This document shows positions 1 through 64,000 of a DNA stretch of 64,000 nucleotides, piece by piece; position 1 is the stretch's first letter, and each line of letters starts with the position of its first letter. The position numbers and the translations under genes were made by a program. The notes beneath the pieces were generated by a model. It worked only from the letters and a program-made list of their open reading frames with translations. It made no database searches and was not told where the DNA came from. This DNA is from a virus: the IMG/VR virus record IMGVR_UViG_3300045972_000138, positions 127,513-191,512 of that record. One strand, written 5' to 3'.

Positions 1-15
1 ACATAAGGAGTCACT

Positions 16-273
16 ATGGCAAATAAATTATCAGACGCAAATTTAATTAGATTAAAACAACTCGTAAACGATGGTGTTCAAGTCCTACAAGAATGTGAAG
101 ACCTACGTACAGGACTAAGTGAAACAGTAAAAGCAATTGCTGAGGAACTAGAAGTTAAACCTGCTCAATTAAACAAAGTTATTAAGATTGCACATAAGTC
201 TAATCTAAATCAAGTTGAAGCAGACTTCGATGAAGTAAAGAGTATGTTGGATCAATTGGGGCGTGGCATCTAA
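16..273 (+). CDS. hypothetical small protein (85 aa)
   Basis: ORF with AGGAG RBS at 6-10 upstream of ATG 16. Confidence 0.55.
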   Translation: MANKLSDANLIRLKQLVNDGVQVLQECEDLRTGLSETVKAIAEELEVKPAQLNKVIKIAHKSNLNQVEADFDEVKSMLDQLGRGI

Positions 274-316
274 AATTAAGATAAATACATACAACTAATT
301 CAAGGGGTATGTATTT

Positions 317-2536
317 ATGAGTGGTGTATCATTAAGTGGACTTTCGCTAAGTTCTGTTTCGTTAAACGGCATAGGCCATATAACTCCTGGTGCACCAGTC
401 GCATCATTTACCGCAGATGTAACATCTGGTGCATTACCGTTTAGTGTATTTTTCACAGATACATCAACAGGTACGCCAACAAGCTGGACCTGGAACTTTG
501 GTGATGGTACGACATCTACTCTACAAAATCCGTTACATACCTATAACACGATAGGATCATATAATGTATCTGTAACAGTGCATAATTCCATCGGTACATC
601 CATGAGTACACAACCAACCACTATTACAACAACTGCGATGACAGCAGTATATAGCGGTCTTTGGAATGCAGCATCAAATATACCTTCCCTAAATAACAGC
701 ACAGGTACCGATAATAGTACATATCAAGTATCGACATCGGGTACGGTAGATTTTGGAGCAGGCCCTGTAACAGCACCGACAGGCTCATATATAAGATATC
801 AATCTGGCGCTTGGTTTGTAGTAACACCGCCTAACGTAGATGCAGGTTATGGTACAGATTACTTAGGTGCATGGAATCCAATAGTTAACTATCCACTTTT
901 ACAAAATGGCGTTAATACAACTGCAGGGGTAAAATACAGAGTTTCAGTATCAGGCGCAGCAGATTTTGGAGCAGGAAGCATAGATTTTGCACTGGGAGAT
1001 TATGTAACATATTCTGGTACAGAATGGGAAAAATTAAACTTCTATGCACCTGCGCCAGACAGTAGCAGCCCTACACCGTTAGCTGCATTGGCAATAACAG
1101 CGGCATTTGCTACTACTCCGTCTGTAAACTTAGGTGCATCGACTGTGTCACCGGCTGTGTTTGGTAAAATGGGGACAGAGAATCTATTATTGAATTTCGC
1201 AAGAGCAGTAGATATGCTAGATGCTGCATCGGCAACTGGTGCACCAACAAACGATGGAAACGGTACAGACTGGAACGGCTTAATAGAACTTTCGGGTGCA
1301 GCAACGCAGGCAATGAGCGACAATACAGTTGGCGCTCCATTAATCCCGGATGATGTTATGTCACAACTTACAATTGAGTGGTTCTTAACAGTAGCCGTAA
1401 GTACGATACCCGGCGATCTTGACTCTCCAATTGACATACAAAAAACATTTGAAAGGATGTGTATCTCAGATCCGGCAGCAACAAAAGAATTATACGATGG
1501 ATTAACAAATGTGCTTACTAACTTGTTAACTTCTGTAGCTCTCACACCGGATGATTTAAAATATATACCGCAGGACGAACATGCTGGTATAGATTATGGC
1601 ACAACCCTAGATGTATTATTGTCAACTCATACATTGCAAGATCTACTAGGATACTTAACCGGCTGGCGCAATTCATTGCACCAATATGTTGATGCAGATG
1701 CAGGTATACCTACATCTATCTTTACAGCAGATAAAACAATTGTACTTGATCCAAACAATATAAGAACAATTACAATTAACTCTGGTGAAACAATAGCATT
1801 TACTGATATGTCAACTCATAACCCGGATAAATGGAATTGGGATTTTGGTGACGGGACGACATCTATAGAACAAAACCCAACGCATACGTTTACCGTTGAC
1901 ACACAGCAAGACTTTACAGTTGATATGTATGCCGCTAACTTCTTAAAGAGAAGTGCCAATGTAGATAGCGTTGTAGTTACAGTTAAACCAGTTACACCTA
2001 CAGTAAGTTTCACAATTACCCCAACAACCGGTAATGCACCTATCTATATTAACCTAACTGATACAACACCAGGCAATCCCAATAATTGGGTATGGGACAT
2101 GGGTGATGGCAATATATCATACGGAAAAAATACAGCGTATATATATCAGACACCGGGAACATATACGATTACATTAACTGTTACTTACGTAGGTGGTGCG
2201 ACTGCTTCCGGATCTAATCAGTTCGTTGCTACAACGACTATGTACAGACTTACATTTACTGATGATACTGGCACCACATTGCCTATACACTCCGATGGAG
2301 CACAGGTATACCCAGTTGTGTCAGGTGATTTCCCAGTTGATCGTTCAGTAGTAGATGCATTATGTTCGCAGTTGAGTGGTTTTGCTTGGCCGCTTAATAG
2401 CGGAGTACCAGGGGTGTTTAACAATCCTCCGCAACCTGAATCAACGGGCCAATTAATTCTTACATATAGAAATTATTTCTTTATGGATAATCAAAACTAT
2501 GGACGTTGGTTATATTTACATATCACCCCACTTTAA
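317..2536 (+). CDS. PKD-domain repeat protein, likely virion decoration/adhesin
   Basis: Three W-x-F/M-GDG-T/N PKD signatures: WTWNFGDGTTS, WNWDFGDGTTS, WVWDMGDGNIS; 739 aa, Thr/Ser/Gly rich. Confidence 0.7.
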   Translation: MSGVSLSGLSLSSVSLNGIGHITPGAPVASFTADVTSGALPFSVFFTDTSTGTPTSWTWNFGDGTTSTLQNPLHTYNTIGSYNVSVTVHNSIGTSMSTQPTTITTTAMTAVYSGLWNAASNIPSLNNSTGTDNSTYQVSTSGTVDFGAGPVTAPTGSYIRYQSGAWFVVTPPNVDAGYGTDYLGAWNPIVNYPLLQNGVNTTAGVKYRVSVSGAADFGAGSIDFALGDYVTYSGTEWEKLNFYAPAPDSSSPTPLAALAITAAFATTPSVNLGASTVSPAVFGKMGTENLLLNFARAVDMLDAASATGAPTNDGNGTDWNGLIELSGAATQAMSDNTVGAPLIPDDVMSQLTIEWFLTVAVSTIPGDLDSPIDIQKTFERMCISDPAATKELYDGLTNVLTNLLTSVALTPDDLKYIPQDEHAGIDYGTTLDVLLSTHTLQDLLGYLTGWRNSLHQYVDADAGIPTSIFTADKTIVLDPNNIRTITINSGETIAFTDMSTHNPDKWNWDFGDGTTSIEQNPTHTFTVDTQQDFTVDMYAANFLKRSANVDSVVVTVKPVTPTVSFTITPTTGNAPIYINLTDTTPGNPNNWVWDMGDGNISYGKNTAYIYQTPGTYTITLTVTYVGGATASGSNQFVATTTMYRLTFTDDTGTTLPIHSDGAQVYPVVSGDFPVDRSVVDALCSQLSGFAWPLNSGVPGVFNNPPQPESTGQLILTYRNYFFMDNQNYGRWLYLHITPL

Positions 2537-2663
2537 TAAGAAAACCTTGCTCTTTATAATACAAGGCTGTTAAACTACACAGCTAAGTATTATATACGCA
2601 AGGAGTTCAAAAATTTACATCGATGCACTATTTAAAAGAGGCGGAGACAGTGAAATTATTAGA

Positions 2664-5558
2664 GTGGTCGAACGTGTAAACGGTAAACGTGTTTACAAAG
2701 AATATCCGCCCGACTATCATTTCTATTTAAGCGATCCAAAAGGTACGAGCAAATCTATTTACGGTAATCCTGTAAAGAAAATTGTGCCACGTACCTTTGT
2801 TGAAAAACAAAAGATACTTAAAACACTATCGCACAACACAACAAAATGGGAGAGCGACGTTGATCCTATTTTTAGATGTTTCGAGCAAAACTATTCATCA
2901 GGTGAAGCACCTGTACTGAACGTAGCGTTCTTCGACATTGAAACCAGCTTTGACAAAGAGAAAGGCTGGTCTGAAGCAAGCGAAGCAAACAATTATATAA
3001 CTTCAATATCTGTTCACTTACAGTGGCTAGACGAAATCATATGTTTGGCCGTACCACCCGATACACTAACCTGGGACGAAGCACAAGCAATCGCAGCCGA
3101 AGTTGGGAACACTGTACTATTTGAAAAAGAATCGGAAATGCTTAATGCGTTTATCGATGTTATCGAAGATGCAGATGCACTAAGCGGCTGGAATAGCGAA
3201 GCATACGATATTCCGTATACAGTAAACAGAATTAAAAAAGTTCTAGGTAAACACGAAGCTAGACGCTTATGTTTGTGGGAACAGGAGCCTAAAAAGCGCG
3301 AATTTGAGCGTGGTGGCAAGACATCTGAGACATACGATCTATTGGGCAGAATACACATAGATTATATGCAAATTTATAAGAAGTATAACTATGAAGAACG
3401 ACACAGTTATGCACTTAACGCAATTGCAGAAGCAGAATTAGGCGAAACTAAGGTTGCGTATGAAGGTACACTTGATGAACTTTATAATGATGACTTCAAG
3501 ACATTCTTAGAATACAACATCCAGGATACACGACTACTTGATCAATTAGACAAGAAGTTGCAGTTTATTGACTTAGCTAATTCTATTGCGCATTCATCTT
3601 GCGTATCTATTCAGACAACAATGGGCGCGGTTGCAGTTACAGACCAAAACGTCTTAATGGAAGCACACGGTAGAAACCTTGTATGCCCGGATAAGAAGCA
3701 CAGCAAGGAAAGCGAAGCAAATAGAGCAGCAGGTGCGTGGGTTGCAACACCTAAGAAGGGATTCCACAAATGGATTGGGTCAACTGACATGAAGTCACTG
3801 TATCCATCTGTTATTCGTGCGCTGAATATGAGTCCGGAAACTATTGTAGGACAGATTACCCTGACACGAACGAACGATGCAATTAGAGCGTGGGAAGCTA
3901 AAGGCAGCAAATACACATTTGCATCTTGGTGGAACGACAGATTTAATGTGTTAGAAATGGAAGAGTTTTACGCAAATGATATTGGCACAAAACTTACATT
4001 AGAAATGGAAGATGGTAATGTATTTGAACTTACAGGTGCAGAACTACGTGAGCTAATTTTCAACGGTAACCAGCCTTGGTGCATTAGTGCGAACGGTACT
4101 ATATTCAGGACAGACATAGATGGTGTTATTCCGTCGCTGTTGTCGCGTTGGTATAGTGAACGTAAGATACTTCAAGGTATTATGACTAACTATCAAGATA
4201 TTGAAGACAATCCCAAAATCGAAGGTACAAAAGTCCCAGCAGATATGTTTACGGAAGCTGATATACTAGATGCAGAAATTAGAGCAAATCCGTACTCCGA
4301 ACACGATGCTTATAGACCTAAGAAGCTAAAGGAATTAATAGCCGAAGGTAATAATAAGCGTGTAGTGCAATATATGAACCAGCACGGTCTAACAGTTAAA
4401 GACGGCAAGGCAATTGCTAGAGATCAAAAGACATTAAAGAGTATTGTTGGCTTTTGGGATAAACGTCAACTTGTTAAGAAAATTAACTTGAACTCTGCAT
4501 ATGGTGCGTTGTTGAATGCTGGTAGTCGATTCTTTGATCAACGTTTAGGTCAATCAACAACGTTAACAGGTCGTACTATTACGCGACATATGGCATCTAA
4601 GACAAACGAAATGATTGATGGTGAGTACAATCATTACGGAAGGACTATTATTTATGGTGATACTGACTCTTGCTATTTTAGTGCATATCCTGTTCTAAAG
4701 GAAGAAATTGATAGGGGAGATATCTTGTGGACAAAGGAAAGTATTATTGATTTGTATAACGATCTTGCTAAGGCAGTATCTGCAACATTCCCGGAATTCT
4801 TGTTAACTACATTAAATGTGCCGTTAAAGAAATCTACAGGTGTTATTGCAAGTTCGCGTGAAACAGTTTCCGAAAGTGGTATCTGGATGGTTAAGAAGCG
4901 TTATGCTTGTTTAATGTACGATAAGGATGGTATTAGATTAGATGCAGCAGGCAAGGTAGGTAAAGTTAAGGCTATGGGCCTAGATTTGAAGCGTGCTGAT
5001 ACTCCTAAGTTTGTGCAAAAATTCTTATCCGAAATCTTAATGGATGCACTTACAGACAAAGGTGAGAACTTTATTATTGATAAGATTCGTAAATTCAAAC
5101 AACAATTTGAAGATATGAAACCGTGGCAACAGGGTACTCCGCGAGCAGTTAATAATTTAACTCGTTACAGAGAGAAAATTGAATTAGCTGCAATGAAAAA
5201 GCTCAAAGGCGAAGATATGGGCAACTTGCACGTTCCTGGTCACGTTAGCGCAAGTTTGGCATGGAATAGATTGCGCGATATAAACAACGATCAGCACGCA
5301 ATGCGTATTATCGACGGTCAGAAAATTATTGTTTGTAAATTAAAAGACACAGTAGAAAACCGTACATCTAGCATTGCATATCCAGTCGACGAATTGCACT
5401 TACCAGAATGGTTCTTAAGATTACCATTTGATAGCGAAGGTATGCAGGATGGCATTGTCGATAAGAAGATTGAGAACTTATTAGGTGTTCTAAAATGGGA
5501 TCTTAGCAGAACCCAAAAAGAGCACGAGCACTTAGAAACATTATTCAGCTTCGCTTGA
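2664..5558 (+). CDS. family B DNA polymerase with 3'-5' exonuclease domain
   Basis: Exo I FFDIETSF, Exo II YNIQDTRLL; pol motif A DMKSLYPSVI, motif B KKINLNSAYG, motif C IYGDTDS; GTG start, true start uncertain. Confidence 0.9.
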   Translation: MVERVNGKRVYKEYPPDYHFYLSDPKGTSKSIYGNPVKKIVPRTFVEKQKILKTLSHNTTKWESDVDPIFRCFEQNYSSGEAPVLNVAFFDIETSFDKEKGWSEASEANNYITSISVHLQWLDEIICLAVPPDTLTWDEAQAIAAEVGNTVLFEKESEMLNAFIDVIEDADALSGWNSEAYDIPYTVNRIKKVLGKHEARRLCLWEQEPKKREFERGGKTSETYDLLGRIHIDYMQIYKKYNYEERHSYALNAIAEAELGETKVAYEGTLDELYNDDFKTFLEYNIQDTRLLDQLDKKLQFIDLANSIAHSSCVSIQTTMGAVAVTDQNVLMEAHGRNLVCPDKKHSKESEANRAAGAWVATPKKGFHKWIGSTDMKSLYPSVIRALNMSPETIVGQITLTRTNDAIRAWEAKGSKYTFASWWNDRFNVLEMEEFYANDIGTKLTLEMEDGNVFELTGAELRELIFNGNQPWCISANGTIFRTDIDGVIPSLLSRWYSERKILQGIMTNYQDIEDNPKIEGTKVPADMFTEADILDAEIRANPYSEHDAYRPKKLKELIAEGNNKRVVQYMNQHGLTVKDGKAIARDQKTLKSIVGFWDKRQLVKKINLNSAYGALLNAGSRFFDQRLGQSTTLTGRTITRHMASKTNEMIDGEYNHYGRTIIYGDTDSCYFSAYPVLKEEIDRGDILWTKESIIDLYNDLAKAVSATFPEFLLTTLNVPLKKSTGVIASSRETVSESGIWMVKKRYACLMYDKDGIRLDAAGKVGKVKAMGLDLKRADTPKFVQKFLSEILMDALTDKGENFIIDKIRKFKQQFEDMKPWQQGTPRAVNNLTRYREKIELAAMKKLKGEDMGNLHVPGHVSASLAWNRLRDINNDQHAMRIIDGQKIIVCKLKDTVENRTSSIAYPVDELHLPEWFLRLPFDSEGMQDGIVDKKIENLLGVLKWDLSRTQKEHEHLETLFSFA

Positions 5559-5563
5559 AGCTG

Positions 5564-5592
5564 TTGACTTTCGGCTGTAATACAGCTACACT
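5564..5592 (+). promoter_or_regulatory. sigma70-like promoter TTGACT-N17-TACACT
   Basis: -35 5564-5569, -10 5587-5592, 20 nt upstream of ATG 5613 with AGGAG RBS. Confidence 0.5.
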
Positions 5593-5612
5593 ACTTTATA
5601 TAGGAGATTTTT

Positions 5613-6350
5613 ATGGAATTATTAGACGCGATTAAAGATATCGTAAAGCACACACATACTCTGGGCTTTATTGAAATGGTTAAAGTTACAGGTACCAAGG
5701 CAGATTTGAAGATTGAAACAAAAGATGCCGATAATACCGTAATTATCTACGGAACAATGAACGAACCTGTGGTAGGTTTAGAATCCACAATTGGTTTGTC
5801 CAGAATGGGACTGTTAAAAGGTACAATTGGTATGCACGAGAAGTCTACTGTTACACTTGTTAATGAAACACGTAACAATGCTACAGTACCTACAGAAATT
5901 AAATTTGACAATGGTTCTAAGTTTATTTCTGCTTATAGACTCATGTCTGATGCAATGGTCACAGAACACGTTAAGGTGCCTGCATTTAAGGGTGCAGCGT
6001 GGGATGTAGTGGCAACGCCATCTGCTGATGCTATTTCTTTGTTAAGTTCTAACATCGGAATCTATAGCAGCTATGAAAAGCGTTTTATCGTTAAGGTAGA
6101 TGCAGGTACACTTATGTTTGATATTGGATCTGGTCCAACAGATCGTACAGAAGTACCGTTTGCAACAGGTGTTACAGGCACATTAAAGCATAGTTGGACA
6201 TATCCACTATCGCAAGTGTTGAGTATTCTAAAGTTAACAGAAACAGCAGCAACATCAACAATGAGCTTCTCTGATGCAGGTGCATTGAAGATTGACATTG
6301 ATAGCGGCTTAGGTAAGTATTCCTTTATTCTACCAGCAGGTAAGGCATAA
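5613..6350 (+). CDS. hypothetical protein; position and size fit a sliding clamp but not verified
   Basis: 245 aa ORF directly after the polymerase, own promoter and RBS. Confidence 0.6.
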   Translation: MELLDAIKDIVKHTHTLGFIEMVKVTGTKADLKIETKDADNTVIIYGTMNEPVVGLESTIGLSRMGLLKGTIGMHEKSTVTLVNETRNNATVPTEIKFDNGSKFISAYRLMSDAMVTEHVKVPAFKGAAWDVVATPSADAISLLSSNIGIYSSYEKRFIVKVDAGTLMFDIGSGPTDRTEVPFATGVTGTLKHSWTYPLSQVLSILKLTETAATSTMSFSDAGALKIDIDSGLGKYSFILPAGKA

Positions 6351-6628
6351 TGAGCGGACAGCTGGAGCCGGGATGCCTGGCTGTAGTCATTAAGTCAGTA
6401 GAGGGTGCATCTGTGGGTAAGATTGTGCAATGTGTTAAGATACAAGGCGAGCATTCGCTGTATGGTACCATTTGGCGAGTTAGATCGCAGAGCACAATTG
6501 TTACAGAGTACGGCGGCGTGGGTAACGAAGCAGATTGCCCTGCTAAATGGCTTAAAAAGATAGAGCCGGGTTCGGATTTGTTAAACAAGAAAGTTATAAC
6601 AAAAAAAGACGACGAGTTAGTAGATTAA
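6350..6628 (+). CDS. hypothetical protein (92 aa)
   Basis: ATGA stop-start overlap with upstream gene. Confidence 0.5.
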   Translation: MSGQLEPGCLAVVIKSVEGASVGKIVQCVKIQGEHSLYGTIWRVRSQSTIVTEYGGVGNEADCPAKWLKKIEPGSDLLNKKVITKKDDELVD

Positions 6629-6641
6629 ATCTAAATACAAT

Positions 6642-8216
6642 ATGACAAACAACAGAGTAAACTTTACAGAGCGCCATCTTCACGGTGGTTGGGCAAAATA
6701 TCTACCAGCTATTAGCGGTTTCTACACTACACACCTAGGTAAGGATCTTGCAGACCCTACCTTTATTCCGCCAGATCGCGTACCTAAGGGATTTGAATTT
6801 GGAATGCAAGGTATTAATTTCTTTAACGAAGAAGATAGTTATTACAATTACAAATTCGGTCTATACTCGGCAGGTCATGCAGAACGCAACTTAGCAAAAT
6901 GCAATGCTAGAGAACCGATGATACATAATAGAGATCGTAACAAAACCATTCTTATTGGTGACTCAGGGGGTTTTCAGATTGCAACAGGTGTTATTAAGGT
7001 AGATTGGAAGACTGTTATGACACCGGCAGGCGACAAGTTACGCGAAGAAATCTTACGCTACTTAGAGCATACGGCAGACTGGTCAATGACATTAGACGTA
7101 CCTGCATTCGCAGCAGTACCGCCACTTAGCGAAAAGACGGGTCTAACAAAGTTCTCTGACTGCTTAGATGTATCCGAGCATAATCTAAAATACTTTATGG
7201 AACACCGTATTCCGGGTAAAACAAAATTCTTGAATGTATTATCGGGCACAGATGAGGCTACTTCTAAAGAGTGGTATGAACGAGTCGTACCTTATAGTAT
7301 GCCAGATGCAGTAGAAGCGATGGGATACACACGCGATCGTACACTAGAAGGGTGGGCCTTTGCCGGTATTAATATGAAGAATATGCCGTGCGTACTAAAC
7401 AGACTATTAGACCTGCGCGACGATAATTTACTTGCCGATAAAGATTGGATTCACTTCCTAGGCATTGGTAGACTAGATTGGGCTTGCTACCTGACATCAA
7501 TTGAACGTGCATTGCGTAAGCATTATAATCCTAATATCAACATTAGTTTTGATGCTGCATCACCATTTGTTGCAGCAGGAGGTTATGCATTATCTTATAA
7601 TTACAATAAGTTTAGCGAAACTCAGTTAACATATGCAATGGGCCGTGGCGTAGATAATAAGGATTTGAAAGGCTCGACAGAAGCAATGCCTTTCCAGGGC
7701 CCGATTAATGACCGCTTAACAGTTGGCGATATGTGTGTTATGGGTCCAACTGATTTAAACAAGCACGGCAAAGTCGGTAATACAAGTTGGGACACCACAT
7801 CGTATGCATTAGTTATGGCACACAATGTTCATAACCATATTCAGGCTATTCAGGAAGTAAATAGATTAGCAGACTTAGAATACTCAAGAGTACCGGAATT
7901 AGATATTAGTACTTGGAGTATTAAACCCGGTGGTAAAACTAAGGCCAAGCCGAAAAGTGTGCATATACCTAATAAGATAATTTATTTCAATCATTTTGTA
8001 AATCGTGTGTTAGATCCTGCAACAAAAAACCCGCGCCAACTGATAGAAGATAATATAGGATTCTTAGATCATATTAGCTTTAGTAGCAAAGCCCCTAAGA
8101 AAGTAGAAACAACCTTTGGTGATATGTGGGAAGTAATTGATGACGAAGTTGACCTGCCCGACATAGACGATTTAGCTGTTGAAGATAACGACACATTAGC
8201 AAACGATGCAGGTTGA
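6642..8216 (+). CDS. tRNA-guanine transglycosylase (TGT) family protein, DpdA-like putative DNA 7-deazaguanine transglycosylase
   Basis: TGT catalytic-loop motif ILIGDSGGFQIATG; 524 aa; acidic C-terminal tail; QueE encoded 7 kb downstream. Confidence 0.5.
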   Translation: MTNNRVNFTERHLHGGWAKYLPAISGFYTTHLGKDLADPTFIPPDRVPKGFEFGMQGINFFNEEDSYYNYKFGLYSAGHAERNLAKCNAREPMIHNRDRNKTILIGDSGGFQIATGVIKVDWKTVMTPAGDKLREEILRYLEHTADWSMTLDVPAFAAVPPLSEKTGLTKFSDCLDVSEHNLKYFMEHRIPGKTKFLNVLSGTDEATSKEWYERVVPYSMPDAVEAMGYTRDRTLEGWAFAGINMKNMPCVLNRLLDLRDDNLLADKDWIHFLGIGRLDWACYLTSIERALRKHYNPNINISFDAASPFVAAGGYALSYNYNKFSETQLTYAMGRGVDNKDLKGSTEAMPFQGPINDRLTVGDMCVMGPTDLNKHGKVGNTSWDTTSYALVMAHNVHNHIQAIQEVNRLADLEYSRVPELDISTWSIKPGGKTKAKPKSVHIPNKIIYFNHFVNRVLDPATKNPRQLIEDNIGFLDHISFSSKAPKKVETTFGDMWEVIDDEVDLPDIDDLAVEDNDTLANDAG

Positions 8217-8418
8217 GTTACAATCTAAACTGTCAACGCTGGACGAACTTATAAAAATCCAGCGTGATAGTTTAGAGCGTGGATACATGCACGGCATGCT
8301 AAATGGGCTTATAATGGCACATTCAGTATTCTCCGGGCAGAGTCCTGAGTTTACTAAAATGCCTAAAGTGAAGAATAAAGTTAGACACTATTTAAGGAAC
8401 CAAAATGTCAAAAAGTGA
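8206..8418 (+). CDS. hypothetical small protein
   Basis: ATG 8206 overlapping end of upstream gene; 70 aa. Confidence 0.35.
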   Translation: MQVELQSKLSTLDELIKIQRDSLERGYMHGMLNGLIMAHSVFSGQSPEFTKMPKVKNKVRHYLRNQNVKK

Positions 8419-8737
8419 AAAGAAATTATTTGTAGTTGAGGCTATTAGTATGTTCCGCCATACATATGTCATTGAAGCAAAATCGTTAGAACATGCATAC
8501 GATGAAGTAACAATGCGTGACTCAGGAAGCGAGTTAGACGACTTTGAAGAAGTATCACAACGTTTTCTAGGCGAGACTATATCCAATGGTCGTCAAATTA
8601 AAAGAAAAGAATTCAACGAATTGTTGGAAACATTTAAGAACGATAAAGATGAGTCAACTTCCTGGTGGATGGGCGAACGGCTTATTCGCAAAATCGATTA
8701 TAAGCACGACAGAGAAGGCAACACAGTAGAAGAATAA
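8405..8737 (+). CDS. hypothetical protein (110 aa)
   Basis: ORF, acidic. Confidence 0.5.
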   Translation: MSKSEKKLFVVEAISMFRHTYVIEAKSLEHAYDEVTMRDSGSELDDFEEVSQRFLGETISNGRQIKRKEFNELLETFKNDKDESTSWWMGERLIRKIDYKHDREGNTVEE

Positions 8738-8979
8738 TGGCCGCAGAGATAACACACAACGATCTCCTGAATCAGGATTTAAATGTAGGTAACTACGTTG
8801 TGGCTTCGCGCAGGGGCCAGTATAGTAGCACAATGACTATATGCCAGATAACAAAAACAACGCCAAAGAAGGTCTTTCTTCAGGAAGTCAAAACAAAGAG
8901 AGAATGGTCGACCTGGCCGCAAGAAACTGTTAAACTTAGCGGTGAAGATGTTTTACATTATATTTTGAAGTATGTCTAA
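8737..8979 (+). CDS. hypothetical protein (80 aa)
   Basis: ATGG overlap with upstream stop. Confidence 0.5.
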   Translation: MAAEITHNDLLNQDLNVGNYVVASRRGQYSSTMTICQITKTTPKKVFLQEVKTKREWSTWPQETVKLSGEDVLHYILKYV

Positions 8980-9169
8980 TACATCGGCACCGTACATTCA
9001 TATGGCACAAGTTATTACACCTACCTCTAAAACAACATACCTTGACGGAGTAGAGTCGTATTCTATATCTGCCATATTATCGAGGGAAGAGGAAGAAGAC
9101 GAAATTATTCGCCGATTAAAAGGCAATGACGATAGCTTTACATTAGAGATGTGGATAAAATATGCTTGA
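8972..9169 (+). CDS. hypothetical small protein
   Basis: ORF 65 aa. Confidence 0.4.
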   Translation: MSNTSAPYIHMAQVITPTSKTTYLDGVESYSISAILSREEEEDEIIRRLKGNDDSFTLEMWIKYA

Positions 9170-9306
9170 ATTCCCGGAAACAATTAATCCAGATAGCGAA
9201 CAACGGCTAATGGAAAAACTTATGTATGACGACGATAAAATTAAACTGTTAGATTACATACGTGGAGATATGCGTGCATTGTACCTACTTGAACAAAAAT
9301 TTAAAA

Positions 9307-9537
9307 ATGGTCACAAGAATACTAGAGGCTAAGTGGACTATACGTGATCCACTGTTTGTACCTAAGATAGATTATTCTAAACTTAGCGAAGACGAGCAGG
9401 CCGATCTTATTATTGAGAGACTTACTAATGGTGTTAGTAAAGATTTGTTAGAAGATGCTATTTCGTTTGCAATGTCAAAATTAATTGCAGAAGAAATTGA
9501 CAACGAAATATTAAATTCACTCAAAGGCACAAAATGA
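9307..9537 (+). CDS. hypothetical small protein
   Basis: Internal ATG of the 9262 ORF; an alternative small ORF 9163-9333 overlaps. Confidence 0.35.
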   Translation: MVTRILEAKWTIRDPLFVPKIDYSKLSEDEQADLIIERLTNGVSKDLLEDAISFAMSKLIAEEIDNEILNSLKGTK

Positions 9538-9878
9538 CCGTCTATACTGAACCCGGAAAAACAGCAAGCAAGATGATGTGGCATGCGTGTCGCGGTGGTG
9601 GGAGTCCGTATGTAAATTGCCAGTGCAATATAGATCATTCTGTCGACGCAACCGAAGATGAATATGATAACGGAGATTACGAAAGCATAGGCTTTGTAGA
9701 ACTAGATGGATTGGTCTTCGTTGATGGATGCGAAGGTTGCGAAAAGAAGTTAGCAAAATACGAACATTTTATATGGGACAATCGTGATATTATTCGCAGA
9801 TATCTAAAGACAAGAGTGGATCAGGAAAAGGTCTGGGCAGACCAAGAAGCATCGTTAAATGTGTTAGCTGGAATTTAA
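9534..9878 (+). CDS. hypothetical Cys-containing protein (114 aa)
   Basis: ATGA overlap; CxC...CxxC residues. Confidence 0.5.
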   Translation: MTVYTEPGKTASKMMWHACRGGGSPYVNCQCNIDHSVDATEDEYDNGDYESIGFVELDGLVFVDGCEGCEKKLAKYEHFIWDNRDIIRRYLKTRVDQEKVWADQEASLNVLAGI

Positions 9879-9892
9879 ATTAAGGAAATGAA

Positions 9893-11071
9893 ATGAGAAA
9901 ATTGTACTATATGGGTTTAGAGTCTTATGAAGCTCGTTACACTCTACAACTGCAGGATTGGAACGAACGTGTATTCCAGGAGCGTGGCATAGAATACGAA
10001 CTCATCACAGGTTCCGAATTATCAACTGATAAAAAGATTGTAACAGGCAGTGTGCTCGATGCACATGGTCGTACTTATTACAGTATGATGCAACATGCGA
10101 ATCTTATCAAGGCAATGAAAGAAGGTAAGGTAACAAGCAAGGATGTAATCTTCTACGAAGATATGTTTACGCCCGGTATCGAAAGCTTACCATACATTTT
10201 AGAGCAAGTACCTAAGAAATTTCGTCCAAAGGTGTATGTGCGTTGCCTGGCACAAAGTATTGATCCAGACGACTTTGTTAATCGCGAAGGTATGGCACAC
10301 TGGATGCGTAAGTTCGAACAAATGGTTGACGAGTTTGTTGATGGAATTTTAGTCGCAAGCGAAGAAATGGTTGCACACTTGCGTATTGCAGGAATGAACG
10401 CACCTATCTATGTAACAGGATTACCATTTGGTAAAGAAGAAGTTGCAAGTCGTGTTCCGTATGTTAAACCTATTCATCAACGCGAACGCCGTGTGGGTTT
10501 TGCTGCACGCTGGGACGACGAAAAGCAACCGGAATTCTTTATGCAATTGGCACAACGCTTTTATAAGACACGCCCGGATGTCGAATTTGCAGTGTTCTGT
10601 GGTCACCCAGAACTCAAAAGCAATAACAAACAGCACGTCGAAATGGCACGCTATTTGGAAAACAGCGATACAGCAAACTTCAAAGTGTACACTGGTTTGA
10701 AGAAAAATGATTACTATGAATTGCTTGCAGACAGTACCGTTTTATTTAACTGTGCATTGCAAGACTGGGTAAGTAACACAGTTAGCGAAGCAGACACATT
10801 TGGCACACTTACATTGTATCCAGCATACAGAAGCTTTCCAGAAGTTTTTGCTAACAATGCAAACAATATGTACATTCCGTGGAGCATTAAAGATGCCGCA
10901 GACAGATTAGAAAAGATGTTTGCTAATCCTACAAGTTACACAACAGGCAATGTGAGTGACTGGCAAGATGGTACAATCGGCCGCACACTGGATGTATTCG
11001 AAGGTAAAGGCGAAGAATGGGCTCGCAATACACATGATTATAGAAAACACGTAGCAAAGGCAAAATATTAA
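9893..11071 (+). CDS. putative glycosyltransferase (GT-B-like)
   Basis: 392 aa; RVGFAARWDDEKQPEFF and C-terminal E-rich GT-B-like segments; assignment by weak motif similarity only. Confidence 0.35.
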   Translation: MRKLYYMGLESYEARYTLQLQDWNERVFQERGIEYELITGSELSTDKKIVTGSVLDAHGRTYYSMMQHANLIKAMKEGKVTSKDVIFYEDMFTPGIESLPYILEQVPKKFRPKVYVRCLAQSIDPDDFVNREGMAHWMRKFEQMVDEFVDGILVASEEMVAHLRIAGMNAPIYVTGLPFGKEEVASRVPYVKPIHQRERRVGFAARWDDEKQPEFFMQLAQRFYKTRPDVEFAVFCGHPELKSNNKQHVEMARYLENSDTANFKVYTGLKKNDYYELLADSTVLFNCALQDWVSNTVSEADTFGTLTLYPAYRSFPEVFANNANNMYIPWSIKDAADRLEKMFANPTSYTTGNVSDWQDGTIGRTLDVFEGKGEEWARNTHDYRKHVAKAKY

Positions 11072-11245
11072 AAATGAAGAAACAACCAGATCCAAGATTA
11101 CATCAACAAATTAGTTTCGCTAAAAGCGGATTGCGTATTTTAGCAGGAATAGGATTCATGACAGGTGAAGTAGTTGCGGCAGGGTTGTTTCTTATTTTAG
11201 CAGAAATACTCGGAATAGCAGAAGAATTAGTATAAAGGAAATTTT

Positions 11246-12067
11246 ATGAATAGAGACGGACACAACAATGTAGCATTTTTTATTGGACCAGAAGTAGAAC
11301 ATACTCCTGCATATTCCAGACGCACACTATTTGTAGTAGGTAGGCAAGGTGTTGCCGATATTATTAAGCAAGCGCAAGATAATAAGGTGACACATATTTT
11401 TATGGGCGCAAACCATTCGTTTGATGTTGATCCAGCACATCCAGACGAAACAGTTAAGGCATATTGGGACAAAACAATCACTGCATTGCTTGACAAGGGT
11501 TTCTGGGTAACATTAGATTACGAAGCACATCTACACGAGATGGTGCTAAAGATGTTGAACCCAGGCATTTGGCAGTCACGCATTTTTGTTCCATTGCTAA
11601 GTGTGCGTATTCCTAAAATTGAAACAACAAGCAATAATTTGACAATTAAAATTGACGATGTTGATTTTAAAGCAACCAACCGCGGCGTATGGTGTATGCA
11701 CTTTCACGAAGTTACAGATAGCAATCGTTTCACTGATTGGCAAGACTACGAATCGGATTCTGTTATTGGTAGTACAGCACAACAACAGGCAGCATCTATT
11801 ATGGCTAATTTAGAAGGTATTGTCGAACCAAGAGCAACAAAAACACTAGCTGATACACTAGCTGATATTCCGGCACCAACTGAGCCACTTAATCAGACAG
11901 AGTTAGGATTGGATGCTAATCCAACAACAGCGTTGAAACCAGAAGAAGATAGCACTGTAGTAATTGTTAAGACACCGGAAGACGCTGCCGCAGCATACGC
12001 CGATGGTACTACGACAGATCCTCTAAGTGCTGAAAACTCTAAGAAACCAAGGGCAGCTAAGAAATGA
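11246..12067 (+). CDS. hypothetical protein with Pro/Thr/Ala-rich C-terminal tail
   Basis: 273 aa; RBS AAGGAA; N-terminal alpha/beta-like segment FFIGPE..TLFVVGRQG. Confidence 0.6.
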   Translation: MNRDGHNNVAFFIGPEVEHTPAYSRRTLFVVGRQGVADIIKQAQDNKVTHIFMGANHSFDVDPAHPDETVKAYWDKTITALLDKGFWVTLDYEAHLHEMVLKMLNPGIWQSRIFVPLLSVRIPKIETTSNNLTIKIDDVDFKATNRGVWCMHFHEVTDSNRFTDWQDYESDSVIGSTAQQQAASIMANLEGIVEPRATKTLADTLADIPAPTEPLNQTELGLDANPTTALKPEEDSTVVIVKTPEDAAAAYADGTTTDPLSAENSKKPRAAKK

Positions 12068-12465
12068 GTGCAACAATGCAAAAAATGATATGGGTTACCT
12101 TTAAGAAAGAAGGTATACACAGATATCCGGAAGCGTTAACCGATCCTGCTCTTGCAACCAACGATGAGTATGATGTTAGCTTCCTAGGATATGCACATAG
12201 ACATATTTTTCACTTCAAGGTATGGATCGATGTAATGCACGAAAACAGAGACATCGAGTTTATCCAATTTAAACGTTGGTTAGAAAACTTGTATGCACAG
12301 TCCATACTTGAACTTGATTATAAGTCTTGTGAAATGATGAGTAACGATTTATATGAAACAATTTCTGAAAAATATCCTAACAGGGAAGTTTGGATCGAAG
12401 TCTCAGAAGACGGAGAAAATGGATCATTTACAAGATACACGCCAATTAGATCATCCGATATTTGA
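12064..12465 (+). CDS. hypothetical protein (133 aa)
   Basis: ATGA overlap; QueD tested and not supported. Confidence 0.55.
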   Translation: MSATMQKMIWVTFKKEGIHRYPEALTDPALATNDEYDVSFLGYAHRHIFHFKVWIDVMHENRDIEFIQFKRWLENLYAQSILELDYKSCEMMSNDLYETISEKYPNREVWIEVSEDGENGSFTRYTPIRSSDI

Positions 12466-12640
12466 TAAGAAATATAAGGCCACTGTTATATTTCCTACAA
12501 ACACAGATGTGAGTTGGATGGATTGGGTTAATAAAAATACACAGAATAGGGGAGTCGATATTCAACTTCTAAACGACAAAGTATATGTCGCATTTGAAGA
12601 CGAAAACGACGCCCTTATCTTTAAGATAAGATATCTATGA
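12419..12640 (+). CDS. hypothetical small protein
   Basis: internal ATG of ORF 12353-12640, overlaps upstream gene end. Confidence 0.3.
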   Translation: MDHLQDTRQLDHPIFDKKYKATVIFPTNTDVSWMDWVNKNTQNRGVDIQLLNDKVYVAFEDENDALIFKIRYL

Positions 12641-13641
12641 AACATAAAATATTAGTAACTGGCGGCAACGGATTTATTGGGTCACAGGTTGTAACATCCT
12701 TAATAGATGCAGGGCACGATGTTACTGTGGTAGACTTGGTAGGTAAAAAAGAAGGTGTACCTGGATTACTAGGTAGATGTGTTGAACAAGACTACTACGC
12801 ATTCTTCTCGAATAACACAGTTAAATATGATACAGTAGTGCATTTAGCTGCCGAGCATATAGTGCCCCAGAGCGTTACTGAGCCTGACAAATACTACATA
12901 AATAACGTAATAAAAATGAAGAGTATGCTTGATTCTATGCGTACTACAGGCATTAAAAATATTATCTTTAGCTCAAGCGGTAATGTATATGGTCGGCAAG
13001 GCGCAGCAGGTTTTCCACTTACAGAAGACCTATATTACGATCCGGAGAATCCGTATGCATCAACTAAGGTTGCAGGCGAAATGCTTATTAAGGATTACGC
13101 AAGAGCATACGGTATTAACTATGTAAATTTTAGATATTTCAACGCAGCAGGAGCCGACCCGGAATGTAGGTTTGGATATACACAACGTCCTGCCACACAT
13201 GTCATTCCTATTTTGTGTAACAAGATTTTAAATAAACAGACATTTACTATTTTTGGAACAGACTATCATACACAGGATCATACCTGTGTTCGAGATTATG
13301 TACACGTTGCAGACATTGCATCTGCACACTTAAAAGCATTAGACTTCTTTGATAACGGCGGCAAAAACGAAACATTCAATTTGGGCGGCGATAGCACAGG
13401 TGTCAGCCTTAAGGATTTAGTAAGGTATGCTGCAGAAGTTGTCGGAGTAGAACCAGTAGTCGAATATGGCCCGCGCCGCGAAGGTGATCCTGCTATTTTG
13501 ATTGCTAATATTTCTAAGGCACAAAAGATATTAGGTTGGGAGCCAAAATATGACATTAAAGAAACTATTACGCACGCTTGGAATTGGGAAAGAAAATTCA
13601 TCGACTACGATATCGACAGATGGAGCAACGGGGAGCATTAA
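12637..13641 (+). CDS. NAD-dependent sugar epimerase/dehydratase (GalE-like)
   Basis: N-terminal Rossmann motif ILVTGGNGFIGS; catalytic YASTK (YxxxK); 334 aa. Confidence 0.85.
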   Translation: MKHKILVTGGNGFIGSQVVTSLIDAGHDVTVVDLVGKKEGVPGLLGRCVEQDYYAFFSNNTVKYDTVVHLAAEHIVPQSVTEPDKYYINNVIKMKSMLDSMRTTGIKNIIFSSSGNVYGRQGAAGFPLTEDLYYDPENPYASTKVAGEMLIKDYARAYGINYVNFRYFNAAGADPECRFGYTQRPATHVIPILCNKILNKQTFTIFGTDYHTQDHTCVRDYVHVADIASAHLKALDFFDNGGKNETFNLGGDSTGVSLKDLVRYAAEVVGVEPVVEYGPRREGDPAILIANISKAQKILGWEPKYDIKETITHAWNWERKFIDYDIDRWSNGEH

Positions 13642-13687
13642 TACAATAGATTATTCTAAGTACCCGGATTATACAGGAATTACAAAA

Positions 13688-14221
13688 ATGACAACGATAA
13701 ATTCTCAGGCGGGTGCCTATACACAAAATACAGGAATGACAATTACCGGTGCAATGGCATCTAATATAACAGGTACCGTTGCAGCGAATGCTAGTCAGTA
13801 CTCTATAGTAAATGCCAACTATAACAATATTGGTATTGGACAACCGATTAGTACTACGATACCTGGTTCACAATATAACATTAGTAACGGTTATACGGTC
13901 GGGTTCGCGCCGCCTGTATCAACAGTTGCATTCCACAATGGTTCAAATCAAGAAGTAGTTCGTCTAAATAAAGATGGTAGTGTTACGTGGGCAAGCGGTA
14001 TCAATATAGATGATGCAGCTGATGCATTTGCTAAATCTATACAATTAGGTGCCGAGCGTAGCGCAGGTATAACGGCAGGCGTTAAACAGCGTATGCGTGA
14101 TACAATTTTTGAAGAAATGATTGAGATGGCTAAGATAAAAGGAACACTCGATGCAGACGAGTTGACATATATGCTAAGTGCTGCTAAAATAATGGATAAG
14201 CTAAAAGGCAAATATGAATAG
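13688..14221 (+). CDS. hypothetical Thr/Asn/Gly-rich protein
   Basis: internal ATG 13688 chosen to avoid 90 nt overlap with epimerase. Confidence 0.45.
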   Translation: MTTINSQAGAYTQNTGMTITGAMASNITGTVAANASQYSIVNANYNNIGIGQPISTTIPGSQYNISNGYTVGFAPPVSTVAFHNGSNQEVVRLNKDGSVTWASGINIDDAADAFAKSIQLGAERSAGITAGVKQRMRDTIFEEMIEMAKIKGTLDADELTYMLSAAKIMDKLKGKYE

Positions 14222-14329
14222 AATTAAACAAGCATTGGTTGTTACCGTTTTGGTATGCCTAGCTGTAGGCGCGGTAACATCAATTATTGTATTTGGAAAT
14301 CACTCGGGCTTACCACCTATGGTGCCATA

Positions 14330-14503
14330 ATGAAAAAATATATATTTGAACTAACTGTCACTGAAGGTAATTCCGAATTCTGGGAAGAGTTGCTCGCAAC
14401 TAATGCCACAGGCTGCGATGACTTGCTGCAACAAATCGGAGATGCGTTGGCAGAACACGGATTTGATCCAATCGTTAAACTTGTAAAATACGAGGACAGA
14501 TAA
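14330..14503 (+). CDS. hypothetical small protein
   Basis: ATG 14330; preceded by a 38-aa hydrophobic mini-ORF 14214-14330. Confidence 0.35.
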   Translation: MKKYIFELTVTEGNSEFWEELLATNATGCDDLLQQIGDALAEHGFDPIVKLVKYEDR

Positions 14504-14715
14504 TGTGGGATCCTTTCGCACAATACAATGTCATGCGCGGCACTGGTTGCGGTGTATTATTTTCGTTGTTTGCTGTATTATTCTTTATTGTAACTATGCC
14601 GTATATGGCATTTGCACAATGGAGGCATAGTAAACTGAAAAGAGATTTTGGTTCATTTGACGAACTTAAGGCACAACGAGACGAACACGGTATAGTAAGG
14701 AGAAAAAATGATTAA
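14503..14715 (+). CDS. small membrane protein
   Basis: ATGTGG overlap; hydrophobic helix GCGVLFSLFAVLFFIV. Confidence 0.5.
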   Translation: MWDPFAQYNVMRGTGCGVLFSLFAVLFFIVTMPYMAFAQWRHSKLKRDFGSFDELKAQRDEHGIVRRKND

Positions 14716-15073
14716 ATGGCACGAAGGCATTACTGAACAAGAGTTTACAGATGCAATAAATGATGCGGTAATTAACGCACTTAAAGATGGTGTAAATGCT
14801 AAACCGCCAATTGCAGATTATAAAGATTACGTTAAAGCACATCTGAAGTTCTGGGCAGAGTCGGGTGTCGCTGCTCCAGGCAACGAATTGCAATCAATAC
14901 AGGCGTGGCTTAGATATTCATCGAATCATTCTAAAGAAGAAATTCAGGATACCTGGAGGACTAGAATGACTCTGCTAATGAAAGCAGCACAGGAAGTATA
15001 CGATGGTGGCCAGGCCGAAGAAGATAGAATCGGTATTTACGACAACCGTCCAGATATGGATAGAGGCAGATAA
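14708..15073 (+). CDS. hypothetical protein (121 aa)
   Basis: RBS AGGAGA; ATGA junctions. Confidence 0.6.
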   Translation: MIKWHEGITEQEFTDAINDAVINALKDGVNAKPPIADYKDYVKAHLKFWAESGVAAPGNELQSIQAWLRYSSNHSKEEIQDTWRTRMTLLMKAAQEVYDGGQAEEDRIGIYDNRPDMDRGR

Positions 15074-15276
15074 TGAATGAACGAACTGAGGAATTAGCAA
15101 GGCAGGCGTTTGAGTTTGGATTAGACACTGATCCTATTCTATATTACGAAGTAGGGAAGTTTGCCGAGTCGATTGTTAAGGAATGTGCATCACTATTTGA
15201 CCCGGATTTAACAGTGTTACATGAAGAGCGAATTTTGCGAGAAAGCATTTTGAATCATTTTGGGATTAAGGAATAA
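15073..15276 (+). CDS. small protein, paralog family (C-terminal HFGIKE)
   Basis: MNERTEEL...IVKEC...HFGIKE; paralogous to 15279-15500 and 43864-44046. Confidence 0.6.
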   Translation: MNERTEELARQAFEFGLDTDPILYYEVGKFAESIVKECASLFDPDLTVLHEERILRESILNHFGIKE

Positions 15277-15278
15277 CG

Positions 15279-15500
15279 ATGAACGAACGAATTAACGAAC
15301 TCGTCGGGCAGGCAAAGTTTATGGCAGAAGAAAGCACAAATAAGAAAATTTCTGCCAACACTGAATTGTATATGTTTGCTGAAAAGTTCGCTGAGTTGAT
15401 TATTAGGGAATGTCGTGTTACAATGAGTGAGAACTTTCACGAATGCAGGACTGCATCTCTAATGGATAAAGTAATCAAAGAACACTTTGGAGTTAAGTAA
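15279..15500 (+). CDS. small protein, paralog family (C-terminal HFGVK)
   Basis: MNERINEL...IIREC...EHFGVK. Confidence 0.6.
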   Translation: MNERINELVGQAKFMAEESTNKKISANTELYMFAEKFAELIIRECRVTMSENFHECRTASLMDKVIKEHFGVK

Positions 15501-16381
15501 TGTTCGGAACTAATGAAATTATCGGTAAGAAGTATTTTAAGGATGCACCTGCAGACAGCTTGTTTGTAACAAGTATGTTCTTCACACTCCAAGGAGAAGG
15601 CCCGTATGCTGGGCAACCTGCATTGTTCATCCGCCTGGCAAAGTGCAATTTAGATTGCTCATTCTGCGACACATTCTTTGACGATGGCGATTGGATGACG
15701 TTTGACGAGATTGACGAAAAGATTGAAGAAACTATCGAAGCCTACTGGACTAACAAAGGGCAAGAAGTACCTCAGTGGGCAGTTAATACCACACCTGGCG
15801 TTAAGGCAAATCCTGGTATCGTGCTTGTAATGACCGGCGGCGAGCCGCTATTGCAAGATAACATCTCTGCGTTTATGCAACAGCAACTTCAGTACTTCAA
15901 AGCGGTGCAAGTCGAAAGCAATGGTATTTTAGATACAGAAATTCCGCGTCTTGTTACTCTTGTATGCAGCCCAAAGTGCATGGAGAAAGACGGCAAAGCT
16001 GTAAAGTATTTTAGACCAAGCAAAACTATTCTCGAAGTAGCAGATTGTTTAAAGTTTGTAATGAGTGCAGACGTAGATAGTCCATACAATAATGTGCCGG
16101 ATTGGGCGCACGAATGGAAGCGGAATACAGGCAAAGAAATCTATTGCAGCCCAATGAATATTTATAATAGCCTGCCACAGAAGATTAAACTCATTCGTGC
16201 CGATAATGGTAAGATCACAATGGCAGAGCGTAGTACAGTCGATGAAGTGATTGACTTCTGGGAGCCAGGCGTTCTTAATTTAAAAGAGAATGAACTTAAC
16301 CATAAGTATACAGCACGTTACTGTATGGATCATGGATTCAAACTTAACTTGCAAATGCATTTGTACGCAGGATTATCTTAA
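15500..16381 (+). CDS. queE: 7-carboxy-7-deazaguanine synthase QueE (radical SAM)
   Basis: FFTLQGEGPYAGQPALFIRLAKCNLDCSFCDT matches QueE N-terminal cluster-binding block; MTGGEPLL; C-terminal CMDHGFKLNLQMHLYAGLS resembles E. coli QueE tail. Confidence 0.85.
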   Translation: MFGTNEIIGKKYFKDAPADSLFVTSMFFTLQGEGPYAGQPALFIRLAKCNLDCSFCDTFFDDGDWMTFDEIDEKIEETIEAYWTNKGQEVPQWAVNTTPGVKANPGIVLVMTGGEPLLQDNISAFMQQQLQYFKAVQVESNGILDTEIPRLVTLVCSPKCMEKDGKAVKYFRPSKTILEVADCLKFVMSADVDSPYNNVPDWAHEWKRNTGKEIYCSPMNIYNSLPQKIKLIRADNGKITMAERSTVDEVIDFWEPGVLNLKENELNHKYTARYCMDHGFKLNLQMHLYAGLS

Positions 16382-16711
16382 TGACAGTTACTAAACTATC
16401 ATTAGATAAAGATAACAGAATGCTCCGCGCTGGTTTTGGTAAAAATAACGGAAACTGGTTCTTTAGGATAGACGTATGGTACATAGGTTTACGGATCACA
16501 CAATGAAAGTAAGAATCATCGAACGGTATGAGGATAACAAGACTTATCCTATACTTGTTCGAATGGGCGGGGGATATCGCATTGTTGAAATGCTAGGTAG
16601 GGTTGCAAATGCGTGGAACGACGCAATATTTAACCGTTAAGTCCCAGGATAAATAGTTAACCTAGACTCTCTAGTCAAAACATCAATCATAAATAACAAT
16701 CTGAGATTAAC

Positions 16712-17341
16712 ATGTCAAAATTACCATTTGGAATATTGCCGGGCCATTGGGGTCTGAAAGGCAAAACACGCGAAATTGCAAAAGCCGAATACGAGCTAGA
16801 AGGCTACGAACTTGAAAAGAAATTATTAAGTTTAAAAGAAGATGAATTAGAGTCCAAAGATTATAACAAGCGGATGATTGATTTAGAATTTAAGCATGGT
16901 AGAATTACTAAGCAAGAGCAATTGCGTTATCTATGTAATCTTATTGAAGACGAGAAGCAACGTACACTAGCATTGCTTGAATTAGACTTCAAAGAAGGCG
17001 CTTTAACTATTACCGAATATCAAAAGCAAACTGCAACACTTAACGGCGAGCCTTGGGTGATTGTGCTTAACTTAGGTATTGGTGGCAAGACAGCGTTAGA
17101 AGGCAGCTTTGAATTAGATTGGAATGAATTCTTTATCGAAGATCTAAGAACCAAGGGATATGTGGGTCCATCAGAAGACCACATTGTTAATCAATGGTTT
17201 ATGGAAGTCTGCAGAACGATAGCCCTCGAGGAATTCGATGGCACAGGGGATTTCACAGCGGATTCCGCTGCAAATATGGAAGCCATGAAACGTTGGAATT
17301 CTACGGAATCCTACGCCAACGGCAGAAAAGGTTATCAGTAA
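16712..17341 (+). CDS. hypothetical protein (209 aa)
   Basis: ORF after 330 nt gap holding two mini-ORFs. Confidence 0.6.
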   Translation: MSKLPFGILPGHWGLKGKTREIAKAEYELEGYELEKKLLSLKEDELESKDYNKRMIDLEFKHGRITKQEQLRYLCNLIEDEKQRTLALLELDFKEGALTITEYQKQTATLNGEPWVIVLNLGIGGKTALEGSFELDWNEFFIEDLRTKGYVGPSEDHIVNQWFMEVCRTIALEEFDGTGDFTADSAANMEAMKRWNSTESYANGRKGYQ

Positions 17342-17608
17342 ATGTCGGATATCTATAGAACTTTCTATGCGATGAAAGGGCGACGTGGAGGCGAGCACCT
17401 AACTGTGCGCGACAAACTATTAGCCCACAGACTACACACTTGCCCGGGAAATGTCTACCACAACCATCCGCGTCGTGGAATCCTTTTTGACCGTCGCGTA
17501 CAATTTGGTCACCACTGCTATGTAATGTACTGGCGAGCACATCCGCAAGAATATAAAGAAACCCAACAGAACTGTAGACAAGGTTGTACTTTTAACGTAT
17601 AATACACT

Positions 17609-18151
17609 ATGAGAACGAATAAATCAAAATTAAAAGTAAGAGCAATTAATCTTGCATCCTTACGAGAGCCAGCTGATTTATATGCTTTTTTTAAAAGTTT
17701 CAAGGCGACACATTATGTATATGCATTTATATGTCGTGGAACCGTTATAAAGTATGGCGAATCAACAAGTCAATCTAGAGATACTATATTTGGCGAACGT
17801 GTAGTTAGGCAGGCATCTAATATAACAACTGGATGGGGCGATGATTATACATTACGCAAGAGCAGCAACGGTATTACAATGCGAGATTTGTGTGAAGCAT
17901 ATGAAGCTAAGTATGGATTAGTCGTTAATAGAAAAGACGTAGATATAATAGTGTATGATATGTCTGAATATCCGTTCGACGATCCGGATAATCCTGCTGC
18001 CGAAGTTAAGAAGTTAGAGGCCGAAATGCTTGATGATTTTAAATTACAGCACGGTAGTCTGCCTATAGGAAACGTAAAGCCAGAGCGTGCTAACCTTCAC
18101 ATTAAGAAAACACCTCCAGCAATTATTAAAAAATTGTTTAACGGAACATAA
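17609..18151 (+). CDS. hypothetical protein (180 aa)
   Basis: ORF. Confidence 0.55.
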   Translation: MRTNKSKLKVRAINLASLREPADLYAFFKSFKATHYVYAFICRGTVIKYGESTSQSRDTIFGERVVRQASNITTGWGDDYTLRKSSNGITMRDLCEAYEAKYGLVVNRKDVDIIVYDMSEYPFDDPDNPAAEVKKLEAEMLDDFKLQHGSLPIGNVKPERANLHIKKTPPAIIKKLFNGT

Positions 18152-19185
18152 TGCATACATTTATTCACACAGACGGACAAAATCTTTTTCATCGTCAAAT
18201 CAATATGACTAATCCTGCGATGGGATTAGATAGTGCAATTGGTATGGCTCTTCATATGATATTATATTCGATGAGGAAAGAATGGAACACATTCAACGGA
18301 ACCCACTGTGTTTTCTATATGGAAGGTCACAGCTGGCGTAAGAAAGTGTATCCTAAATACAAGGCCAACCGCCTTGTTGCACAGCAAGCACTAACAGAGC
18401 GCGAACAAGAAGATCGCGAAATCCTACAAGGCGCATTCGACGACTTAGTCGATCTTATCGATACCCATACAAATATTACTGTGCTAAAGAACCCACGCGC
18501 AGAAGCAGATGATATGATTGCTATTTTCATTGAGGCACACCCCAATGATAATCACGTACTTATTAGTTCTGACTCGGACTTCTATCAATTGTTACGTCAT
18601 CCTAATCTAACTATCTATGATCCCGTTAAAGATATCAAGATTACGCGAGAAGGCATCTGTAACGATAAAAATGAAAGGCTTGCATTTTCTGTAACTAGCA
18701 CTGCTAAGATTAAGGTGGGTAAGCCAGATCCCAACTTTGTGGTAGATCCAGATTGGTATAATTACGCATTGTTCCTGAAGTGTGTGCGTGGCGACAAAAC
18801 TGACTTTATCTTTAGTGCATATCCTGGTGTTCGCGAAAAAGGTACAAAGACATCAGTAGGTGTACGCGAAGCATACGAAGATAAGGCTAAGGGCTATGCG
18901 TGGAACAACTTCATGAACCAGAAATGGGTAGATGAAAATAAACAGGAACGCATAGTTAAAACAGAGTTTGAAATGAACAAACTTCTAATTGATCTATCTC
19001 AAATTCCTACCGATGTCAGGGAAGAATGTCTTACAGTTATTGCCGACGCAGTAGGTCGCAAAAATGTGCCAGCAGTAGATATTGGTGTACGATTTATGAA
19101 GTTTGCAGGTCGTTGGGCATTAACTAAAATTGGAAACAACTCAGCGCAGTTTATGCCAATGCTTAAATCAAAATATTCAGAATAA
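18151..19185 (+). CDS. 5'-3' exonuclease / flap endonuclease (RNase H-like)
   Basis: YKANR and ISSDSDFYQL motifs typical of the PolI 5'-exo / T4 RNase H / T5 D15 family. Confidence 0.8.
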   Translation: MHTFIHTDGQNLFHRQINMTNPAMGLDSAIGMALHMILYSMRKEWNTFNGTHCVFYMEGHSWRKKVYPKYKANRLVAQQALTEREQEDREILQGAFDDLVDLIDTHTNITVLKNPRAEADDMIAIFIEAHPNDNHVLISSDSDFYQLLRHPNLTIYDPVKDIKITREGICNDKNERLAFSVTSTAKIKVGKPDPNFVVDPDWYNYALFLKCVRGDKTDFIFSAYPGVREKGTKTSVGVREAYEDKAKGYAWNNFMNQKWVDENKQERIVKTEFEMNKLLIDLSQIPTDVREECLTVIADAVGRKNVPAVDIGVRFMKFAGRWALTKIGNNSAQFMPMLKSKYSE

Positions 19186-19194
19186 GGAGAAACT

Positions 19195-19689
19195 ATGTCA
19201 TATAAACTAAAACCAATCACAGAAAAATCTTGGCTCGTACTTGGAGACACAGAGGATACACGAATTGGCCTATTAACTGAAATTCGTGATCAGTATACAC
19301 TTATGCTGCAAGGTGCTAAGAAGCAATTCCTTAATCGCAAGGAAGTAAACAAATATTTTAATGAAGATATCTTTGGGAATATTACAGAGCCAGTTGTTGA
19401 AGCAGAAACAAAGAAAGATTATTTTATTAATGGCTATCCTGTTGAATTTGATAGTCCTAACGAAGTGTTGATTAAAGGTAGTAAGTTGCCATTGTTTAGC
19501 AAAAAAGCAACAAGCGATGTATATTACAGTGCCGGATATTACTGCCTAAACTTTCCTAAAAACTGGATGCCTGCATACTGCCCTAAGTTGGCTACATTAG
19601 AGACATACGAATATGTTGGCCCGTTTAAGACGGAAACAGAAATGCGTCTACAGTTGACAAAGATGCGTAAGGAAAAGAACTCTAAATAA
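19195..19689 (+). CDS. hypothetical protein (164 aa)
   Basis: RBS AAGGAGA. Confidence 0.6.
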   Translation: MSYKLKPITEKSWLVLGDTEDTRIGLLTEIRDQYTLMLQGAKKQFLNRKEVNKYFNEDIFGNITEPVVEAETKKDYFINGYPVEFDSPNEVLIKGSKLPLFSKKATSDVYYSAGYYCLNFPKNWMPAYCPKLATLETYEYVGPFKTETEMRLQLTKMRKEKNSK

Positions 19690-19923
19690 TTAGATAGGAA
19701 CAACATCCACGCGCCTGCGTGGATTCCTATTATACACATTATTGGCAATTTTCATTGCCTCTTCTTTTGTCGCAAACTTCTTCCACGGTTTGTGTTCAAT
19801 GGTTATCATATAATTCATTTTTACTTCACGTGGTGTCGGTGTTACAACCGCAGGTTGTTTGTCAAAATCAGCATCAATTGCTTTATTTTTCCAATAACCT
19901 TCTAATAGTTCTTGTAGTTTCAT
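19690..19923 (-). CDS. hypothetical small basic protein, minus-strand insert
   Basis: 77 aa ORF convergent with 19195-19689, AT-rich divergent region 19924-19980. Confidence 0.45.
   Translation of the reverse strand: MKLQELLEGYWKNKAIDADFDKQPAVVTPTPREVKMNYMITIEHKPWKKFATKEEAMKIANNVYNRNPRRRVDVVPI
19694..19730. terminator. bidirectional hairpin between convergent genes
   Basis: ATAGGAA-caaca-TCCACGC-gcct-GCGTGGA-TTCCTAT nested inverted repeat. Confidence 0.45.
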
Positions 19924-19980
19924 AGTGATATTTATCTTCTAAAAATAAATACGCATATTTGATAAATATATGTATACTTA

Positions 19981-20292
19981 TTGGAGAAAGTAATTATGGC
20001 AAGGCCAAAACCCACAATTATACTTGAACACGTAAATCCTAAGAGCTATAAGGCTGAACAAGTTTTAGAAGCAGAATCTATTTACGCAGTGTTCTATCAA
20101 GGCAAACCTATCAATCTCAGAACATTAAGTCATCTTGTTTCGTACCCTGGACCTAAATATAAGAAAGTAAGCTTTTCAAATTCAGGACACGCTTTTAATC
20201 TTGCAGAAAGGATGAATAAACTATTCAAAACTACAGACTTCACAGTACATAGATTAGACGGCGGAACATTGATTACTGAGATTGAAGACTAA
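19981..20292 (+). CDS. hypothetical protein (103 aa)
   Basis: RBS GGAGAAAG. Confidence 0.6.
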   Translation: MEKVIMARPKPTIILEHVNPKSYKAEQVLEAESIYAVFYQGKPINLRTLSHLVSYPGPKYKKVSFSNSGHAFNLAERMNKLFKTTDFTVHRLDGGTLITEIED

Positions 20293-20296
20293 CCTA

Positions 20297-20325
20297 TTGA
20301 CTAACTAGCAGACCTATATTACACT
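20297..20325 (+). promoter_or_regulatory. sigma70-like promoter TTGACT-N17-TACACT
   Basis: upstream of 20350 (RBS AAGGAG). Confidence 0.5.
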
Positions 20326-20349
20326 ACGCTTTTAACTAAGGAGTGTGTA

Positions 20350-21324
20350 ATGGGCTGTTGGAACAAAACCTGCGGATTATCTAATCTGCATATCACTGCA
20401 GGCGACGAAGTCTATGTATTCGTAATTGAAGAAGGTACAGACAAGACCGACCGTTGCTATTCGACTGCATTCTGGAAACCTGTTCTCCTCCCTTTTATGA
20501 GCAAGTACAATGACTACGGTGGTGGCGAAGAAAGTTCTGGCCCTGGCTTCCAAATCATTATGGACAGTGTTGCAAAGCAACTTGTTGAGATGGAACTCGG
20601 CGAAAACGAATACCACGACATTCCTGTAAAGAAAGAAGGCTTTGGCGAAGAGCAGTTCTTTGATGCTGTACACGAAAATCGATTATTCAAATCAGATCGC
20701 CAATTTAGGACCGGCGAAAAAATTATGGTTCCTATCGATTTTGTCATGATGCGTAAAGACATTGTTGACTACATTATCGACAATCGTGTAATCAAAGACT
20801 ATGTCGGTGAAGGTAAAGGAACTAGTGGTTGGGGCAACAGCTATATCAATTATAAATTTGAAGACATTCTGAAAGACCTTCCCGAATTTATGGACAAGCT
20901 GGCAGCAGCAGTGGACCCAGCAAACTTTGACAGCAAAGATCCAGAGTTGCAGGAAGCACTAATGGAAGTACGATTTATGCGCGGGCTTGGCATATTTGGG
21001 TATGAACACCCTAACAAGGTTAGCAAATGGCTGCGCGGCGATGGATATCGTTTTAGTTCCATTGTTCGCGTACAAGATGTACTGATGTCTTTACTGAAAG
21101 AAGGAAAGCGCGAAGAAGCAGACCTGCTGGTAGTTGATCTGTTAAAAGGCCATTACATTAATATGTTTATGGAACTTACTCGCAAGAATTGGGCACCTGG
21201 TGGACACGAAGGAAGTCAGAGTCAGGAAGCCGATGAATATCGTTTGTTGATTAAGGCAACGACTAATGCGTTAGATGTTGAAAAAGCGTATTACGCAGAA
21301 GTAAACGGCGAAGACGAAGACTAA
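20350..21324 (+). CDS. hypothetical protein (324 aa), acidic C-terminus
   Basis: N-terminal MGCWNKTCG. Confidence 0.6.
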   Translation: MGCWNKTCGLSNLHITAGDEVYVFVIEEGTDKTDRCYSTAFWKPVLLPFMSKYNDYGGGEESSGPGFQIIMDSVAKQLVEMELGENEYHDIPVKKEGFGEEQFFDAVHENRLFKSDRQFRTGEKIMVPIDFVMMRKDIVDYIIDNRVIKDYVGEGKGTSGWGNSYINYKFEDILKDLPEFMDKLAAAVDPANFDSKDPELQEALMEVRFMRGLGIFGYEHPNKVSKWLRGDGYRFSSIVRVQDVLMSLLKEGKREEADLLVVDLLKGHYINMFMELTRKNWAPGGHEGSQSQEADEYRLLIKATTNALDVEKAYYAEVNGEDED

Positions 21325-21695
21325 AACGTAAAGCACTCGGGGTAGGTTTTACCAAAACGACGCATAATAACACCAGCAATGGCGTTAGCGTCGTTTTCAG
21401 TTGTGCTGCCATCTGCGCCATCCATTTCTTCGCCAGCCATCCGTTGTTTGTAATGTACCAACTCGTGTGCAATAGTTCGCATAACATCCATCGGATGTCT
21501 ATTAGCAGTAATTACGTCTATACCATCATCTGTAAATTCGCCGAATGATGAGCCACCGCCTACAGTAGGTTTATCTTTTATAAGGCGAATTTTAGGTAAT
21601 TGAGAAAGACCCAATTCTTTCTTGCACATTTTTAACAAATGTGTTACCATTGTTTCTAATAATATTTCTGATGGTTTCATGTAGCTATTTATCAT
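21321..21695 (-). CDS. putative zinc metallopeptidase (HExxH)
   Basis: IAHELVHYKQ motif; 124 aa; convergent 4-nt overlap with 20350-21324. Confidence 0.5.
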   Translation of the reverse strand: MINSYMKPSEILLETMVTHLLKMCKKELGLSQLPKIRLIKDKPTVGGGSSFGEFTDDGIDVITANRHPMDVMRTIAHELVHYKQRMAGEEMDGADGSTTENDANAIAGVIMRRFGKTYPECFTF

Positions 21696-21719
21696 TATTT
21701 GTGTTAGACTAAATAATCT

Positions 21720-22079
21720 ATGGTACCCCTAAAAATTGCAATTTTTAACGAAGTTAGGAGCAAGCACGAAAAGTCTGCTACGCTAACCGATGAGCAATTA
21801 AACCAAATAATATTTAGAAGTCCAACAGGGCTTAGATTAAACTTCCAAGGATTTTTAATACTAAAGAATATATTTACGGTGTACAGTTTCGAAATGGATA
21901 TATCATTAACCGCCAAGCACCATATTGGTATGGATAAAATGGAATACCCGTATTACTATACAACAAGAAGATTGATATTATTTTCCGAAATGGATGCTAT
22001 GGTAATAAAATTGCATGGCGGTATTAAAGGATTTTTAGATAACTGTTTTACACATAGCAGAGAAGAATGTAATGAATGA
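21720..22079 (+). CDS. hypothetical protein (119 aa)
   Basis: ATGAATGA junction to next gene; competes with minus ORF 21704-21916. Confidence 0.35.
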   Translation: MVPLKIAIFNEVRSKHEKSATLTDEQLNQIIFRSPTGLRLNFQGFLILKNIFTVYSFEMDISLTAKHHIGMDKMEYPYYYTTRRLILFSEMDAMVIKLHGGIKGFLDNCFTHSREECNE

Positions 22080-22512
22080 AGATGAATCGATGGACAGGCT
22101 CTATGAAAGCCTAATCCTCGACCCTGTAAAAGTTTCAGCAGCTATGCCACCGGAATATGTTCGCGGGAATATATGGCCGACATGGTGGGGAAGACCAGCG
22201 ACAAAAGAAGATATAGCATACTACGATACAGATAAACGTTTACATCGTGTATACGGCCCTGCGTATGTGAGCCCTCACTACAAATACGAAATATGGTACC
22301 TCCACGGGGAATTGCATCATGAAGGAGGACCTGCTATAATATTAAAGAACGCAGAGCTTTGGTTCCTAAATGGTCGACCACATAGGTTAGATGGTCCTGC
22401 AATAAGCGGTACAGGTCGTAAAAGAGAATATTGGATTAGTGGTCAACAGCTATCTCCAAAATTCTACAAACTAGAAATCGAGCGCAGAAAGCGTAAAGGT
22501 TTATTGAAATGA
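22072..22512 (+). CDS. tandem-repeat protein (HRxxGPAx / GGPAI repeats)
   Basis: HRVYGPAYV / HHEGGPAII / HRLDGPAIS spaced about 23 aa. Confidence 0.6.
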   Translation: MNEDESMDRLYESLILDPVKVSAAMPPEYVRGNIWPTWWGRPATKEDIAYYDTDKRLHRVYGPAYVSPHYKYEIWYLHGELHHEGGPAIILKNAELWFLNGRPHRLDGPAISGTGRKREYWISGQQLSPKFYKLEIERRKRKGLLK

Positions 22513-22763
22513 TAACTGAAGAAATGACTGTAATGGCATTACAATATAATGCAAAACAGTATCCTCTTGGTTATACATTTTTTCGAAATCATCCACAGAT
22601 GAGATCAGACGGCGCAATGACATTTGGTGCTATTGTTGCAATATATGATAAGGACGGTAATCCGTGCCCTAAAGGCGAATTTGTAAAAATTCAGATGACA
22701 GTGTTACGGGAAAGACAACGACTATATAGAGAACGTAATAATATAAATGAAATATCCATCTAA
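22509..22763 (+). CDS. hypothetical protein (84 aa)
   Basis: ATGA overlap. Confidence 0.5.
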   Translation: MITEEMTVMALQYNAKQYPLGYTFFRNHPQMRSDGAMTFGAIVAIYDKDGNPCPKGEFVKIQMTVLRERQRLYRERNNINEISI

Positions 22764-23688
22764 ATATTTAGAAGTGAATACTAAAGGCAGAGACTTTGTC
22801 ATTGGGGATCTGCACGGATCGTTGTCTTGCCTCCAAAACTTACTTACAAATATTAACTTCGATAAAGAGGTTGACCGTTTAATTTCCGTAGGTGATATCA
22901 TGGACCGTGGCCCACACAGTTTGCAGTGCTTAGAATTGCTGTACGAATCATGGTTCCACTCGGTGTTAGGTAATCACGAAAAGATGATGTTAAACGCATT
23001 CGCTGATCCTAGTAATTCATATATGTGGATGCATAACGGCGGTGAGTGGGCATATGAGCATCTTAACGATTGGAACAACCGTAATAACAAAGCACGTATA
23101 CCGGACGATGCTAGTGTACGCCTGTTTGATTTGATTCCGATAGTTGAAGATCTGCCGTACGTTATTACAGTAGACACTAAGTCTGGTAAGAAATTTCACA
23201 TTATACACGCCGAATTACCGGCTGGTGCTGCAACTGCTACAGACGATCTTATGGATGATCCTGTTGCATTGCACCGACTAGTAACTATTAAGCGTGGCGA
23301 GGGAGAAGCAGTATTATGGTCGCGTGCAGTGTACGGAACACTATACGAGGCTAACCTGCAGAATAAGGATAAACTTGTTCGCAGCATTGCTTACTCAAAT
23401 AGGCAAATGGTATTCAACGATAAGCTATCGCATATTATTTCCGGGCATACTATTGTGCAGGCACCTGTTACAGTAATTGGGCAAACCTGCATCGATACTG
23501 GTGCGTTTGATTCATATTGGAAAATAGTTCAACCATACCAGGGAGGCAATGTTGCTCCTGTAAAATGGGCAGGGCTTACCTGTGTGGATTTAGATAGTTG
23601 GAGATTCTACAAAGCAACTACGCAAACATTTGAAGAAGTTGAACCTGTTGTTATTACACAAAAGGAGATTAACAATGCAAGAACTTGA
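22747..23688 (+). CDS. PPP-family metallophosphatase (lambda Ser/Thr phosphatase / ApaH-like)
   Basis: GDLHG, GDIMDRG, GNHE motifs. Confidence 0.8.
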   Translation: MKYPSKYLEVNTKGRDFVIGDLHGSLSCLQNLLTNINFDKEVDRLISVGDIMDRGPHSLQCLELLYESWFHSVLGNHEKMMLNAFADPSNSYMWMHNGGEWAYEHLNDWNNRNNKARIPDDASVRLFDLIPIVEDLPYVITVDTKSGKKFHIIHAELPAGAATATDDLMDDPVALHRLVTIKRGEGEAVLWSRAVYGTLYEANLQNKDKLVRSIAYSNRQMVFNDKLSHIISGHTIVQAPVTVIGQTCIDTGAFDSYWKIVQPYQGGNVAPVKWAGLTCVDLDSWRFYKATTQTFEEVEPVVITQKEINNART

Positions 23689-23875
23689 TCTCGAAAATGT
23701 AATAGTCGAATATGCATATACCGGAATCACCGGGCAGATATATCACCCAACTATTAAAAACGGTAAGTGGTATATTAATCCGTTGAATGGACCTGTTACA
23801 TTCTATGATGTTGTATATTTGTGCAGGATTCCCGACGACGATGCTCTTATGTTACGATTGAAGTACGGCGGTTGA
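23675..23875 (+). CDS. hypothetical small protein
   Basis: internal ATG 23675 of ORF 23630-23875. Confidence 0.4.
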   Translation: MQELDLENVIVEYAYTGITGQIYHPTIKNGKWYINPLNGPVTFYDVVYLCRIPDDDALMLRLKYGG

Positions 23876-23971
23876 CTGTGTTTGTCCTTTACTTTATACT
23901 ACCGTTGCAGGCTACATTTATGTGTATTGCCTTTTACGAATTATTTGATTCAATTAGAAAGTTAGAGCAAA

Positions 23972-24331
23972 ATGACAGGCTACGCCACAATTCGGAAACT
24001 TCGCAGAATTGAAGAAGAATGCGCTGCTATAGGTATGAAGCTTGCGTGCCCTAAATACGGATGGGGCAATCAGGAACCGGGTACCAGATTAGCTGTTATT
24101 CCGATGGATGATGCATTGCCTATTTTTTGCAGAGATGCAGAATTGTTTACAGGTACGCTTGAAGAATTAAACGAGTGGCTGCTTGGTGTGCAGTGGATGC
24201 ATAATTACTATCTTATGCTCAGACTAGTCGATGAGAAGAAAATCAAGAAGAAAGAAGACGAAATCCGCCACGCCGCGTTGATACGCAAATTGAAAGAACA
24301 ACCCAAAGAAGAAAAGGTAGCAGTATTATGA
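23972..24331 (+). CDS. hypothetical protein (119 aa)
   Basis: ORF. Confidence 0.5.
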   Translation: MTGYATIRKLRRIEEECAAIGMKLACPKYGWGNQEPGTRLAVIPMDDALPIFCRDAELFTGTLEELNEWLLGVQWMHNYYLMLRLVDEKKIKKKEDEIRHAALIRKLKEQPKEEKVAVL

Positions 24332-24837
24332 TTACGATTAAAGAATGGATGGAGTTAGTAGGCTTCCGCATTACTGAAGGCACCGAGTTTGGCTGGCAGT
24401 GTTTTGGATCTTATGCTTATGCACTCGATAGCTGGAACGGCGACAACCAAAAAGGTTATTCGTTGACTATGGTTTTTGACACACGTACACAGGTTGTCTA
24501 CCAAGTCGAAGTTCACGACTACAAGCGCGAACGTGCATACAGTTTCACTAACCCAGATTTTATTGAAGCATACAATGATGAAGAACAGGCACGTGGTGCA
24601 ATCGATTACGATTATAAAATGATCGAACTCGAAGTTCTCGAAGATTGGGTCGAAAAGGCAACTGCCATTGTTGCTGGAAAGAAATACGACAAGCGTGTGC
24701 AGATTCCGTTGAACCTACCTAACGATGTAATGATTGAACTAATGACATTGGCGCATGCCGAAGATATTACGCTAAACAAAATGGTAGAAAAAGTTCTTAA
24801 GGTGGCAATTGAAAGGGCAGAAAATGATTGCAGTTAA
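24328..24837 (+). CDS. hypothetical protein (169 aa)
   Basis: ATGA overlap. Confidence 0.55.
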   Translation: MITIKEWMELVGFRITEGTEFGWQCFGSYAYALDSWNGDNQKGYSLTMVFDTRTQVVYQVEVHDYKRERAYSFTNPDFIEAYNDEEQARGAIDYDYKMIELEVLEDWVEKATAIVAGKKYDKRVQIPLNLPNDVMIELMTLAHAEDITLNKMVEKVLKVAIERAENDCS

Positions 24838-24915
24838 TGTTATTCTTTTAGCATTCTTTGTTGGCTGGACCTACTTGGTTGCGCGTATTGCATATGCAGC
24901 AGGAAAGTCTACAAA

Positions 24916-25521
24916 ATGATACACCCTGACTATAAAGAATATGCAGACGGGCTTGATGCATTTAAAGCAAGATTGCAGGCAGCAGCAAAAGACAAAATGT
25001 CGTTCTTTAATAAAATGATGGAAGAAAAACGTATGAGCAATAGTAAACTGAAACATACCAAGGGTAATCTGCTTGACTTAGCCGAAGCAGGCAAGTTTGA
25101 TATTGTGGTACAAGGCTGCAATTGCTTTAATGCAATGGGCGGTGGCATCGCACGCGAAATTCGCGAACGCTATCCACATGTCTCTGAAGTTGATAGCAAG
25201 ACAGACCGCGGCGATTATAATAAGCTGGGAGACTGGACTTCTGAAGTTGTTATTATAAAAAATGGCACAATTGTATTCGACATTATTAATGCCTACACTC
25301 AGTACAACATGAGCACCGGTGAGGATGTATTTGAATATGTTGCATTCCAGCTTATTTTGCAAAAACTTGCTCACCGGTATCCTAACGGTAAATTTGGTTT
25401 TCCTTATATTGGTATGGGCCTTGCGAATGGTGACAAAAATATTATTTTGGAGATGCTTGACGACTTTGCTACTAAGGTGCATAATACGGGAGGTAGTGTA
25501 ACTTTAGTGGAGTTTGCATAA
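24916..25521 (+). CDS. macro-domain protein (ADP-ribose binding/hydrolase)
   Basis: DIVVQGCNCFNAMGGGIAREI resembles macro-domain VNAAN...GGGV block. Confidence 0.5.
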   Translation: MIHPDYKEYADGLDAFKARLQAAAKDKMSFFNKMMEEKRMSNSKLKHTKGNLLDLAEAGKFDIVVQGCNCFNAMGGGIAREIRERYPHVSEVDSKTDRGDYNKLGDWTSEVVIIKNGTIVFDIINAYTQYNMSTGEDVFEYVAFQLILQKLAHRYPNGKFGFPYIGMGLANGDKNIILEMLDDFATKVHNTGGSVTLVEFA

Positions 25522-25760
25522 TGACAGATACAAAGATTCTTGCAGAATTGAAAGCACGTAAGGCAAAGTTTGGATTCAAACTCGAAGGCGGACTTTATAC
25601 TGCAATTTTTATTCCGCTAGGCAGGATACTGGAATCGCTGAACAATAACAAGTTCACATACTCGGCAGAACTAGCAGGAATGCACGGTACAGATTTTAGA
25701 TTGTATACTGACGATAGTAGTGCTGCAGATTTTATTCGCGTAAATTTTGTTAAGTCTTAG
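25521..25760 (+). CDS. hypothetical protein (79 aa)
   Basis: ATGA overlap. Confidence 0.5.
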   Translation: MTDTKILAELKARKAKFGFKLEGGLYTAIFIPLGRILESLNNNKFTYSAELAGMHGTDFRLYTDDSSAADFIRVNFVKS

Positions 25761-25769
25761 AAAGTTTGT

Positions 25770-26117
25770 ATGGCAGTCAAATATCATTTTATTGGTTGGT
25801 GCAAAGAAGGCAATCACGATAAGGTGTGGGGCATCATTCAGCTTACTGAAAACGATGCTACTAACAATCGAGGTTGGACGGCCTGGCACTCCAATGATTA
25901 TGTAGTTGTTTGGGGTCGGCGTGGTAAGACATTGCAAACTAAGATTCACAAAGATAGCACGCAGTATGCTATGAATCAGCTTGCTGATAAAAAGAAACAC
26001 AAGCCCAAACCAGAAGAGTGCTACAAGGAAGTCGACAAGACCAAACTTGACGAAGTGTATCCCGAGTTTGAACAGGATTTGAAAGAGACAGCGTTTTGGT
26101 CTAAGCTGAAGCTGTAA
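25770..26117 (+). CDS. hypothetical protein (115 aa)
   Basis: ORF. Confidence 0.5.
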   Translation: MAVKYHFIGWCKEGNHDKVWGIIQLTENDATNNRGWTAWHSNDYVVVWGRRGKTLQTKIHKDSTQYAMNQLADKKKHKPKPEECYKEVDKTKLDEVYPEFEQDLKETAFWSKLKL

Positions 26118-26515
26118 TGGTTCAACCCACGCGGCCATGGCCTACTGCACCACCGCACCCTGGTTCATCAAGGGCGATATTAGAAACGTACAGGCAAAAG
26201 GTAAAAATTCAATTGGCCAAATCGGAAATACATAAGCGTACTTTAAATATACTTTCCAATCTATGGTGGAAATATATGCCTGGCACTATTATTGAAGTTA
26301 AGTGGCCAATTGGTAAAGATTCGGCAGATCCAAATCATTACTATAGGCCCGATTTGGAAAAGTACGCAGGCAAGCAAGGATGGCACTGGGATTGGCGCAT
26401 AGGTGGTGTTGCAGCTGAAAATCAGGATGGTACAAAAGGATATGACACGCTGCTGATTAAGTTTTGCAGGAGTAGAGAAGATTACGCAATTGTTGCAAAG
26501 TTAAAATGGATGTAA
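26117..26515 (+). CDS. hypothetical protein (132 aa)
   Basis: ATGG overlap. Confidence 0.5.
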   Translation: MVQPTRPWPTAPPHPGSSRAILETYRQKVKIQLAKSEIHKRTLNILSNLWWKYMPGTIIEVKWPIGKDSADPNHYYRPDLEKYAGKQGWHWDWRIGGVAAENQDGTKGYDTLLIKFCRSREDYAIVAKLKWM

Positions 26516-26526
26516 GAAAGTAAATT

Positions 26527-27165
26527 ATGCCCCAAATTATGGTATGGCAATGCCCGTCAACAAAGAAATTGTTCATTGAGCAGGCAGAGTATAAAACTCA
26601 CCTTGCTAAACTTGCACGCGAACGTCGCAAGGTAAAGCACCACAATTATATTAAGTCTACATTCTTTGAATGGCTCGACGAAGAACGGTTGAAGATGGAT
26701 AGCATTGGCGATATGTCACAATGGTTGTTGGACAATCAACAGACTATTATGGATGCGGCCAATCTTATTCCTTGCGGAAATTGGTCCGACGATAAATTTC
26801 ACGATACTGATCGATTTCTTAAAATTGATTTTACTAGTCTACGTTGGAATCCAAGTATCTCCAATACCCATTCTTGCCCCAAAGGTGGAGTAACAAATTG
26901 GGCAGGTAAAGAACTGTTTGCCAATGGTTTACCAAAACCAAATGGATACCCCGGATGGGGTGGGCGGCTCGAAGGTAGTCTGAAACGCCTTAAGAAGCAT
27001 GACAATAACTATCCCTCAAGTGGATTTTTTAAGCTGGTGGGTCTTCATACTGGTACAGGTGGTGGTGGCAATACGAACTTTGGTTGGGACGTTAAAATCT
27101 TTGCCGAAGAATGGCCGGGCCCTGCAGCAGAGATGACTTTTAACAAGCTGAAAGCAACCGTTTGA
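26527..27165 (+). CDS. hypothetical protein (212 aa)
   Basis: Gly-rich C-terminus. Confidence 0.55.
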   Translation: MPQIMVWQCPSTKKLFIEQAEYKTHLAKLARERRKVKHHNYIKSTFFEWLDEERLKMDSIGDMSQWLLDNQQTIMDAANLIPCGNWSDDKFHDTDRFLKIDFTSLRWNPSISNTHSCPKGGVTNWAGKELFANGLPKPNGYPGWGGRLEGSLKRLKKHDNNYPSSGFFKLVGLHTGTGGGGNTNFGWDVKIFAEEWPGPAAEMTFNKLKATV

Positions 27166-27190
27166 CATATCAGCGATAGCACTACATAAT
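27162..27190 (+). promoter_or_regulatory. sigma70-like promoter TTGACA-N17-CATAAT
   Basis: upstream of 27227. Confidence 0.45.
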
Positions 27191-27226
27191 ACAAACATAT
27201 TAACTTTTTACACAGAAGGACTTAAA

Positions 27227-28330
27227 ATGGCAGCAGCAATTGATACAACCCGCACAGAACGCCCGCGCGACATTCGTACACTCGTTATTCGTTGTATGAA
27301 GGTTGGTCGTCCTCCGATGATCTGGGGACCTCCTGGCATCGGCAAGAGTGAACTGATTGCAGAAATTGGTGTGGAAATGAATCGCCCTGTTATCGATATG
27401 CGTTTGCTGTTGCTGGAACCTACTGACATCAAGGGTATTCCGTATTTCGATCCCGAAACCAAAACAATGAAGTGGGCACAACCTGCAGACTTGCCTACTG
27501 AGTTGAGCCTGAACAACGCAATTTTGTTCTTGGACGAAATCAATGCTGCACCTCCTAGCGTGCAGGCAGCAGCATATCAACTTATCCTTAACCGTCGCGT
27601 TGGTGAATATCGTTTGCCCGCAGGTGTTAGCATGATTTGCGCTGGTAACCGTGAAAGCGATAAGGGTGTTACTTACCGTATGCCAAGTCCGCTTGCTAAT
27701 CGTTTGGTCCACTTTGAAATGGCTTGCAACTTCGAAGACTGGCAAAAATGGGCTATTGCAAACCACGAACATGCTGACGTTGTTGGTTTCCTGAGCCACC
27801 ACAAGCACAAGCTCTTCAACTTTGATAGCAAGTCTCCCGACAAGGCATTCGCTACACCACGTAGCTGGCACTTTGTTAGCGAACTTATCGTCGATGATGG
27901 CTCGCTTACTGAATCGCTCAACACTACATTGGTGGCAGGTTCGGTTGGTGATGGCCTTGCAACAGAGTTCAGCCAACACCGTAAGGTTGCTTCCAAGATG
28001 CCTAAATCCGAAGATGTGCTGTTGGGCAAGGAAACTCAACTCAATGTCAAAGACTTGAGCGCAATGTACTCGCTTACCATCTCTATGTGCTACACACTCC
28101 AAGAATGGGTTGCACGCTCCAAGACTAAGGAAGATGGTTTTGATGTTGCTAAGTGGCATGAATGTGTTGATCACTTCTTCAAGTTCATGATGGCTAACTT
28201 CCAAACTGAAATGATCGTGCTTGGTGCTAAGACTGCACTGCGTGATTACCAACTGCCAATCAATCACCGTCAACTCAAAGAGTTCAAGGGCTTCCATGAC
28301 AAGTACGGTAAGTACATTCTGGAAGATTAA
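27227..28330 (+). CDS. MoxR-family AAA+ ATPase
   Basis: Walker A GPPGIGKS; Walker B LFLDEINAA; 367 aa. Confidence 0.8.
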   Translation: MAAAIDTTRTERPRDIRTLVIRCMKVGRPPMIWGPPGIGKSELIAEIGVEMNRPVIDMRLLLLEPTDIKGIPYFDPETKTMKWAQPADLPTELSLNNAILFLDEINAAPPSVQAAAYQLILNRRVGEYRLPAGVSMICAGNRESDKGVTYRMPSPLANRLVHFEMACNFEDWQKWAIANHEHADVVGFLSHHKHKLFNFDSKSPDKAFATPRSWHFVSELIVDDGSLTESLNTTLVAGSVGDGLATEFSQHRKVASKMPKSEDVLLGKETQLNVKDLSAMYSLTISMCYTLQEWVARSKTKEDGFDVAKWHECVDHFFKFMMANFQTEMIVLGAKTALRDYQLPINHRQLKEFKGFHDKYGKYILED

Positions 28331-28346
28331 TAGCAGGTGATACAGT

Positions 28347-28373
28347 GTAAGGGGCTACGGCCCCTTACCTTTT
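28347..28373 (+). terminator. rho-independent terminator
   Basis: TAAGGGGC-tacg-GCCCCTTA then CCTTTT. Confidence 0.5.
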
Positions 28374-28400
28374 GACATAAAATTAAATATAGTTTATAAT
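28372..28400 (+). promoter_or_regulatory. sigma70 promoter TTGACA-N17-TATAAT
   Basis: consensus hexamers; followed by conserved leader TAACTTTTAAGGATTATATG (28412-28431). Confidence 0.6.
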
Positions 28401-28428
28401 TAGATATCACTTAACTTTTAAGGATTAT

Positions 28429-28755
28429 ATGAAAGACGGTTTAATTTTTGGATTCAATGCAATAGTTGCTGTTATTGCACTGGTCTTCGGTATTGGTGCG
28501 TTGTCGTACGGTATGTACGCATATTTTGCACCAAAGTACACAGCAGTTGACAATCAGGTGTTCCACGAGTCGCAGCAATACAATGACGGAATGATCCGTG
28601 ATTTGGAAAACTTGCAAATGGAATATCTTAGCGCAGATGCTGACAAGAAGGATGCAATCCGCGCAATAGTGTTGCATCGCTTTAGTGTGTATCCGGAAGA
28701 TAAGATGCCGCCAAATCTCCGTAACTTTTACAATCAACTTAAATCTGGAAAGTAA
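28429..28755 (+). CDS. small membrane protein
   Basis: N-terminal TM LIFGFNAIVAVIALVFGIGALSY. Confidence 0.6.
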   Translation: MKDGLIFGFNAIVAVIALVFGIGALSYGMYAYFAPKYTAVDNQVFHESQQYNDGMIRDLENLQMEYLSADADKKDAIRAIVLHRFSVYPEDKMPPNLRNFYNQLKSGK

Positions 28756-28758
28756 ACA

Positions 28759-29265
28759 ATGAAATCTCTACTCAAACTCGCGGCACTTCTTAGCGTAGCA
28801 GCACTGGCGCTGTCTGGTTGTTACGAAGATAACAGCAGCCATGCCAAAGAAGCAGCACAGCAAGAACAGTTAAATCTGCAAGCAGTGCAGGCAGTCGGTA
28901 TGCCAGCTATTACTAATTTTGCCGAACGCCGTATGATGAAAGACATCCTGGAACTGCGCGATAAGGATGTGGCCACCACAACATACACTCGCGATATGAA
29001 TGGCCGTCTGCACAAGATTTGCGATAGCGTAGGATATGGATTGCCATACGCAACGCAATTCACCAATCCGCAGACTGAACACTATGTACCCGGATCGGCA
29101 GGTCATTGGTCAATCCTACCACAAGCTGACCCAAACGGTTTGTACAGCCCTGCGGCAGCAGAAGGCACGTGGGTGATGTGTGTTAATCATAAGACTGGCA
29201 AACCAGCACCTGTGTATATTGAAGATCGCGTAACTGTGTCTCCAATGGAACTTGAATCTAATTAA
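28759..29265 (+). CDS. lipoprotein
   Basis: signal peptide with lipobox LSGC. Confidence 0.6.
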   Translation: MKSLLKLAALLSVAALALSGCYEDNSSHAKEAAQQEQLNLQAVQAVGMPAITNFAERRMMKDILELRDKDVATTTYTRDMNGRLHKICDSVGYGLPYATQFTNPQTEHYVPGSAGHWSILPQADPNGLYSPAAAEGTWVMCVNHKTGKPAPVYIEDRVTVSPMELESN

Positions 29266-29283
29266 TTTAACTGAAAGATTATT

Positions 29284-30138
29284 ATGTCAGAACTCGTAGT
29301 ACAATCATCTGTTGATGAACAAAAGAAGCAGCAATTTATTACATACGCAAAATGGGGTGTGATTGTTGCGGCCTGTGCGGTAGCACTACCCGTGGTAGTG
29401 TTTGGTGCGCTGGGAATGGTAGGCATTATGATTGCCGGCGGCATCGGATTGGTTGGTATCAATGCAGCACCTGTTGTTGCGCTGAAGCTTGCTAATATGA
29501 AGTACCGCCTAATGGATGCTGAAAAAGTGCAGCACATTGAAAAAGTGCAGCAAGCGGCAGCAGAAAATCCGATTGAAACTGCGGTAACACAGTCGCAAGC
29601 GTTTAAGGCACGTGGGGTGAAACAACTCGAAGCTATTACTGCATACGGTACTGAAGTTAACAACTTCGAAACTATGGTTGCCGGATTTGCAAAGAAGTAC
29701 CCTGAGCAGGTAAATCGCTATAAACAGCAACTTGATGTAATGAAGCAAGCACTTCAATTCAAGCAAGACAAGTATTCTGAACTACAGAAGAATATTAAGA
29801 AGATGGACGAAGAAATCGAATTCTTGCGTGCCAACTGGAAGATGAGTCAAGCATTGCAAAAGGCTAATGCATTGGCTGGCATGGATACTGAAGATCCAAT
29901 GGCACAACTGAAAACTGACGCAGCAATTGACGCTGTGGTGAATTCAATCAACCGTGCGTTTGCTGAAATGGATTCTGCAGTGTTGTCTGATGCTGCACAA
30001 TCCGGTAAAGGTACTATCACAGGTCGTGCTACAATGCTTAACGATGCCCCTGGTATGCAAGCATTGGAAAACAATCCGTCACAGACATTGGGTCTTGTGA
30101 CAATGGAAACTGTATCACAAAAGAAAGTAGGTGCGTAA
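29284..30138 (+). CDS. membrane protein with coiled-coil region
   Basis: two TM helices near N-terminus; 284 aa. Confidence 0.6.
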   Translation: MSELVVQSSVDEQKKQQFITYAKWGVIVAACAVALPVVVFGALGMVGIMIAGGIGLVGINAAPVVALKLANMKYRLMDAEKVQHIEKVQQAAAENPIETAVTQSQAFKARGVKQLEAITAYGTEVNNFETMVAGFAKKYPEQVNRYKQQLDVMKQALQFKQDKYSELQKNIKKMDEEIEFLRANWKMSQALQKANALAGMDTEDPMAQLKTDAAIDAVVNSINRAFAEMDSAVLSDAAQSGKGTITGRATMLNDAPGMQALENNPSQTLGLVTMETVSQKKVGA

Positions 30139-31155
30139 ATGAAAAAGATTCTAGTAGCATTGGCTCTGTTTGCTGTAGCAGCATTCGCAGAACCATCATT
30201 TGAACAAATGCAAGAACTGATTGGCCAGAAGAACTATGCGGCTGCAGAACAGGGATTGGAAGTTATTCTCCAAGCACACCCAACTTCTGCCAAAGCATTC
30301 TACTCGATGTCGCAAGCACAGGCTGGACTTGGCCACCTGGATAAGGCACAGCTTGCACTAAACAAGGCACGCGGACTCGATCCTTCGCTGAAGTTTGCAA
30401 GCGAAGATAATATCAAGGCACTGGAGCAAGCAATTACTCCACAAGCGGCAAAGATTGAAGCAGTTGAGCCAAGTCACTTTTGGCGCAATTTGATTTTGGT
30501 GCTGATTGGTGTGATTGCAGGTGTTGCATTCTACTTCTATCGCAAGAAAGACAGGCCCGCTGATGAAAAGGTAATCTTCCCAACACCGCCTGATGCACAA
30601 CCAGCATATGACAGCCCTAGCGATAAGGCTTATATGGAAGAGCACAACTTGAATGATGCTATCAAAGAAAGCTACACACCAAAGAAGCGTGGTCGCCCTG
30701 CTAAGGTTACGCCAGCCCCTGTAGCAACACCGTCACCGTCTGCATATGTTCGTACATACACACCGGCACCTACTCCGGTGTATCAGGCGCCACCCCAGCC
30801 AGTTATTGTTAACAATAACAGTGGTAGCGATATGTTGACAGGTGTAATGATTGGCAGTATGATGAATAACAATCATCACGATCGCACAACGGTTATTGAA
30901 CGTGAAGTGATTGTGGAACGTCCGAGCCGCAGCACGTATGTGGCACCCGAGCCAGCATATGAAGCACCTGCACCGAGCCGTAGCAGTTCCTGGGATGATA
31001 CTCCTGCAAAGAGTTCAAGCTGGAACGATGATAGCTCTAGCAAGTCTAGCAGCTGGGGCAGTAGCTCAAGCAGCGATAGCAGCAGTAGCTGGTCTAGCAG
31101 CGATAGCAGCTCGTCGAGCAGCAGCGACAGCGGATCTTCTAGTAGCTGGGATTAA
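30139..31155 (+). CDS. secreted/membrane TPR-like protein with Ser-rich low-complexity tail
   Basis: signal peptide, TM helix LILVLIGVIAGVAFYFY, KKRGRPAKV motif, tail SSSWSSSDSSSSSSSDSGSSSSWD. Confidence 0.6.
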   Translation: MKKILVALALFAVAAFAEPSFEQMQELIGQKNYAAAEQGLEVILQAHPTSAKAFYSMSQAQAGLGHLDKAQLALNKARGLDPSLKFASEDNIKALEQAITPQAAKIEAVEPSHFWRNLILVLIGVIAGVAFYFYRKKDRPADEKVIFPTPPDAQPAYDSPSDKAYMEEHNLNDAIKESYTPKKRGRPAKVTPAPVATPSPSAYVRTYTPAPTPVYQAPPQPVIVNNNSGSDMLTGVMIGSMMNNNHHDRTTVIEREVIVERPSRSTYVAPEPAYEAPAPSRSSSWDDTPAKSSSWNDDSSSKSSSWGSSSSSDSSSSWSSSDSSSSSSSDSGSSSSWD

Positions 31156-31156
31156 T

Positions 31157-31414
31157 ATGGTATTCTTAGACTTGGTCGTAGCAGTATTAGTATTGTGCAT
31201 AATGATACTATTACTGACACAGGTAATAACACCTGTACTATTTGGAACACCGTTTTTCCCATTGTTCCGAAAATCCACAGAACTTAAAAAGGAAGTGGAT
31301 GCATTAGAGCTAACTCTCGAAGAAAAGGAAGAGTTAGTATTGTTGAAGATGAAACTTAGTAAATTAAAGGCTCGTGAAGCCGAACTTGAAAGTAAAGAAA
31401 ATGGCACAACTTAG
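31157..31414 (+). CDS. small membrane protein with coiled coil
   Basis: ATG 31157 two nt after upstream stop; TM MVFLDLVVAVLVLCIMILLL. Confidence 0.4.
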   Translation: MVFLDLVVAVLVLCIMILLLTQVITPVLFGTPFFPLFRKSTELKKEVDALELTLEEKEELVLLKMKLSKLKAREAELESKENGTT

Positions 31415-32636
31415 TATCTCCCCTAAACGCACTATTATCGCAGCAGCGTCTGCAATTGGTGCATTGTTTCTAATCATCTTTGTGGTGTTCTTGTTCAAGA
31501 ATGTCGATGCAAAGGATTATGTGGTTATCCAGGCACCAATCAGCGGTGAGCTGTCAGTTCATACAGACGGTGGATGGAAGTGGCAAGGTATGGGCAAGTC
31601 CCAAACTTATCACCGACGTGACCAGTTCAGCTTTAGCAATAAAGTTGATCAAGGTAAAGCAGGTGACGAATCCATTAGCACACGGTTTAACGATGGCGGC
31701 CACGGTAACATTTCTGGTACAGTGAATTGGCAAATGCCCGCAAGTCCAGACTTGATTATCAAGTTGCACAAAGACTTCGGTAGCATGGATGCAATTGAAC
31801 AACAATTGATTCGTCCTGCAATGCAAAAGGTTATCTACAATGTAGGCCCAACAATGTCCTCAACAGAATCTAGTGCTGAAAAGCGTCCTGAGATTCCAAA
31901 GTATATCGACGACCAACTTGTTAACGGTCCTTACTTGACTAAGACTGTTAATGTTACGCAAAAGGATGCAATCTCCGGGCAAGACAAAGTTGTTCCGGTA
32001 GTGCAAATTGCGTTGAATGACAAAGGTCAACCGATGCGTGAAAGCAAGTCGCAGATCACCGAATACGGCATTGTTTTGCAACCTGTAGCAATCAATGCAA
32101 TCGTGTACGACACTGTAGTTGAAGATCAGATTAAACAGCGTCAAACTGCAACTACGCAAGTACAGATTTCTATTGCTAATGCACGTAAGGCTGAACAGGA
32201 AGCAATTACTACAGAACAGCAAGGTAAGGCCAATGCCGCTAAAGCTAAGTGGGAACAGGAAACAGTGAATGCAAAGGATGTTGCATTGGCTGAAAAGGAA
32301 CTGCAAGTTGCTACATTGGCCGCAAAGACTGCTGAACAATCAAAACGTGAAAACATCTTGATTGGTGAAGGTGAAGCTGCTCGTAAGCGTCTGGTAATGG
32401 AAGCTAACGGTGCGTTGGATGCTAAGTTAGCTGCATATGTGGATGTAAACAAGGCCTATGCCGAAGCTATCTCCAAAGCACAACCTGGCGCATGGTCTCC
32501 ACAAGTTGTAATGGGTGGCGGAGCAAGCGGTGCTAACACATCTAACTCGCTTATCGAAATGCTGACTGCTAAGACAGCTCGCGAACTCGGAGTTGATATG
32601 TCAGTTATCAAGGGCAATACCGCTAAAACTAAGTAA
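31374..32636 (+). CDS. SPFH/band-7 (HflK/C, flotillin-like) membrane protein
   Basis: N-terminal TM, SPFH-like core, long Ala/Glu/Lys coiled coil; GTG start. Confidence 0.65.
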   Translation: MKPNLKVKKMAQLSISPKRTIIAAASAIGALFLIIFVVFLFKNVDAKDYVVIQAPISGELSVHTDGGWKWQGMGKSQTYHRRDQFSFSNKVDQGKAGDESISTRFNDGGHGNISGTVNWQMPASPDLIIKLHKDFGSMDAIEQQLIRPAMQKVIYNVGPTMSSTESSAEKRPEIPKYIDDQLVNGPYLTKTVNVTQKDAISGQDKVVPVVQIALNDKGQPMRESKSQITEYGIVLQPVAINAIVYDTVVEDQIKQRQTATTQVQISIANARKAEQEAITTEQQGKANAAKAKWEQETVNAKDVALAEKELQVATLAAKTAEQSKRENILIGEGEAARKRLVMEANGALDAKLAAYVDVNKAYAEAISKAQPGAWSPQVVMGGGASGANTSNSLIEMLTAKTARELGVDMSVIKGNTAKTK

Positions 32637-32656
32637 GACTATTATCGGTAGACATT

Positions 32657-32693
32657 AAAGCCCATACTGCTATAATACGCATATGGGCTTTTT
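32657..32693 (+). terminator. rho-independent terminator; loop holds a TGCTATAAT extended -10
   Basis: 10-bp stem AAAGCCCATA/TATGGGCTTT then TTT. Confidence 0.6.
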
Positions 32694-32716
32694 AACACAC
32701 AGAAACGGAGTTATAT

Positions 32717-33814
32717 ATGGGTAAGATTATTGGTTCGGTAGCATTCCTTATTGCTATTATTGTTGGTGGTTACTTTGCTGATCCGGGGTTCCACGAAAAG
32801 GTTAACGGTATGCTGGGCAAAGGTGGTGCACAGGTTTCTGCCGTGCGTACTACGCAAACAGAACCAACTGCGTGGGAAGCAAAGAAAGGTTCTACACTGT
32901 CTAACATCATCGATAGCGGTGTGGTACATGCAAGCGTACAGGATCCTAGCAAGCCGTTCTACTACAAAGAAGGCGCACGTGCCAAAGGTTTCAATGTTGA
33001 CTTTATGAACATCTTGTTCGCTCAAAACGAATTCAGAACCAAGGTGGGAATTAAAGTTGAAGCAAGTGCAGTGGATTCGTATCCCGATGTACCGAAGCAA
33101 TTGCTTGATGGTAAGAAGGTTGATATTGCAATTGACGGCCTTACATTCAATGATGAAGACTTGAAGGGTGTGAAGTACACAATTCCTTATGTGAAGGACT
33201 TTGGTTACGCACTAATTACTCCTAAAGGTGTAAATGTAAACAATGTTGCTGACTTGGCTGGTGCAAAGGTTGGTATCATTAAAGGCGATCCGGATGTAAA
33301 ATCCTTTGTCGAAGGTGCTTTTCCTGGTGCTACTATTGTTGAAGTGTCTGACAAAGCAGACGAATCCGGCAAGTTTATTGCAGGCCACTTTAAAGCACAT
33401 CGTATCGACGCAATGGTTTATGACTATCCGTTTGCTGTAGCAGAAGTTGAAGGCACTAACCTGCAGTTTGCAATGACAAAGATCAAAGGTAGCGACATCC
33501 AGTATCGCATTGGTGTACGTGACGAAGATAAGGACTTGTTGGCAGCATTGAACGGTGCTATCCGTAAGGCAATGGATACGCCCGAATATACAGAAATGCT
33601 GAAACAATACTTTATGAGCAACAGTGTTGCGGCTGTACGCCGTGCAAGTTCCGGTGAAGTTAGCTATGTAGTGGTTAAGGGCGACACACTGAGCACTATT
33701 GCAGCATCGCAACTTGGTGACTTGAAGCGTTATCCGGATATCCAGGCACGTAATAACTTGGCCAACCCCAACTTTATTGCAGTTGGACAAAAGTTGATTA
33801 TTCCTAGCAAGTAA
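32717..33814 (+). CDS. solute-binding-protein-like domain fused to C-terminal LysM
   Basis: N-terminal TM; SBP_bac_3-like core; C-terminal YVVVKGDTLSTIAASQLGD...GQKLIIP LysM. Confidence 0.65.
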   Translation: MGKIIGSVAFLIAIIVGGYFADPGFHEKVNGMLGKGGAQVSAVRTTQTEPTAWEAKKGSTLSNIIDSGVVHASVQDPSKPFYYKEGARAKGFNVDFMNILFAQNEFRTKVGIKVEASAVDSYPDVPKQLLDGKKVDIAIDGLTFNDEDLKGVKYTIPYVKDFGYALITPKGVNVNNVADLAGAKVGIIKGDPDVKSFVEGAFPGATIVEVSDKADESGKFIAGHFKAHRIDAMVYDYPFAVAEVEGTNLQFAMTKIKGSDIQYRIGVRDEDKDLLAALNGAIRKAMDTPEYTEMLKQYFMSNSVAAVRRASSGEVSYVVVKGDTLSTIAASQLGDLKRYPDIQARNNLANPNFIAVGQKLIIPSK

Positions 33815-33817
33815 TTG

Positions 33818-33846
33818 TTGACTGCCCCTAAGGCCCGTGTTACAAT
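33818..33846 (+). promoter_or_regulatory. sigma70-like promoter TTGACT-N17-TACAAT
   Basis: upstream of rtcB ATG 33884 with AAGG RBS. Confidence 0.5.
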
Positions 33847-33883
33847 AATATGTAACGCGGGCTTTATTCTATTTAAGGTATAT

Positions 33884-35077
33884 ATGGAAATCAATAATGT
33901 AAAAATGTGGGTAGGTGATATGGAAGTTGAAGAAGCTGCTATTCAGCAGATTATGAATATTTCCCAATTGCCTATTCTTGCCGGACATATGGCTATTATG
34001 CCAGACGTTCATATGGGCAAGGGTGCAACAGTTGGTTCTGTTATTCCTACACGTTCCGCTATTATTCCTGCCGCAGTAGGTGTGGATATTGGTTGCGGTA
34101 TGATTGCTGCAATGACAAACCTTAAGGCAGAAGATCTTCCAACATCATTGTTCTCCTTGCGTAATGCAATTGAACGTGATGTACCTGTAGGCTTCAACGA
34201 GCACGACAAGGGTATCCCTTCTGTGTCGGGTCCTTATGCAGATATCCTGCGTAAGAATCTACGCAAGACAATGGATGACTTCGATACACTAACATTGAAG
34301 AAGAATTTGGGTCGTGCTGACGAAAAGAAGATTGCACGCCAGATTGGTACGCTAGGTGGCGGTAACCACTTTATCGAAATTTGTCTTGATACACAAAATC
34401 GTGTGTGGATTATGCTGCACTCTGGATCACGTGGCATCGGTAACCAAATTGGTACAGTTGCAATTGAACTGGCAAAGGAACAGGCTGCAAAGCGTGCATG
34501 GGGTCTCCCAGATCAGGATCTTGCTTGGTTGGATGAAGGCACACCGGAATTCGAAGCCTACATTGAAGCTATGCATTGGGCGCAGGATTATGCACGTTTC
34601 AATCGCGACACAATGATGAACTTGGTTGTGGCAGCAATGCTGCGTAAGTTTCCTACAATGAAGATTTTGGGCGAAGTGGTAAACTGCCATCACAACTTTA
34701 CAAGCCTGGAAGAACACTTTGGTACAAAGATGTGGATTACTCGTAAGGGTGCTGTATCTGCTAAACAAGGGCAAATGGGTATTATTCCTGGTTCGATGGG
34801 TGCTAAGTCGTTTATTGTGCAAGGCAAGGGTAATCACGATTCGTACTGCTCTTGCTCACACGGCGCAGGCCGCAAAATGAGCCGTAATCAGGCGAAAAAA
34901 CTGTTCGACGTTGCAGCTATGGAAGCGCAGACGCAAGGCATCGAGTGCCGCAAGGACTCGGGTGTTATTGACGAGATTCCTGCAGCATACAAAGACATCG
35001 ATCAAGTTATGGCAGCACAATCTGAATTGGTTGATGTAGTGCATACGCTGAAGCAGGTGCTCTGCGTTAAAGGTTAA
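33884..35077 (+). CDS. rtcB: RNA-splicing ligase RtcB
   Basis: VKMW...MPDVHMGKGATVGSVIPT...AAVGVDIGCGM, GGGNHFIEI, CSCSHGAGRKMSR; start at internal ATG 33884. Confidence 0.9.
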   Translation: MEINNVKMWVGDMEVEEAAIQQIMNISQLPILAGHMAIMPDVHMGKGATVGSVIPTRSAIIPAAVGVDIGCGMIAAMTNLKAEDLPTSLFSLRNAIERDVPVGFNEHDKGIPSVSGPYADILRKNLRKTMDDFDTLTLKKNLGRADEKKIARQIGTLGGGNHFIEICLDTQNRVWIMLHSGSRGIGNQIGTVAIELAKEQAAKRAWGLPDQDLAWLDEGTPEFEAYIEAMHWAQDYARFNRDTMMNLVVAAMLRKFPTMKILGEVVNCHHNFTSLEEHFGTKMWITRKGAVSAKQGQMGIIPGSMGAKSFIVQGKGNHDSYCSCSHGAGRKMSRNQAKKLFDVAAMEAQTQGIECRKDSGVIDEIPAAYKDIDQVMAAQSELVDVVHTLKQVLCVKG

Positions 35078-35078
35078 T

Positions 35079-35297
35079 ATGCAACGCTGGGGACCTACCT
35101 TGTGGTTGTTTAGCAAAGAAGAGTTTGATAAACTACCTAACGGATTTGTACTGACATCAATAAATGGTACGAAGAAGACCAAAGGTGTCGATAGTATAGA
35201 TACAGATGTAAGGTGGGGCCATATTGCATGGGGTGTAGAAGATCCAATGAATCACCCCGAAGCTGAATTATTCACAGTGTTTAGATTGGAAGCATAA
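35079..35297 (+). CDS. hypothetical small protein
   Basis: ATATGC junction; 72 aa. Confidence 0.35.
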   Translation: MQRWGPTLWLFSKEEFDKLPNGFVLTSINGTKKTKGVDSIDTDVRWGHIAWGVEDPMNHPEAELFTVFRLEA

Positions 35298-35473
35298 TGG
35301 AAGATATTGATAAGACACACGCCACCCTTGTTTATGGATTGTGCGAAAAGTGCAACATAAATACTGGTACAGAAGGCCATACCTGCCCCTATGCAGAAGA
35401 TATTAACGGAGACTATCTGTCGGAATGCAATTGCTGCGATAGTTGCTGCAAAGATTGTGCAGACGACATTTAA
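35297..35473 (+). CDS. Cys-rich mini-protein (58 aa)
   Basis: CEKC...CPY...CNCCDSCCKDC; not in ORF track. Confidence 0.3.
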   Translation: MEDIDKTHATLVYGLCEKCNINTGTEGHTCPYAEDINGDYLSECNCCDSCCKDCADDI

Positions 35474-35477
35474 TCAG

Positions 35478-35506
35478 TTGACTAGACAAAAGTTTAGTCA
35501 TATAAT
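35478..35506 (+). promoter_or_regulatory. sigma70 promoter TTGACT-N17-TATAAT
   Basis: consensus; upstream of 35533. Confidence 0.6.
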
Positions 35507-35532
35507 AAACAAATAAACAAAAGAGGTTTTTA

Positions 35533-36732
35533 ATGGCCATTGATACATCGCCCGAAGCAGTGCTAGAACAACTAACTCGCGCACGAATTTCTTTGTTGTT
35601 GCAACAACCTTTCTGGGGCACACTTGCAACACGTCTTATTTTGAAAGACGCCACTGAAGAAGATTGGTGCCCAACAGCGGCAACAAACGGCAGATACTTT
35701 TACTACAATCGTAATTTTATCTCCAAACTCAACAAGCAAGAATGCATCTTCCTTGTAGCGCACGAAGTTGAACACTGTGTTTACGATCACATGGATCGTC
35801 GTGGTGGTCGTGCAGCAAAACGCTGGAATGCAGCAGCAGACTACGTTATCAATTATGAACTGCATGAATACAACATTGGTAAGATTCCAGATCCAAAGAC
35901 ATCTGGTGTACAGGCCTGCTTTGATCCAAAGTACAAAGGAATGTTTGCTGAAGAAGTATACGAACAACTTACAGACGATCAAAAGTTTCCAGAGTTCGAT
36001 GTTCACCTGGAGCCAGGTGATGGCAAGGGTGATCCGATGTCGGAAGACGAACAGCGCGAATTGAGCGATGAAATCCGTAATGCCGTTATGCAGGCAGCAA
36101 AGAGCGCAGGTGCTGGCAAGGTTCCTGCAGGTGTGCGTCGTATGCTCAAGGATCTTACCGAACCACAAATGGATTGGCGTGAAATCTTGAATATGAAGAT
36201 TCAATCTATGGTTAAGAGCGACTTTACCTGGGATCGTTGCTCGCGTAAGATGCAGAGCACTGGTATCTATTTGCCATCAACAAAGAATGACTTCAAGGCT
36301 CGTGCAGCAGTAGCAATCGATGCATCCGGATCTATGGGCGATAATATGTTGCGTGATTTGCTTGGCGAAACCAAAGGCATCATGGAACAGTTCAACGATT
36401 TTGAACTTGATGTGTGGACATTTGATACAAAGGTATACAACCCTGTACGTTTCACACCCGACAATATTGATGAAATCGATACATACGATATTAAGGGCGG
36501 CGGTGGTACTGACTTTGATGTCAACTTTGCTTACATGAAGGAAGCTGGGTTGGAACCAGAACGCTTTATTATGATGACAGACGGATACCCTTGCGGTAGC
36601 TGGGGCGACGAATTTTACTGCGATACATTGTTCCTTATCCACGGTGACCCACATCACAAGTTAGTTGCACCGTTTGGTATGACAGCATGGTACGAACCAG
36701 ATAGTCATTCACCGCAAAACAAGAAGAAATAA
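35533..36732 (+). CDS. VWA-domain protein with N-terminal HExxH metallopeptidase-like domain
   Basis: VAHEVEHCVYDH; MIDAS motif AIDASGSMGD; probable partner of MoxR ATPase. Confidence 0.7.
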   Translation: MAIDTSPEAVLEQLTRARISLLLQQPFWGTLATRLILKDATEEDWCPTAATNGRYFYYNRNFISKLNKQECIFLVAHEVEHCVYDHMDRRGGRAAKRWNAAADYVINYELHEYNIGKIPDPKTSGVQACFDPKYKGMFAEEVYEQLTDDQKFPEFDVHLEPGDGKGDPMSEDEQRELSDEIRNAVMQAAKSAGAGKVPAGVRRMLKDLTEPQMDWREILNMKIQSMVKSDFTWDRCSRKMQSTGIYLPSTKNDFKARAAVAIDASGSMGDNMLRDLLGETKGIMEQFNDFELDVWTFDTKVYNPVRFTPDNIDEIDTYDIKGGGGTDFDVNFAYMKEAGLEPERFIMMTDGYPCGSWGDEFYCDTLFLIHGDPHHKLVAPFGMTAWYEPDSHSPQNKKK

Positions 36733-36733
36733 T

Positions 36734-37012
36734 ATGAGTTTTCTACTACCAACCAACGAAGAGTTTGTTGAAGAAGTAGCCAAAGCATTAGGCAGAGACA
36801 GGCTATTCAGGGATGCCTCTGACCTAATGAAATCTAAGCTAGGTGTTACACTCAAAGAAACCGAGTCACTTGATGCACGGTTTGATGGTGTGTTCGAACA
36901 GCTTTGGGCCGGTGATGACGAAGAAGCCGAATGGAATAGAGAAAACTATAAGGCAGATGCCCTTACAGCTATCAACAAGATTAATCTTCTATTACTCACA
37001 ATGGTAAATTAA
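36734..37012 (+). CDS. hypothetical protein (92 aa)
   Basis: ORF. Confidence 0.5.
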   Translation: MSFLLPTNEEFVEEVAKALGRDRLFRDASDLMKSKLGVTLKETESLDARFDGVFEQLWAGDDEEAEWNRENYKADALTAINKINLLLLTMVN

Positions 37013-37037
37013 AGGTAAATACATTAAGGGCAACTTA

Positions 37038-37310
37038 ATGTATCAAACCTCATTATTTTTTAGAATAAAAAACAGTAGCACGGCATTTGAAAAGTACCGT
37101 ATTATTGAGTACTTCTTTAAATATTGGGTAGACGATACCTGCAACAATGAAGTTGATTACAGTGTAGAATCTGTATCAACTGCCAGCATAGATTCACGTA
37201 AGCTAGAAGAATTAGTTAGAGTGGATTTCGAACACATTGAAGATGCAGTCGCTATAAAGCTAAAAGGTGTCCCACGAGAATACCAACCATATATTGAAAT
37301 AGTAGGTTGA
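37038..37310 (+). CDS. hypothetical protein (90 aa)
   Basis: ORF. Confidence 0.45.
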   Translation: MYQTSLFFRIKNSSTAFEKYRIIEYFFKYWVDDTCNNEVDYSVESVSTASIDSRKLEELVRVDFEHIEDAVAIKLKGVPREYQPYIEIVG

Positions 37311-37335
37311 CCTACTATGTCTATGGTTATATAAT
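37307..37335 (+). promoter_or_regulatory. sigma70-like promoter TTGACC-N17-TATAAT
   Basis: upstream of 37367. Confidence 0.45.
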
Positions 37336-37366
37336 AACAACAAATAGACTTAACCAATAAATTATT

Positions 37367-37987
37367 ATGTCAGATGTACTACTATTAAACGCAGATGGAA
37401 TGCCATTGTCGTCGATCCCACTTTCAGTGGTGAATTGGCAAGTGGCTGTACGACTTCTTGTAACTGACAAGGTTAAAATCTTGAAAGAATACGATGACTG
37501 GGTTGTAAGATCTCAACACCTAGAAATGAAGGTGCCGTCTATCGTCATTATGTCTGAGCAAGTAAAGTGGGCAAAGACACTAAAATATAGCCGAAATAAC
37601 GTCTATTTACGTGATGATTTTACGTGTCAGCTACAAAGTACGAACCGTTGTGCCGACGCACACGGAAAAGGTCATCCTGTTGCTGAATTGACATTAGACC
37701 ACGTTGTTCCTAAGTCCCATGGTGGTAAGACATCCTGGACAAACGTTGTTACCTGCTGCAAGTCTTGTAACAGCGAAAAGGGTAACGACCATACTATTGT
37801 TCCTAAGAAGGTTCCAGTGAAGCCAACGTACTACCAGATACTGGCCAAACGTAAGACATTACCAATTAGTGTTAAAGACCCGGATTGGAAGTTTTACATA
37901 CAGTGGCCAGAACATCTTGTTACGGTAGTAGATCACCGAGCAGGTGCTCAGCCAAGTCTACTTGATGACGAATCAATAGACATTTAA
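37367..37987 (+). CDS. HNH endonuclease
   Basis: LDHVVPKSHGGKTSWTNVVTCCKSCNSEKGN. Confidence 0.8.
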   Translation: MSDVLLLNADGMPLSSIPLSVVNWQVAVRLLVTDKVKILKEYDDWVVRSQHLEMKVPSIVIMSEQVKWAKTLKYSRNNVYLRDDFTCQLQSTNRCADAHGKGHPVAELTLDHVVPKSHGGKTSWTNVVTCCKSCNSEKGNDHTIVPKKVPVKPTYYQILAKRKTLPISVKDPDWKFYIQWPEHLVTVVDHRAGAQPSLLDDESIDI

Positions 37988-38012
37988 AAAAAGCCCCGCA
38001 AGGGGCTTTTTT
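37986..38012. terminator. bidirectional rho-independent terminator
   Basis: AAAAAAGCCCC-gcaa-GGGGCTTTTTT between convergent HNH and iscA. Confidence 0.8.
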
Positions 38013-38331
38013 ATATCCGGAAACTTTCTCCACACCCACATCGGTCGCGCTCATTAGGATTATTGAATTTAAATCCTTCATTCAACCCTTCGCGTACATA
38101 GTCTATCTCCATTCCCTGTAGGTATGCACAGCTCTTTGGATCAACAAATAGTTTACATTCTTTGCAATCTATACACAGATCTTCATCTTGTGCTGCATCT
38201 ACATATTCTAGTACATATGCGAGCCCACTACATCCTGTAGTTTTAACACCCAATCTTATACCTGTCCCTTTGCCACGCTTTACAATTACCTGCTGAATTT
38301 TCCTTGCTGCCTTATCAGTTAGTGTCAGCAT
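38011..38331 (-). CDS. iscA: A-type Fe-S cluster carrier IscA
   Basis: LGVKTTGCSGLAYVLEYVD and C-terminal CGCGESF; close to enterobacterial IscA. Confidence 0.85.
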   Translation of the reverse strand: MLTLTDKAARKIQQVIVKRGKGTGIRLGVKTTGCSGLAYVLEYVDAAQDEDLCIDCKECKLFVDPKSCAYLQGMEIDYVREGLNEGFKFNNPNERDRCGCGESFRI

Positions 38332-38701
38332 GTTTTGCCCTATAATCCGCTACAGCAGCCTTGATAGCATCTTCTGCCAAAATCGAGCAATGAATCTTAA
38401 CGGGTGGAAGTGCAAGTTCTTCGGCAATTTCACTGTTCTTAAGACTTCCTGCTTGATCAAGTGTTTTTCCTTTAACCCATTCTGTGACGAGCGATGAACT
38501 AGCAATAGCGGATCCGCATCCGTATGTTTTGAATTTTGCATCTTGAATTACTCCATTAACTACTTTAATTTGTAGTTTCATTACGTCGCCACACGCAGGC
38601 GCGCCGACCATGCCTGTGCCTACGTCTTCATCTCCCTTATCAAAGGAGCCCACGTTACGTGGATTTTCATAGTGATCTATAACTTGTTGTGAATATGCCA
38701 T
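38315..38701 (-). CDS. iscU: Fe-S cluster scaffold IscU
   Basis: MAYSQQVIDHYENPRNVGSF, GAPACGDVMKLQI, KTYGCGSAIASSSLVTEWVKGK, PPVKIHCSILAEDAIKAA; near-identical pattern to E. coli IscU. Confidence 0.9.
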   Translation of the reverse strand: MAYSQQVIDHYENPRNVGSFDKGDEDVGTGMVGAPACGDVMKLQIKVVNGVIQDAKFKTYGCGSAIASSSLVTEWVKGKTLDQAGSLKNSEIAEELALPPVKIHCSILAEDAIKAAVADYRAKHADTN

Positions 38702-38768
38702 AATAGTTTACCTTTTTACTCTACTATTTATCACAAATTTTTATAGTTAACTACAGTTTTATAAATAT

Positions 38769-39239
38769 TTGATGGACTATACAAAAATATACAATAATAT
38801 TATACATCGTGCTCAGAATAGAATCTTAGAAGGGTATATTGAGAAACACCATATTATACCAAAGTGCCTTGGTGGCAACAACGATATAATTAACCTGGTT
38901 GCACTTACACCGGAAGAGCATTATCTCTGCCATCTTATATTAGTAAAAATTCATCCTTCTAACCGTAAAATATTACACGCGGCTAAAATGATGAGTGGCC
39001 AAGGTAATAATAAAAAATACGGCTGGATTAAGAGGCGAATTTCTAAATTAGGATTTAGCGATGAACATAAAGCAAATATGTCCAAAGCACAATTCGAAAG
39101 AGCAAAAATCTATAAAAGAGAAACAACCTTAGAACAAATGCAAGAAAGATGGGCCAAGAATGCAATAAAAAGGGAAGAGAAGAAAACAAATGCTATTATA
39201 ACAGCACTTATATATGCAGTTTCTGTAAAATCGTTGTAA
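38769..39239 (+). CDS. HNH-family homing-endonuclease-like protein
   Basis: EKHHIIPKCLGGNNDIINLVALTPEEHYLCH; paralog of 63075-63770. Confidence 0.6.
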   Translation: MMDYTKIYNNIIHRAQNRILEGYIEKHHIIPKCLGGNNDIINLVALTPEEHYLCHLILVKIHPSNRKILHAAKMMSGQGNNKKYGWIKRRISKLGFSDEHKANMSKAQFERAKIYKRETTLEQMQERWAKNAIKREEKKTNAIITALIYAVSVKSL

Positions 39240-39332
39240 AAAATGACCAATATTATGGGCGAAAATCTATATAAGATATAAATATGTGCGTATAGAATCA
39301 CTCTTACACCATTTAACAAAACGGAGATTATA

Positions 39333-39617
39333 ATGGCAAAAGCAAAGAAGACCCCAGCAGCAGAAGCAGTAGTTACACCAGAAGCTGAAGCGCAAACAAC
39401 AACATCTATTGAGCCAGTGCAATTAACTATTGCCGACTTGCAACTATTGGGTCGTATTATCGACTTGGCATCGCGCCGTGGTGCATTCCAGGCTAATGAA
39501 TTGTCACAAGTTGGTGATGCATTTAACAAGCTATCAGGCTTTTTAGCATATGTCGAAAGTGTCCAGTCCAAGGAAGCAGAAGCAGTAGCTGAAGAAGAAA
39601 CAGCAGACGCAGAATAA
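39333..39617 (+). CDS. hypothetical acidic protein (94 aa)
   Basis: RBS ACGGAGA. Confidence 0.55.
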   Translation: MAKAKKTPAAEAVVTPEAEAQTTTSIEPVQLTIADLQLLGRIIDLASRRGAFQANELSQVGDAFNKLSGFLAYVESVQSKEAEAVAEEETADAE

Positions 39618-39642
39618 ACAAAGGGGATAATCCCCTTTGTTT
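39618..39642 (+). terminator. rho-independent terminator
   Basis: AAAGGGGAtaaTCCCCTTTG then TTTCC. Confidence 0.6.
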
Positions 39643-39660
39643 CCTTAAGGAGACACTAAC

Positions 39661-40470
39661 GTGGCAATTGAAAATTTAAAGAAGCATGCCGGAGTGCTAA
39701 AAAATACCGGAGTGCGAGTCGCAGTTGTTTTTAGAAAACTTCCTAACGATGATAAGAATTGTCTTATTGTTGAAACAGAACGTTTGCCAGACAGCTATCA
39801 CGACTACGTAATTCAAACTCTAAACTCTAGGGAAGCAGCAGAGACAAATGAGTTTTATGAAGTATTAAATCGCAGGACATTTCCGGATGGAACAAACTGT
39901 TTAACATCGTTGCATCAACGCGGTTTCCTACGTAGGGAACCAGTTACAAATGTAACAATGATGCCGTTACCGGGCCAGGCAGTTCCTCTTGAGCTTATCA
40001 ATGCTACTATTGATAATAAGGTAGCAGAGTACAAAGCAAGGCAAGCAGATCAAGCAACATCTGACTCTGTTGCAGAAACTGTAGCAGCAGCACGCGAAGC
40101 ATTAGCCAATGATCCATCGGCTATTGCCAAGGGTTTAATTGCTCAAGCCGAACTACTTGAAGCAGATGCAGCAGCAAAACGCGAGCAGGCATATACTCTT
40201 GATCCCGAGTCACGCCCAGGTCGTGGTCGTCCTTCATTACCTGTTGATATCAAGGCACAGAAACTTGAAGAACAGAAAGCAAAACGTCGTGAGCGTGACC
40301 AACGCAAAGCGGCAGATGCTAAGGTAGAGAAGAAGGTATCTGCAATTGATGCTAAGGTGCAGGCCAAGTTAGAAAGAGATGCTGCCCGCAGCGAATCTGC
40401 AACAACTATCACTATCAAAGAGAAACCTGCAGCTAAGTCTAGAGCAAAAACACCTGTCACAGCTAAATAA
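39661..40470 (+). CDS. hypothetical basic protein with AT-hook-like RPGRGRPS
   Basis: GTG start, RBS AAGGAGA; Lys/Ala/Glu-rich C-terminal half. Confidence 0.55.
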   Translation: MAIENLKKHAGVLKNTGVRVAVVFRKLPNDDKNCLIVETERLPDSYHDYVIQTLNSREAAETNEFYEVLNRRTFPDGTNCLTSLHQRGFLRREPVTNVTMMPLPGQAVPLELINATIDNKVAEYKARQADQATSDSVAETVAAAREALANDPSAIAKGLIAQAELLEADAAAKREQAYTLDPESRPGRGRPSLPVDIKAQKLEEQKAKRRERDQRKAADAKVEKKVSAIDAKVQAKLERDAARSESATTITIKEKPAAKSRAKTPVTAK

Positions 40471-40483
40471 TTCTCCCATTAAA

Positions 40484-40513
40484 GCAGCTGGTTATACACC
40501 AGCTGCCTTCTTA
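40484..40513 (+). terminator. hairpin, weak terminator
   Basis: GCAGCTGG-ttataca-CCAGCTGC then CTTCTT. Confidence 0.35.
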
Positions 40514-40541
40514 TAAATACTTATAACAGGGAGATGCAAGG

Positions 40542-40874
40542 ATGACTAAGAAAGTAACAAACATTAGTGTCGATAAGGCGTTGAGTAGAATTGCGAAGCC
40601 ATCAGTCTTTGATCGAATAGTAAAAGAGATTGATGCTAAGGAAATTCCCGCAAAATATGTTCAGCAGATTTTAGTTCAATACTACGACGGTAATATTGTT
40701 GAGTTACATGGTAATGAAATAACGCACCCTATTCCAATGAATAAGGATGCACCGTGGGATAAGATATCAGAATCATTTAAGAAAATGAGAGATGTTAAAG
40801 TTTTTATTAACGTTGATGTGCTCGAAGAAGATATAAATGAACTAGTTGAAAAATACCTTGGTGCTTATTGTTAA
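40542..40874 (+). CDS. hypothetical protein (110 aa)
   Basis: RBS AGGGAGA. Confidence 0.55.
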   Translation: MTKKVTNISVDKALSRIAKPSVFDRIVKEIDAKEIPAKYVQQILVQYYDGNIVELHGNEITHPIPMNKDAPWDKISESFKKMRDVKVFINVDVLEEDINELVEKYLGAYC

Positions 40875-41935
40875 CTACTAAATTTTAATTCTAACCAATT
40901 ATAATCATTGATCAACCCGAGCATATCGGGTTGATCCTTATGTGCTCGGCCAAATTTGGCACCTGCAATAGCACCCTCGATTGCAAATTCTCCAAACTCT
41001 CTATCTGCACCTTTTGTGCACCAGGTATTCAATCTTTCTTCTGTTTCGGTATCTACGCCATTTGTTATAATTTTAGAAGCCAGTTTAGCACATTCCCTAA
41101 ATCCACTACGCCATGCAGAAAACGGATCTGTATTGAATTTGGTTATATTGCTTACTTCGGGCATCACTTTAAAGTGTTTAGAAACACTTGTTGTAAAGTC
41201 AATAGGTGAGCCGTTGTATTCTAGTAACATCTTACGCGGAAATAACTTAACACCACCATATCCGTATATTAAGTCGTTAATGGGATTCTTTGAATTCCAT
41301 ACATGTACTGTGTTTATATTGTAGGCATCGGGGTAGTAATCGAAGTTGAATAGTAGTTCTATTTCAGCATCGGCATCTACTACATAAAACACATCTGTTT
41401 CTGCTTTAGATGCTGCAACCTTATGAGCCTCGTAAATTCCATTCACACCATTCACACGCTTGGCCTGTGGAAATTTATTTTTAAGTTTGCCAAAATTATA
41501 GTCAGCAAATGCTTCGTTATAACTTAGAAATACAATATCAATTTTAGGATATGCAAATATAGATTCAGATATTACCTTAAGTTTTACGTTACCGGCTGCA
41601 ACATTATCGTCACTATATAAATTAGGATTCTCTAACACTAATTCTTTATTGTATAATCTTACAGATAAGTCGTTGTTCCATATATGTAGATATTCTTTAT
41701 CCCACACTGGTGGCTTAAAGCTAAAATTAAAGGAAGTAAATAATAACTCTCTATCGGCGTTTATAACATAAAAGAAATCTGTTGTAGATTTCTTAGCAAG
41801 ATTATATAAATCACTGCCCGTAAGATTAGATTGCTCAACCTTAATAATCGAATTAACAAACATGTTCTTGTTCATTGATTCAGCCATAGGTTTAGTAATT
41901 TCGGTATATGTAATAAAGATATGTTGTGCCATACT
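40871..41935 (-). CDS. hypothetical protein with internal tandem duplication
   Basis: long minus ORF; start placed at internal MAQHIF; two similar ~30-aa segments FYVINADRELLFTSFNFSFKPPVWDKEYLHIWN / FYVVDADAEIELLFNFDYYPDAYNINTVHVWN. Confidence 0.5.
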   Translation of the reverse strand, partial: SMAQHIFITYTEITKPMAESMNKNMFVNSIIKVEQSNLTGSDLYNLAKKSTTDFFYVINADRELLFTSFNFSFKPPVWDKEYLHIWNNDLSVRLYNKELVLENPNLYSDDNVAAGNVKLKVISESIFAYPKIDIVFLSYNEAFADYNFGKLKNKFPQAKRVNGVNGIYEAHKVAASKAETDVFYVVDADAEIELLFNFDYYPDAYNINTVHVWNSKNPINDLIYGYGGVKLFPRKMLLEYNGSPIDFTTSVSKHFKVMPEVSNITKFNTDPFSAWRSGFRECAKLASKIITNGVDTETEERLNTWCTKGADREFGEFAIEGAIAGAKFGRAHKDQPDMLGLINDYNWLELKFSS

Positions 41936-41953
41936 GTATTTATGCAGGGTTAT

Positions 41954-41982
41954 TTGACAAAAATAATTATTGGTTGTATACT
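41954..41982 (+). promoter_or_regulatory. sigma70 promoter TTGACA-N17-TATACT, -10 ends 6 nt before ATG 41989 (leaderless?)
   Basis: hexamers and spacing. Confidence 0.4.
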
Positions 41983-41988
41983 GGTGAT

Positions 41989-42264
41989 ATGAATGAGTAC
42001 GTTTATGTTGAGTTCCTTTTCGATATGCCCGATTCACTAATAGGGTCTGTTGAATTGCGAAAGCTTGGCGATGATTTTCAGTTGATAGATACGAGCGAGG
42101 AATTCGATCACGGTGGTGCATACCACACCGGCCAACGATATTGCGGGAAGATAAGTGCTGAAGCAGCAACAATGATTAAACTTAGTAATCCATTCTTGGC
42201 CGAACATATGCATATTTCTTATATCTCCACACAGTTGAAAGACAAATACAGAACTGATAAATAG
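41989..42264 (+). CDS. hypothetical protein
   Basis: internal ATG of ORF 41926-42264; divergent from minus gene. Confidence 0.35.
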   Translation: MNEYVYVEFLFDMPDSLIGSVELRKLGDDFQLIDTSEEFDHGGAYHTGQRYCGKISAEAATMIKLSNPFLAEHMHISYISTQLKDKYRTDK

Positions 42265-42267
42265 TGG

Positions 42268-42654
42268 ATGACAATCACTATATCTAACATAATTGCACTA
42301 CCTACAAGTCCTTTCCAGGGATCTGGATTAGTAGGTATTGTAATAACCTCGGGTGTTCCTAGTTACTTTAAACTAGAGGGCACTGAACTAAACAGAATAA
42401 CTGATGTAAATTGGTACCCAAATAACCCGGCTTCGGTTGCATTTATAACAAGGCAACTTATACTTGTTGATCAGACTATGGGCACGTTTATGATAAAGGT
42501 TACAGACAACTATTTGTCTGTAACGGATAGAGGCGGCAGGTTAAGTTTTAGAATAGACACAGGCGAAACAATAACGTTTCCAGTAAAGACATATGGTCCT
42601 GTATCCTATCAGCCATTATGGACAAGCCCGTACGAAGGTTTAAATACAGGTTAA
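42268..42654 (+). CDS. hypothetical protein (128 aa)
   Basis: ORF. Confidence 0.5.
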   Translation: MTITISNIIALPTSPFQGSGLVGIVITSGVPSYFKLEGTELNRITDVNWYPNNPASVAFITRQLILVDQTMGTFMIKVTDNYLSVTDRGGRLSFRIDTGETITFPVKTYGPVSYQPLWTSPYEGLNTG

Positions 42655-42656
42655 CA

Positions 42657-43433
42657 ATGAAATATATTATCGCCATATGTGCTATGTCTATATGCTTTAC
42701 CGCATCTGCTAGGTCGGGTCATAGCCATAAGGCGCCTGCACATCCTTCTGTGCCTTTTACTTCAACACCAGAGAGTTATCTTATTGCCGATAGCAATGGT
42801 GTCACAATCAAAGAACAAGATAGTGAGCTTCAACGCCCTATTGCATCTATATCAAAGTTGATGGTTGGCTTACTAGCGTCTGCACAGGATCTAAAAGAAG
42901 AATTATTGATTCCTTCTAAGCGTGCGGTAAGCAGCAGCATACCGAATAAGCAAAAAACATTGCCGCGAATAGAATTGCTGACATTAGCATTAGTTAAGTC
43001 CGATAACTTTGCAGCACAAATCCTTTGCGAAAATATCCCTAACTGCATAAGTGCAATGAATACACGAGCACAGGAGCTAGGAATGTTGCGCACGTACTAT
43101 GAAGAGCCAACTGGCCTAAGTAAAAACAATGTGAGTACAGCAAACGATCTACTAAAATTGTTGATGGTAGCAGCATCAAATACAACAATAACATCGGTAT
43201 CTAGTTTATCCACAGCAAGTGTAGATACTGGTAATAAATCAATCACTATAAAGAACACAAACCCGTTAACGGCTAAAATGGATATAGTATTATCTAAGAC
43301 AGGATTCACTAATCCTGCTGGCCAATGTTTGATTATGGGTGTTAGGTCGCCAGTCGGAGTGAAGTATTTTATACTTTTAGGAAGTAAACATCGTATTCCG
43401 GAGATGGAAAGACTATACAAAGATGTATCTTAG
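42657..43433 (+). CDS. D-alanyl-D-alanine carboxypeptidase/endopeptidase (PBP5/PbpG-like, S11)
   Basis: signal peptide; SxxK SISKLM, SxN KSDNFAA, KTG SKTGFT. Confidence 0.75.
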   Translation: MKYIIAICAMSICFTASARSGHSHKAPAHPSVPFTSTPESYLIADSNGVTIKEQDSELQRPIASISKLMVGLLASAQDLKEELLIPSKRAVSSSIPNKQKTLPRIELLTLALVKSDNFAAQILCENIPNCISAMNTRAQELGMLRTYYEEPTGLSKNNVSTANDLLKLLMVAASNTTITSVSSLSTASVDTGNKSITIKNTNPLTAKMDIVLSKTGFTNPAGQCLIMGVRSPVGVKYFILLGSKHRIPEMERLYKDVS

Positions 43434-43448
43434 CTGTATAATGTATGC

Positions 43449-43664
43449 ATGATCAAGCTAATCTACACAGTCGAACCTAAGGAAGCACCTGCTGAAAAGG
43501 AATGGCTTCGCAGTTTAAAAGTCTATCCTACCTTTGAAAATTATACAGATTGGATACAGAATAAACTATATGTACGATTTGGAATGATAGTTGCACCCGA
43601 TGTTGCACTAATGATTAAGCTGCGCCATCCTTTACAATTTCAATCAGAATACAAACAACGATAA
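43449..43664 (+). CDS. hypothetical protein (71 aa)
   Basis: ORF. Confidence 0.45.
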   Translation: MIKLIYTVEPKEAPAEKEWLRSLKVYPTFENYTDWIQNKLYVRFGMIVAPDVALMIKLRHPLQFQSEYKQR

Positions 43665-43867
43665 TGAAATACTTTATTCGTGTTAGCGAAGGCGCCGAAG
43701 ATACGTGTTTTATTGATTTCTGCAAACGCAATAAGTTGACACCTACATATATCGATTGTGCCTGGGGAACAGAAACATTAACATATCTATATACGTTGAT
43801 GGTATCGCCTAAAGCTATAACAGCATTAAAACTTTCTATGTCACTTCAAATAGCAGAATCTATATGA
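43664..43867 (+). CDS. hypothetical protein (67 aa)
   Basis: ATGA overlap. Confidence 0.45.
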   Translation: MKYFIRVSEGAEDTCFIDFCKRNKLTPTYIDCAWGTETLTYLYTLMVSPKAITALKLSMSLQIAESI

Positions 43868-44046
43868 ATGATAATATAAAAGATGTAGTGGTCGGATTAA
43901 TGATCGATGCAAGTGTCGAAGACATTGAAAAGTTATCTATTGCTATCATAAAAGAATGTGCAGAATTAAATGACGAGTGGGATGATTCGGGTAAGTATCA
44001 TACATTCGGTGAAAGACTTAGACAACACTTTGGGATAAAAGAATGA
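43864..44046 (+). CDS. small protein, HFGIKE paralog family
   Basis: C-terminal RQHFGIKE and IIKEC shared with 15073-15500 pair. Confidence 0.55.
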   Translation: MNDNIKDVVVGLMIDASVEDIEKLSIAIIKECAELNDEWDDSGKYHTFGERLRQHFGIKE

Positions 44047-44357
44047 ACGAAGAATACACATTTACTTTCGAAAAAGAAGAAGAAGCACGGTTCCGTAATA
44101 TCCTATCGCGGCTAGATCCAGATGAATATGTTATTACCGAAGACTTCCATCTTGTTGATCCTGAGCATCCACGAACATCGGATGTTGCTGTAAAAATCCA
44201 AATGGAACCAGAGGCTGCATCCACATTCCGCTTCGGTATGAAGCGTCTTGTTATTCGCCGTACACGTACAGAAGAAGAACTTGCTGCTGAAAAAGAACGC
44301 GACGAAAAGTCCAAAGTGTCTATTACTGTCAGAGTAAACGGATTACCTACCCCATAA
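44043..44357 (+). CDS. hypothetical protein (104 aa)
   Basis: ATGA overlap. Confidence 0.5.
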   Translation: MNEEYTFTFEKEEEARFRNILSRLDPDEYVITEDFHLVDPEHPRTSDVAVKIQMEPEAASTFRFGMKRLVIRRTRTEEELAAEKERDEKSKVSITVRVNGLPTP

Positions 44358-44381
44358 TTAACACTATGCATAAATACCATT

Positions 44382-44837
44382 ATGCGCTACTTCATTCTGC
44401 TTATTGCAATCCTAACGGTTATGGGCGTATTAGCGGACGACAATAAGAAGCCGCGTGAGATAGAGTGGAAGAAAATTTATGGATGGAAGGGCAGGAATAC
44501 AACAGCATATGTTGATACCAAATCCGTAAAAGTTCATAAAGAAGATGGTGTGGACTACAAAATGGGAATGATATTATTCTATAGGAAAGAACCTAAGGAA
44601 GTTAACATACCTGGTACAAAACCGTTTGAAGCAAACATATTCGCTAGTTATTATGTTGCTGATTGCGAAAACTACAAAGTAGCAACAGTAACAGATTTTT
44701 ATTTTAATTTAGATAGATTGCCGTTACCTTCGGATAAACCATTTAAAATATTTGATTACTCTGACAATGTAACAAAGGTTGAGGAAGTATCAAAAGATGA
44801 TCCACTCTTTGCCGAACTTTGCCCCGTATACATTTGA
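44382..44837 (+). CDS. secreted protein
   Basis: signal peptide MRYFILLIAILTVMGVLA. Confidence 0.55.
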   Translation: MRYFILLIAILTVMGVLADDNKKPREIEWKKIYGWKGRNTTAYVDTKSVKVHKEDGVDYKMGMILFYRKEPKEVNIPGTKPFEANIFASYYVADCENYKVATVTDFYFNLDRLPLPSDKPFKIFDYSDNVTKVEEVSKDDPLFAELCPVYI

Positions 44838-44887
44838 TTTAAAATCCTAGATTTTAATCTCAGATTTTAATCTCAGATTCATAATTC
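44836..44887. repeat. tandem direct repeat AGATTTTAATCTC x2 plus degenerate copies
   Basis: read directly: 44849-44861 and 44862-44874 identical. Confidence 0.7.
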
Positions 44888-44923
44888 TAAATATAAATCC
44901 TGCATCGAAAACGTGCGTATAGG

Positions 44924-44952
44924 TTGACATACATATATACATAATACATAAT
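44924..44952 (+). promoter_or_regulatory. sigma70-like promoter TTGACA-N17-CATAAT, leaderless to ATG 44959
   Basis: -10 ends 6 nt before ATG. Confidence 0.4.
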
Positions 44953-44958
44953 AGCACT

Positions 44959-45492
44959 ATGACAAACGATTCAGAACAAACATTTGAAGACCTAGCAAAG
45001 ATGTGTCCAGAACTAATGGAAAAATCTAGAATAGGCGAGAGCATGGGCGTCGGCGAAGGCTGGTTTACCATTGTATCAGTACTATGCCAAACTATCTACG
45101 AACCGGTCCGACAAGCAAGGTATAGGCTGCAAGCAGCAATCGAATACCCACGCGATGATGCTGGTGCATATCTTGCAGAATGCGAAAAAGAAGTAGCAGA
45201 TGCACTAGAAGCATTACCGGAAATAGTACAGGTTAAAGAGAAGTTTGGTACACTACGCTTCTATTACTACGGTGGCGATGATAGAGTTTCTGCATTAGTC
45301 GATTTTGCAGAAGCAATGTCCGGAGTCACCTGTGAAGAATGTGGTGCACCCGGCACCCAGACAGGCGGCGGCTGGATTAAAACTCTTTGTGCCGAGCATC
45401 GCAGAAAATCTGCGCCCGATGAAGACCAAGAGGATATCGAAGAGGGTACCATTTCGGCGAAAATCGAAGACGACGATCCGGCTTCCTGGTGA
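44959..45492 (+). CDS. hypothetical protein with C-terminal Cys cluster
   Basis: CEECGAPG...CAEH. Confidence 0.55.
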   Translation: MTNDSEQTFEDLAKMCPELMEKSRIGESMGVGEGWFTIVSVLCQTIYEPVRQARYRLQAAIEYPRDDAGAYLAECEKEVADALEALPEIVQVKEKFGTLRFYYYGGDDRVSALVDFAEAMSGVTCEECGAPGTQTGGGWIKTLCAEHRRKSAPDEDQEDIEEGTISAKIEDDDPASW

Positions 45493-45673
45493 AATGATTT
45501 TCGTATGCCCATTTCGGTCAACGTTTCAGTCTCTACGAAGATCGTATTCCATCCAGTCCCATTGTTGTCCTAATGCAACACCGATTATAACTTGAACTTT
45601 GACCCATCCGTGATCTTCAAAAAGTGTTGACATACCTCGCTATGTAGTTTACAATCGTGCAAAGGAGAATTCT

Positions 45674-45838
45674 ATGCTAGAAGAAATTTTTGATGATGAA
45701 ACCCAAGACGAATGGTATGATGCAGACGGTAACAGCGACGAAAACGGGTTTTACGATGCGGGTGGGCATTTCTATATGGAACGTGCTCATTATGTCGTAG
45801 ATGCATATCGCGAACGTATGCGCGAATTGGAATCCTAA
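45674..45838 (+). CDS. acidic mini-protein (54 aa)
   Basis: RBS AAGGAGA 6 nt upstream of ATG; below ORF-track size cut-off. Confidence 0.35.
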   Translation: MLEEIFDDETQDEWYDADGNSDENGFYDAGGHFYMERAHYVVDAYRERMRELES

Positions 45839-45999
45839 AATGGTATTAGAAACACTTATTATTTGTGTAACTATCTTCATTCTGTTTTTGCCGCTGGTTT
45901 CTGCAAAGGCTGAAGAAATACGCGAGCGTGCCCGAAAGTTGGAGCTCGAAAATAGCCAAGCAGAGTTTAACGAACTTTAATTAAGTATTCGTAATCGAC

Positions 46000-46033
46000 G
46001 CTTGTTATATTGATAAATACATCAATATAACAA
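46000..46033. promoter_or_regulatory. perfect 14-bp inverted repeat with 6-bp spacer (operator or RBS-occluding hairpin)
   Basis: CTTGTTATATTGAT aaatac ATCAATATAACAAG; 3' arm overlaps SD AAGGA of gene 46046. Confidence 0.5.
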
Positions 46034-46045
46034 GGATCGTCTTCT

Positions 46046-47230
46046 ATGCCAATCAATATCTCTGGTGATACATATCTAAGCTTCGTTAAAGTAGGTACTG
46101 TATCGATACCTCCGGTTGCAAGTTTCACTAGTACACCGGTATCCGGGAATGTCCCATTTAATGTAACATTTACTGATACATCAACCAACTATCCTACAAG
46201 TTGGTTGTGGCATTTTGGCGATGGAACAACATCAACAGCAAGAAATCCTACACATACCTATACTACACAAGGTACATACAGCCCAACATTAACAGCTACA
46301 AATTCGTCAGGTAGCGGTACAGGCGGCGGTGGGTCTATTACAGCAAACCCTGCTGTGTTTGCTGCCAGCGCAACTATTCTTACTGGTTACATACTTGGAA
46401 ACTGGTTCTCTAGTAGCTACACAAATGGCAAATTTGTTATAGTTGACTATGGTAGTGCGAATAGTTATTATTCATCCGATAACGGATCATCGTGGACATT
46501 AGGTAATACAGGTGCGTTACACGGTATTCGTGGACTATCACATGGTGCATATTATATGGCCGGTGTCCAGGCGAATAATGGGAATACAAATGTTGGATAC
46601 TACAGTGGTGATGGCACAAACTGGTATACATTGACATTACCATCCGTACAACAATGGTGGGGTGCAGTATATGGCAATGGTGGATATGTATTTTATGGAT
46701 CTGTTACGGGTGGGCAAATTGCGCTATCGGGCGATTTAGGCAGTTTTTCAATGATATCAACAGGTGTTTCATCGGCATATACTAATGCATACTTCGGTAA
46801 TGGTATATATATGTTATGCACTTATGTTGGTGCTCTTGTCATGACTAGTAATGATGGTGGACAAACCTGGACAAGGCATAATACACCAGTCCCATTCTAT
46901 AGTGTGGCATACGGTAATGGCGTATGGGTAGGTACAACGGGCGGCATATCTGCTACTGTGTATACCAGCACTGATAATGGTGTGACATGGACAACACACA
47001 TAAATGCAATGCCGACCAACTCCGGATGGCGCGCAACAACATACGGCAATGGGGTCTTTGTATCAGTAGCAGACAACGGTGGCGGTTTAGGTAATGCTGC
47101 ATACAGTACCAATGGCGTAAGTTGGACACTGATTGGCAATATGGATAGATCAGGTTGGGCAAGTCTAATATATGCAAATGGTACATTTATTACAACGTGC
47201 GGCGGTACAGAGCTTGCTAAGGTAATTTAA
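46046..47230 (+). CDS. PKD-domain plus BNR/Asp-box repeat protein (virion surface/adhesin-like)
   Basis: WLWHFGDGTTS PKD; four S-x-D/N-x-G-x-x-W boxes: SSDNGSSW, SNDGGQTW, STDNGVTW, STNGVSW. Confidence 0.7.
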   Translation: MPINISGDTYLSFVKVGTVSIPPVASFTSTPVSGNVPFNVTFTDTSTNYPTSWLWHFGDGTTSTARNPTHTYTTQGTYSPTLTATNSSGSGTGGGGSITANPAVFAASATILTGYILGNWFSSSYTNGKFVIVDYGSANSYYSSDNGSSWTLGNTGALHGIRGLSHGAYYMAGVQANNGNTNVGYYSGDGTNWYTLTLPSVQQWWGAVYGNGGYVFYGSVTGGQIALSGDLGSFSMISTGVSSAYTNAYFGNGIYMLCTYVGALVMTSNDGGQTWTRHNTPVPFYSVAYGNGVWVGTTGGISATVYTSTDNGVTWTTHINAMPTNSGWRATTYGNGVFVSVADNGGGLGNAAYSTNGVSWTLIGNMDRSGWASLIYANGTFITTCGGTELAKVI

Positions 47231-47234
47231 TAGG

Positions 47235-47263
47235 TTGACTAGAGCATAATTGCTCTGTATAAT
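47235..47263 (+). promoter_or_regulatory. sigma70 promoter TTGACT-N17-TATAAT
   Basis: consensus; spacer is itself a palindrome AGAGCAtaatTGCTCT; 5'UTR hairpin CTCTGTATA/TATACAGAG 47253-47290. Confidence 0.6.
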
Positions 47264-47289
47264 AAAGGCAAGTCCACTAACTATACAGA

Positions 47290-47676
47290 GTGATTATGGA
47301 AACTAAAGATTTACACACCAAAGAAGACGCACTGGAGTTTGCAGAGAAGATGCACAATGACGATAATGCTGTTGACATTGCAAAAACTGCTGATGGTCTG
47401 TTTCGTGTGCGTTGGATTAAGAACAAAAAGTACACAACGTACGACGGCAAAGAATTCACTGATGAAGTTTGGATGACAGAGAAAGAAGAACTTATTTGCA
47501 TCCAAGATCTAACCGAAGCGCACGCCAAAAATATCATTCGTATGATGTTGCGTAATAGCCGTGAAACAAATCAGGCAGCGACAGCAATGCTCGAAAGCTT
47601 GTCTGCACTTGCAGATGTGTTTGCTACTAGCAACGAAGTTGAGATTCCCGAATCCAGTAATCACGTGTTGCATTGA
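47290..47676 (+). CDS. hypothetical protein (128 aa)
   Basis: GTG 47290 or ATG 47296. Confidence 0.55.
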   Translation: MIMETKDLHTKEDALEFAEKMHNDDNAVDIAKTADGLFRVRWIKNKKYTTYDGKEFTDEVWMTEKEELICIQDLTEAHAKNIIRMMLRNSRETNQAATAMLESLSALADVFATSNEVEIPESSNHVLH

Positions 47677-47925
47677 CGTGATAAATAATAGTGCGTATAA
47701 TGCATTAAAAGGATAAATATGGACACAATTGAACACATACAACTTTTGATTGCAGAATTATGGACCAATTGGGATTTTGTGGCACCCGTGCTAGTCCCTA
47801 TTGCATATTTTCTTAACTAATAACCCTGGCGTTCGTTCAACGGATAGGACATCTTTCTTCTAAAGAGATAATAGTGGTTCGATTCCACTACGCCGGACCA
47901 ATTTTTAAACCACCAAGGACTTAAA

Positions 47926-48150
47926 ATGGAAATGACTAAAGTGTATGCCGCTCCCATTCTTGCAGAAGAAATGATTGCTTTGCGTGCAATCGACGCGTCT
48001 AACGCAGAACTTCGCGCACGGAATGAGGCACGCCTTTTTGAATTCAAGGAGTCGATGGGTATCAAGTATCTGTTGCATCCCGACAACGCACCAAAGCGTC
48101 AAGAATATGTTCACGTGCTGACGCACAAAAAAGAAACTATCAACGAGTAA
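47926..48150 (+). CDS. hypothetical protein (74 aa)
   Basis: RBS AAGGAC. Confidence 0.5.
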   Translation: MEMTKVYAAPILAEEMIALRAIDASNAELRARNEARLFEFKESMGIKYLLHPDNAPKRQEYVHVLTHKKETINE

Positions 48151-48153
48151 TAC

Positions 48154-48354
48154 GTGAACGACTTAGTTACGCTGAAAAACATTCTAGCCGTTTTAATTGA
48201 AAACGGCGTACACAACGAAGTAACACAGCTCGATAATGCTGTGCTCTTCGAGGGTGTTCCGCAGAATGTAATATACAAGGATGATTTGGTTGCAGCAGGT
48301 GCAACTTATGATTCAAACTTCGAAGCCTGGATGTTTTGGGGCAACGAAGAGTAA
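48154..48354 (+). CDS. hypothetical protein (66 aa)
   Basis: ORF. Confidence 0.45.
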   Translation: MNDLVTLKNILAVLIENGVHNEVTQLDNAVLFEGVPQNVIYKDDLVAAGATYDSNFEAWMFWGNEE

Positions 48355-48398
48355 AGCACGCAACTCTGATAAATAACATTATTGGAGTCGAATGCTTT

Positions 48399-48956
48399 AT
48401 GATATGTGAACATTGTTTAAAAGAATATACAAATAAATCCGGATATTCTAACCACATCAGGCGCTGCCCATCTAACCCGAATCGGGTAATGGAGACAATG
48501 TCCCCCGAAGGTCGACTTAAAATAAGTAAGTCATCAACCGATTACAATAAGATAAAGTGGGCAGATCCTGTTATACGAGCAAAACACAAGCAGTCAATGA
48601 AAGATGCCGTAAAGAATAATCCAGATTCTTACACATCATCTAATCGTGGAAGAACTAAACAAATAATTGTTGATGGTATTAAATTACAAGGGCAATGGGA
48701 AGTAGATTTTTATAATTGGGCAAAAGAAAAAGGATTGAGCCCAGAAAGACCAACTATAGCATTTAAGTATGAGTGGAATGGTGAAAGATTTTATCATCCA
48801 GATTTTTATATACCATCACTAGATTTATACGTAGAAGTGAAGGGTTATGAAACAGATAGGGATAGAGCAAAATGGTCGCAATTTCCGGGTAAGTTGCGTA
48901 TAATAAAAGCTGCAGAGATAAAACAGATTAGGCAAGGGTGCTTTGAGCGAGTTTAG
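48399..48956 (+). CDS. putative endonuclease: N-terminal zinc finger plus PD-(D/E)xK-like C-terminus
   Basis: CEHC...CP Zn finger; DFYIP...LYVEVKG resembles PD-(D/E)xK core; overlaps tRNA-Met start by 10 nt. Confidence 0.45.
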   Translation: MICEHCLKEYTNKSGYSNHIRRCPSNPNRVMETMSPEGRLKISKSSTDYNKIKWADPVIRAKHKQSMKDAVKNNPDSYTSSNRGRTKQIIVDGIKLQGQWEVDFYNWAKEKGLSPERPTIAFKYEWNGERFYHPDFYIPSLDLYVEVKGYETDRDRAKWSQFPGKLRIIKAAEIKQIRQGCFERV

Positions 48957-49021
48957 CATAAAGGTAGTGCCGAGAACTCATAATTCTTAAGGTCCGGGTT
49001 CGATCCCCGGGGCTCGCACCA
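48947..49021 (+). tRNA. tRNA-Met (anticodon CAT; elongator or Ile-lysidine type), CCA encoded
   Basis: Hand-folded cloverleaf: acceptor GCGAGTT/GGCTCGC, U8, D-loop GG, anticodon loop CTCATAA, T-arm CCGGG-TTCGATC-CCCGG, G1-C72. Confidence 0.75.
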
Positions 49022-49053
49022 AAGCATCTTTCCCTAATCTTAGAAAGACACAC

Positions 49054-49260
49054 ATGGCAGAAATCAAACTAACAAGCGTATGGGCAGTTGACATTATTGA
49101 ATCTGAGCGCGGTTGGGGTTCTAAGGTCGACGAAACAAAACTTTTCGAAACACAGGAAGAAGCTGTGAAGTTTTCGAAAGATTACAACGCAAAGTACAAT
49201 ACCGCTACAGAAGTACCGGATTGGTATATGTCTGCTCAGACTCCGTACAAGGTTAAATAA
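49054..49260 (+). CDS. hypothetical protein (68 aa)
   Basis: ORF. Confidence 0.5.
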   Translation: MAEIKLTSVWAVDIIESERGWGSKVDETKLFETQEEAVKFSKDYNAKYNTATEVPDWYMSAQTPYKVK

Positions 49261-49363
49261 TCAACTAAGGGCCGTGCTCTAACATTCCAACGATTCGCCT
49301 ACTTCGGTATATTCCAATGGTACGCGGCTGTAAATATATGTTGGTTGATAAAGGTGGCTACCG

Positions 49364-49427
49364 CGGTAGAATACGAAGGTAGTTACAGGCAGTAGCATAT
49401 CTTGATGACTGAGAATGTATTCTACCG
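49364..49427 (+). other. long hairpin (11-bp perfect stem, 42-nt loop) in 266-nt non-coding spacer
   Basis: CGGTAGAATAC ... GTATTCTACCG; adjacent palindrome CTACCGCGGTAG. Confidence 0.5.
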
Positions 49428-49526
49428 AAAGGTCCCTATACAAAAGCTTTCATTCACCTCTATGCGTGACTGCCACCTATTCAAATAGTAGTTGCTCTAC
49501 TTCCTATTTAATGTATAATAGGAAGC

Positions 49527-50030
49527 ATGAAGCAAATACTTATACTCCTAGCAATGGTGCCTACAACGCTGTATAACACAGTATGCCCTAAAATGCCAAA
49601 GATGGATGCCGCACAAGAAAAGTGCTTGGCTACTACCATTTACGGAGAAGCACGTAGCGAACCCGAACAAGGGCAGGTTGCAGTGGCTTATACACTACTA
49701 AATCGCGCTAAAAATAAGACCATATGCGATGTTGCACTAGCACGCAAGCAATATAGTGTATTCAACAATAATCCTACATTACGAGCAATAGCGACATCCT
49801 TGCACCTGTTACCAGAACAGAAAAATACAATTGACCAAAAGAGTTGGGAAATGGCTGTTCGTGTTTCAAGGATAGTTATGTATGGATTAACACCAGACCC
49901 AACTAACGGTGCTACTCATTACATTGCTGACAAGGTCATGAAAGTAAAAGGATACAAATATCCTAAGTGGTCAAAAGAATATAAGGTTGTGGCAACCATC
50001 AGCAACCATAAATTTTATAAAATCGGTTGA
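49527..50030 (+). CDS. cell wall hydrolase, SleB family (candidate endolysin)
   Basis: TIYGEARSEPEQGQVAVAYTLLNRA and THY motif; RBS AGGAAG sits in hairpin 49500-49525. Confidence 0.65.
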   Translation: MKQILILLAMVPTTLYNTVCPKMPKMDAAQEKCLATTIYGEARSEPEQGQVAVAYTLLNRAKNKTICDVALARKQYSVFNNNPTLRAIATSLHLLPEQKNTIDQKSWEMAVRVSRIVMYGLTPDPTNGATHYIADKVMKVKGYKYPKWSKEYKVVATISNHKFYKIG

Positions 50031-50055
50031 CTGGTACAGGTCGAACTCATACAAT
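50027..50055 (+). promoter_or_regulatory. sigma70-like promoter TTGACT-N17-TACAAT
   Basis: upstream of 50075 with TAAGGATTATATG leader. Confidence 0.5.
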
Positions 50056-50074
50056 AAATAGATCTAAGGATTAT

Positions 50075-50956
50075 ATGTCTATTAAGTACACCTTGTCGGT
50101 AATTATGTTGGCCTCACTGGTTGCTTGTGGAGGTGGGGGCGGAGGTAGCCCAGGCAGCGATGTTGCATCACCTACCAGATTACCAGTTAACGGTATTGTC
50201 TTATCTGCAGATCTGGCACCGGCCAATCTTAGTTGCACCGATTATGTAGAATACGATACAGGTAATGGCAGACTAACCAATAATGTCTGGAATAAACAAG
50301 CAGCAGGAACATTTCCGTACGCACAATGCATCACAGCTAAAGGACCACTATCAGCAAAGGTGTATGGATGGTCGTGGAATTGGCCTGCGAACTCTGGCAG
50401 TGTATTTGCCTATCCAGAAATAGTGTACGGATGGAAACCGTGGAACGGCGGATCGAGTAATGTACCTACATTGCCTATACGTGTTTCGGCAATTACCACT
50501 TTACGTTTCTCCTATGATCTTACTGTGACAACAAACGGTAAACACAATGTTTCTACATCTATGTGGTTAACAAGCAACGGTGCGACGAGTAATAAACCGG
50601 ACTCGTCGCATATCACAACCGAGTTTATGATATGGACAGATGGATATGATTTTCATCCTGCTGGTAATTTGGCAGCAATATATACAACCCAAACGGGAAC
50701 ACAATACGAGGTATGGTTTGATCCATATCAAACCGATGCATCGGGGCAGAATGCAAATGTATGGAAATATGTTGCGTACCGTGCAGTAGTTCCTAGTCTT
50801 ACGCCAACTATCGATTTGAAATTAATACTGCAAGATGCAGTAACAAGAGGATATGTTTCGGCTACCGATTATGTATCTAATGTTGAACTTGGAAACGAAA
50901 TTATGTCCAGTTCAGGTCAAACGTGGATTAACTCTATTTCGTTAGTAGCACAATGA
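50075..50956 (+). CDS. secreted lipoprotein, possible GH12-like glycoside hydrolase
   Basis: lipobox LVAC then Gly run; EFMIWTD resembles GH12 nucleophile motif E-x-MIW; second GNE. Confidence 0.5.
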   Translation: MSIKYTLSVIMLASLVACGGGGGGSPGSDVASPTRLPVNGIVLSADLAPANLSCTDYVEYDTGNGRLTNNVWNKQAAGTFPYAQCITAKGPLSAKVYGWSWNWPANSGSVFAYPEIVYGWKPWNGGSSNVPTLPIRVSAITTLRFSYDLTVTTNGKHNVSTSMWLTSNGATSNKPDSSHITTEFMIWTDGYDFHPAGNLAAIYTTQTGTQYEVWFDPYQTDASGQNANVWKYVAYRAVVPSLTPTIDLKLILQDAVTRGYVSATDYVSNVELGNEIMSSSGQTWINSISLVAQ

Positions 50957-51079
50957 AACTTACAACATATCAAAAACACCTATTCTCCAGATTCAAACTT
51001 CGCGGTGACTATGTCACTTGGTGTTTTAATTCTAAAGGGTGGTTGCGTATTCATCGATTCATTATCCGCTGGCGTCTAG

Positions 51080-51110
51080 TTGACATCAACGCCGTAAGCT
51101 GTGCTATAAT
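51080..51110 (+). promoter_or_regulatory. promoter with extended -10 (TGCTATAAT), -35 TTGACA at 19-bp spacing
   Basis: likely drives the tRNA array. Confidence 0.45.
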
Positions 51111-51276
51111 ACACTCAGCAGTGTGAGTGCAGTCCTATATAGTAGGCATACAAATAAGTCCTACTATATTTTATGCAGATAATGCTTGCTAGAGTCATAA
51201 ATAAGTGCTACAATAAGCACTTAGCAAAACAAATAGTTGATCGCAACTGTTTGTGGTAAGTTCTTTAACAAAATAT

Positions 51277-51363
51277 GCGAGTGTGGCGAAATAGGTAGAC
51301 GCAACAGACTTAAAATCTGTCGGGGGCAACTTCATGCCGGTTCGATTCCGGCCACTCGCACCA
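51277..51363 (+). tRNA. tRNA-Leu (anticodon TAA), type II long variable arm, CCA encoded
   Basis: acceptor GCGAGTG/CACTCGC perfect; anticodon stem ACAGA/TCTGT loop CTTAAAA; T-arm GCCGG-TTCGATT-CCGGC; 15-nt variable arm. Confidence 0.85.
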
Positions 51364-51518
51364 TAGTTTATGTCCCTGTCGGTGGAGAGCGACACCTCCG
51401 CGCTTAACGGCAATGCAGAAATGCAAAGGATACGAAAGTATCAAGGGACTCCAATTTTAAGGGATACTTACAGCAATTTTAATTCACCGTAAATGAAACC
51501 AAAAAGGTATCCTGTTTA

Positions 51519-51593
51519 GCCCTTGTAGCAGAGTGGTAATGCACGCGCCTTGTAAGCGCGGGATCTGGTGTTCGATTCACCACGAGGGCACCA
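51519..51593 (+). tRNA. tRNA-Thr (anticodon TGT), CCA encoded
   Basis: acceptor GCCCTTG/CGAGGGC; anticodon stem CGCGC/GCGCG loop CTTGTAA; T-arm TGGTG-TTCGATT-CACCA. Confidence 0.8.
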
Positions 51594-51684
51594 TATTAGA
51601 ATGCACTAACTGAGTACAAGGCTCAGCGTGCGAATTCAGTAACTAAGCCTCAAGAGGAAGCTATAGTGCATTCTAATATGGTGT
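51589..51684 (+). repeat. long hairpin H1 of the CCATAT...ATATGG family (16-bp stem, 59-nt loop); 5' arm starts on the CCA of tRNA-Thr
   Basis: CATATTAGAATGCAC / GTGCATTCTAATATG perfect. Confidence 0.8.
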
Positions 51685-51790
51685 GTTGATCGTTAAATCA
51701 AAAAGTAAAGCGAAGTACAAGCTAGCCAATAGACCCGCGAACGTACTTAGAATCGTTCATGACAGTGAAAGCCTGTAAGGGGAGATTAAC

Positions 51791-51859
51791 ATACCATATT
51801 AGAACACACTACGACTCTAACGAGGGCTGGTTCACCGGTAGTGTGTTCTAATATGGTAT
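51791..51859 (+). repeat. long hairpin H2 (20-bp stem, 29-nt loop)
   Basis: ATACCATATTAGAACACACT / AGTGTGTTCTAATATGGTAT. Confidence 0.8.
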
Positions 51860-51928
51860 ACCGATAGCCCAAAGATAAGAGGCAAGTATAATTACTGACA
51901 GTGCAGGTTAGATTCCTGTTCGGATACT

Positions 51929-52073
51929 ACCATATTAAACTACATTCGTTGATCGGTGAGCCCAGGGCAGATCCGCAAATGTCGAAGTGTTGTTACACAC
52001 AGTTTCGGTCCTTGCCATATAGTGCTTGGTATCGGGTAAGACGGTTTAATTCCGCAGTGTAGTTTAATATGGT
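51929..52073 (+). repeat. long hairpin H3 (15-17-bp stem, ~110-nt loop)
   Basis: CCATATTAAACTACA / TGTAGTTTAATATGG. Confidence 0.75.
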
Positions 52074-52190
52074 GATGTAATGTCCTCGCAAGGGACTGTG
52101 GCAGAGCAACGCGGATCGTTATACGGCAATGCTCAAGAGAATGCAACCACATGGGGCAAGAGTAAGTGAACGTGAGTAACCGATTACCTC

Positions 52191-52317
52191 TACCATATCA
52201 ATCCGCAAAGCTCTTGCGACGGGGCTTTACAGGACGGGAATTGACCCGAAACGTGTCGCAGCGTTGGCATCTGGTAAGGATGCATAGCCTGAATTAACAG
52301 GGCGGATTGATATGGTG
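52191..52317 (+). repeat. long hairpin H5 (15-bp stem, 95-nt loop)
   Basis: ACCATATCAATCCGC / GCGGATTGATATGGT. Confidence 0.75.
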
Positions 52318-52858
52318 TGCTAAGTTAAGTGCCTTAAACTGAAAGAGAATGAAAAGTAGAATTGCAGCTAATGTAGCCTGGCCAGGTACGGCATTAGACG
52401 TTCTAGTTAGTAGATTTCTGGAGGGGTAGTTTAGTGTAATAGGAGCACGCAACCTTTATGGCGCCGAAGAACGGTGCGATACCGTGGCTATTAAAGGTGC
52501 TTAACTTAGATTTCCGAAGCTTGTAATCAAGCCTGACACGACAGCATAACGTGGGTTGGACCTTAGCCAAGTAAAAATATTAAGGTGCAGTATTGCCATG
52601 CATAGAAGTGTGATAGTTTACGGGGCGGAGTTCTTAAAACTACCCTGGTATGGTCCTAATCATTAGGCCAAAGAAAGTGTTGTTAACGACACCAAAGTCA
52701 TCCTAGACTGGAAAAACTAGGGTGCATATATTTTAAAGATTTGCCTCAGTACCTCAGTGGATTTGTGATTGTACTACTTTAAAGGAACGTTTAGTAGGGA
52801 TTGCACTTTAAAGACGAATGCTTCTTCTTGCACAGATGCGCGATCTGGAATGGTTTTA

Positions 52859-52932
52859 GTTGAAGTCAATACTGTAGAGGGCCGGATTTCTAATCCGAAA
52901 GTCGGGGGTTCGATTCCTTCCTGCGGCACCAT
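52859..52932 (+). tRNA. degenerate tRNA-like element (T-arm + CCA, TCT anticodon-like loop); possible tRNA-Arg pseudogene
   Basis: GGGGG-TTCGATT-CCTTC T-arm, CTGCGGC-A-CCA 3' end, CCGGA-TTTCTAA-TCCG loop; no canonical 5' acceptor strand or D-arm found. Confidence 0.25.
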
Positions 52933-53002
52933 ATAGAAACACATTTCCGACAGTAGGCGGAGGTGACAATGTCCATTCGGGTGAATGTGTTTCTATATGG
53001 TA
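52929..53002 (+). repeat. long hairpin H4 (18-bp stem, 38-nt loop); 5' arm starts on CCA of the tRNA-like element
   Basis: ACCATATAGAAACACATT / AATGTGTTTCTATATGGT. Confidence 0.8.
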
Positions 53003-53292
53003 TGAAGCGTACTGTAACACTTAGTGGGAAAGCGCCTTCTGTTGTATATGATTTAGCAACTCACCTCTGGTAAATCACGACAGGAGAAAGTTACAGCCAT
53101 TTTTATTATGGTAAATGCGGAGACTGATCCGCGAGTTAGGTTGCGTCACCGGGTGGCTTATTTTGCCAAGATCACATCAGATTGAGGCTACACTCCTACC
53201 GCGGAAATTGGGTGATGTCCGAGGGTCTGAAGCGTAAGATGAGTAGTAGGAAAATCTAAATAATGCAGGAGATCAGTACCTGTTACCATTTT

Positions 53293-53431
53293 TATAGAAA
53301 GCTTCCTGAGTAGCTACACTGGAACAACTGAAATACTAATGCCAGCCCCGAAAAAAGTGGGAAAGTTTCTTAGGACCAGCCAGGAAGAGTAGGGCTACCA
53401 CGAATTCGAGCGTCACAGGAAGCTTTCTATA
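53293..53431 (+). repeat. long hairpin H6 (16-bp stem, 107-nt loop), shares TATAGAAA with H4
   Basis: TATAGAAAGCTTCCTG / CAGGAAGCTTTCTATA. Confidence 0.7.
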
Positions 53432-53443
53432 GATAAATACTGT

Positions 53444-53659
53444 ATGGCCACAATCAAGCGAAAATCTAAAATGACAGATGATGATTTCAGACGCGATTTC
53501 GAAGACAGTGTCATTATGGAAGAACTTGATTTTGATACCATACCAATGGAACTATTAGCAGAATTTGAAGCAATGTCTATACAGTCAAAAGGTATAGACC
53601 AGGATGTACAAGAACATATAGAAACTGAATTTGATCAATTACGTGACACCTATCTATAA
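53444..53659 (+). CDS. hypothetical acidic protein (71 aa)
   Basis: ORF. Confidence 0.5.
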   Translation: MATIKRKSKMTDDDFRRDFEDSVIMEELDFDTIPMELLAEFEAMSIQSKGIDQDVQEHIETEFDQLRDTYL

Positions 53660-53874
53660 TGCTATTAAACATATTAAAACTCCTAGTGGTGGGCAAGCCA
53701 AAGGCCGCAACTAAAACGCCAAAGTACGAATCCTGGTACAATTCCGATATACGACTGTGGACTGCACAATTTAAAAATGATTCTGGTGATCAGATTGGTA
53801 GTGCAGGATTTGGTGCCAACAAATCTTCAGCAATTGAAGATCTATTCTACCAAAACATAGACATACTAGAATAA
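53659..53874 (+). CDS. hypothetical protein (71 aa)
   Basis: ATAATG overlap. Confidence 0.5.
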   Translation: MLLNILKLLVVGKPKAATKTPKYESWYNSDIRLWTAQFKNDSGDQIGSAGFGANKSSAIEDLFYQNIDILE

Positions 53875-53909
53875 TTGTGTTATACTAACCACAACTAAGA
53901 AAGATTGCT

Positions 53910-54416
53910 ATGGACATTGTATACAAAGCGCGGGTATTTGCTACTGCTGCACACTACGCGGTTAAACAGGTGCGGAAGTACACTGGTGAACCTTACATCG
54001 TGCATCCAGCAGAAGTAGTTAACATTCTGTACAAATATGGTGCAACAGACGAAATGGCTGCTGCAGGATGGTTACACGACACAGTGGAAGACACTGGTGT
54101 CACAATCGATGTCATTTACTACGAATTTGGGCAAACCATCGGCGAATATGTGAATTGGTTGACTGACCAAACCAAGCCCGAAGATGGTAACCGTGCCGTA
54201 CGAAAGAAGATGGATGCTGATCGTTTAGCACTGGCACCAGCCGAAGTGCAGACTGTAAAGTATGCTGACCTGATCTCCAATACCAGGTCCATTACTGAAT
54301 ATGATGCAGGTTTCGCTAAAACATATTTGGTTGAAAAGGCTTACCTGTTAAGCGTAATGACAAAGGGTAATCCGCACCTTTACGAACTTGCGATGAAGAA
54401 TATTGTATCAGTCTAA
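53910..54416 (+). CDS. (p)ppGpp hydrolase, SpoT/Mesh1-like HD domain
   Basis: YIVHPAEVVNIL...AAAGWLHDTVEDTGVTIDVIYYEFG matches RelA/SpoT HD block HxxxV...LHDvvEDT. Confidence 0.7.
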   Translation: MDIVYKARVFATAAHYAVKQVRKYTGEPYIVHPAEVVNILYKYGATDEMAAAGWLHDTVEDTGVTIDVIYYEFGQTIGEYVNWLTDQTKPEDGNRAVRKKMDADRLALAPAEVQTVKYADLISNTRSITEYDAGFAKTYLVEKAYLLSVMTKGNPHLYELAMKNIVSV

Positions 54417-54562
54417 GGTACTCTATGAAATACGCTAAAATTGCGGTTGGAATCCTATTTGTGTTAGTGCTAGTCAAAGGTCTTCTGTTTATCTCTAGTG
54501 AAGAGAACAGTATTAGACTGAATACTGACTGGGGCATCGCAAAAGATCATCCAATAAAATAA

Positions 54563-54590
54563 TTGACTTTGTTTAAATTACTGCTATAAT
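54563..54590 (+). promoter_or_regulatory. sigma70 promoter TTGACT-N16-TATAAT with TGc extended -10; leaderless to ATG 54597
   Basis: -10 ends 6 nt before ATG. Confidence 0.5.
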
Positions 54591-54596
54591 ACATAT

Positions 54597-56015
54597 ATGA
54601 CATACCAACTTATTAAAGAAATCGCATCTGATAACTCCAAGCTTCACAAGGAAGCAGTTATCAAGCGCGAAGCACTTGCAAACAATAGCGATTTCTTTGC
54701 AGGCCTGCGCTATGCACTGGACAATATCGACACCTTCGGTGTTAAGAAGGTTCCAGAACGCAGTGGGCCCGACGGCCCTGGGTTGCCGTTTATTGGATTT
54801 GCTGCATTAGCGAACCAACTCATTGAACGCAATATTACTGGCGGCGCTGCATTGGATGCAATTGAAAAAGGTATGCGTCTTGCAACCAACGATGAGTGGA
54901 ATGGCTGGTATCGTCTCATTCTGATTAAAGATTTGAAGGCAGGCTTCTCCGAGAGTACTGTTAACAAGGCAATCAAAGATACCCACCCGCAATGGGTAAT
55001 TCCAACTACGCCGTATATGCGCTGCACATTGCCAGCCAAGTCCAACATGGAAGACTGGGATTGGAGCAAAGGTATTTACAGCCAAACCAAGGCCGATGGT
55101 ATGTTTGCTAATGTGAACATCCGTCAAGATGGTTACTTGTGGGTTACTAGCCGTGGTGGTACATTGTTTCCACCCGGTAGCCTGGGCATCGAAGATCAGC
55201 TTGTCGCAGTGTTCGATAAGGGCACACAGACGCACGGCGAACTTACTGTCTATATCGATGGTGTGTTGCAAGCTCGCGAAATCGGCAATGGTATCTTCAA
55301 CAGTCTGCTTAAAGGCGGATCGTTGGAAGCAAACCAGAAGGTGCATTACGATTGCTGGGATCAGATTCCAATTGCCAAAGCACTACCTAAGGGCAAGTAC
55401 GAGATTGGATACGAAAAGCGGTTTACTGTTTTAAAGATTCAGGTTGATACTGCAAAGAAAGATTCAGTAACTGCACACTTGGATCCAATTGAGCTTACCG
55501 AAACGCGCATTGTGTTCTCTATGTCTGAAGCTGTAGTGCATTACAAGGAACACCGTGCTCGCAAGTTGGAAGGCACAATCCTTAAGGCACCTACTACAAT
55601 TTGGAAGGATGGCACATCCAAAGACCAAGTTAAGATGAAGGAAGAGATTGACGTTGAGTTGAAGGTAATTGGCTTCAATCCTGGCAAGGGCAAGAATGCA
55701 AACACATTTGGTTCTATCCAGTGTGCAAGCGAATGCGACTTGCTGGAAGTAAATGTGTCTGGTATGAGCGATGATATGCGTGCTGCTATCCACGCAGACC
55801 GTCTGAACTGGCCCGGTAAGATTATTACTGGTCGTTCCAACTCGCTGCTGGCTCCAAGCAAAGGTAAGAAGAATGGTAAGTGGTCTCTGTTCCTCCCGCG
55901 CTTGATTGAAGAGCGTATGGACAAGACTGTTGCCGATACATTGGAACAGATCCAAGCTCAGTTTGCTGCTGCTGAAGCTGCTGTTAAATCTACCGAAGAG
56001 GATAGCGAAGAATGA
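54597..56015 (+). CDS. ATP-dependent polynucleotide ligase (DNA ligase-like)
   Basis: motif I TKADGMF (KxDG), motif III HGELTVYIDG, motif IV EGTILK; 472 aa; DNA vs RNA substrate not resolved. Confidence 0.65.
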   Translation: MTYQLIKEIASDNSKLHKEAVIKREALANNSDFFAGLRYALDNIDTFGVKKVPERSGPDGPGLPFIGFAALANQLIERNITGGAALDAIEKGMRLATNDEWNGWYRLILIKDLKAGFSESTVNKAIKDTHPQWVIPTTPYMRCTLPAKSNMEDWDWSKGIYSQTKADGMFANVNIRQDGYLWVTSRGGTLFPPGSLGIEDQLVAVFDKGTQTHGELTVYIDGVLQAREIGNGIFNSLLKGGSLEANQKVHYDCWDQIPIAKALPKGKYEIGYEKRFTVLKIQVDTAKKDSVTAHLDPIELTETRIVFSMSEAVVHYKEHRARKLEGTILKAPTTIWKDGTSKDQVKMKEEIDVELKVIGFNPGKGKNANTFGSIQCASECDLLEVNVSGMSDDMRAAIHADRLNWPGKIITGRSNSLLAPSKGKKNGKWSLFLPRLIEERMDKTVADTLEQIQAQFAAAEAAVKSTEEDSEE

Positions 56016-56164
56016 ACGAAGAAATGGTAACCATCACTAAAGCAGAATACGATCAACTCTGTAAGGACTCTGAGTGGCTTGGCTATCTCGAAGCGGCTGG
56101 TGTTGACAACTGGCAAGGTATCGACGAAGCAATACAGATGCGACGAGAGGACAACGAAGAATGA
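56012..56164 (+). CDS. mini-protein (50 aa)
   Basis: ATGA overlap with ligase stop. Confidence 0.3.
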   Translation: MNEEMVTITKAEYDQLCKDSEWLGYLEAAGVDNWQGIDEAIQMRREDNEE

Positions 56165-56292
56165 AAGACTGCCCTGATTGCTGGCAAGAAGTAATCGATG
56201 CAGACACAACTGAGTGCGAAAGCTGTGGCTTTAAATTTGTTGAGTTGATTGCTAATGAACACGATTGGGAAGAAATAAGTGAAACAGTATAA
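56161..56292 (+). CDS. zinc-ribbon mini-protein (43 aa)
   Basis: CPDC...CESCG. Confidence 0.3.
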   Translation: MKDCPDCWQEVIDADTTECESCGFKFVELIANEHDWEEISETV

Positions 56293-56491
56293 AATTTTAG
56301 ATACTATCTATTTGGGATTCTTAACTCATAATGATTCTTACGAATTGTTTATTGATCCGGGGTTTGGGCATTTGAAATTTGACGGTAGCGATATTGTGTA
56401 TATTGATGCACACGGCGGCGAACACGTTTCGCACACTACAAACAACGCGATCGATATTTGGTTAGAACAAGGAAAGATTGAGGTGATGTAA
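56279..56491 (+). CDS. hypothetical protein (70 aa)
   Basis: GTG start. Confidence 0.45.
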   Translation: MKQYKILDTIYLGFLTHNDSYELFIDPGFGHLKFDGSDIVYIDAHGGEHVSHTTNNAIDIWLEQGKIEVM

Positions 56492-56762
56492 TGAAAGAAG
56501 AATTGTTAAAACTTCTTTACAGTCAACGCAGTCAAGTAATAGCAGACAGCGAACCCGACGAATTCGATTGTCTAGTTGGCCTTGTCGAAGATGGTACAAT
56601 TAGTACCTTTGAAGAACTTGCAGAATATGGCGTTGAGAAATAACTTTCGAAATGGGGATGCGTTAGGTCAAGATTATAAACCTGGAAGAACCCTATATAT
56701 GTTTAACTAGGGTCCTAATGTTCGGTTCGAGACCGAAGCGAAAGTATCTATAAGGAGATGAA

Positions 56763-56939
56763 ATGTTTGCTACATTGGTATTCTGTATTGTGATGTCGTT
56801 ATTTGCAGTGGGATGTGTTGTTAAACCGCACTCAGATGCAAGGCGCGGAGATGTTCTTAAAACGTGGCTTGTTATGTTTTCGTCTTGCTGCATTGTATCG
56901 TTTCCAGTGCATTGGGCATTTGTTGCGCTTTTTTGGTAA
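56763..56939 (+). CDS. small membrane protein (58 aa)
   Basis: RBS AAGGAGA; two hydrophobic helices. Confidence 0.4.
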   Translation: MFATLVFCIVMSLFAVGCVVKPHSDARRGDVLKTWLVMFSSCCIVSFPVHWAFVALFW

Positions 56940-57324
56940 TAAATACTTTACACAACTGATGAGTCCTTAAGGACGAAATTACAGAAGTAGTAGGATAAGG
57001 GATGGGATTCTCCTTCTGTAATATTGTGTTATAAACATTTATATCGGTAGATAATACAACCACTATGGCATTACAAGCATCATAAGAGGTGAATGGTGCT
57101 TAACGCTATATGCATTTAAACTAAGATATTAAAGGTAACTATGCGCTCATCCACACGCAGGGAGAATATATCCAAAGGATTCTAATTTTTGCCAAACAGA
57201 CCTGTTGGCGGTCTAGTCCATCATATGACTTTAAGGTGCCTATGAATAATATAATTATCGGATGAAAAATCCAAACCGCTCTCGTCACTGCTCATCGGGC
57301 GAGATGTAATATGTAAGCAGATTG

Positions 57325-57349
57325 GAGGGCCCACTTCGGTGGGCTTTCT
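57325..57349 (+). terminator. rho-independent terminator
   Basis: GGCCCAC-ttcg-GTGGGC then TTTCTTTT. Confidence 0.65.
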
Positions 57350-57367
57350 TTTGACCACAAATAGTTG

Positions 57368-57396
57368 TTGACTGGTAGTGCTTCCTGCGTTATAAT
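57368..57396 (+). promoter_or_regulatory. sigma70 promoter TTGACT-N17-TATAAT
   Basis: consensus. Confidence 0.65.
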
Positions 57397-57425
57397 AAAG
57401 ACATACACAGCAACCAGGATACACA

Positions 57426-57809
57426 ATGTATACCAAGTATATTGAAGCACTGCGAATGATGGACGAAGTTATTGCAGTAGGCAAGGACGAGAAACAGACA
57501 CTTACCAAGTGGGACGAGTTGTTTACTTACATCCACGCTAACTTCGAATCCCCACATATCGGCAAGGCGGCTGAAGGATATGATGTACGTGTAGATTACA
57601 ACTATTGCCGGCCTGTAATCGACGGATCCTTTCGTGAAAATATGGAGGAAGTTATCCGCAGCATTCCGCCTATATTGCTCGACATTGTGTGGCCAATTGG
57701 TATTGCACGTTTCCTGCTACGCGAAAATCGTGTGAAGTTTAACCATCGCTGGTCTACTACATTTGGCGAATTCCACGACCGTTACGGCTATATGATTTTG
57801 GAGTGCTAA
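57426..57809 (+). CDS. hypothetical protein (127 aa)
   Basis: ORF. Confidence 0.55.
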   Translation: MYTKYIEALRMMDEVIAVGKDEKQTLTKWDELFTYIHANFESPHIGKAAEGYDVRVDYNYCRPVIDGSFRENMEEVIRSIPPILLDIVWPIGIARFLLRENRVKFNHRWSTTFGEFHDRYGYMILEC

Positions 57810-57813
57810 TACT

Positions 57814-58302
57814 ATGTCACTAATCAGTCAACTCAACAAACTTGGTAAGGCCGTGAATTGGGAATACCCCAATATCAACTACGGTGGTTGCTGTGTGTAT
57901 GCTGCATTAGTTGCCGAAGCCTTGCTGTTGCATAAGGTTAATGTGCGCGGCATTGTAGCATCGCGTGAGGCGTGGGACTTCAATCGATATAATTCTATTG
58001 ATGATATTCGCCCGCATATCAAACATCACACAATCAACCGTTGGCAAGATAACGGTGTTGATTTTAGCCACATTGGGTTGGAATTCGAGATAAATGGTAA
58101 GCTTCGTCATTATGATTCCACTGGTGTAAAGAGGCCGGCGCGGGTCTTTAGCAACATGCCAATTTATAAAGGTCGCTTACAAGTGTATGAGCTTGTAAAA
58201 TTAGCAGGCAAGGCACAGGGTTGGAATACAGCATTCAATCGTCGCCACATACCAAAAATCCGTGCAATGGTGCAGGATTATTTGGCAATTGATAAAGTTT
58301 AA
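57814..58302 (+). CDS. hypothetical protein (162 aa)
   Basis: ORF. Confidence 0.55.
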   Translation: MSLISQLNKLGKAVNWEYPNINYGGCCVYAALVAEALLLHKVNVRGIVASREAWDFNRYNSIDDIRPHIKHHTINRWQDNGVDFSHIGLEFEINGKLRHYDSTGVKRPARVFSNMPIYKGRLQVYELVKLAGKAQGWNTAFNRRHIPKIRAMVQDYLAIDKV

Positions 58303-58311
58303 GGAATAGAA

Positions 58312-58713
58312 ATGGTAAAAGAAACTGCCGCTGCACGTCGTGAGCGTGAAGCAAAAGAATTCGATAAGGCCAAGGAATTGGAATGGGCAGAATTCACTGC
58401 TGCTTATCCTGCTAACTTTGCCAATCTCATTTTTGAATATATGGGTTTGTATTACGCAGGCTTCCGTGTTAGAAAAATAGACAGCGACACCTACAACTTC
58501 AACCGTGAAGACTATTCTTGGAAAGAATTTACGTTGCAGGTGGTTCCTCCTAAATCCTACACGTGGGAATATATAAACGATTTCGATAACGCATACAAAA
58601 CCTTAGCAGATTATGCGGCCGAAAAGGCAGAAGAGCGTCGTAGGGAATCTGTGCGAATGGCAGCACTGGCCAAGTTGAGCAAGGAAGAACGCGAACTGTT
58701 GGGGGTAAAATGA
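58312..58713 (+). CDS. hypothetical protein (133 aa)
   Basis: ORF. Confidence 0.55.
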   Translation: MVKETAAARREREAKEFDKAKELEWAEFTAAYPANFANLIFEYMGLYYAGFRVRKIDSDTYNFNREDYSWKEFTLQVVPPKSYTWEYINDFDNAYKTLADYAAEKAEERRRESVRMAALAKLSKEERELLGVK

Positions 58714-59177
58714 AACAACTTTACGCTATCCGTGCATTTGGTGGTTCTTACGAAGATGCGTGGGAACGGACAGAATATGTAACCGATGATTTGGTCAAGG
58801 GTGAAGCATACTGTGCAGAGATGAATGCCTTCCGTGATGAAGTAATTACTGCCAAGAAGAAATGTCAAGAGTTCAGCCAACAATGGATAGCACAAAATCC
58901 ACGCCTTCCACATCCAGAACCAAAACAAATAGTGGTTCCACGGTGGGATAGCAAGACAAAGGTTACACAAGAAATGCGCGACGAACGTAAGCGACTAGAA
59001 GAAATAAACACCAATGCCAGAATGGTTGCATATGAACCTATGCGTCAATGGGGATTGGATTATAATGCCGCTATGAAAGCGTTCGACGCTACCTTCTCTG
59101 CTGAAATACAAGAAGGTCTTCAGAAGAATTGCGATGACACATATTGGGATATCGAACCCGTTGAATGGCTGGAGTAA
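58710..59177 (+). CDS. hypothetical protein (155 aa)
   Basis: ATGA overlap. Confidence 0.55.
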   Translation: MKQLYAIRAFGGSYEDAWERTEYVTDDLVKGEAYCAEMNAFRDEVITAKKKCQEFSQQWIAQNPRLPHPEPKQIVVPRWDSKTKVTQEMRDERKRLEEINTNARMVAYEPMRQWGLDYNAAMKAFDATFSAEIQEGLQKNCDDTYWDIEPVEWLE

Positions 59178-59181
59178 CAAA

Positions 59182-59529
59182 ATGGACAAATACACAAAAG
59201 CGATTGAATTGTTTAATACCTGTACATTATCGGCGCCCGATAATGTAAATGAGTGCGTAGATAATTTCCTGCTGCATATACACACAACGTTTGAAGCCCC
59301 ACGTTCTTCTCCTGAAAATATTGTAGAATGCAAAAACATATTGTTAAGGAAGATATCTAAGGAAGATATACTACGCATTCCTACTGTTGTTTCGGACGAT
59401 ATGTATCCTGTTGCGTTAATGAAGTTGTTGCTCACCGAATATCAACTTCCTATCATTGCGTCTAAGATTATGCATTTTAATGCATTCCATAGTCGCTATG
59501 GTAGCATCATAATTCAATCAATGATGTAA
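59182..59529 (+). CDS. hypothetical protein
   Basis: internal ATG 59182. Confidence 0.45.
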   Translation: MDKYTKAIELFNTCTLSAPDNVNECVDNFLLHIHTTFEAPRSSPENIVECKNILLRKISKEDILRIPTVVSDDMYPVALMKLLLTEYQLPIIASKIMHFNAFHSRYGSIIIQSMM

Positions 59530-59534
59530 TAGTA

Positions 59535-59562
59535 TTGACAAGGCTCCTATCTGTGCTATAAT
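59535..59562 (+). promoter_or_regulatory. sigma70 promoter TTGACA-N16-TATAAT with TGc extended -10
   Basis: CTGTGCTATAAT block shared with 51100-51110. Confidence 0.6.
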
Positions 59563-59592
59563 AAAGGCATAGAGTAACAAAAGGACCATACA

Positions 59593-59886
59593 ATGTCTTA
59601 CATACTATTTGACCCAAACACAACGAAGATCGTTCGCATTATGCGTAACGGTTACTGGCAAGATGCTAAGTTTGCCACAATGGCTGCTGCTAAGGCTGCT
59701 GCTACTCGTATGTTCAAGGCAGGCACGCTGGCAAACGATGCTTGTGCAATCTTGGAAGCAAGCGAGTTTGCCAAGATTGAAAAGACCGAGATTGTGCAGA
59801 ATTTGATGACTGGCAAGGATGTTGTGCAAAGTGTCAACACTCCGCTTTGCTGCGATGTATCTTCCGAAACTTATTGGAGCACCTGA
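59593..59886 (+). CDS. hypothetical protein (97 aa)
   Basis: RBS AAGGAC. Confidence 0.55.
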   Translation: MSYILFDPNTTKIVRIMRNGYWQDAKFATMAAAKAAATRMFKAGTLANDACAILEASEFAKIEKTEIVQNLMTGKDVVQSVNTPLCCDVSSETYWST

Positions 59887-59887
59887 A

Positions 59888-60037
59888 ATGAAATACCTTG
59901 TGATTAGCCTGTATGATGGTACGCACCGTGTCGAGACCGAACTCGATGCCGATGCTTTCTTCGATATGGATTGTATTGAAAGCGAAGAAGCTATTGTGTG
60001 GCGCGGCGAAGAAACAATGATTGTCCGCTTCAAATGA
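59888..60037 (+). CDS. hypothetical small protein
   Basis: ATG 59888 right after upstream stop. Confidence 0.4.
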   Translation: MKYLVISLYDGTHRVETELDADAFFDMDCIESEEAIVWRGEETMIVRFK

Positions 60038-60234
60038 CTAAACAAGAAGAACAAATTCGGACTCGTATTGCCCGCAAAGGTATCTACTCCGAAGATATCA
60101 AACACGCAGGACGGTTAACCGATGATGAGATTGCCGACCTGGCTATCGATAAGGTGTATTCCTGGGTGCGGCAGGGTGCGTGGAAAACAAAAGACTTCAA
60201 CAAGTGGCTGAAGGTAATGAGGGTAATAGAATGA
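60034..60234 (+). CDS. hypothetical small protein
   Basis: ATGA overlap. Confidence 0.4.
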   Translation: MTKQEEQIRTRIARKGIYSEDIKHAGRLTDDEIADLAIDKVYSWVRQGAWKTKDFNKWLKVMRVIE

Positions 60235-60416
60235 ACGAGATGATAAACACAGCAATGAAAGTTATGAAGATGGCCGATTTGGAGAAAGAAGAAAAACTTG
60301 CTCCGTTTGAAAAGGAAGAGCTGGCACGGTTGCGGCAAAAGCTAATGGGTACTGTACTCGAAGCCCCATTGCGTGTTTCTGATCCATTTGGGCTACTTAA
60401 TGAGGACACAGAATGA
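60231..60416 (+). CDS. hypothetical small protein
   Basis: ATGA overlap. Confidence 0.4.
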   Translation: MNEMINTAMKVMKMADLEKEEKLAPFEKEELARLRQKLMGTVLEAPLRVSDPFGLLNEDTE

Positions 60417-60771
60417 CACTACACGAACGTTGGCTGGCATTCTGCAAGAAGTATCTCGACAAGTGGATGCTTGCATTCCAACGCTCGCCAGATGTAAGCT
60501 ACAGTGACTGGAAAGAGTTGCAAGTAGAATACAAGAAGGTGTATAATAAAGATTACGAACGCTAAATGGTTGGAGGATGATATGGCCATTCTATCTCGTG
60601 AACAGAAGTCAGAAGAAATTATGCGCTTAGAAATCGAACTATCTAAGATAGACAGAGATAACAACTATAACGAATATCTGAAAGTATTGCGTAAGATACA
60701 GAAATTAAGGAACTCGCTATGAACGAACTAATCTTACAACTTCAAATTCGTGCAACTTTTGGAGTTAAAGA

Positions 60772-61038
60772 ATGAAACAGTTTGAAATGGATTGCTACGA
60801 AGTAGTCGAAGCAGATGGCGGCGGTATGCACGATCTCCACATCTGCTTCGTAGGTTCATCTAACCTTGCTGAAACACTTGTTGCTAGAAGTAAAGGTTAT
60901 CGCAGGTATGTTAAGCACAATAAAACCTATACTGTTTTTGATACACTGGAAGAGGTTGATGCAAATAGTAAGGCTAACTTACGCAAGAGTGGTTTGGCCA
61001 AGTTAACCAATCTCGAAAAAGAAGCATTGGGGCTGTAG
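60772..61038 (+). CDS. hypothetical protein (88 aa)
   Basis: ORF. Confidence 0.5.
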   Translation: MKQFEMDCYEVVEADGGGMHDLHICFVGSSNLAETLVARSKGYRRYVKHNKTYTVFDTLEEVDANSKANLRKSGLAKLTNLEKEALGL

Positions 61039-61271
61039 TGTCTTTACTAACCAGACTTGAAAAGCAAGAAGAGCGAGTGCGTAAAGCGGCCTTCAACCTG
61101 TCAAAAGAAAAATTAGCCCTTAGAGAATTAGAATTAAAAAGACTCAATTGCGCTCACATTTTTAGTAAACCTGTGTTAAACTACGAGCACGAAGGCGGAT
61201 ACTGCACTAAATGTGGTATTAACGAATTGTACGCATACACATTAGCAAATGAACAAAGAACTACTCGATAA
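61038..61271 (+). CDS. hypothetical protein with CxxC pair
   Basis: ORF. Confidence 0.45.
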   Translation: MSLLTRLEKQEERVRKAAFNLSKEKLALRELELKRLNCAHIFSKPVLNYEHEGGYCTKCGINELYAYTLANEQRTTR

Positions 61272-61650
61272 GGTGCTACCTATTGCTCGTGGTGTCCGGA
61301 CGTGGACAGAACGAAAAGCAGAGGCGGCAAATTACAACCCCGATACATTGTGTGGCTGGTGTGCTATTTCCGCTGCCCACCTGTTTCGTGCATTAAGCAA
61401 TGAAGGAATTAAATCCGAATTGCATTATGTTAGTGGGCACTGCTTTGTGGTAGTAGAAGATCACGTAGTAGATGTGACTGCTACTCAGTTCCCAGAACTT
61501 CGAACTAACGATGTCTTTATTAAACATCACAAGGAAGTTGATTATCATTGGTTCTACCAAACCAGTCATATATTTGAGAAACCAATGGAACTGCGTGAAC
61601 ACCAACTTAAAGAAAAGTGGCCACGTCGCCAAATTGCCTATACACGGTAA
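61249..61650 (+). CDS. hypothetical protein (133 aa)
   Basis: ORF. Confidence 0.5.
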   Translation: MNKELLDKVLPIARGVRTWTERKAEAANYNPDTLCGWCAISAAHLFRALSNEGIKSELHYVSGHCFVVVEDHVVDVTATQFPELRTNDVFIKHHKEVDYHWFYQTSHIFEKPMELREHQLKEKWPRRQIAYTR

Positions 61651-61717
61651 AATAGGTAGACAGGTGATGCCTTCTTTGTTATAATTAAAACATCATTAAC
61701 ACACATAGGAGCCTAAA

Positions 61718-61972
61718 ATGGCATCTTTGAAGAAATGCGTAGAAGCAAAGTGCAAGCAATGCACATATGATTCCGCACAAGCAGGATCGTGGCGTCATCA
61801 GGTTGAATTGTGTACTGTGCGTTCTTGCCCACTGTGGGAAGTTCGTCCAATCACAATGGAAACAATGTTGGCTCGTCGCAAGGACAAGAATGCAGCTGGC
61901 ATCAATCTCGATGCGCTGGTCGATGGCCTGGAAGACGAATCCGACGACGAACCCGCAATGGCGGTAGCGTGA
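61718..61972 (+). CDS. zinc-finger-like small protein
   Basis: CVEAKCKQC...CTVRSCP. Confidence 0.5.
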   Translation: MASLKKCVEAKCKQCTYDSAQAGSWRHQVELCTVRSCPLWEVRPITMETMLARRKDKNAAGINLDALVDGLEDESDDEPAMAVA

Positions 61973-62196
61973 GCCTATTCTGCAAACTGCTAGGCCATAA
62001 GATTCCGAAAGGATATTATGGCTACGGCGAGAAGTATCTCAATGTCGGTGTGTTTGCAATTGATGGCATTGATCGCATACACGCTCGATTAACAGTTGAA
62101 TGTGAGCGTTGCGAAACAAAGTTCGATGTTGGTAACATTCATCTTCCTATGCTTACACAACACGAAGCAAATATGCTTGTAAGGAAAGAAAAATGA
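61969..62196 (+). CDS. hypothetical small protein
   Basis: GTGA overlap start 61969; CxxC pair. Confidence 0.4.
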   Translation: MSLFCKLLGHKIPKGYYGYGEKYLNVGVFAIDGIDRIHARLTVECERCETKFDVGNIHLPMLTQHEANMLVRKEK

Positions 62197-62444
62197 GCTT
62201 CTTAGGAAAAACAATTCGACTTAAAGGTAAGTCGATGAAAGGCAAGAATCGCGTGCGCGAGCATGGCGAGAATTGGAATGTGAATGCCGAAACCGACCGT
62301 GTCCTGTTTGCTAAGGACAAGATTGGTCCGTGGCTGTACATTGTTCCGACTGGCAAGGATCATGACCACAAAGCTGGCCGTTGGATTCATGCAGCAAATG
62401 ATCTGGATTTTGATTTGTTTGTCCAGGTTGACAATAAACCTTAA
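62193..62444 (+). CDS. hypothetical protein (83 aa)
   Basis: ATGA overlap. Confidence 0.5.
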   Translation: MSFLGKTIRLKGKSMKGKNRVREHGENWNVNAETDRVLFAKDKIGPWLYIVPTGKDHDHKAGRWIHAANDLDFDLFVQVDNKP

Positions 62445-62519
62445 AACAAATATACTAGATACAAGTTAGCAGGAATAGTCCAAACTAACTTAACCTTAAC
62501 ACACACAAAGGAAATTGAA

Positions 62520-63005
62520 ATGACGAAAGCATCCACCACCCCCGTAGCAGTTGAAACCGTTGCCACTGTTGCATCCACCGAAACCATCGTGACTCCTGCT
62601 GCACCTGCTGCACCGAAGGCACCTTCCAAGAAGTCCTTGGCCACTGCAATCTTTGCTGCCAAGATGACTGAACGCACGCAAGGCCTGTTCGCCTCCAACA
62701 AGGAATTCCGTGCTGCTGTGCTCAACGCAATCGTTACCGATTTGGGCGTGTCGATTCCTTCCGCTGCAACGATGTACAACGCCTGCAAGGCCGAAGCTGA
62801 AAAGGCTGACGCATCGGTTGGTTTGGGCCGTGACCCCAAAGTGGTGAAGGTGAAGGTTGAAGGCGCTGGCAAACGCGGTCGTCCTCAGGGTAGTGTCAAC
62901 AAAAAGAAAGATGCTGAAGTTGTTGTGACTGACGCTACCGTCGAAGTTGCTACCGTCGAAGTTGCTGCAGAAGCTGATACTGTTACTGAAGCAGTTGCTG
63001 CCTAA
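62520..63005 (+). CDS. low-complexity Ala/Val/Thr-rich protein with AT-hook GRP motif (DNA-binding?)
   Basis: KRGRPQGS; repeated VEVATVEVA. Confidence 0.55.
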   Translation: MTKASTTPVAVETVATVASTETIVTPAAPAAPKAPSKKSLATAIFAAKMTERTQGLFASNKEFRAAVLNAIVTDLGVSIPSAATMYNACKAEAEKADASVGLGRDPKVVKVKVEGAGKRGRPQGSVNKKKDAEVVVTDATVEVATVEVAAEADTVTEAVAA

Positions 63006-63033
63006 TACCTACTAAGACGGTAATGGCAATGTT

Positions 63034-63059
63034 AAAAAAGGGCCCGCGGGCCCTTTTTT
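63034..63059 (+). terminator. rho-independent terminator
   Basis: AAAAAAGGGCCCG/CGGGCCCTTTTTT palindrome. Confidence 0.8.
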
Positions 63060-63074
63060 ATTGATAAATATACA

Positions 63075-63770
63075 ATGAACTATGCCAATATCTATAACCA
63101 ACTAATTCAATCTGCCCAAGATAGGCAAACATTAGACGGTTACAAAGAAAAACATCATATTATTCCGCGGTGTGTGCAAGGTACGAACGATAAGAGTAAT
63201 TTGGTTTATTTGACAGCAAGAGAGCATCTTATTGCACATAGACTTTTAGATAAAATTTATCCAGATAATTATAAAATATTCTTTGCACTGTGGTCTATGC
63301 TTACAATGAAGACAAACAATATGCAACGCATATCAAATTCAAGAGAATACGAAAAAGCAAAGATTAGATTGCGGTCTGTCATGTCCTTAATACAGACTGG
63401 ATCTAAACGACCGCCACGGACTCCAGAGCATACGGCCAAGATTGTTGCCGCACAAAAAGGCCGAGTTGTATCAGAAGAAACAAGATCTAAGATTAGAGAA
63501 GCACGAAAATCTCAGACTTGGTCAGATGAGCAGCGCCTGGCTCAGTCAATTCGATTATCTGGTAGTGGAAATCACTTCTTTGGTAAAACGCATTCAGATC
63601 AAACCAAATCAAAGATAAGTGCAAATAATGCAGCATCTAAGAAAGTTTCGTGTGACGGGGTTATATACGAGTCGATGGTAGAAGCTGCTGCAGGTTGTGG
63701 ATTTAAACATTACGAAACTATAAAGAAACGGTGCAGGTCAGACAAATATCCAAATTGGTTCTTTATTTAA
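63075..63770 (+). CDS. HNH homing endonuclease with NUMOD-like repeats
   Basis: EKHHIIPRCVQGTNDKSNLVYLTAREHLIAH; repeated x-E-x-R-x-K-I-S/R segments. Confidence 0.65.
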   Translation: MNYANIYNQLIQSAQDRQTLDGYKEKHHIIPRCVQGTNDKSNLVYLTAREHLIAHRLLDKIYPDNYKIFFALWSMLTMKTNNMQRISNSREYEKAKIRLRSVMSLIQTGSKRPPRTPEHTAKIVAAQKGRVVSEETRSKIREARKSQTWSDEQRLAQSIRLSGSGNHFFGKTHSDQTKSKISANNAASKKVSCDGVIYESMVEAAAGCGFKHYETIKKRCRSDKYPNWFFI

Positions 63771-63826
63771 AAGGTTGTTATTATACAGGTCAGCCGATAA
63801 ATACCGTTATAACTTTTAAGGATTAT

Positions 63827-64000
63827 ATGATTCACTACTTAACTCAAATATCATTCATAGCTAAATTTTTACTTTGGATTAGAAGTCTGATATCTAAATC
63901 AGGTAATACAACTATTAATAAGACAGGTGTTAGTGCCAGCATAAATGGTAACAACAATAACATAAATTTAAATATTTCCGAAGACAAAAATAAATCATTA
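63827..64000 (+). CDS. N-terminal fragment of a membrane/secreted protein (runs off window)
   Basis: preceded by conserved leader TAACTTTTAAGGATTATATG (63810-63829); no stop before 64000. Confidence 0.4.
   Translation, partial: MIHYLTQISFIAKFLLWIRSLISKSGNTTINKTGVSASINGNNNNINLNISEDKNKSL

What the first reader, a model, noticed from the sequence alone, without database searches (positions are those of the whole stretch)
27227..36732. MoxR AAA+ ATPase and its VWA/metallopeptidase-domain partner split by a 7-kb membrane module (SPFH, lipoprotein, Ser-rich TPR protein, SBP-LysM, RtcB)
MoxR (27227-28330) normally sits next to a VWA protein, but here the VWA-MIDAS/HExxH protein is at 35533-36732. 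In between are a small TM protein, a lipoprotein, a two-TM coiled-coil protein, a signal-peptide/TPR/TM protein with an SSSWSSSDSSSS tail and a KKRGRPAKV AT-hook-like motif, a small TM protein, an SPFH/band-7 protein and a TM-anchored solute-binding-like domain fused to LysM. Several membrane-scaffold and periplasmic proteins in one block suggest a phage-built envelope complex, for superinfection exclusion, lysis timing or DNA-entry control, possibly chaperoned by the MoxR/VWA pair.
Basis: inference. Interest (0 to 1): 0.55.

Follow-up and report, generated by a model that had tools for sequence, protein, structure and literature searches.

The report
Modular phage envelope-protein cassette island
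A jumbo phage carries a self-contained 5.5-kb block of seven membrane and periplasmic protein genes, built around a gene pair borrowed from Burkholderiales bacteria, and this block merely sits in a variable slot between a known chaperone pair (MoxR ATPase and peptidase-vWA) rather than working with it.

Summary
All described ORFs, domains and motifs are at the stated coordinates.

The MoxR-like AAA+ ATPase and the metallopeptidase-vWA protein are a conserved backbone pair, already described in group 2.2 jumbo phages. In about 40 related contigs the space between them runs from 82 bp to 9 kb and holds unrelated, mostly soluble cargo. It is an insertion hot spot. RtcB is separate cargo.

The seven envelope genes (28429-33814) do form a real, recurring module that does not depend on MoxR/vWA.
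- Its core is a pair: a TM-hairpin coiled-coil protein ("CC284") and a membrane-anchored SBP_bac_3-LysM protein.
- This pair is adjacent in Burkholderiales chromosomes and in many phages.
- Phages nest other envelope cassettes between or beside the two genes: a TPR-TM-Ser-rich protein, a small TM protein plus SPFH, a small TM protein plus lipoprotein, and a 73-aa TM protein.
- One related phage has CC284-TPR-TM-SPFH-SBP-LysM at a different genome position.
- In the window the block has a perfect sigma-70 promoter match upstream and a strong hairpin after it.

Function is inferred, not shown. The most likely role is an envelope-stabilising scaffold, because relatives pair the TPR protein with PspA. 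Superinfection exclusion is the main rival.

The parts
27162..27190 (+). sigma-70-like promoter match (11/12) upstream of the MoxR-like gene
27227..28330 (+). MoxR-like AAA+ ATPase (backbone gene, not part of the envelope module)
   Evidence: Pfam AAA_5, PHROG 1297. Walker A and B present. 51-85% identical orthologues in 47 IMG/VR loci.
28372..28400 (+). perfect sigma-70 consensus promoter match (TTGACA-17-TATAAT) at the head of the envelope module
   Evidence: An equivalent 12/12 match lies upstream of CC284 in L166.
28429..28755 (+). TM108: small bitopic membrane protein, partner of the lipoprotein
   Evidence: PHROG 26268. Adjacent to a Lipo168 homologue in 45 of 49 viral loci. Same PHROG as phi3626 Gp44.
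28759..29265 (+). Lipo168: exported lipoprotein of a large uncharacterised phage family
   Evidence: Lipobox LSGC. 2904 homologues, no Pfam match, invariant Cys and motifs GLPYATQYTNP / LPQADPNGLYSP. PHROG 24725, the family of phi3626 Gp45.
29284..30138 (+). CC284: TM hairpin plus long helical (probably cytoplasmic) domain; first gene of the core pair
   Evidence: 574 clusters at 50% identity. Found upstream of SBP-LysM in every full-length homologue locus examined, phage and bacterial.
30139..31155 (+). TPR338: signal peptide, periplasmic TPR, TM, Pro-rich then Ser/Asp-rich tail
   Evidence: Homologues sit next to PspA_IM30 genes in L015, L020 and L036, and between CC284 and SBP-LysM in L165, L166 and L176.
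31157..31414 (+). TM85: small N-terminal-TM protein; its 3' end overlaps the SPFH start
   Evidence: A small TM ORF directly precedes SPFH in 35 of 45 viral SPFH loci. 81% identical in L166.
31374..32636 (+). SPFH/Band-7 protein with a positively charged N-terminus and one TM (HflK/C-like topology inferred)
   Evidence: Pfam Band_7 E 4e-9, PHROG 11908. Flanking charges. 97% identical in L166.
32649..32676 (+). internal sigma-70-like promoter match (11/12, TG-extended) upstream of SBP-LysM
   Evidence: counterpart in L166
32717..33814 (+). SBP-LysM: membrane-anchored periplasmic SBP_bac_3 domain plus LysM; last gene of the core pair
   Evidence: Pfam. 325 homologues with the same architecture. 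Weak MltF N-terminal-domain match.
33829..33866 (+). 16-bp-stem hairpin followed by a T-rich tract (terminator-like) that closes the module
33884..35077 (+). RtcB RNA ligase (ORF opens at TTG 33815; likely start ATG 33884); separate cargo
   Evidence: Pfam E 7e-128. Its position varies among relatives.
35079..35297 (+). s72: small ORF that travels with RtcB
   Evidence: 62% identical homologue directly after RtcB in L015
35297..35473 (+). s58: Cys-rich small ORF that precedes DUF2201 in many relatives (backbone)
35533..36732 (+). Metallopeptidase (HExxH) plus vWA (MIDAS) protein, the conserved partner of the MoxR-like ATPase
   Evidence: Pfam DUF2201_N plus DUF2201. Motifs. 812 phage records. 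Pair described in PMC7824862.

Best explanation
The interval is a mosaic of three separate things.

(1) Backbone pair. The MoxR-like ATPase and the peptidase-vWA protein (with its small Cys-rich neighbour s58) are a conserved jumbo-phage chaperone pair. The space between them is an insertion hot spot.

(2) RtcB (with s72) is independent RNA-repair cargo.

(3) Bases 28372-33866 are a self-contained envelope module.
- Its core is a two-gene unit native to Burkholderiales chromosomes. CC284 is held in the inner membrane by a TM hairpin, with a long helical domain probably in the cytoplasm. SBP-LysM is anchored in the inner membrane, with a ligand-binding and a peptidoglycan-binding domain in the periplasm.
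- Phages have captured this pair and nest further envelope cassettes in or beside it: TPR-TM-Ser-rich protein, small TM plus SPFH, small TM plus lipoprotein.

Inferred mechanism, not shown. The module is transcribed by host RNA polymerase from its own consensus promoter. Its products assemble a scaffold that ties the cytoplasmic face of the inner membrane (CC284, the TPR338 tail, the TM85 coiled coil) to the periplasm and cell wall (SPFH domain, TPR, SBP-LysM, lipoprotein). This keeps the infected cell's membrane intact and energised until programmed lysis. That is the role that PspA plus the TPR protein, and SPFH, appear to play in related phages.
For: Shown by tool results:
- Hot spot. In about 40 loci with MoxR 51-85% identical, the MoxR-to-DUF2201 distance is 82 bp (L017, L019) to 8978 bp (L038). 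None of these gaps holds a module gene, and only L027 holds RtcB. Gap cargo is mostly soluble: DUF7487 proteins, paralogue arrays and a 1358-aa ORF. The two genes are adjacent in phage Phosso; PA5oct has 3 small ORFs and a homing endonuclease between them.
- Core pair in bacteria. CC284 is followed by SBP_bac_3-LysM in Burkholderiales MAGs and in Burkholderia seminalis, with unrelated metabolic neighbours.
- Core pair in phages. It is found in L055, L105, L106, L173-L175 and L179, with nested variants: TM108-Lipo168 in L056, L167 and L168; TPR in L165 and L176; TPR-TM85-SPFH in L166.
- Mobility. In L166 the flanks match genes from 49-63 kb of the window, so the block has moved as a unit.
- Sub-cassettes recur on their own. 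TM108 plus Lipo168 in 45 of 49 viral loci; a small TM ORF before SPFH in 35 of 45.
- Cross-links. The CC284-family protein P0322 carries the same Ser-rich tail as TPR338. P0343 and P0386 fuse CC284 to an extra hydrophobic segment and a ~330-aa domain. A TM108-like gene follows SPFH in L120 and L121.
- Transcription signals. A 12/12 promoter match heads the block, an 11/12 TG-extended match precedes SBP-LysM, and a 16-bp hairpin follows it. The same promoter pattern occurs in L166. PA5oct uses host RNA polymerase with TTGAC/TATAATA promoters (PMC7318152).

Support for the inferred mechanism:
- TPR338 homologues are immediately followed by PspA_IM30 genes in L015, L020 and L036 (Pfam E 2e-13 for L015 and 7e-35 for L020; L036 gene identified by tblastn, 73% identity to the L015 PspA).
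- The window has no PspA.
- The module contains an SPFH protein.
Against: - No experiment or significant homology assigns a function to CC284, TM108 or Lipo168.
- CC284 is not detectably PspA-like: hhalign probability 0.3%, and Foldseek top hits to Vipp1/PspA are not significant (E 0.07-0.25, TM 0.2-0.34).
- Topologies rest on hydropathy and the positive-inside rule only.
- Patchy presence among close relatives, and alternative cassettes at one locus in Thalassavirus, look more like arms-race genes than housekeeping.
- The MoxR/vWA pair lies within a few kb of related membrane genes in three lineages: the window and L165; phiRSL1 ORF091-101; and N4-like PG11, L069, L084 and L096. A looser association is therefore not fully excluded.
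- Consensus promoter and terminator matches are not evidence of function.
Confidence: 0.55

Rival explanations
1. Superinfection exclusion or anti-competitor module. The exported lipoprotein pair, the peptidoglycan-binding SBP-LysM and the membrane scaffolds alter the envelope, so that later phages cannot digest the wall or deliver DNA. This would be functionally like T4 Imm/Spackle or T5 Llp.
For: - All products are directed to the envelope.
- The genes are accessory and patchy among close relatives.
- In Thalassavirus, the small-TM plus SPFH pair (River4) and the TM108 plus Lipo168 pair (Gary) are alternatives at one locus. This pattern is typical of conflict islands.
- The Lipo168 family is very widespread in phages, including phages of Gram-positive and cyanobacterial hosts.
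- A strong host-type promoter match heads the block.
Against: - The core pair sits in ordinary bacterial chromosomal contexts with no phage genes nearby.
- No PADLOC match, and no similarity to known exclusion proteins.
- 60-78% identity of Lipo168 across very different phages is unlike fast-evolving receptor blockers.
Confidence: 0.25
2. One reading: one envelope complex whose assembly is chaperoned by the flanking MoxR ATPase and peptidase-vWA protein.
For: - Physical flanking in the window.
- L165 has the module next to RtcB and DUF2201.
- phiRSL1 has an AAA_5 ATPase and a DUF2201_N/vWA protein three genes upstream of a CC284-like gene, TM proteins and an SBP-like protein.
- N4-like phages have TM108 plus Lipo168 homologues 1-5 kb from the pair.
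Against: - About 40 relatives have the pair without any module gene.
- At least 9 phage loci and all bacterial loci have the module without the pair within 8-10 kb.
- The module has its own promoter and terminator matches.
- The PA5oct ATPase was detected in virion preparations (note). The pair has been proposed to act in virion assembly (PMC7824862).
- Proximity is expected fairly often by chance in 70-kb N4-like genomes.
Confidence: 0.07
3. Lysis function. TM108 plus Lipo168 act as an i-spanin/o-spanin pair, and the rest of the block tunes lysis timing.
For: The gene architecture matches a separated two-component spanin: a bitopic inner-membrane protein followed 3 bp later by a lipoprotein with a lipobox.
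Against: - The same two families are adjacent in Clostridium phage phi3626 (Gp44 and Gp45), whose host has no outer membrane.
- The Gary homologue has a signal peptide but no lipobox.
- River4, a close relative of Gary, lacks the pair.
- The lipoprotein is duplicated in tandem in several loci.
- Very high sequence conservation is atypical of spanins.
- No holin or endolysin lies in the block.
Confidence: 0.06
4. Chance accretion: unrelated morons that happen to encode membrane proteins, with no functional coherence.
For: - The slot is a hot spot with random cargo in relatives.
- Each sub-cassette occurs alone elsewhere.
Against: - The same cassettes repeatedly nest between the same two bookend genes in different phages.
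- Fusion proteins link the families.
- Seven consecutive envelope proteins stand against a background of about 7%.
Confidence: 0.07

Closest known systems
MoxR AAA+ plus metallopeptidase-vWA chaperone/co-chaperone pair of group 2.2 jumbo phages (Iyer et al. 2021, PMC7824862)
   Same: Same two domain architectures: an AAA_5/MoxR-like ATPase, and an HExxH peptidase with a vWA domain carrying MIDAS. Same phage group (best matches PA5oct, Phosso, Atu_ph07, RaK2-like). The two genes are adjacent or nearly adjacent in most relatives.
   Different: Here the two genes are 7.2 kb apart because cargo has been inserted. Nothing indicates a different function.
Bacterial SPFH operons (HflK/HflC; NfeD-SPFH pairs such as YbbJ-QmcA and YqiJ-YqiK)
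   Same: An SPFH protein with an N-terminal membrane anchor, preceded by and overlapping a small membrane-protein gene. The pairing is conserved in 35 of 45 phage loci.
   Different: The small partner has one TM and a coiled coil, with no NfeD/OB-fold match. The SPFH protein has no phmmer match to any solved SPFH structure.
Phage-shock (Psp) membrane-stress systems: PspA/IM30 with membrane-anchor partners. The B. subtilis PspA-YdjGHI system, which includes an SPFH protein, is cited from my own knowledge.
   Same: In related phages the TPR-TM-Ser-rich protein is encoded directly before a true PspA_IM30 gene, with SPFH a few kb away. In the window a membrane-anchored helical protein (CC284) occupies the neighbouring position.
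   Different: The window has no PspA. CC284 fails the sequence and profile tests for PspA, and the structural resemblance is not significant.
MltF-type modular cell-wall proteins (SBP_bac_3-like regulatory module joined to a peptidoglycan-directed module)
   Same: An orphan SBP_bac_3 domain with no transporter genes nearby, joined to a peptidoglycan-directed module. Weak NCBIfam match to the MltF N-terminal region (E 3.8e-4).
   Different: The second module is a LysM binding domain, not a lytic transglycosylase. The anchor is a TM helix, not a lipid.
Phage superinfection-exclusion envelope proteins (T4 Imm/Spackle, T5 Llp, P22 SieA)
   Same: Small, phage-encoded inner-membrane, periplasmic or lipoprotein products, encoded as accessory genes.
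   Different: No sequence similarity and no PADLOC hit. The core pair also occurs in bacterial chromosomes outside prophages.
Two-component spanins (Rz/Rz1 type, separated architecture)
   Same: Gene order and topology of TM108 plus Lipo168.
   Different: Homologous pair in a phage of a Gram-positive host; dispensable among close relatives; a large, highly conserved globular lipoprotein.

Membership tests
MoxR-like AAA+ ATPase (AAA_5 / AAA_3) | AAA+ core with Walker A and Walker B | tested here: met
   GPPGIGKS at residue 34 and ILFLDE at residue 99. Pfam AAA_5 28 bits, above the cut-off of 22.
MoxR-like AAA+ ATPase (AAA_5 / AAA_3) | Match to the MoxR-proper model (Pfam AAA_3) above its gathering score | tested here: inconclusive
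   24.6 bits against a cut-off of 27. Assigned to MoxR by Iyer et al. for orthologues.
MoxR-like AAA+ ATPase (AAA_5 / AAA_3) | Genomic partnership with a vWA protein | tested here: met
   Adjacent or near-adjacent to the DUF2201 gene in about 40 related loci and in Phosso.
DUF2201 metallopeptidase-vWA co-chaperone | DUF2201_N and DUF2201 domains above cut-off, HExxH, MIDAS DxSxS | tested here: met
   128.8 and 42.4 bits; HEVEH at residue 77 and DASGS at residue 263.
SPFH / Band 7 | Band_7 domain above the gathering score, with an N-terminal membrane anchor | tested here: met
   37.1 bits against a cut-off of 23.6; hydrophobic segment at residues 18-47.
SPFH-NfeD operon | Partner protein with an NfeD (OB-fold) domain | tested here: not met
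   TM85 has no Pfam, NCBIfam or PHROG match. The pairing itself is conserved.
PspA / IM30 / ESCRT-III (tested for CC284) | Sequence or profile similarity to PspA_IM30 | tested here: not met
   No PspA_IM30 among the families listed for the 36 members scanned; hhalign against the phage PspA profile gives probability 0.3%.
PspA / IM30 / ESCRT-III (tested for CC284) | ESCRT-III-like helical hairpin fold | tested here: inconclusive
   AF2 model has mean pLDDT 65, with a confident hairpin at residues ~100-190. Vipp1/PspA are the top Foldseek hits, but with E 0.07-0.25 and TM 0.2-0.34.
Two-component spanin (tested for TM108 plus Lipo168) | Bitopic inner-membrane protein gene followed by a lipoprotein gene | tested here: met
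Two-component spanin (tested for TM108 plus Lipo168) | Confined to phages of hosts with an outer membrane, and needed for lysis | tested here: not met
   Homologous pair Gp44/Gp45 in Clostridium phage phi3626. Absent from River4 although present in its relative Gary.
ABC-transporter solute-binding protein (tested for SBP-LysM) | SBP_bac_3 fold | tested here: met
   54.5 bits against a cut-off of 26.4.
ABC-transporter solute-binding protein (tested for SBP-LysM) | Encoded with permease and ATPase genes | tested here: not met
   In most loci examined with gene calls, phage or bacterial, no transporter genes lie beside it; the conserved neighbour is CC284. The one exception is L169, where ABC-transporter genes lie upstream on the opposite strand, without conservation in other loci.
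RtcB RNA ligase | Full-length RtcB domain | tested here: met
   E 7e-128, model positions 1-426 of 426.
Known anti-phage or exclusion systems | Match to a PADLOC model | tested here: not met
   Only weak matches (E 6.7e-5 to 8e-3, 13.5-20 bits) to three AAA-ATPase models for MoxR and two coiled-coil models (PD-Lambda-1, JetC) for CC284, read as generic domain or coiled-coil resemblance; nothing for the other eight proteins.
Known anti-phage or exclusion systems | Exclusion phenotype | not testable with these tools
   Needs infection assays.

The most novel reading that the evidence does not exclude
CC284 plus SBP-LysM is an undescribed trans-envelope two-protein system of Burkholderiales. It would link a cytoplasmic coiled-coil scaffold to a periplasmic sensor or anchor that binds peptidoglycan or muropeptide. 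Phages have captured it repeatedly and use it as a docking platform, plugging in interchangeable envelope effectors: SPFH cage, PspA-partner TPR protein, exported lipoprotein. CC284 would then act as a membrane-anchored functional analogue of PspA. This would be a new, modular way for large phages to take over host envelope-stress management.
Probability: 0.3. Interest if true: 0.65.

Novelty: new variant of a known kind. Interest (0 to 1): 0.45.

Why it matters
- It corrects an attractive but wrong inference. The MoxR/vWA pair is a known backbone chaperone whose intergenic slot collects cargo, so adjacency there carries no functional meaning.
- It defines a testable, portable 5.5-kb envelope module. 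The module holds three protein families with no annotation: CC284 (about 570 clusters at 50% identity), the Lipo168 family (about 2900 homologues) and its TM partner.
- These families are abundant in the IMG/VR and metagenome contigs recovered here and, for CC284, also occur in Burkholderiales genomes.
- If the module stabilises or shields the envelope of infected cells, it would show how jumbo phages keep a host alive and exclusive through long infections.
- It would also give a first handle on the bacterial CC284/SBP-LysM pair.

Tried and rejected
- Near-identical DNA in GenBank phages: none found.
- Lipo168 structure: the AF2 model was poor (pLDDT 59) and Foldseek gave only noise. Not used.
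- CC284: a profile search against PDB sequences and Pfam scans of 36 members gave only generic coiled-coil noise. Foldseek against PDB was not significant. The afdb50 library was unavailable. hhalign against phage PspA was negative, so "CC284 is a PspA homologue" is rejected as membership and kept only as a possible analogy.
- PADLOC: nothing useful.
- SPFH against PDB sequences: no hit.
- AT-hook idea: the motif is shared with only 1 of 5 homologues. Rejected as a family feature.
- Foreign-origin signal in base composition: the block is 44.7% GC against 40.9% elsewhere, but MoxR, RtcB and DUF2201 are equally high. Uninformative.
- S-SRM01 "membrane protease subunit" next to the TM108/Lipo168 pair as a mini-SPFH: pairwise E 0.037 and no Pfam match. 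Left open.
- Exact look-up of the source contig: failed.
- Literature searches: no paper on phage SPFH modules or on the SBP_bac_3-LysM architecture.

Full report
**1. What is in the sequence**

The window looks like part of a jumbo-phage genome.
- Nearly all genes are on one strand, and there are four tRNA genes at 47.8-51.6 kb.
- There is no near-identical DNA in GenBank phages.
- The best protein matches are to PA5oct, Phosso, Atu_ph07 and RaK2-like jumbo phages.

- MoxR-like AAA+ ATPase, 27227-28330. Pfam AAA_5. Walker A is GPPGIGKS and Walker B is ILFLDE.
- TM108, 28429-28755.
- Lipo168, 28759-29265, with lipobox LSGC.
- CC284, 29284-30138. It has a hydrophobic hairpin at residues ~18-67 and is otherwise all-helical.
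- TPR338, 30139-31155. It has a signal peptide, a TPR unit, a TM segment, the motif PKKRGRPAKV and a 62%-Ser tail.
- TM85, 31157-31414.
- SPFH, 31374-32636.
- SBP_bac_3+LysM with an N-terminal anchor, 32717-33814.
- RtcB, 33815/33884-35077.
- Two small ORFs.
- DUF2201_N+DUF2201 protein, 35533-36732, with HEVEH and DASGS.

A simple hydropathy rule marks seven consecutive genes as membrane or exported proteins. The background is about 6 of 91 other ORFs.

**2. MoxR and the vWA protein are a backbone pair, and the space between them is a hot spot**

A scan of IMG/VR with the ATPase returned 47 loci at 51-85% identity.

Mapping all window proteins onto these loci shows a conserved order: w20350, w24916, w26527, MoxR, [gap], (s58), DUF2201, d92, d90, HNH, w39661 and onward.

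The gap behaves as follows:
- It ranges from 82 bp (L017, L019) to 8978 bp (L038), with a median near 770 bp.
- No gap contains a homologue of TM108, Lipo168, CC284, TPR338, TM85, SPFH or SBP-LysM.
- L027, a close relative (MoxR 85%, DUF2201 82%, RtcB 88% identical), has only RtcB and s58 there.
- The cargo of other gaps is heterogeneous and mostly soluble. It includes DUF7487 proteins, arrays of small paralogues, a 1358-aa ORF and reverse-strand gene sets.

In the cultured phages, the two genes are adjacent in Phosso. In PA5oct they are separated by three small ORFs and a homing endonuclease.

The pair has already been described for group 2.2 jumbo phages as a chaperone/co-chaperone predicted to act in virion assembly (PMC7824862). 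The PA5oct ATPase carries the record's mass-spectrometry (ESI-MS/MS) note marking it as detected in virion preparations.

The "split" is therefore an insertion of cargo and not a functional sandwich.

**3. RtcB is separate cargo**

- In L012, L013, L015, L022, L034 and L040, RtcB lies 8-10 kb upstream of MoxR. In L027 and the window it lies in the gap.
- s72 follows RtcB in L015.
- s58 precedes DUF2201 in many relatives.
- A 16-bp-stem hairpin followed by a T-rich tract (33829-33866) separates SBP-LysM from RtcB.

**4. The seven envelope genes are a real module built from nested cassettes**

(a) TM108 plus Lipo168
- They are adjacent in 45 of 49 viral loci found with Lipo168. The genomic backgrounds are otherwise unrelated, and the lipoprotein is sometimes duplicated in tandem.
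- The Lipo168 family has about 2900 homologues and no Pfam domain. It has an invariant lipid-Cys, two further conserved Cys and long invariant motifs.
- The same two PHROG families are adjacent in Clostridium phage phi3626 (Gp44/Gp45), Synechococcus phage S-SRM01, Vibrio Thalassavirus Gary and N4-like PG11.

(b) TM85 plus SPFH
- A small ORF with an N-terminal TM segment directly precedes the SPFH gene in 35 of 45 viral SPFH loci.
- In the window's relatives this pair lies 7-8 kb upstream of MoxR.

(c) CC284 plus SBP-LysM
- The two are always found together, with CC284 first.
- They are directly adjacent in Burkholderiales MAGs and in Burkholderia seminalis DSM 23518. Their neighbours there are unrelated metabolic or transport genes (purB, a TonB-dependent receptor, ABC and CLC transporters, aldehyde dehydrogenases), so these are not prophage contexts.
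- They are also adjacent in phage contigs L106, L107, L173-L175 and L179.
- A 73-76-aa TM ORF lies between them in L055/L177 and L105.
- TM108-Lipo168 lies between them in L056/L178, L167 and L168.
- TPR lies between them in L176, and the 73-aa ORF plus TPR in L165. L165 then continues RtcB, 68-aa ORF, DUF2201 (RtcB 92% and DUF2201 87% identical to the window), making it the closest relative in this region.
- The 73-aa ORF, TPR, TM85 and SPFH lie between them in L166.
- The flanks of L166 match genes from 49-63 kb of the window, with no MoxR, RtcB or DUF2201 nearby. The block has therefore moved as a unit within this phage group.
- SPFH is 97% identical between the window and L166, while its neighbours are 63-81% identical.

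(d) Links between the families
- The CC284-family protein P0322 ends in the same Ser-rich, aromatic-punctuated tail as the TPR338 family.
- P0343 and P0386 fuse CC284 to an extra hydrophobic segment and a ~330-aa domain of unknown type.
- A TM108-like gene follows SPFH in L120 and L121.
- In Thalassavirus, the small-TM plus SPFH pair (River4) and the TM108 plus Lipo168 pair (Gary) are alternatives at the same locus.

(e) Transcription signals
- A perfect TTGACA-17-TATAAT match lies in the 98-bp gap before TM108.
- An 11/12 TG-extended match lies before SBP-LysM, and the hairpin lies after it.
- L166 has a perfect match before CC284 and a TG-extended one before SBP-LysM.
- PA5oct depends on host RNA polymerase and uses TTGAC/TATAATA promoters.
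- These are consensus matches only, and they do not fix the timing of expression.

**5. What it probably does**

Nothing here is shown experimentally.

Topology, inferred from hydropathy and flanking charges:
- CC284 has both termini in the cytoplasm.
- The SPFH protein has a basic N-terminus, so its domain is periplasmic, as in HflK/C.
- SBP-LysM is periplasmic on a TM anchor.
- TPR338 has a periplasmic TPR and a cytoplasmic tail.
- TM85 is N-out with a cytoplasmic coiled coil.
- Lipo168 is exported and lipidated.

The strongest functional hint comes from relatives. In L015, L020 and L036 the TPR-TM-Ser-rich protein is immediately followed by a true PspA_IM30 gene, with SPFH a few kb away. 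The window has no PspA. Instead its TPR gene lies between CC284 and TM85-SPFH.

SPFH and PspA proteins are established membrane-organising and membrane-repair factors. An SBP_bac_3 module joined to a peptidoglycan-directed module recalls MltF (weak match).

I therefore favour a trans-envelope scaffold that preserves membrane and cell-wall integrity and energisation in the infected cell. I give this about 0.35-0.4 for the mechanism itself and about 0.85 for the architecture.

Superinfection exclusion is the main rival, at about 0.25. It fits the patchy, swap-prone distribution, but not the ordinary chromosomal location of the core pair.

A spanin role for TM108/Lipo168 is unlikely, because the pair occurs in a phage of a Gram-positive host, is dispensable among close relatives, and is very highly conserved.

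**6. Comparison with what is known**

- The MoxR/vWA pair: already known.
- RtcB: ordinary.
- SPFH with a small TM partner: resembles NfeD-SPFH operons, but the partner is not NfeD.
- CC284: not a detectable PspA homologue.
- No PADLOC model matches convincingly; only weak, generic hits for the AAA ATPase and the coiled-coil protein.
- I found no paper describing the CC284/SBP-LysM pair, the Lipo168 family or phage SPFH modules.

The bookend-with-nested-cassettes organisation and three unannotated families are the new elements. They are built from familiar domain types, so I rate this a new variant of a known kind.

**7. Caveats**

- Synteny was assessed with tblastn on loci limited to ±8-10 kb, so small, fast-evolving ORFs can be missed.
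- ORF calls in high-GC bacterial loci are rough.
- The MoxR/vWA pair lies within a few kb of related membrane genes in phiRSL1 and in N4-like phages. I read this as weak and probably coincidental, but it is not excluded as a loose association.
- It is unknown whether MoxR lies upstream of the module in L165, because both contigs end there.

Noticed in passing
window 38011-38701 (- strand): A phage-encoded iron-sulphur cluster assembly pair on the opposite strand. It is an IscU/NifU_N-like scaffold (38315-38701, E 8e-52) followed by an IscA/Fe-S_biosyn protein (38011-38331, E 3e-21). This is an auxiliary metabolic pair inside the otherwise + strand backbone.
   Followed up: partly
L015 5510-7309; L020 1973-4034; L036 4008-5934: Relatives of this phage encode a true PspA/IM30 protein directly after the TPR-TM-Ser-rich protein, a few kb upstream of MoxR. 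The window has no PspA.
   Followed up: yes
window 30139-31155 (tail from residue ~281); P0322; L007 ORF100: A Ser/Asp-rich C-terminal tail with periodic W/Y (SSSW...SSSWD) is conserved in all TPR-TM homologues. It recurs on a CC284-family fusion protein, and in miniature on phiRSL1 ORF100. A conserved motif, PVIVNN..SGSDMLTGMMIGEM, precedes it. Its function is unknown.
   Followed up: partly
L007 (Ralstonia phage phiRSL1) 1745-8909: AAA_5 ATPase ORF091 and DUF2201_N/vWA ORF092 are followed, three genes later, by CC284-like ORF096, two small TM ORFs, a Lar-like protein, a TM plus Ser-rich ORF and a signal-peptide NMT1_3 binding protein. This is an arrangement analogous to the window module, in an unrelated jumbo phage of a Burkholderiales host.
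   Followed up: partly
L003 (River4) 5736-7140 versus L005 (Gary) 5444-6405: In closely related T5-like Vibrio phages the same locus holds either a 52-aa TM ORF plus SPFH, or a TM108-like plus Lipo168-like pair. These are mutually exclusive alternatives.
   Followed up: partly
window 31374-32636 versus L166 10322-11575: The SPFH protein is 97% identical between the window and L166, although adjacent genes are only 63-81% identical. This suggests recent exchange of the SPFH gene alone.
   Followed up: no
L015, L018, L024, L025, L028, L035, L037, L052 gaps between MoxR and DUF2201: A recurrent 320-370-aa protein starting ...HKCxNxxCxN...KDKYGNY.RYCSxEC (Pfam DUF7487 where tested, in L015 and L018) occupies the hot spot in many relatives, on either strand. 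In PA5oct a 'putative homing endonuclease' sits in the same slot, though I did not compare it with these proteins. The behaviour is that of a mobile, homing-type gene and may explain the plasticity of the slot.
   Followed up: partly
window 27162-37335: All promoter-like matches scoring 11/12 or better are on the + strand, and five of the six lie in intergenic gaps directly upstream of genes (MoxR, TM108, SBP-LysM, DUF2201, HNH). This is consistent with a phage dependent on host RNA polymerase, like PA5oct.
   Followed up: partly
window 47826-51593: Four tRNA genes (Arg-TCT, Met-CAT, Leu-TAA, Thr-TGT) are clustered downstream of the region.
   Followed up: no
P0343, P0386 (CC284-family long forms): Proteins of 567-574 aa that join the CC284 module to an extra hydrophobic segment and a ~330-aa beta-rich domain with no Pfam match. 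This may be a fused periplasmic partner replacing SBP-LysM.
   Followed up: no

Follow-up and report, generated by a model that had tools for sequence, protein, structure and literature searches.

Genes for the Fe-S cluster scaffold IscU and for A-type Fe-S carriers have already been described in viruses (PMC5332604, PMC9038755), and a passage of Nishimura et al. 2017 (PMC5332604) credits their first identification to two earlier studies, Sharon et al. 2011 and its ref. 15. Examples come from marine viromes and environmental viral genomes (PMC5332604), where they co-occur with radical SAM genes, and from HMO-2011-type phages (PMC9038755), and the PHROGs collection already classes IscU as an auxiliary metabolic gene. 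With viral iscU and A-type carriers on record since 2011–2017, the iscU-iscA pair reported here belongs to a known kind of viral gene. The pair lies in a stretch of 64,000 nucleotides from IMG/VR record IMGVR_UViG_3300045972_000138 (positions 127,513 to 191,512), hereafter the window, and probably constitutes a two-gene auxiliary metabolic cassette with which a T4-like jumbo phage boosts Fe-S cluster supply during infection.

The new locus shares with the described viral genes the same two protein families (PHROG 8429 among them), a tailed and often T4-like carrier, a patchy distribution among close relatives, the absence of the remaining ISC components and the presence of radical SAM genes alongside. 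It differs in belonging to a jumbo-phage lineage, in having its nearest cellular homologues in the Burkholderiales rather than in marine Gammaproteobacteria or SAR86, in the overlap of iscU and iscA at an insertion site unique to the lineage, and in its cysteine-rich IscA. Compared with the bacterial iscRSUA-hscBA-fdx operon of E. coli and the Burkholderiales, the phage pair encodes orthologue-grade IscU and IscA, has iscU before iscA as in the operon and keeps all ligand residues and the LPPVK motif, but is not accompanied by iscR, iscS, hscB, hscA or fdx. Its genes overlap by 17 nt whereas those of bacteria are spaced, its codon usage is AT-rich and phage-like, and its IscA has four cysteines that the bacterial IscAs sampled do not.

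Phage C48C1 (OQ984149, filed under Kyanoviridae) also carries a NifU-like/IscU gene, whose product is 75% identical and which lies among replication genes. Unlike the window phage, C48C1 has no adjacent IscA match and its iscU is on the same strand as the neighbouring genes; the two phages are not closely related. In its layout the cassette resembles phage ‘morons’ and the homing-endonuclease slots of T4-like phages, as a small opposite-strand unit between a terminator and the promoter of the next gene, at a site that also takes mobile endonuclease genes and with a presence that varies among relatives. Unlike a moron, the cassette uses a terminator that was already at the site.

The iscU-iscA cassette and its insertion site

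The sequence-only reading of this DNA had placed an iscU-iscA pair on the minus strand at 38011–38701, and ORFs were found at exactly those coordinates, with every peptide block that it quoted from IscU and IscA present in the translations. The iscU gene (38315..38701, minus strand) encodes a 128-aa Fe-S cluster assembly scaffold that scores 219 bits against NCBIfam TIGR01999 (whole-protein score, above the curated cut-off of 192.4) and 175 bits against Pfam NifU_N (cut-off 22), and that matches PHROG 8429, ‘NifU-like Fe-S cluster assembly protein’. It is 81% identical (101/124) to E. coli IscU (2l4x) and 82% identical to that of H. influenzae (1q48). The cluster ligands C37, C62 and C105, together with D39 and H104, are all present; the phage protein is one residue shorter than E. 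coli IscU, and the deletion shifts the numbering (E. coli Asp39, His105). Residues 98–102 form LPPVK, the motif of IscU that is recognized by the HscA chaperone. Judged by its sequence, IscU is full-length and intact, with every residue for building and holding a cluster.

The iscA gene (38011..38331, minus strand) encodes a 106-aa A-type Fe-S carrier, which scores 156.5 bits against NCBIfam TIGR02011 (cut-off 150.6) and 76 bits against Pfam Fe-S_biosyn (cut-off 26.3). The enterobacterial-type model NF007049 gave 143.5 bits, under its cut-off of 181, and identity to E. coli IscA (1s98) is 55% (58/105). The description of both proteins as almost residue-for-residue enterobacterial was thus fair for IscU and overstated for IscA, given identities of 81–82% and 55% to the respective structures. 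Nor did the enterobacterial affinity itself survive a search for the nearest taxon: the best cellular matches are Burkholderiales (Limnohabitans, Rhodoferax and others), at up to 89.8% for IscU and 64–70% for IscA, and the E. coli values fall below these. As a clue to the host, which the same reading had also seen in the pair, this is weak because the two genes group with other viral copies; at most, the sequences hint at a Burkholderiales-like rather than an enteric host.

The 3′ end of iscU, with its TGA stop codon, overlaps the ATG of iscA by 17 nt (38315..38331, minus strand), an arrangement suggesting that the two genes are translationally coupled and behave as a single unit. Elsewhere, iscU precedes iscA on one strand in 78 of 85 loci, the two genes overlap or abut in 57 of 78 viral loci, and the same 17-nt overlap recurs in three (L084, L181 and L187). 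Downstream of iscA is a hairpin with the form of a bidirectional intrinsic terminator (37987..38012; A7-GCCCC-GCAA-GGGGC-T6), which folds on both strands, at −17.1 kcal/mol on the plus and −19.8 kcal/mol on the minus strand (z about −4), although a consensus terminator scanner did not list it. The hairpin is common to minus-strand iscA and to the plus-strand gene on its other side, which encodes a 206-aa HNH-domain protein (37367..37987; Pfam HNH_5 and HNH; PHROG 16726). In relatives without the cassette a hairpin likewise follows the HNH gene at this site, so the hairpin is older than the insertion. The HNH gene occupies the same position in 45 related contigs, at 58–79% identity, and is a conserved syntenic gene of the lineage, neither a sporadic element nor part of the cassette.

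On the other side, a divergent, AT-rich intergenic region of 70 bp (38702..38771) separates iscU from a gene for a free-standing homing endonuclease (38772..39239, plus strand; 155 aa from the ATG). The endonuclease matches PHROG 655 at E 1.7e-44 over profile positions 27–179 of 343, the N-terminal half only. A Shine–Dalgarno sequence, AAGG, lies 9 nt ahead of the iscU ATG (38711–38714 in plus-strand coordinates). The motif TATAAATA, of the T4 late-promoter type, is found directly before the endonuclease gene (38760–38767, plus strand); it is not enriched in the window (4 matches against 5.9 expected). A sigma-70 scan returned fewer sites than shuffled sequences, and none that was convincing in the spacer upstream of iscU.

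The cassette is therefore, as had been proposed from the letters, bounded by a bidirectional terminator and a homing-endonuclease gene in an accessory-gene slot: it forms an insertion of about 0.7 kb at a variable site, with homology breakpoints to relatives at about 37956 and 38762, and the slot is empty of iscUA in all 45 syntenic relatives. The window is mostly, not wholly, plus-strand, as at least one conserved gene in it (40871..42172) is on the minus strand. The homing-endonuclease gene is itself sporadic, being present in 9 of the 45 syntenic relatives at varying position and orientation, and homologues are also found between dsbA and the DNA polymerase gene in other relatives. We considered the endonuclease as the carrier that brought the pair in and rejected it, because relatives without iscUA have its homologues in this slot too.

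Phage origin and distribution among viruses

The window encodes a family-B DNA polymerase, DsbA, RtcB, a ligase and tRNAs, and is syntenic, both flanks of the cassette included, with 45 IMG/VR contigs, the longest of 385 kb; its source is a T4-like jumbo phage. Megablast of positions 37300–39700 against 50,697 phage records gave no match, the exact products of 9893..11071 and 54597..56015 are not on record, and an exact-match search with 60 nt for metagenome contigs that would reach beyond the start of the window, into the region where relatives keep erpA or iscU, gave 0 matches. A look-up of the DsbA protein gave only a 1.5-kb contig, and in a metagenome scan with DsbA, which did not recover the source contig, the best match was 93%.

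The high identity of IscU to bacterial IscU (81–90%) and the opposite strand of the pair could be taken to mean that host DNA had entered the assembly, a chimera that the sequence-only reading itself had raised as a worry, or that the genes were captured from a host so recently as to be unadapted. That explanation is effectively refuted. A Logan assembly reproduces 20,387 nt across both junctions with 100% identity. GC at third codon positions is 0.31 in iscU and 0.29 in iscA, which resembles the phage (0.37 ± 0.06) and not the nearest bacteria (Burkholderiales, about 0.79). No other locus exceeds 74.5% in nucleotide homology to the pair, and the homology does not extend past the ends of the genes; the partners of the isc operon are absent; and viral IscAs form one clade, separate from 78 unique Burkholderiales sequences, in a neighbour-joining tree without bootstrap. 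Against five viral homologues, dN is 0.06–0.18 with dS saturated, so that dN/dS is about 0.05 or lower; these sequence comparisons indicate that the pair is under strong purifying selection and is kept in many phage genomes.

At least 598 IscU-like stretches were found in IMG/VR, whereas among GenBank phage records a close IscU is present in one genuine record (C48C1) and a close IscA in none. The pair can thus be called unusual for a phage with respect to GenBank phage records, and not with respect to IMG/VR, PHROGs or the literature. IscU and IscA matches in ‘Acinetobacter phage MD-2021a’ were set aside as bacterial iscRSUA-hscBA-fdx contigs filed as phage.

We compared 104 environmental loci with viral-type iscU/iscA, mostly IMG/VR contigs, with 80 bacterial loci at E≤1e-5. 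IscS, IscR, HscB and Fdx were found in none of the 104 and in 66–79 of the 80; in 4 of the 104, a gene several kilobases away encodes a distant Hsp70-like protein with about 40% identity to HscA. Within the window, IscS, HscB, HscA, Fdx and IscR gave no tblastn match even at E≤1, and ErpA was not found. It follows from the 0/104 result that the phage supplies the scaffold and carrier only and must use host enzymes.

The position of Fe-S genes varies among related phages. Their usual site is upstream of the dsbA and DNA polymerase genes, where IscU, IscA and/or ErpA are encoded in 24 of 75 related phages and no Fe-S gene is present in the other 51. IscU occurs alone in 18 of the 75, and in some phages IscA or ErpA is all that is kept. 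The closest IscA (92%) comes from a phage whose iscA is intact but whose iscU is broken by a frameshift, found repeatedly, in four assemblies; in other phages iscU has NUMOD3 or GIY-YIG endonuclease genes as neighbours, or probably harbours an intein.

A cysteine-rich IscA

A-type carriers have an invariant cysteine triad, C35, C99 and C101, with CGCG close to the C-terminus. The corresponding residues of the phage protein, C34, C98 and C100, are present and are invariant in the alignment of homologues. An AlphaFold2 (AF2) model of the protein (pLDDT 84) matches 1r94 in Foldseek with E 6.7e-13, TM 0.83/0.90 and rmsd 1.6 Å, and the modelled IscA/SufA fold is canonical. By its sequence IscA, too, is full-length and intact.

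What is new here, as far as the sampled sequences go, is a set of four additional cysteines, C53, C56, C59 and C68 (CxxCxxC-x8-C), a motif that the bacterial IscAs sampled do not have. The four occur almost only together: classed by position, 413 unique carriers include 120 with all four (CCCC), 24 of the pattern -CCC, 11 of the pattern CCC- and 242 with none. The motif is absent from 80 sampled Burkholderiales IscAs and from every full-length member of the 150 closest 50%-identity cluster representatives, among which the only carriers are three fragments, apparently of the same cysteine-rich clade. The genomic context of four-cysteine IscAs was phage in all eight cases inspected. By sequence the group has so far been seen only in phages, and we did not find it described in the literature searched, including PMC5332604 and PMC9038755.

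In the secondary structure of the AF2 model, C56 and C59 flank a beta-turn in the manner of a CxxC knuckle. It is possible, though less likely than not, that the phage IscA clade has gained a second cysteine site, made of C56 and C59 at the beta-turn plus C68 and usually C53, which might hold a metal or another Fe-S cluster or serve as a redox switch. The carrier clade, rather than IscU, may then be the selected core of the module, since several relatives with an intact IscA have an iscU that is frameshifted or invaded by an intein, or have no iscU. If a second site does exist, it would endow the phage protein with a capacity or robustness not found in the IscA of cells.

Possible roles during infection

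Were the cassette to boost Fe-S supply, the phage would add extra IscU and IscA, the cluster-holding parts of the ISC system that act stoichiometrically, and would rely on the catalytic parts of the host, taking sulfur from IscS and electrons from Fdx and leaving release to HscA/HscB, with compatibility of the phage proteins with host IscS and HscA assumed. The infected cell would then have a greater capacity for making and delivering Fe-S clusters at a time when the host could no longer up-regulate its own isc operon. The recipients would be phage enzymes and host Fe-S enzymes needed for replication.

Only one candidate Fe-S client was found in the 64 kb. The gene at 15500..16381 (plus strand) encodes a radical SAM protein with a Cx3Cx2C motif at residue 49, the presumed [4Fe-4S] site, and matches PHROG 2076 (E 5e-50) and Pfam Radical_SAM (29.7 bits). 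NCBIfam QueE models scored 55–70 bits against cut-offs of 200–300 (best, 70 against 260), and five neighbouring ORFs scanned gave no match to QueC, QueD, FolE or any NCBIfam model. We call the product a QueE-like radical SAM enzyme because the motif is present but the QueE cut-offs are not reached; of the earlier proposal that a QueE made 22 kb upstream is served by the pair, the radical SAM protein at about that distance stands and its identity as QueE does not. Its link to IscU/IscA is by inference only. A second candidate, 48336..48956 (Cx3Cx2C at residue 20), was rejected as a radical SAM gene because its matches are to endonuclease PHROGs and not to radical SAM. At locus L082, another radical SAM gene lies 1.5 kb from the iscU/iscA module.

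Some observations speak against the Fe-S-supply view. The module is dispensable, being absent from the common slot in 51/75 relatives and from the present site in 45/45; iscU is frameshifted in the phage with the closest IscA; and the window holds a single client. In E. coli, moreover, the ISC pathway slows the growth of phage λ and does not help it (PMC3296357).

The λ work also suggests another role for the scaffold. Competition between IscU and TusA for IscS in E. coli alters λ replication through tRNA-Lys thiolation and programmed frameshifting (PMC3296357). Phage IscU might likewise act mainly as a competitor for IscS, diverting sulfur from the tRNA thiolation that depends on TusA/ThiI, or toward Fe-S synthesis, and so changing translation fidelity or frameshifting rather than simply raising Fe-S supply; that IscU arrives without IscS, and is found alone in many relatives, would suit such a role. 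We nevertheless think it quite unlikely: higher ISC activity harms the phage in the λ system, IscU is translationally coupled to IscA, whose sole known role is cluster transfer, and a decoy fails to explain phages in which only IscA or ErpA remains or iscU has decayed. That selection acts on a new carrier function of the cysteine-rich IscA, such as storing additional clusters, delivering them in an oxidation-resistant way or buffering iron, with IscU secondary, seems to us unlikely, although the near-constant co-occurrence of the four cysteines, their restriction among the sequences sampled, the phage contexts, the knuckle-like turn and the survival of IscA beside a broken iscU all fit it. The canonical triad and the fold are unaltered, and the extra cysteines may be neutral, hydrophobic replacements that became fixed in a single clade, because three of the four stand in for buried residues (V/V/L).

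It is very unlikely that the cassette is a selfish or neutral passenger, moved by neighbouring homing endonucleases at no benefit to the phage. Its place next to a sporadic endonuclease gene, the endonuclease genes and probable intein associated with iscU elsewhere and its shifting position among related phages would all be expected of such cargo, but the low dN/dS, the retention of all functional residues, the endonuclease homologues that occupy the same slot without iscUA and the end of nucleotide homology at the gene borders are not.

A boost to Fe-S cluster supply thus remains the reading we prefer. The iscU-iscA cassette does not open a new field; it gives a well-resolved genomic example of viral helper genes of a class documented mainly by surveys of marine metagenomes. 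Across the loci compared, phages take the cluster-holding parts of the ISC system, scaffold and carriers, and never its enzymes, and Fe-S genes move between defined slots within one jumbo-phage lineage. The cysteine-rich IscA variant and the IscU that probably bears an intein are directly testable by Fe-S biochemists.

A minus-strand iscU-iscA pair in a jumbo phage genome

The minus-strand pair proposed by the sequence-only reading was confirmed by its exact ORF positions and above-cut-off family scores. The 128 aa product of iscU (38315..38701) scored 219 bits against the NCBIfam IscU model TIGR01999 (cut-off 192.4) and 175 bits against Pfam NifU_N, and the 106 aa product of iscA (38011..38331) scored 156.5 bits against the NCBIfam IscA model TIGR02011 (cut-off 150.6) and 76 bits against Pfam Fe-S_biosyn. 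The genes overlap by 17 nt, with the iscA ATG located within the final iscU codons; a search for a promoter of the pair found none. The scaffold IscU retains C37, D39, C62, H104 and C105, as well as the LPPVK motif (residues 98-102), and the A-type carrier IscA retains the canonical C34, C98 and C100. The AF2 model of IscA (pLDDT 84) superimposes on E. coli IscA with a TM of 0.83-0.90.

The source of the window is an uncultured jumbo phage, of which we examined 64 kb of a genome of approximately 237 kb: a JGI contig of 237,609 bp bears an identical IscA, and related contigs in IMG/VR are up to 385 kb long. At the DNA level, the locus 37300-39700 has no match among GenBank phage records. The T4-type family-B DNA polymerase (PHROG 262) finds its best sequenced-phage matches in PA5oct-like phages (55% identity across 69% of length), and is approximately 42% identical to those of Atu_ph07 and Phosso over its full length. 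Other genes in the window encode Phage_DsbA, the RtcB RNA ligase (33815..35077), an ATP-dependent DNA ligase, a MoxR-like AAA ATPase (27227..28330, plus strand) paired with a DUF2201 (VWA/metallopeptidase-like) protein (35533..36732, plus strand), and the plus-strand tRNAs Arg-TCT (47826-47900), Met-CAT (48947-49021), Leu-TAA (51277-51363) and Thr-TGT (51519-51593). The DUF2201 gene is 74-82% conserved over dozens of jumbo-phage contigs, two of which have two copies.

The cassette is neither an assembly artefact nor a recent capture. A chimeric assembly including host DNA, a concern raised earlier, is countered by a Logan assembly of run SRR35489184 that is 100% identical to window 28315-48701, both cassette junctions included. 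The GC content of iscU (0.43) and iscA (0.405) compares with 0.42 +/- 0.04 for large phage genes, and their GC3 (0.31 and 0.29) is phage-like (0.37 +/- 0.06), unlike that of the nearest bacterial iscU/iscA genes (median approximately 0.79). The DNA homology of the cassette to other loci does not exceed 74.5% and stops where the genes do (38010-38711). Comparison with five viral homologues gave a dN of 0.06-0.18 with dS saturated, and hence a dN/dS of approximately 0.05 or lower.

Insertion site of the pair and the dsbA-proximal slot of relatives

Forty-five IMG/VR contigs are syntenic with the window, sharing the order DUF2201, o92, o90, HNH (206 aa), a 94 aa gene, o269, o110, o433 (minus strand), o128 and peptidase S11 (o-numbers denote ORFs), with proteins mostly 40-88% identical to those of the window; in none of the 45 is the interval from the HNH gene to the 94 aa gene occupied by iscU or iscA. 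Because it is held in this block, the HNH gene (58-79% identity to its counterparts) is a conserved gene of the lineage, not a sporadic element. The homing-endonuclease gene on the other side of the cassette (38772..39239, plus strand, 155 aa; PHROG 655 'homing endonuclease', N-terminal half of the profile only) is sporadic: it turns up in nine of the 45, sometimes before and sometimes after the HNH gene, and its orientation varies. Where the two genes are adjacent (contigs L201 and L208) the gap between them is 73 nt, versus 784 nt in the window. Cassette-free relatives have a terminator hairpin immediately 3′ of the HNH gene; the window hairpin (37987-38012; folding energies -17 and -20 kcal/mol, one per strand) terminates iscA as well as the HNH gene. 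As the slot is empty in relatives, the gap differs accordingly and the hairpin is also found where there is no cassette, the pair is an opposite-orientation insertion of approximately 0.7 kb between a pre-existing terminator and a mobile endonuclease gene's promoter region, and its description as occupying an accessory slot was correct. Three of the four window matches to the T4 late-promoter consensus TATAAATA (38760, 39277 and 40512, plus strand) directly precede the consecutive plus-strand genes at 38772, 39333 and 40542; the consensus is not enriched over the window.

In phages with a DNA polymerase 76-88% identical to that of the window, Fe-S genes typically lie immediately upstream of dsbA-DNA polymerase. 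Among 75 loci with sufficient upstream sequence, partially redundant between two collections, this slot held IscU alone in 18, IscA alone in three, both in two, ErpA in one and nothing in 51. One locus (L084) carries iscU-iscA-erpA there, and ErpA is found upstream of dsbA in L302/L322 and L298, whose DsbA and polymerase are the most similar to those of the window. The window starts 15 nt before dsbA, placing this slot of the window phage, with a possible erpA, outside it. A plus-strand ORF of 739 aa with a PKD domain (317..2536) separates dsbA (16..273) from the DNA polymerase gene (2664..5558); in relatives the gap between these two genes is approximately 55 nt, or is filled solely by a homing-endonuclease homologue, and the ORF is a second lineage-specific insertion in the window phage.

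Origin, mobile elements and the cysteine-rich IscA clade

The sequence-only reading likened both proteins to those of enterobacteria. This holds for IscU, with 81% identity to the E. coli protein (2l4x) and 82% to that of H. influenzae (1q48), but IscA is just 55% identical to its E. coli counterpart (1s98), and Burkholderiales-type sequences are closer for both. The best 80 genomes in a one-genome-per-species scan were exclusively of this type (genera including Acidovorax, Rhodoferax, Limnohabitans, Comamonas and Variovorax; many are pond or lake MAGs), with identities of 79-90% for IscU (median 86.5%; top match Limnohabitans sp. JirII-31) and 64-70% for IscA, these being the best relatives found with search patterns biased to betaproteobacterial IscA and non-exhaustive sampling. 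In neighbour-joining trees (no bootstrap), all 77 unique viral IscAs formed a single clade separate from the 78 sequences of Burkholderiales; viral IscUs, for the most part, grouped with one another. The nearest cellular relatives thus point to a betaproteobacterial-type, not enterobacterial, origin; because of their long evolution within phages, the genes say little about the present host.

Mobile-element traffic is also evident at phage iscU genes. In IMG/VR contig 3300045971_000163 (L083; 1988-3382, plus strand) the IscU ORF is 465 aa long and contains a 337 aa insertion that starts 'CFISNAL...' and ends '...GSHN', directly adjoining 'CGSAIASSS', and hence lies exactly at the cluster ligand Cys63. 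Pfam detects NifU_N in two stretches together with sub-threshold Hint-module matches, and the insertion is probably an intein. In L082, whose IscA is 92% identical to that of the window, iscU (approximately 9620-10017) is split by a frameshift just past GAPACG into products of 39 aa and 98 to 107 aa; the split, noted also for L402-L405, recurs in four contigs that come from distinct samples and runs, with IscA intact. Close to the L082 module are a radical SAM gene, tRNA genes and a GIY-YIG-like gene.

The window IscA carries four cysteines beyond the canonical triad, C53, C56, C59 and C68 (CxxCxxC-x8-C), at positions where V, S/D/Q, V and L are customary. None of these four was present in 242 of 413 unique full-length A-type carriers (among them 75 from Burkholderiales, 57 other viral sequences and 109 representatives of 50%-identity clusters); all four were present in 120, whereas 24 lacked only C53, 11 lacked only C68 and 16 were intermediate. 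In the database, the 149 closest proteins (the best 120 matches, at >=73% identity, together with members of the 90%-identity clusters to which these belong) include 117 with all four. Every genomic context inspected for this clade was phage (the window, L082/L402, L083, L084, L179 of 352 kb, L181 of 393 kb, L185 and L187). In L181 (5006-7438), an ENA contig from another jumbo phage, the order is nrdA, NUMOD3 homing-endonuclease gene, iscU, iscA, nrdB, glutaredoxin; in T4 the nrdA/nrdB slot is occupied by the mobE endonuclease. In the AF2 model, C56 and C59 border a two-residue turn in the hairpin 52-56/59-63 and C68 lies at the end of the following helix, and we hypothesize that the cysteines could form a second metal or cluster site.

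Scaffold and carrier without enzyme partners

IscS, IscR, HscB and Fdx were absent from all 104 environmental loci with viral-type iscU/iscA (97 IMG/VR or GenBank phage loci and seven metagenome-assembly contigs), four of which had a distant Hsp70-like gene several kilobases away; each ISC partner was present in 66-79 of 80 Burkholderiales loci. No ISC partner gene occurs in the 64 kb window. In 78 of the 85 fetched IMG/VR loci having both genes, iscA follows iscU on the same strand, overlapping or abutting it in 57 of the 78, and 12 loci additionally have an ErpA-like gene. What is shown across many phages is an intact scaffold and carrier, coupled and under selection, with the catalytic partners missing in every case.

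The pair had been called unusual for a phage. It is rare in GenBank, where C48C1 was the only genuine phage with a close IscU among 50,697 phage records and none had a close IscA. Matches in 'Acinetobacter phage MD-2021a' were rejected as bacterial isc operons: CAKLQH020000011.1 carries a complete iscR-iscS-iscU-iscA-hscB-hscA-fdx operon amid housekeeping genes, CAKLQF020000009.1 has the same iscU/iscA matches (and is known from these alone), and both look like bacterial contigs deposited as phage. In IMG/VR, however, IscU-like stretches number at least 598, viral iscU and A-type-carrier genes are known from ocean viromes and complete environmental viral genomes (PMC5332604, citing Sharon 2011 and an earlier study; PMC9038755), and the IscU family PHROG 8429 is already labelled an auxiliary metabolic gene. 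The window pair is thus one more case of a known gene type. What is new is the mapped insertion site with its dsbA-proximal alternative, the finding that enzyme partners are consistently lacking, the cysteine-rich IscA clade with phage contexts only among those inspected, and the mobile-element traffic at iscU (the probable Cys63 intein of L083 and the frameshift in four assemblies of the L082-type phage).

The single visible candidate client in the window is a radical SAM protein with a Cx3Cx2C motif (15500..16381, plus strand). Its earlier naming as QueE was too specific: it scores just 55-70 bits against NCBIfam QueE models (cut-offs 200-300), the five neighbouring ORFs scanned gave no NCBIfam matches, QueC, QueD and FolE included, and the product resembles QueE but is not confirmed as one. 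In L082 another radical SAM gene lies 1.5 kb away from the Fe-S module, and Nishimura et al. report co-occurrence of Fe-S genes with radical SAM in marine T4-like genomes (PMC5332604). A 206 aa ORF (48336..48956, plus strand) with an N-terminal Cx3Cx2C was rejected as radical SAM, as it matches endonuclease/resolvase PHROGs instead; it could be a cysteine-cluster nuclease.

The main rival explanation is that phage IscU mainly competes for IscS, diverting sulfur from tRNA thiolation, as host IscU does in lambda infection (PMC3296357). Against this, phage IscU is coupled to the carrier IscA, and carrier-only phages exist. In the ISC pathway sulfur comes from IscS and electrons from ferredoxin, and HscA/HscB bind LPPVK and hand the cluster over to A-type carriers. 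Because this biochemistry assigns sulfur, electrons and release to other parts, we favour a model where the phage would boost the two stoichiometric cluster-holding components, scaffold and carrier, and borrow the host enzymes, which may increase the Fe-S supply to both phage and host enzymes during infection.
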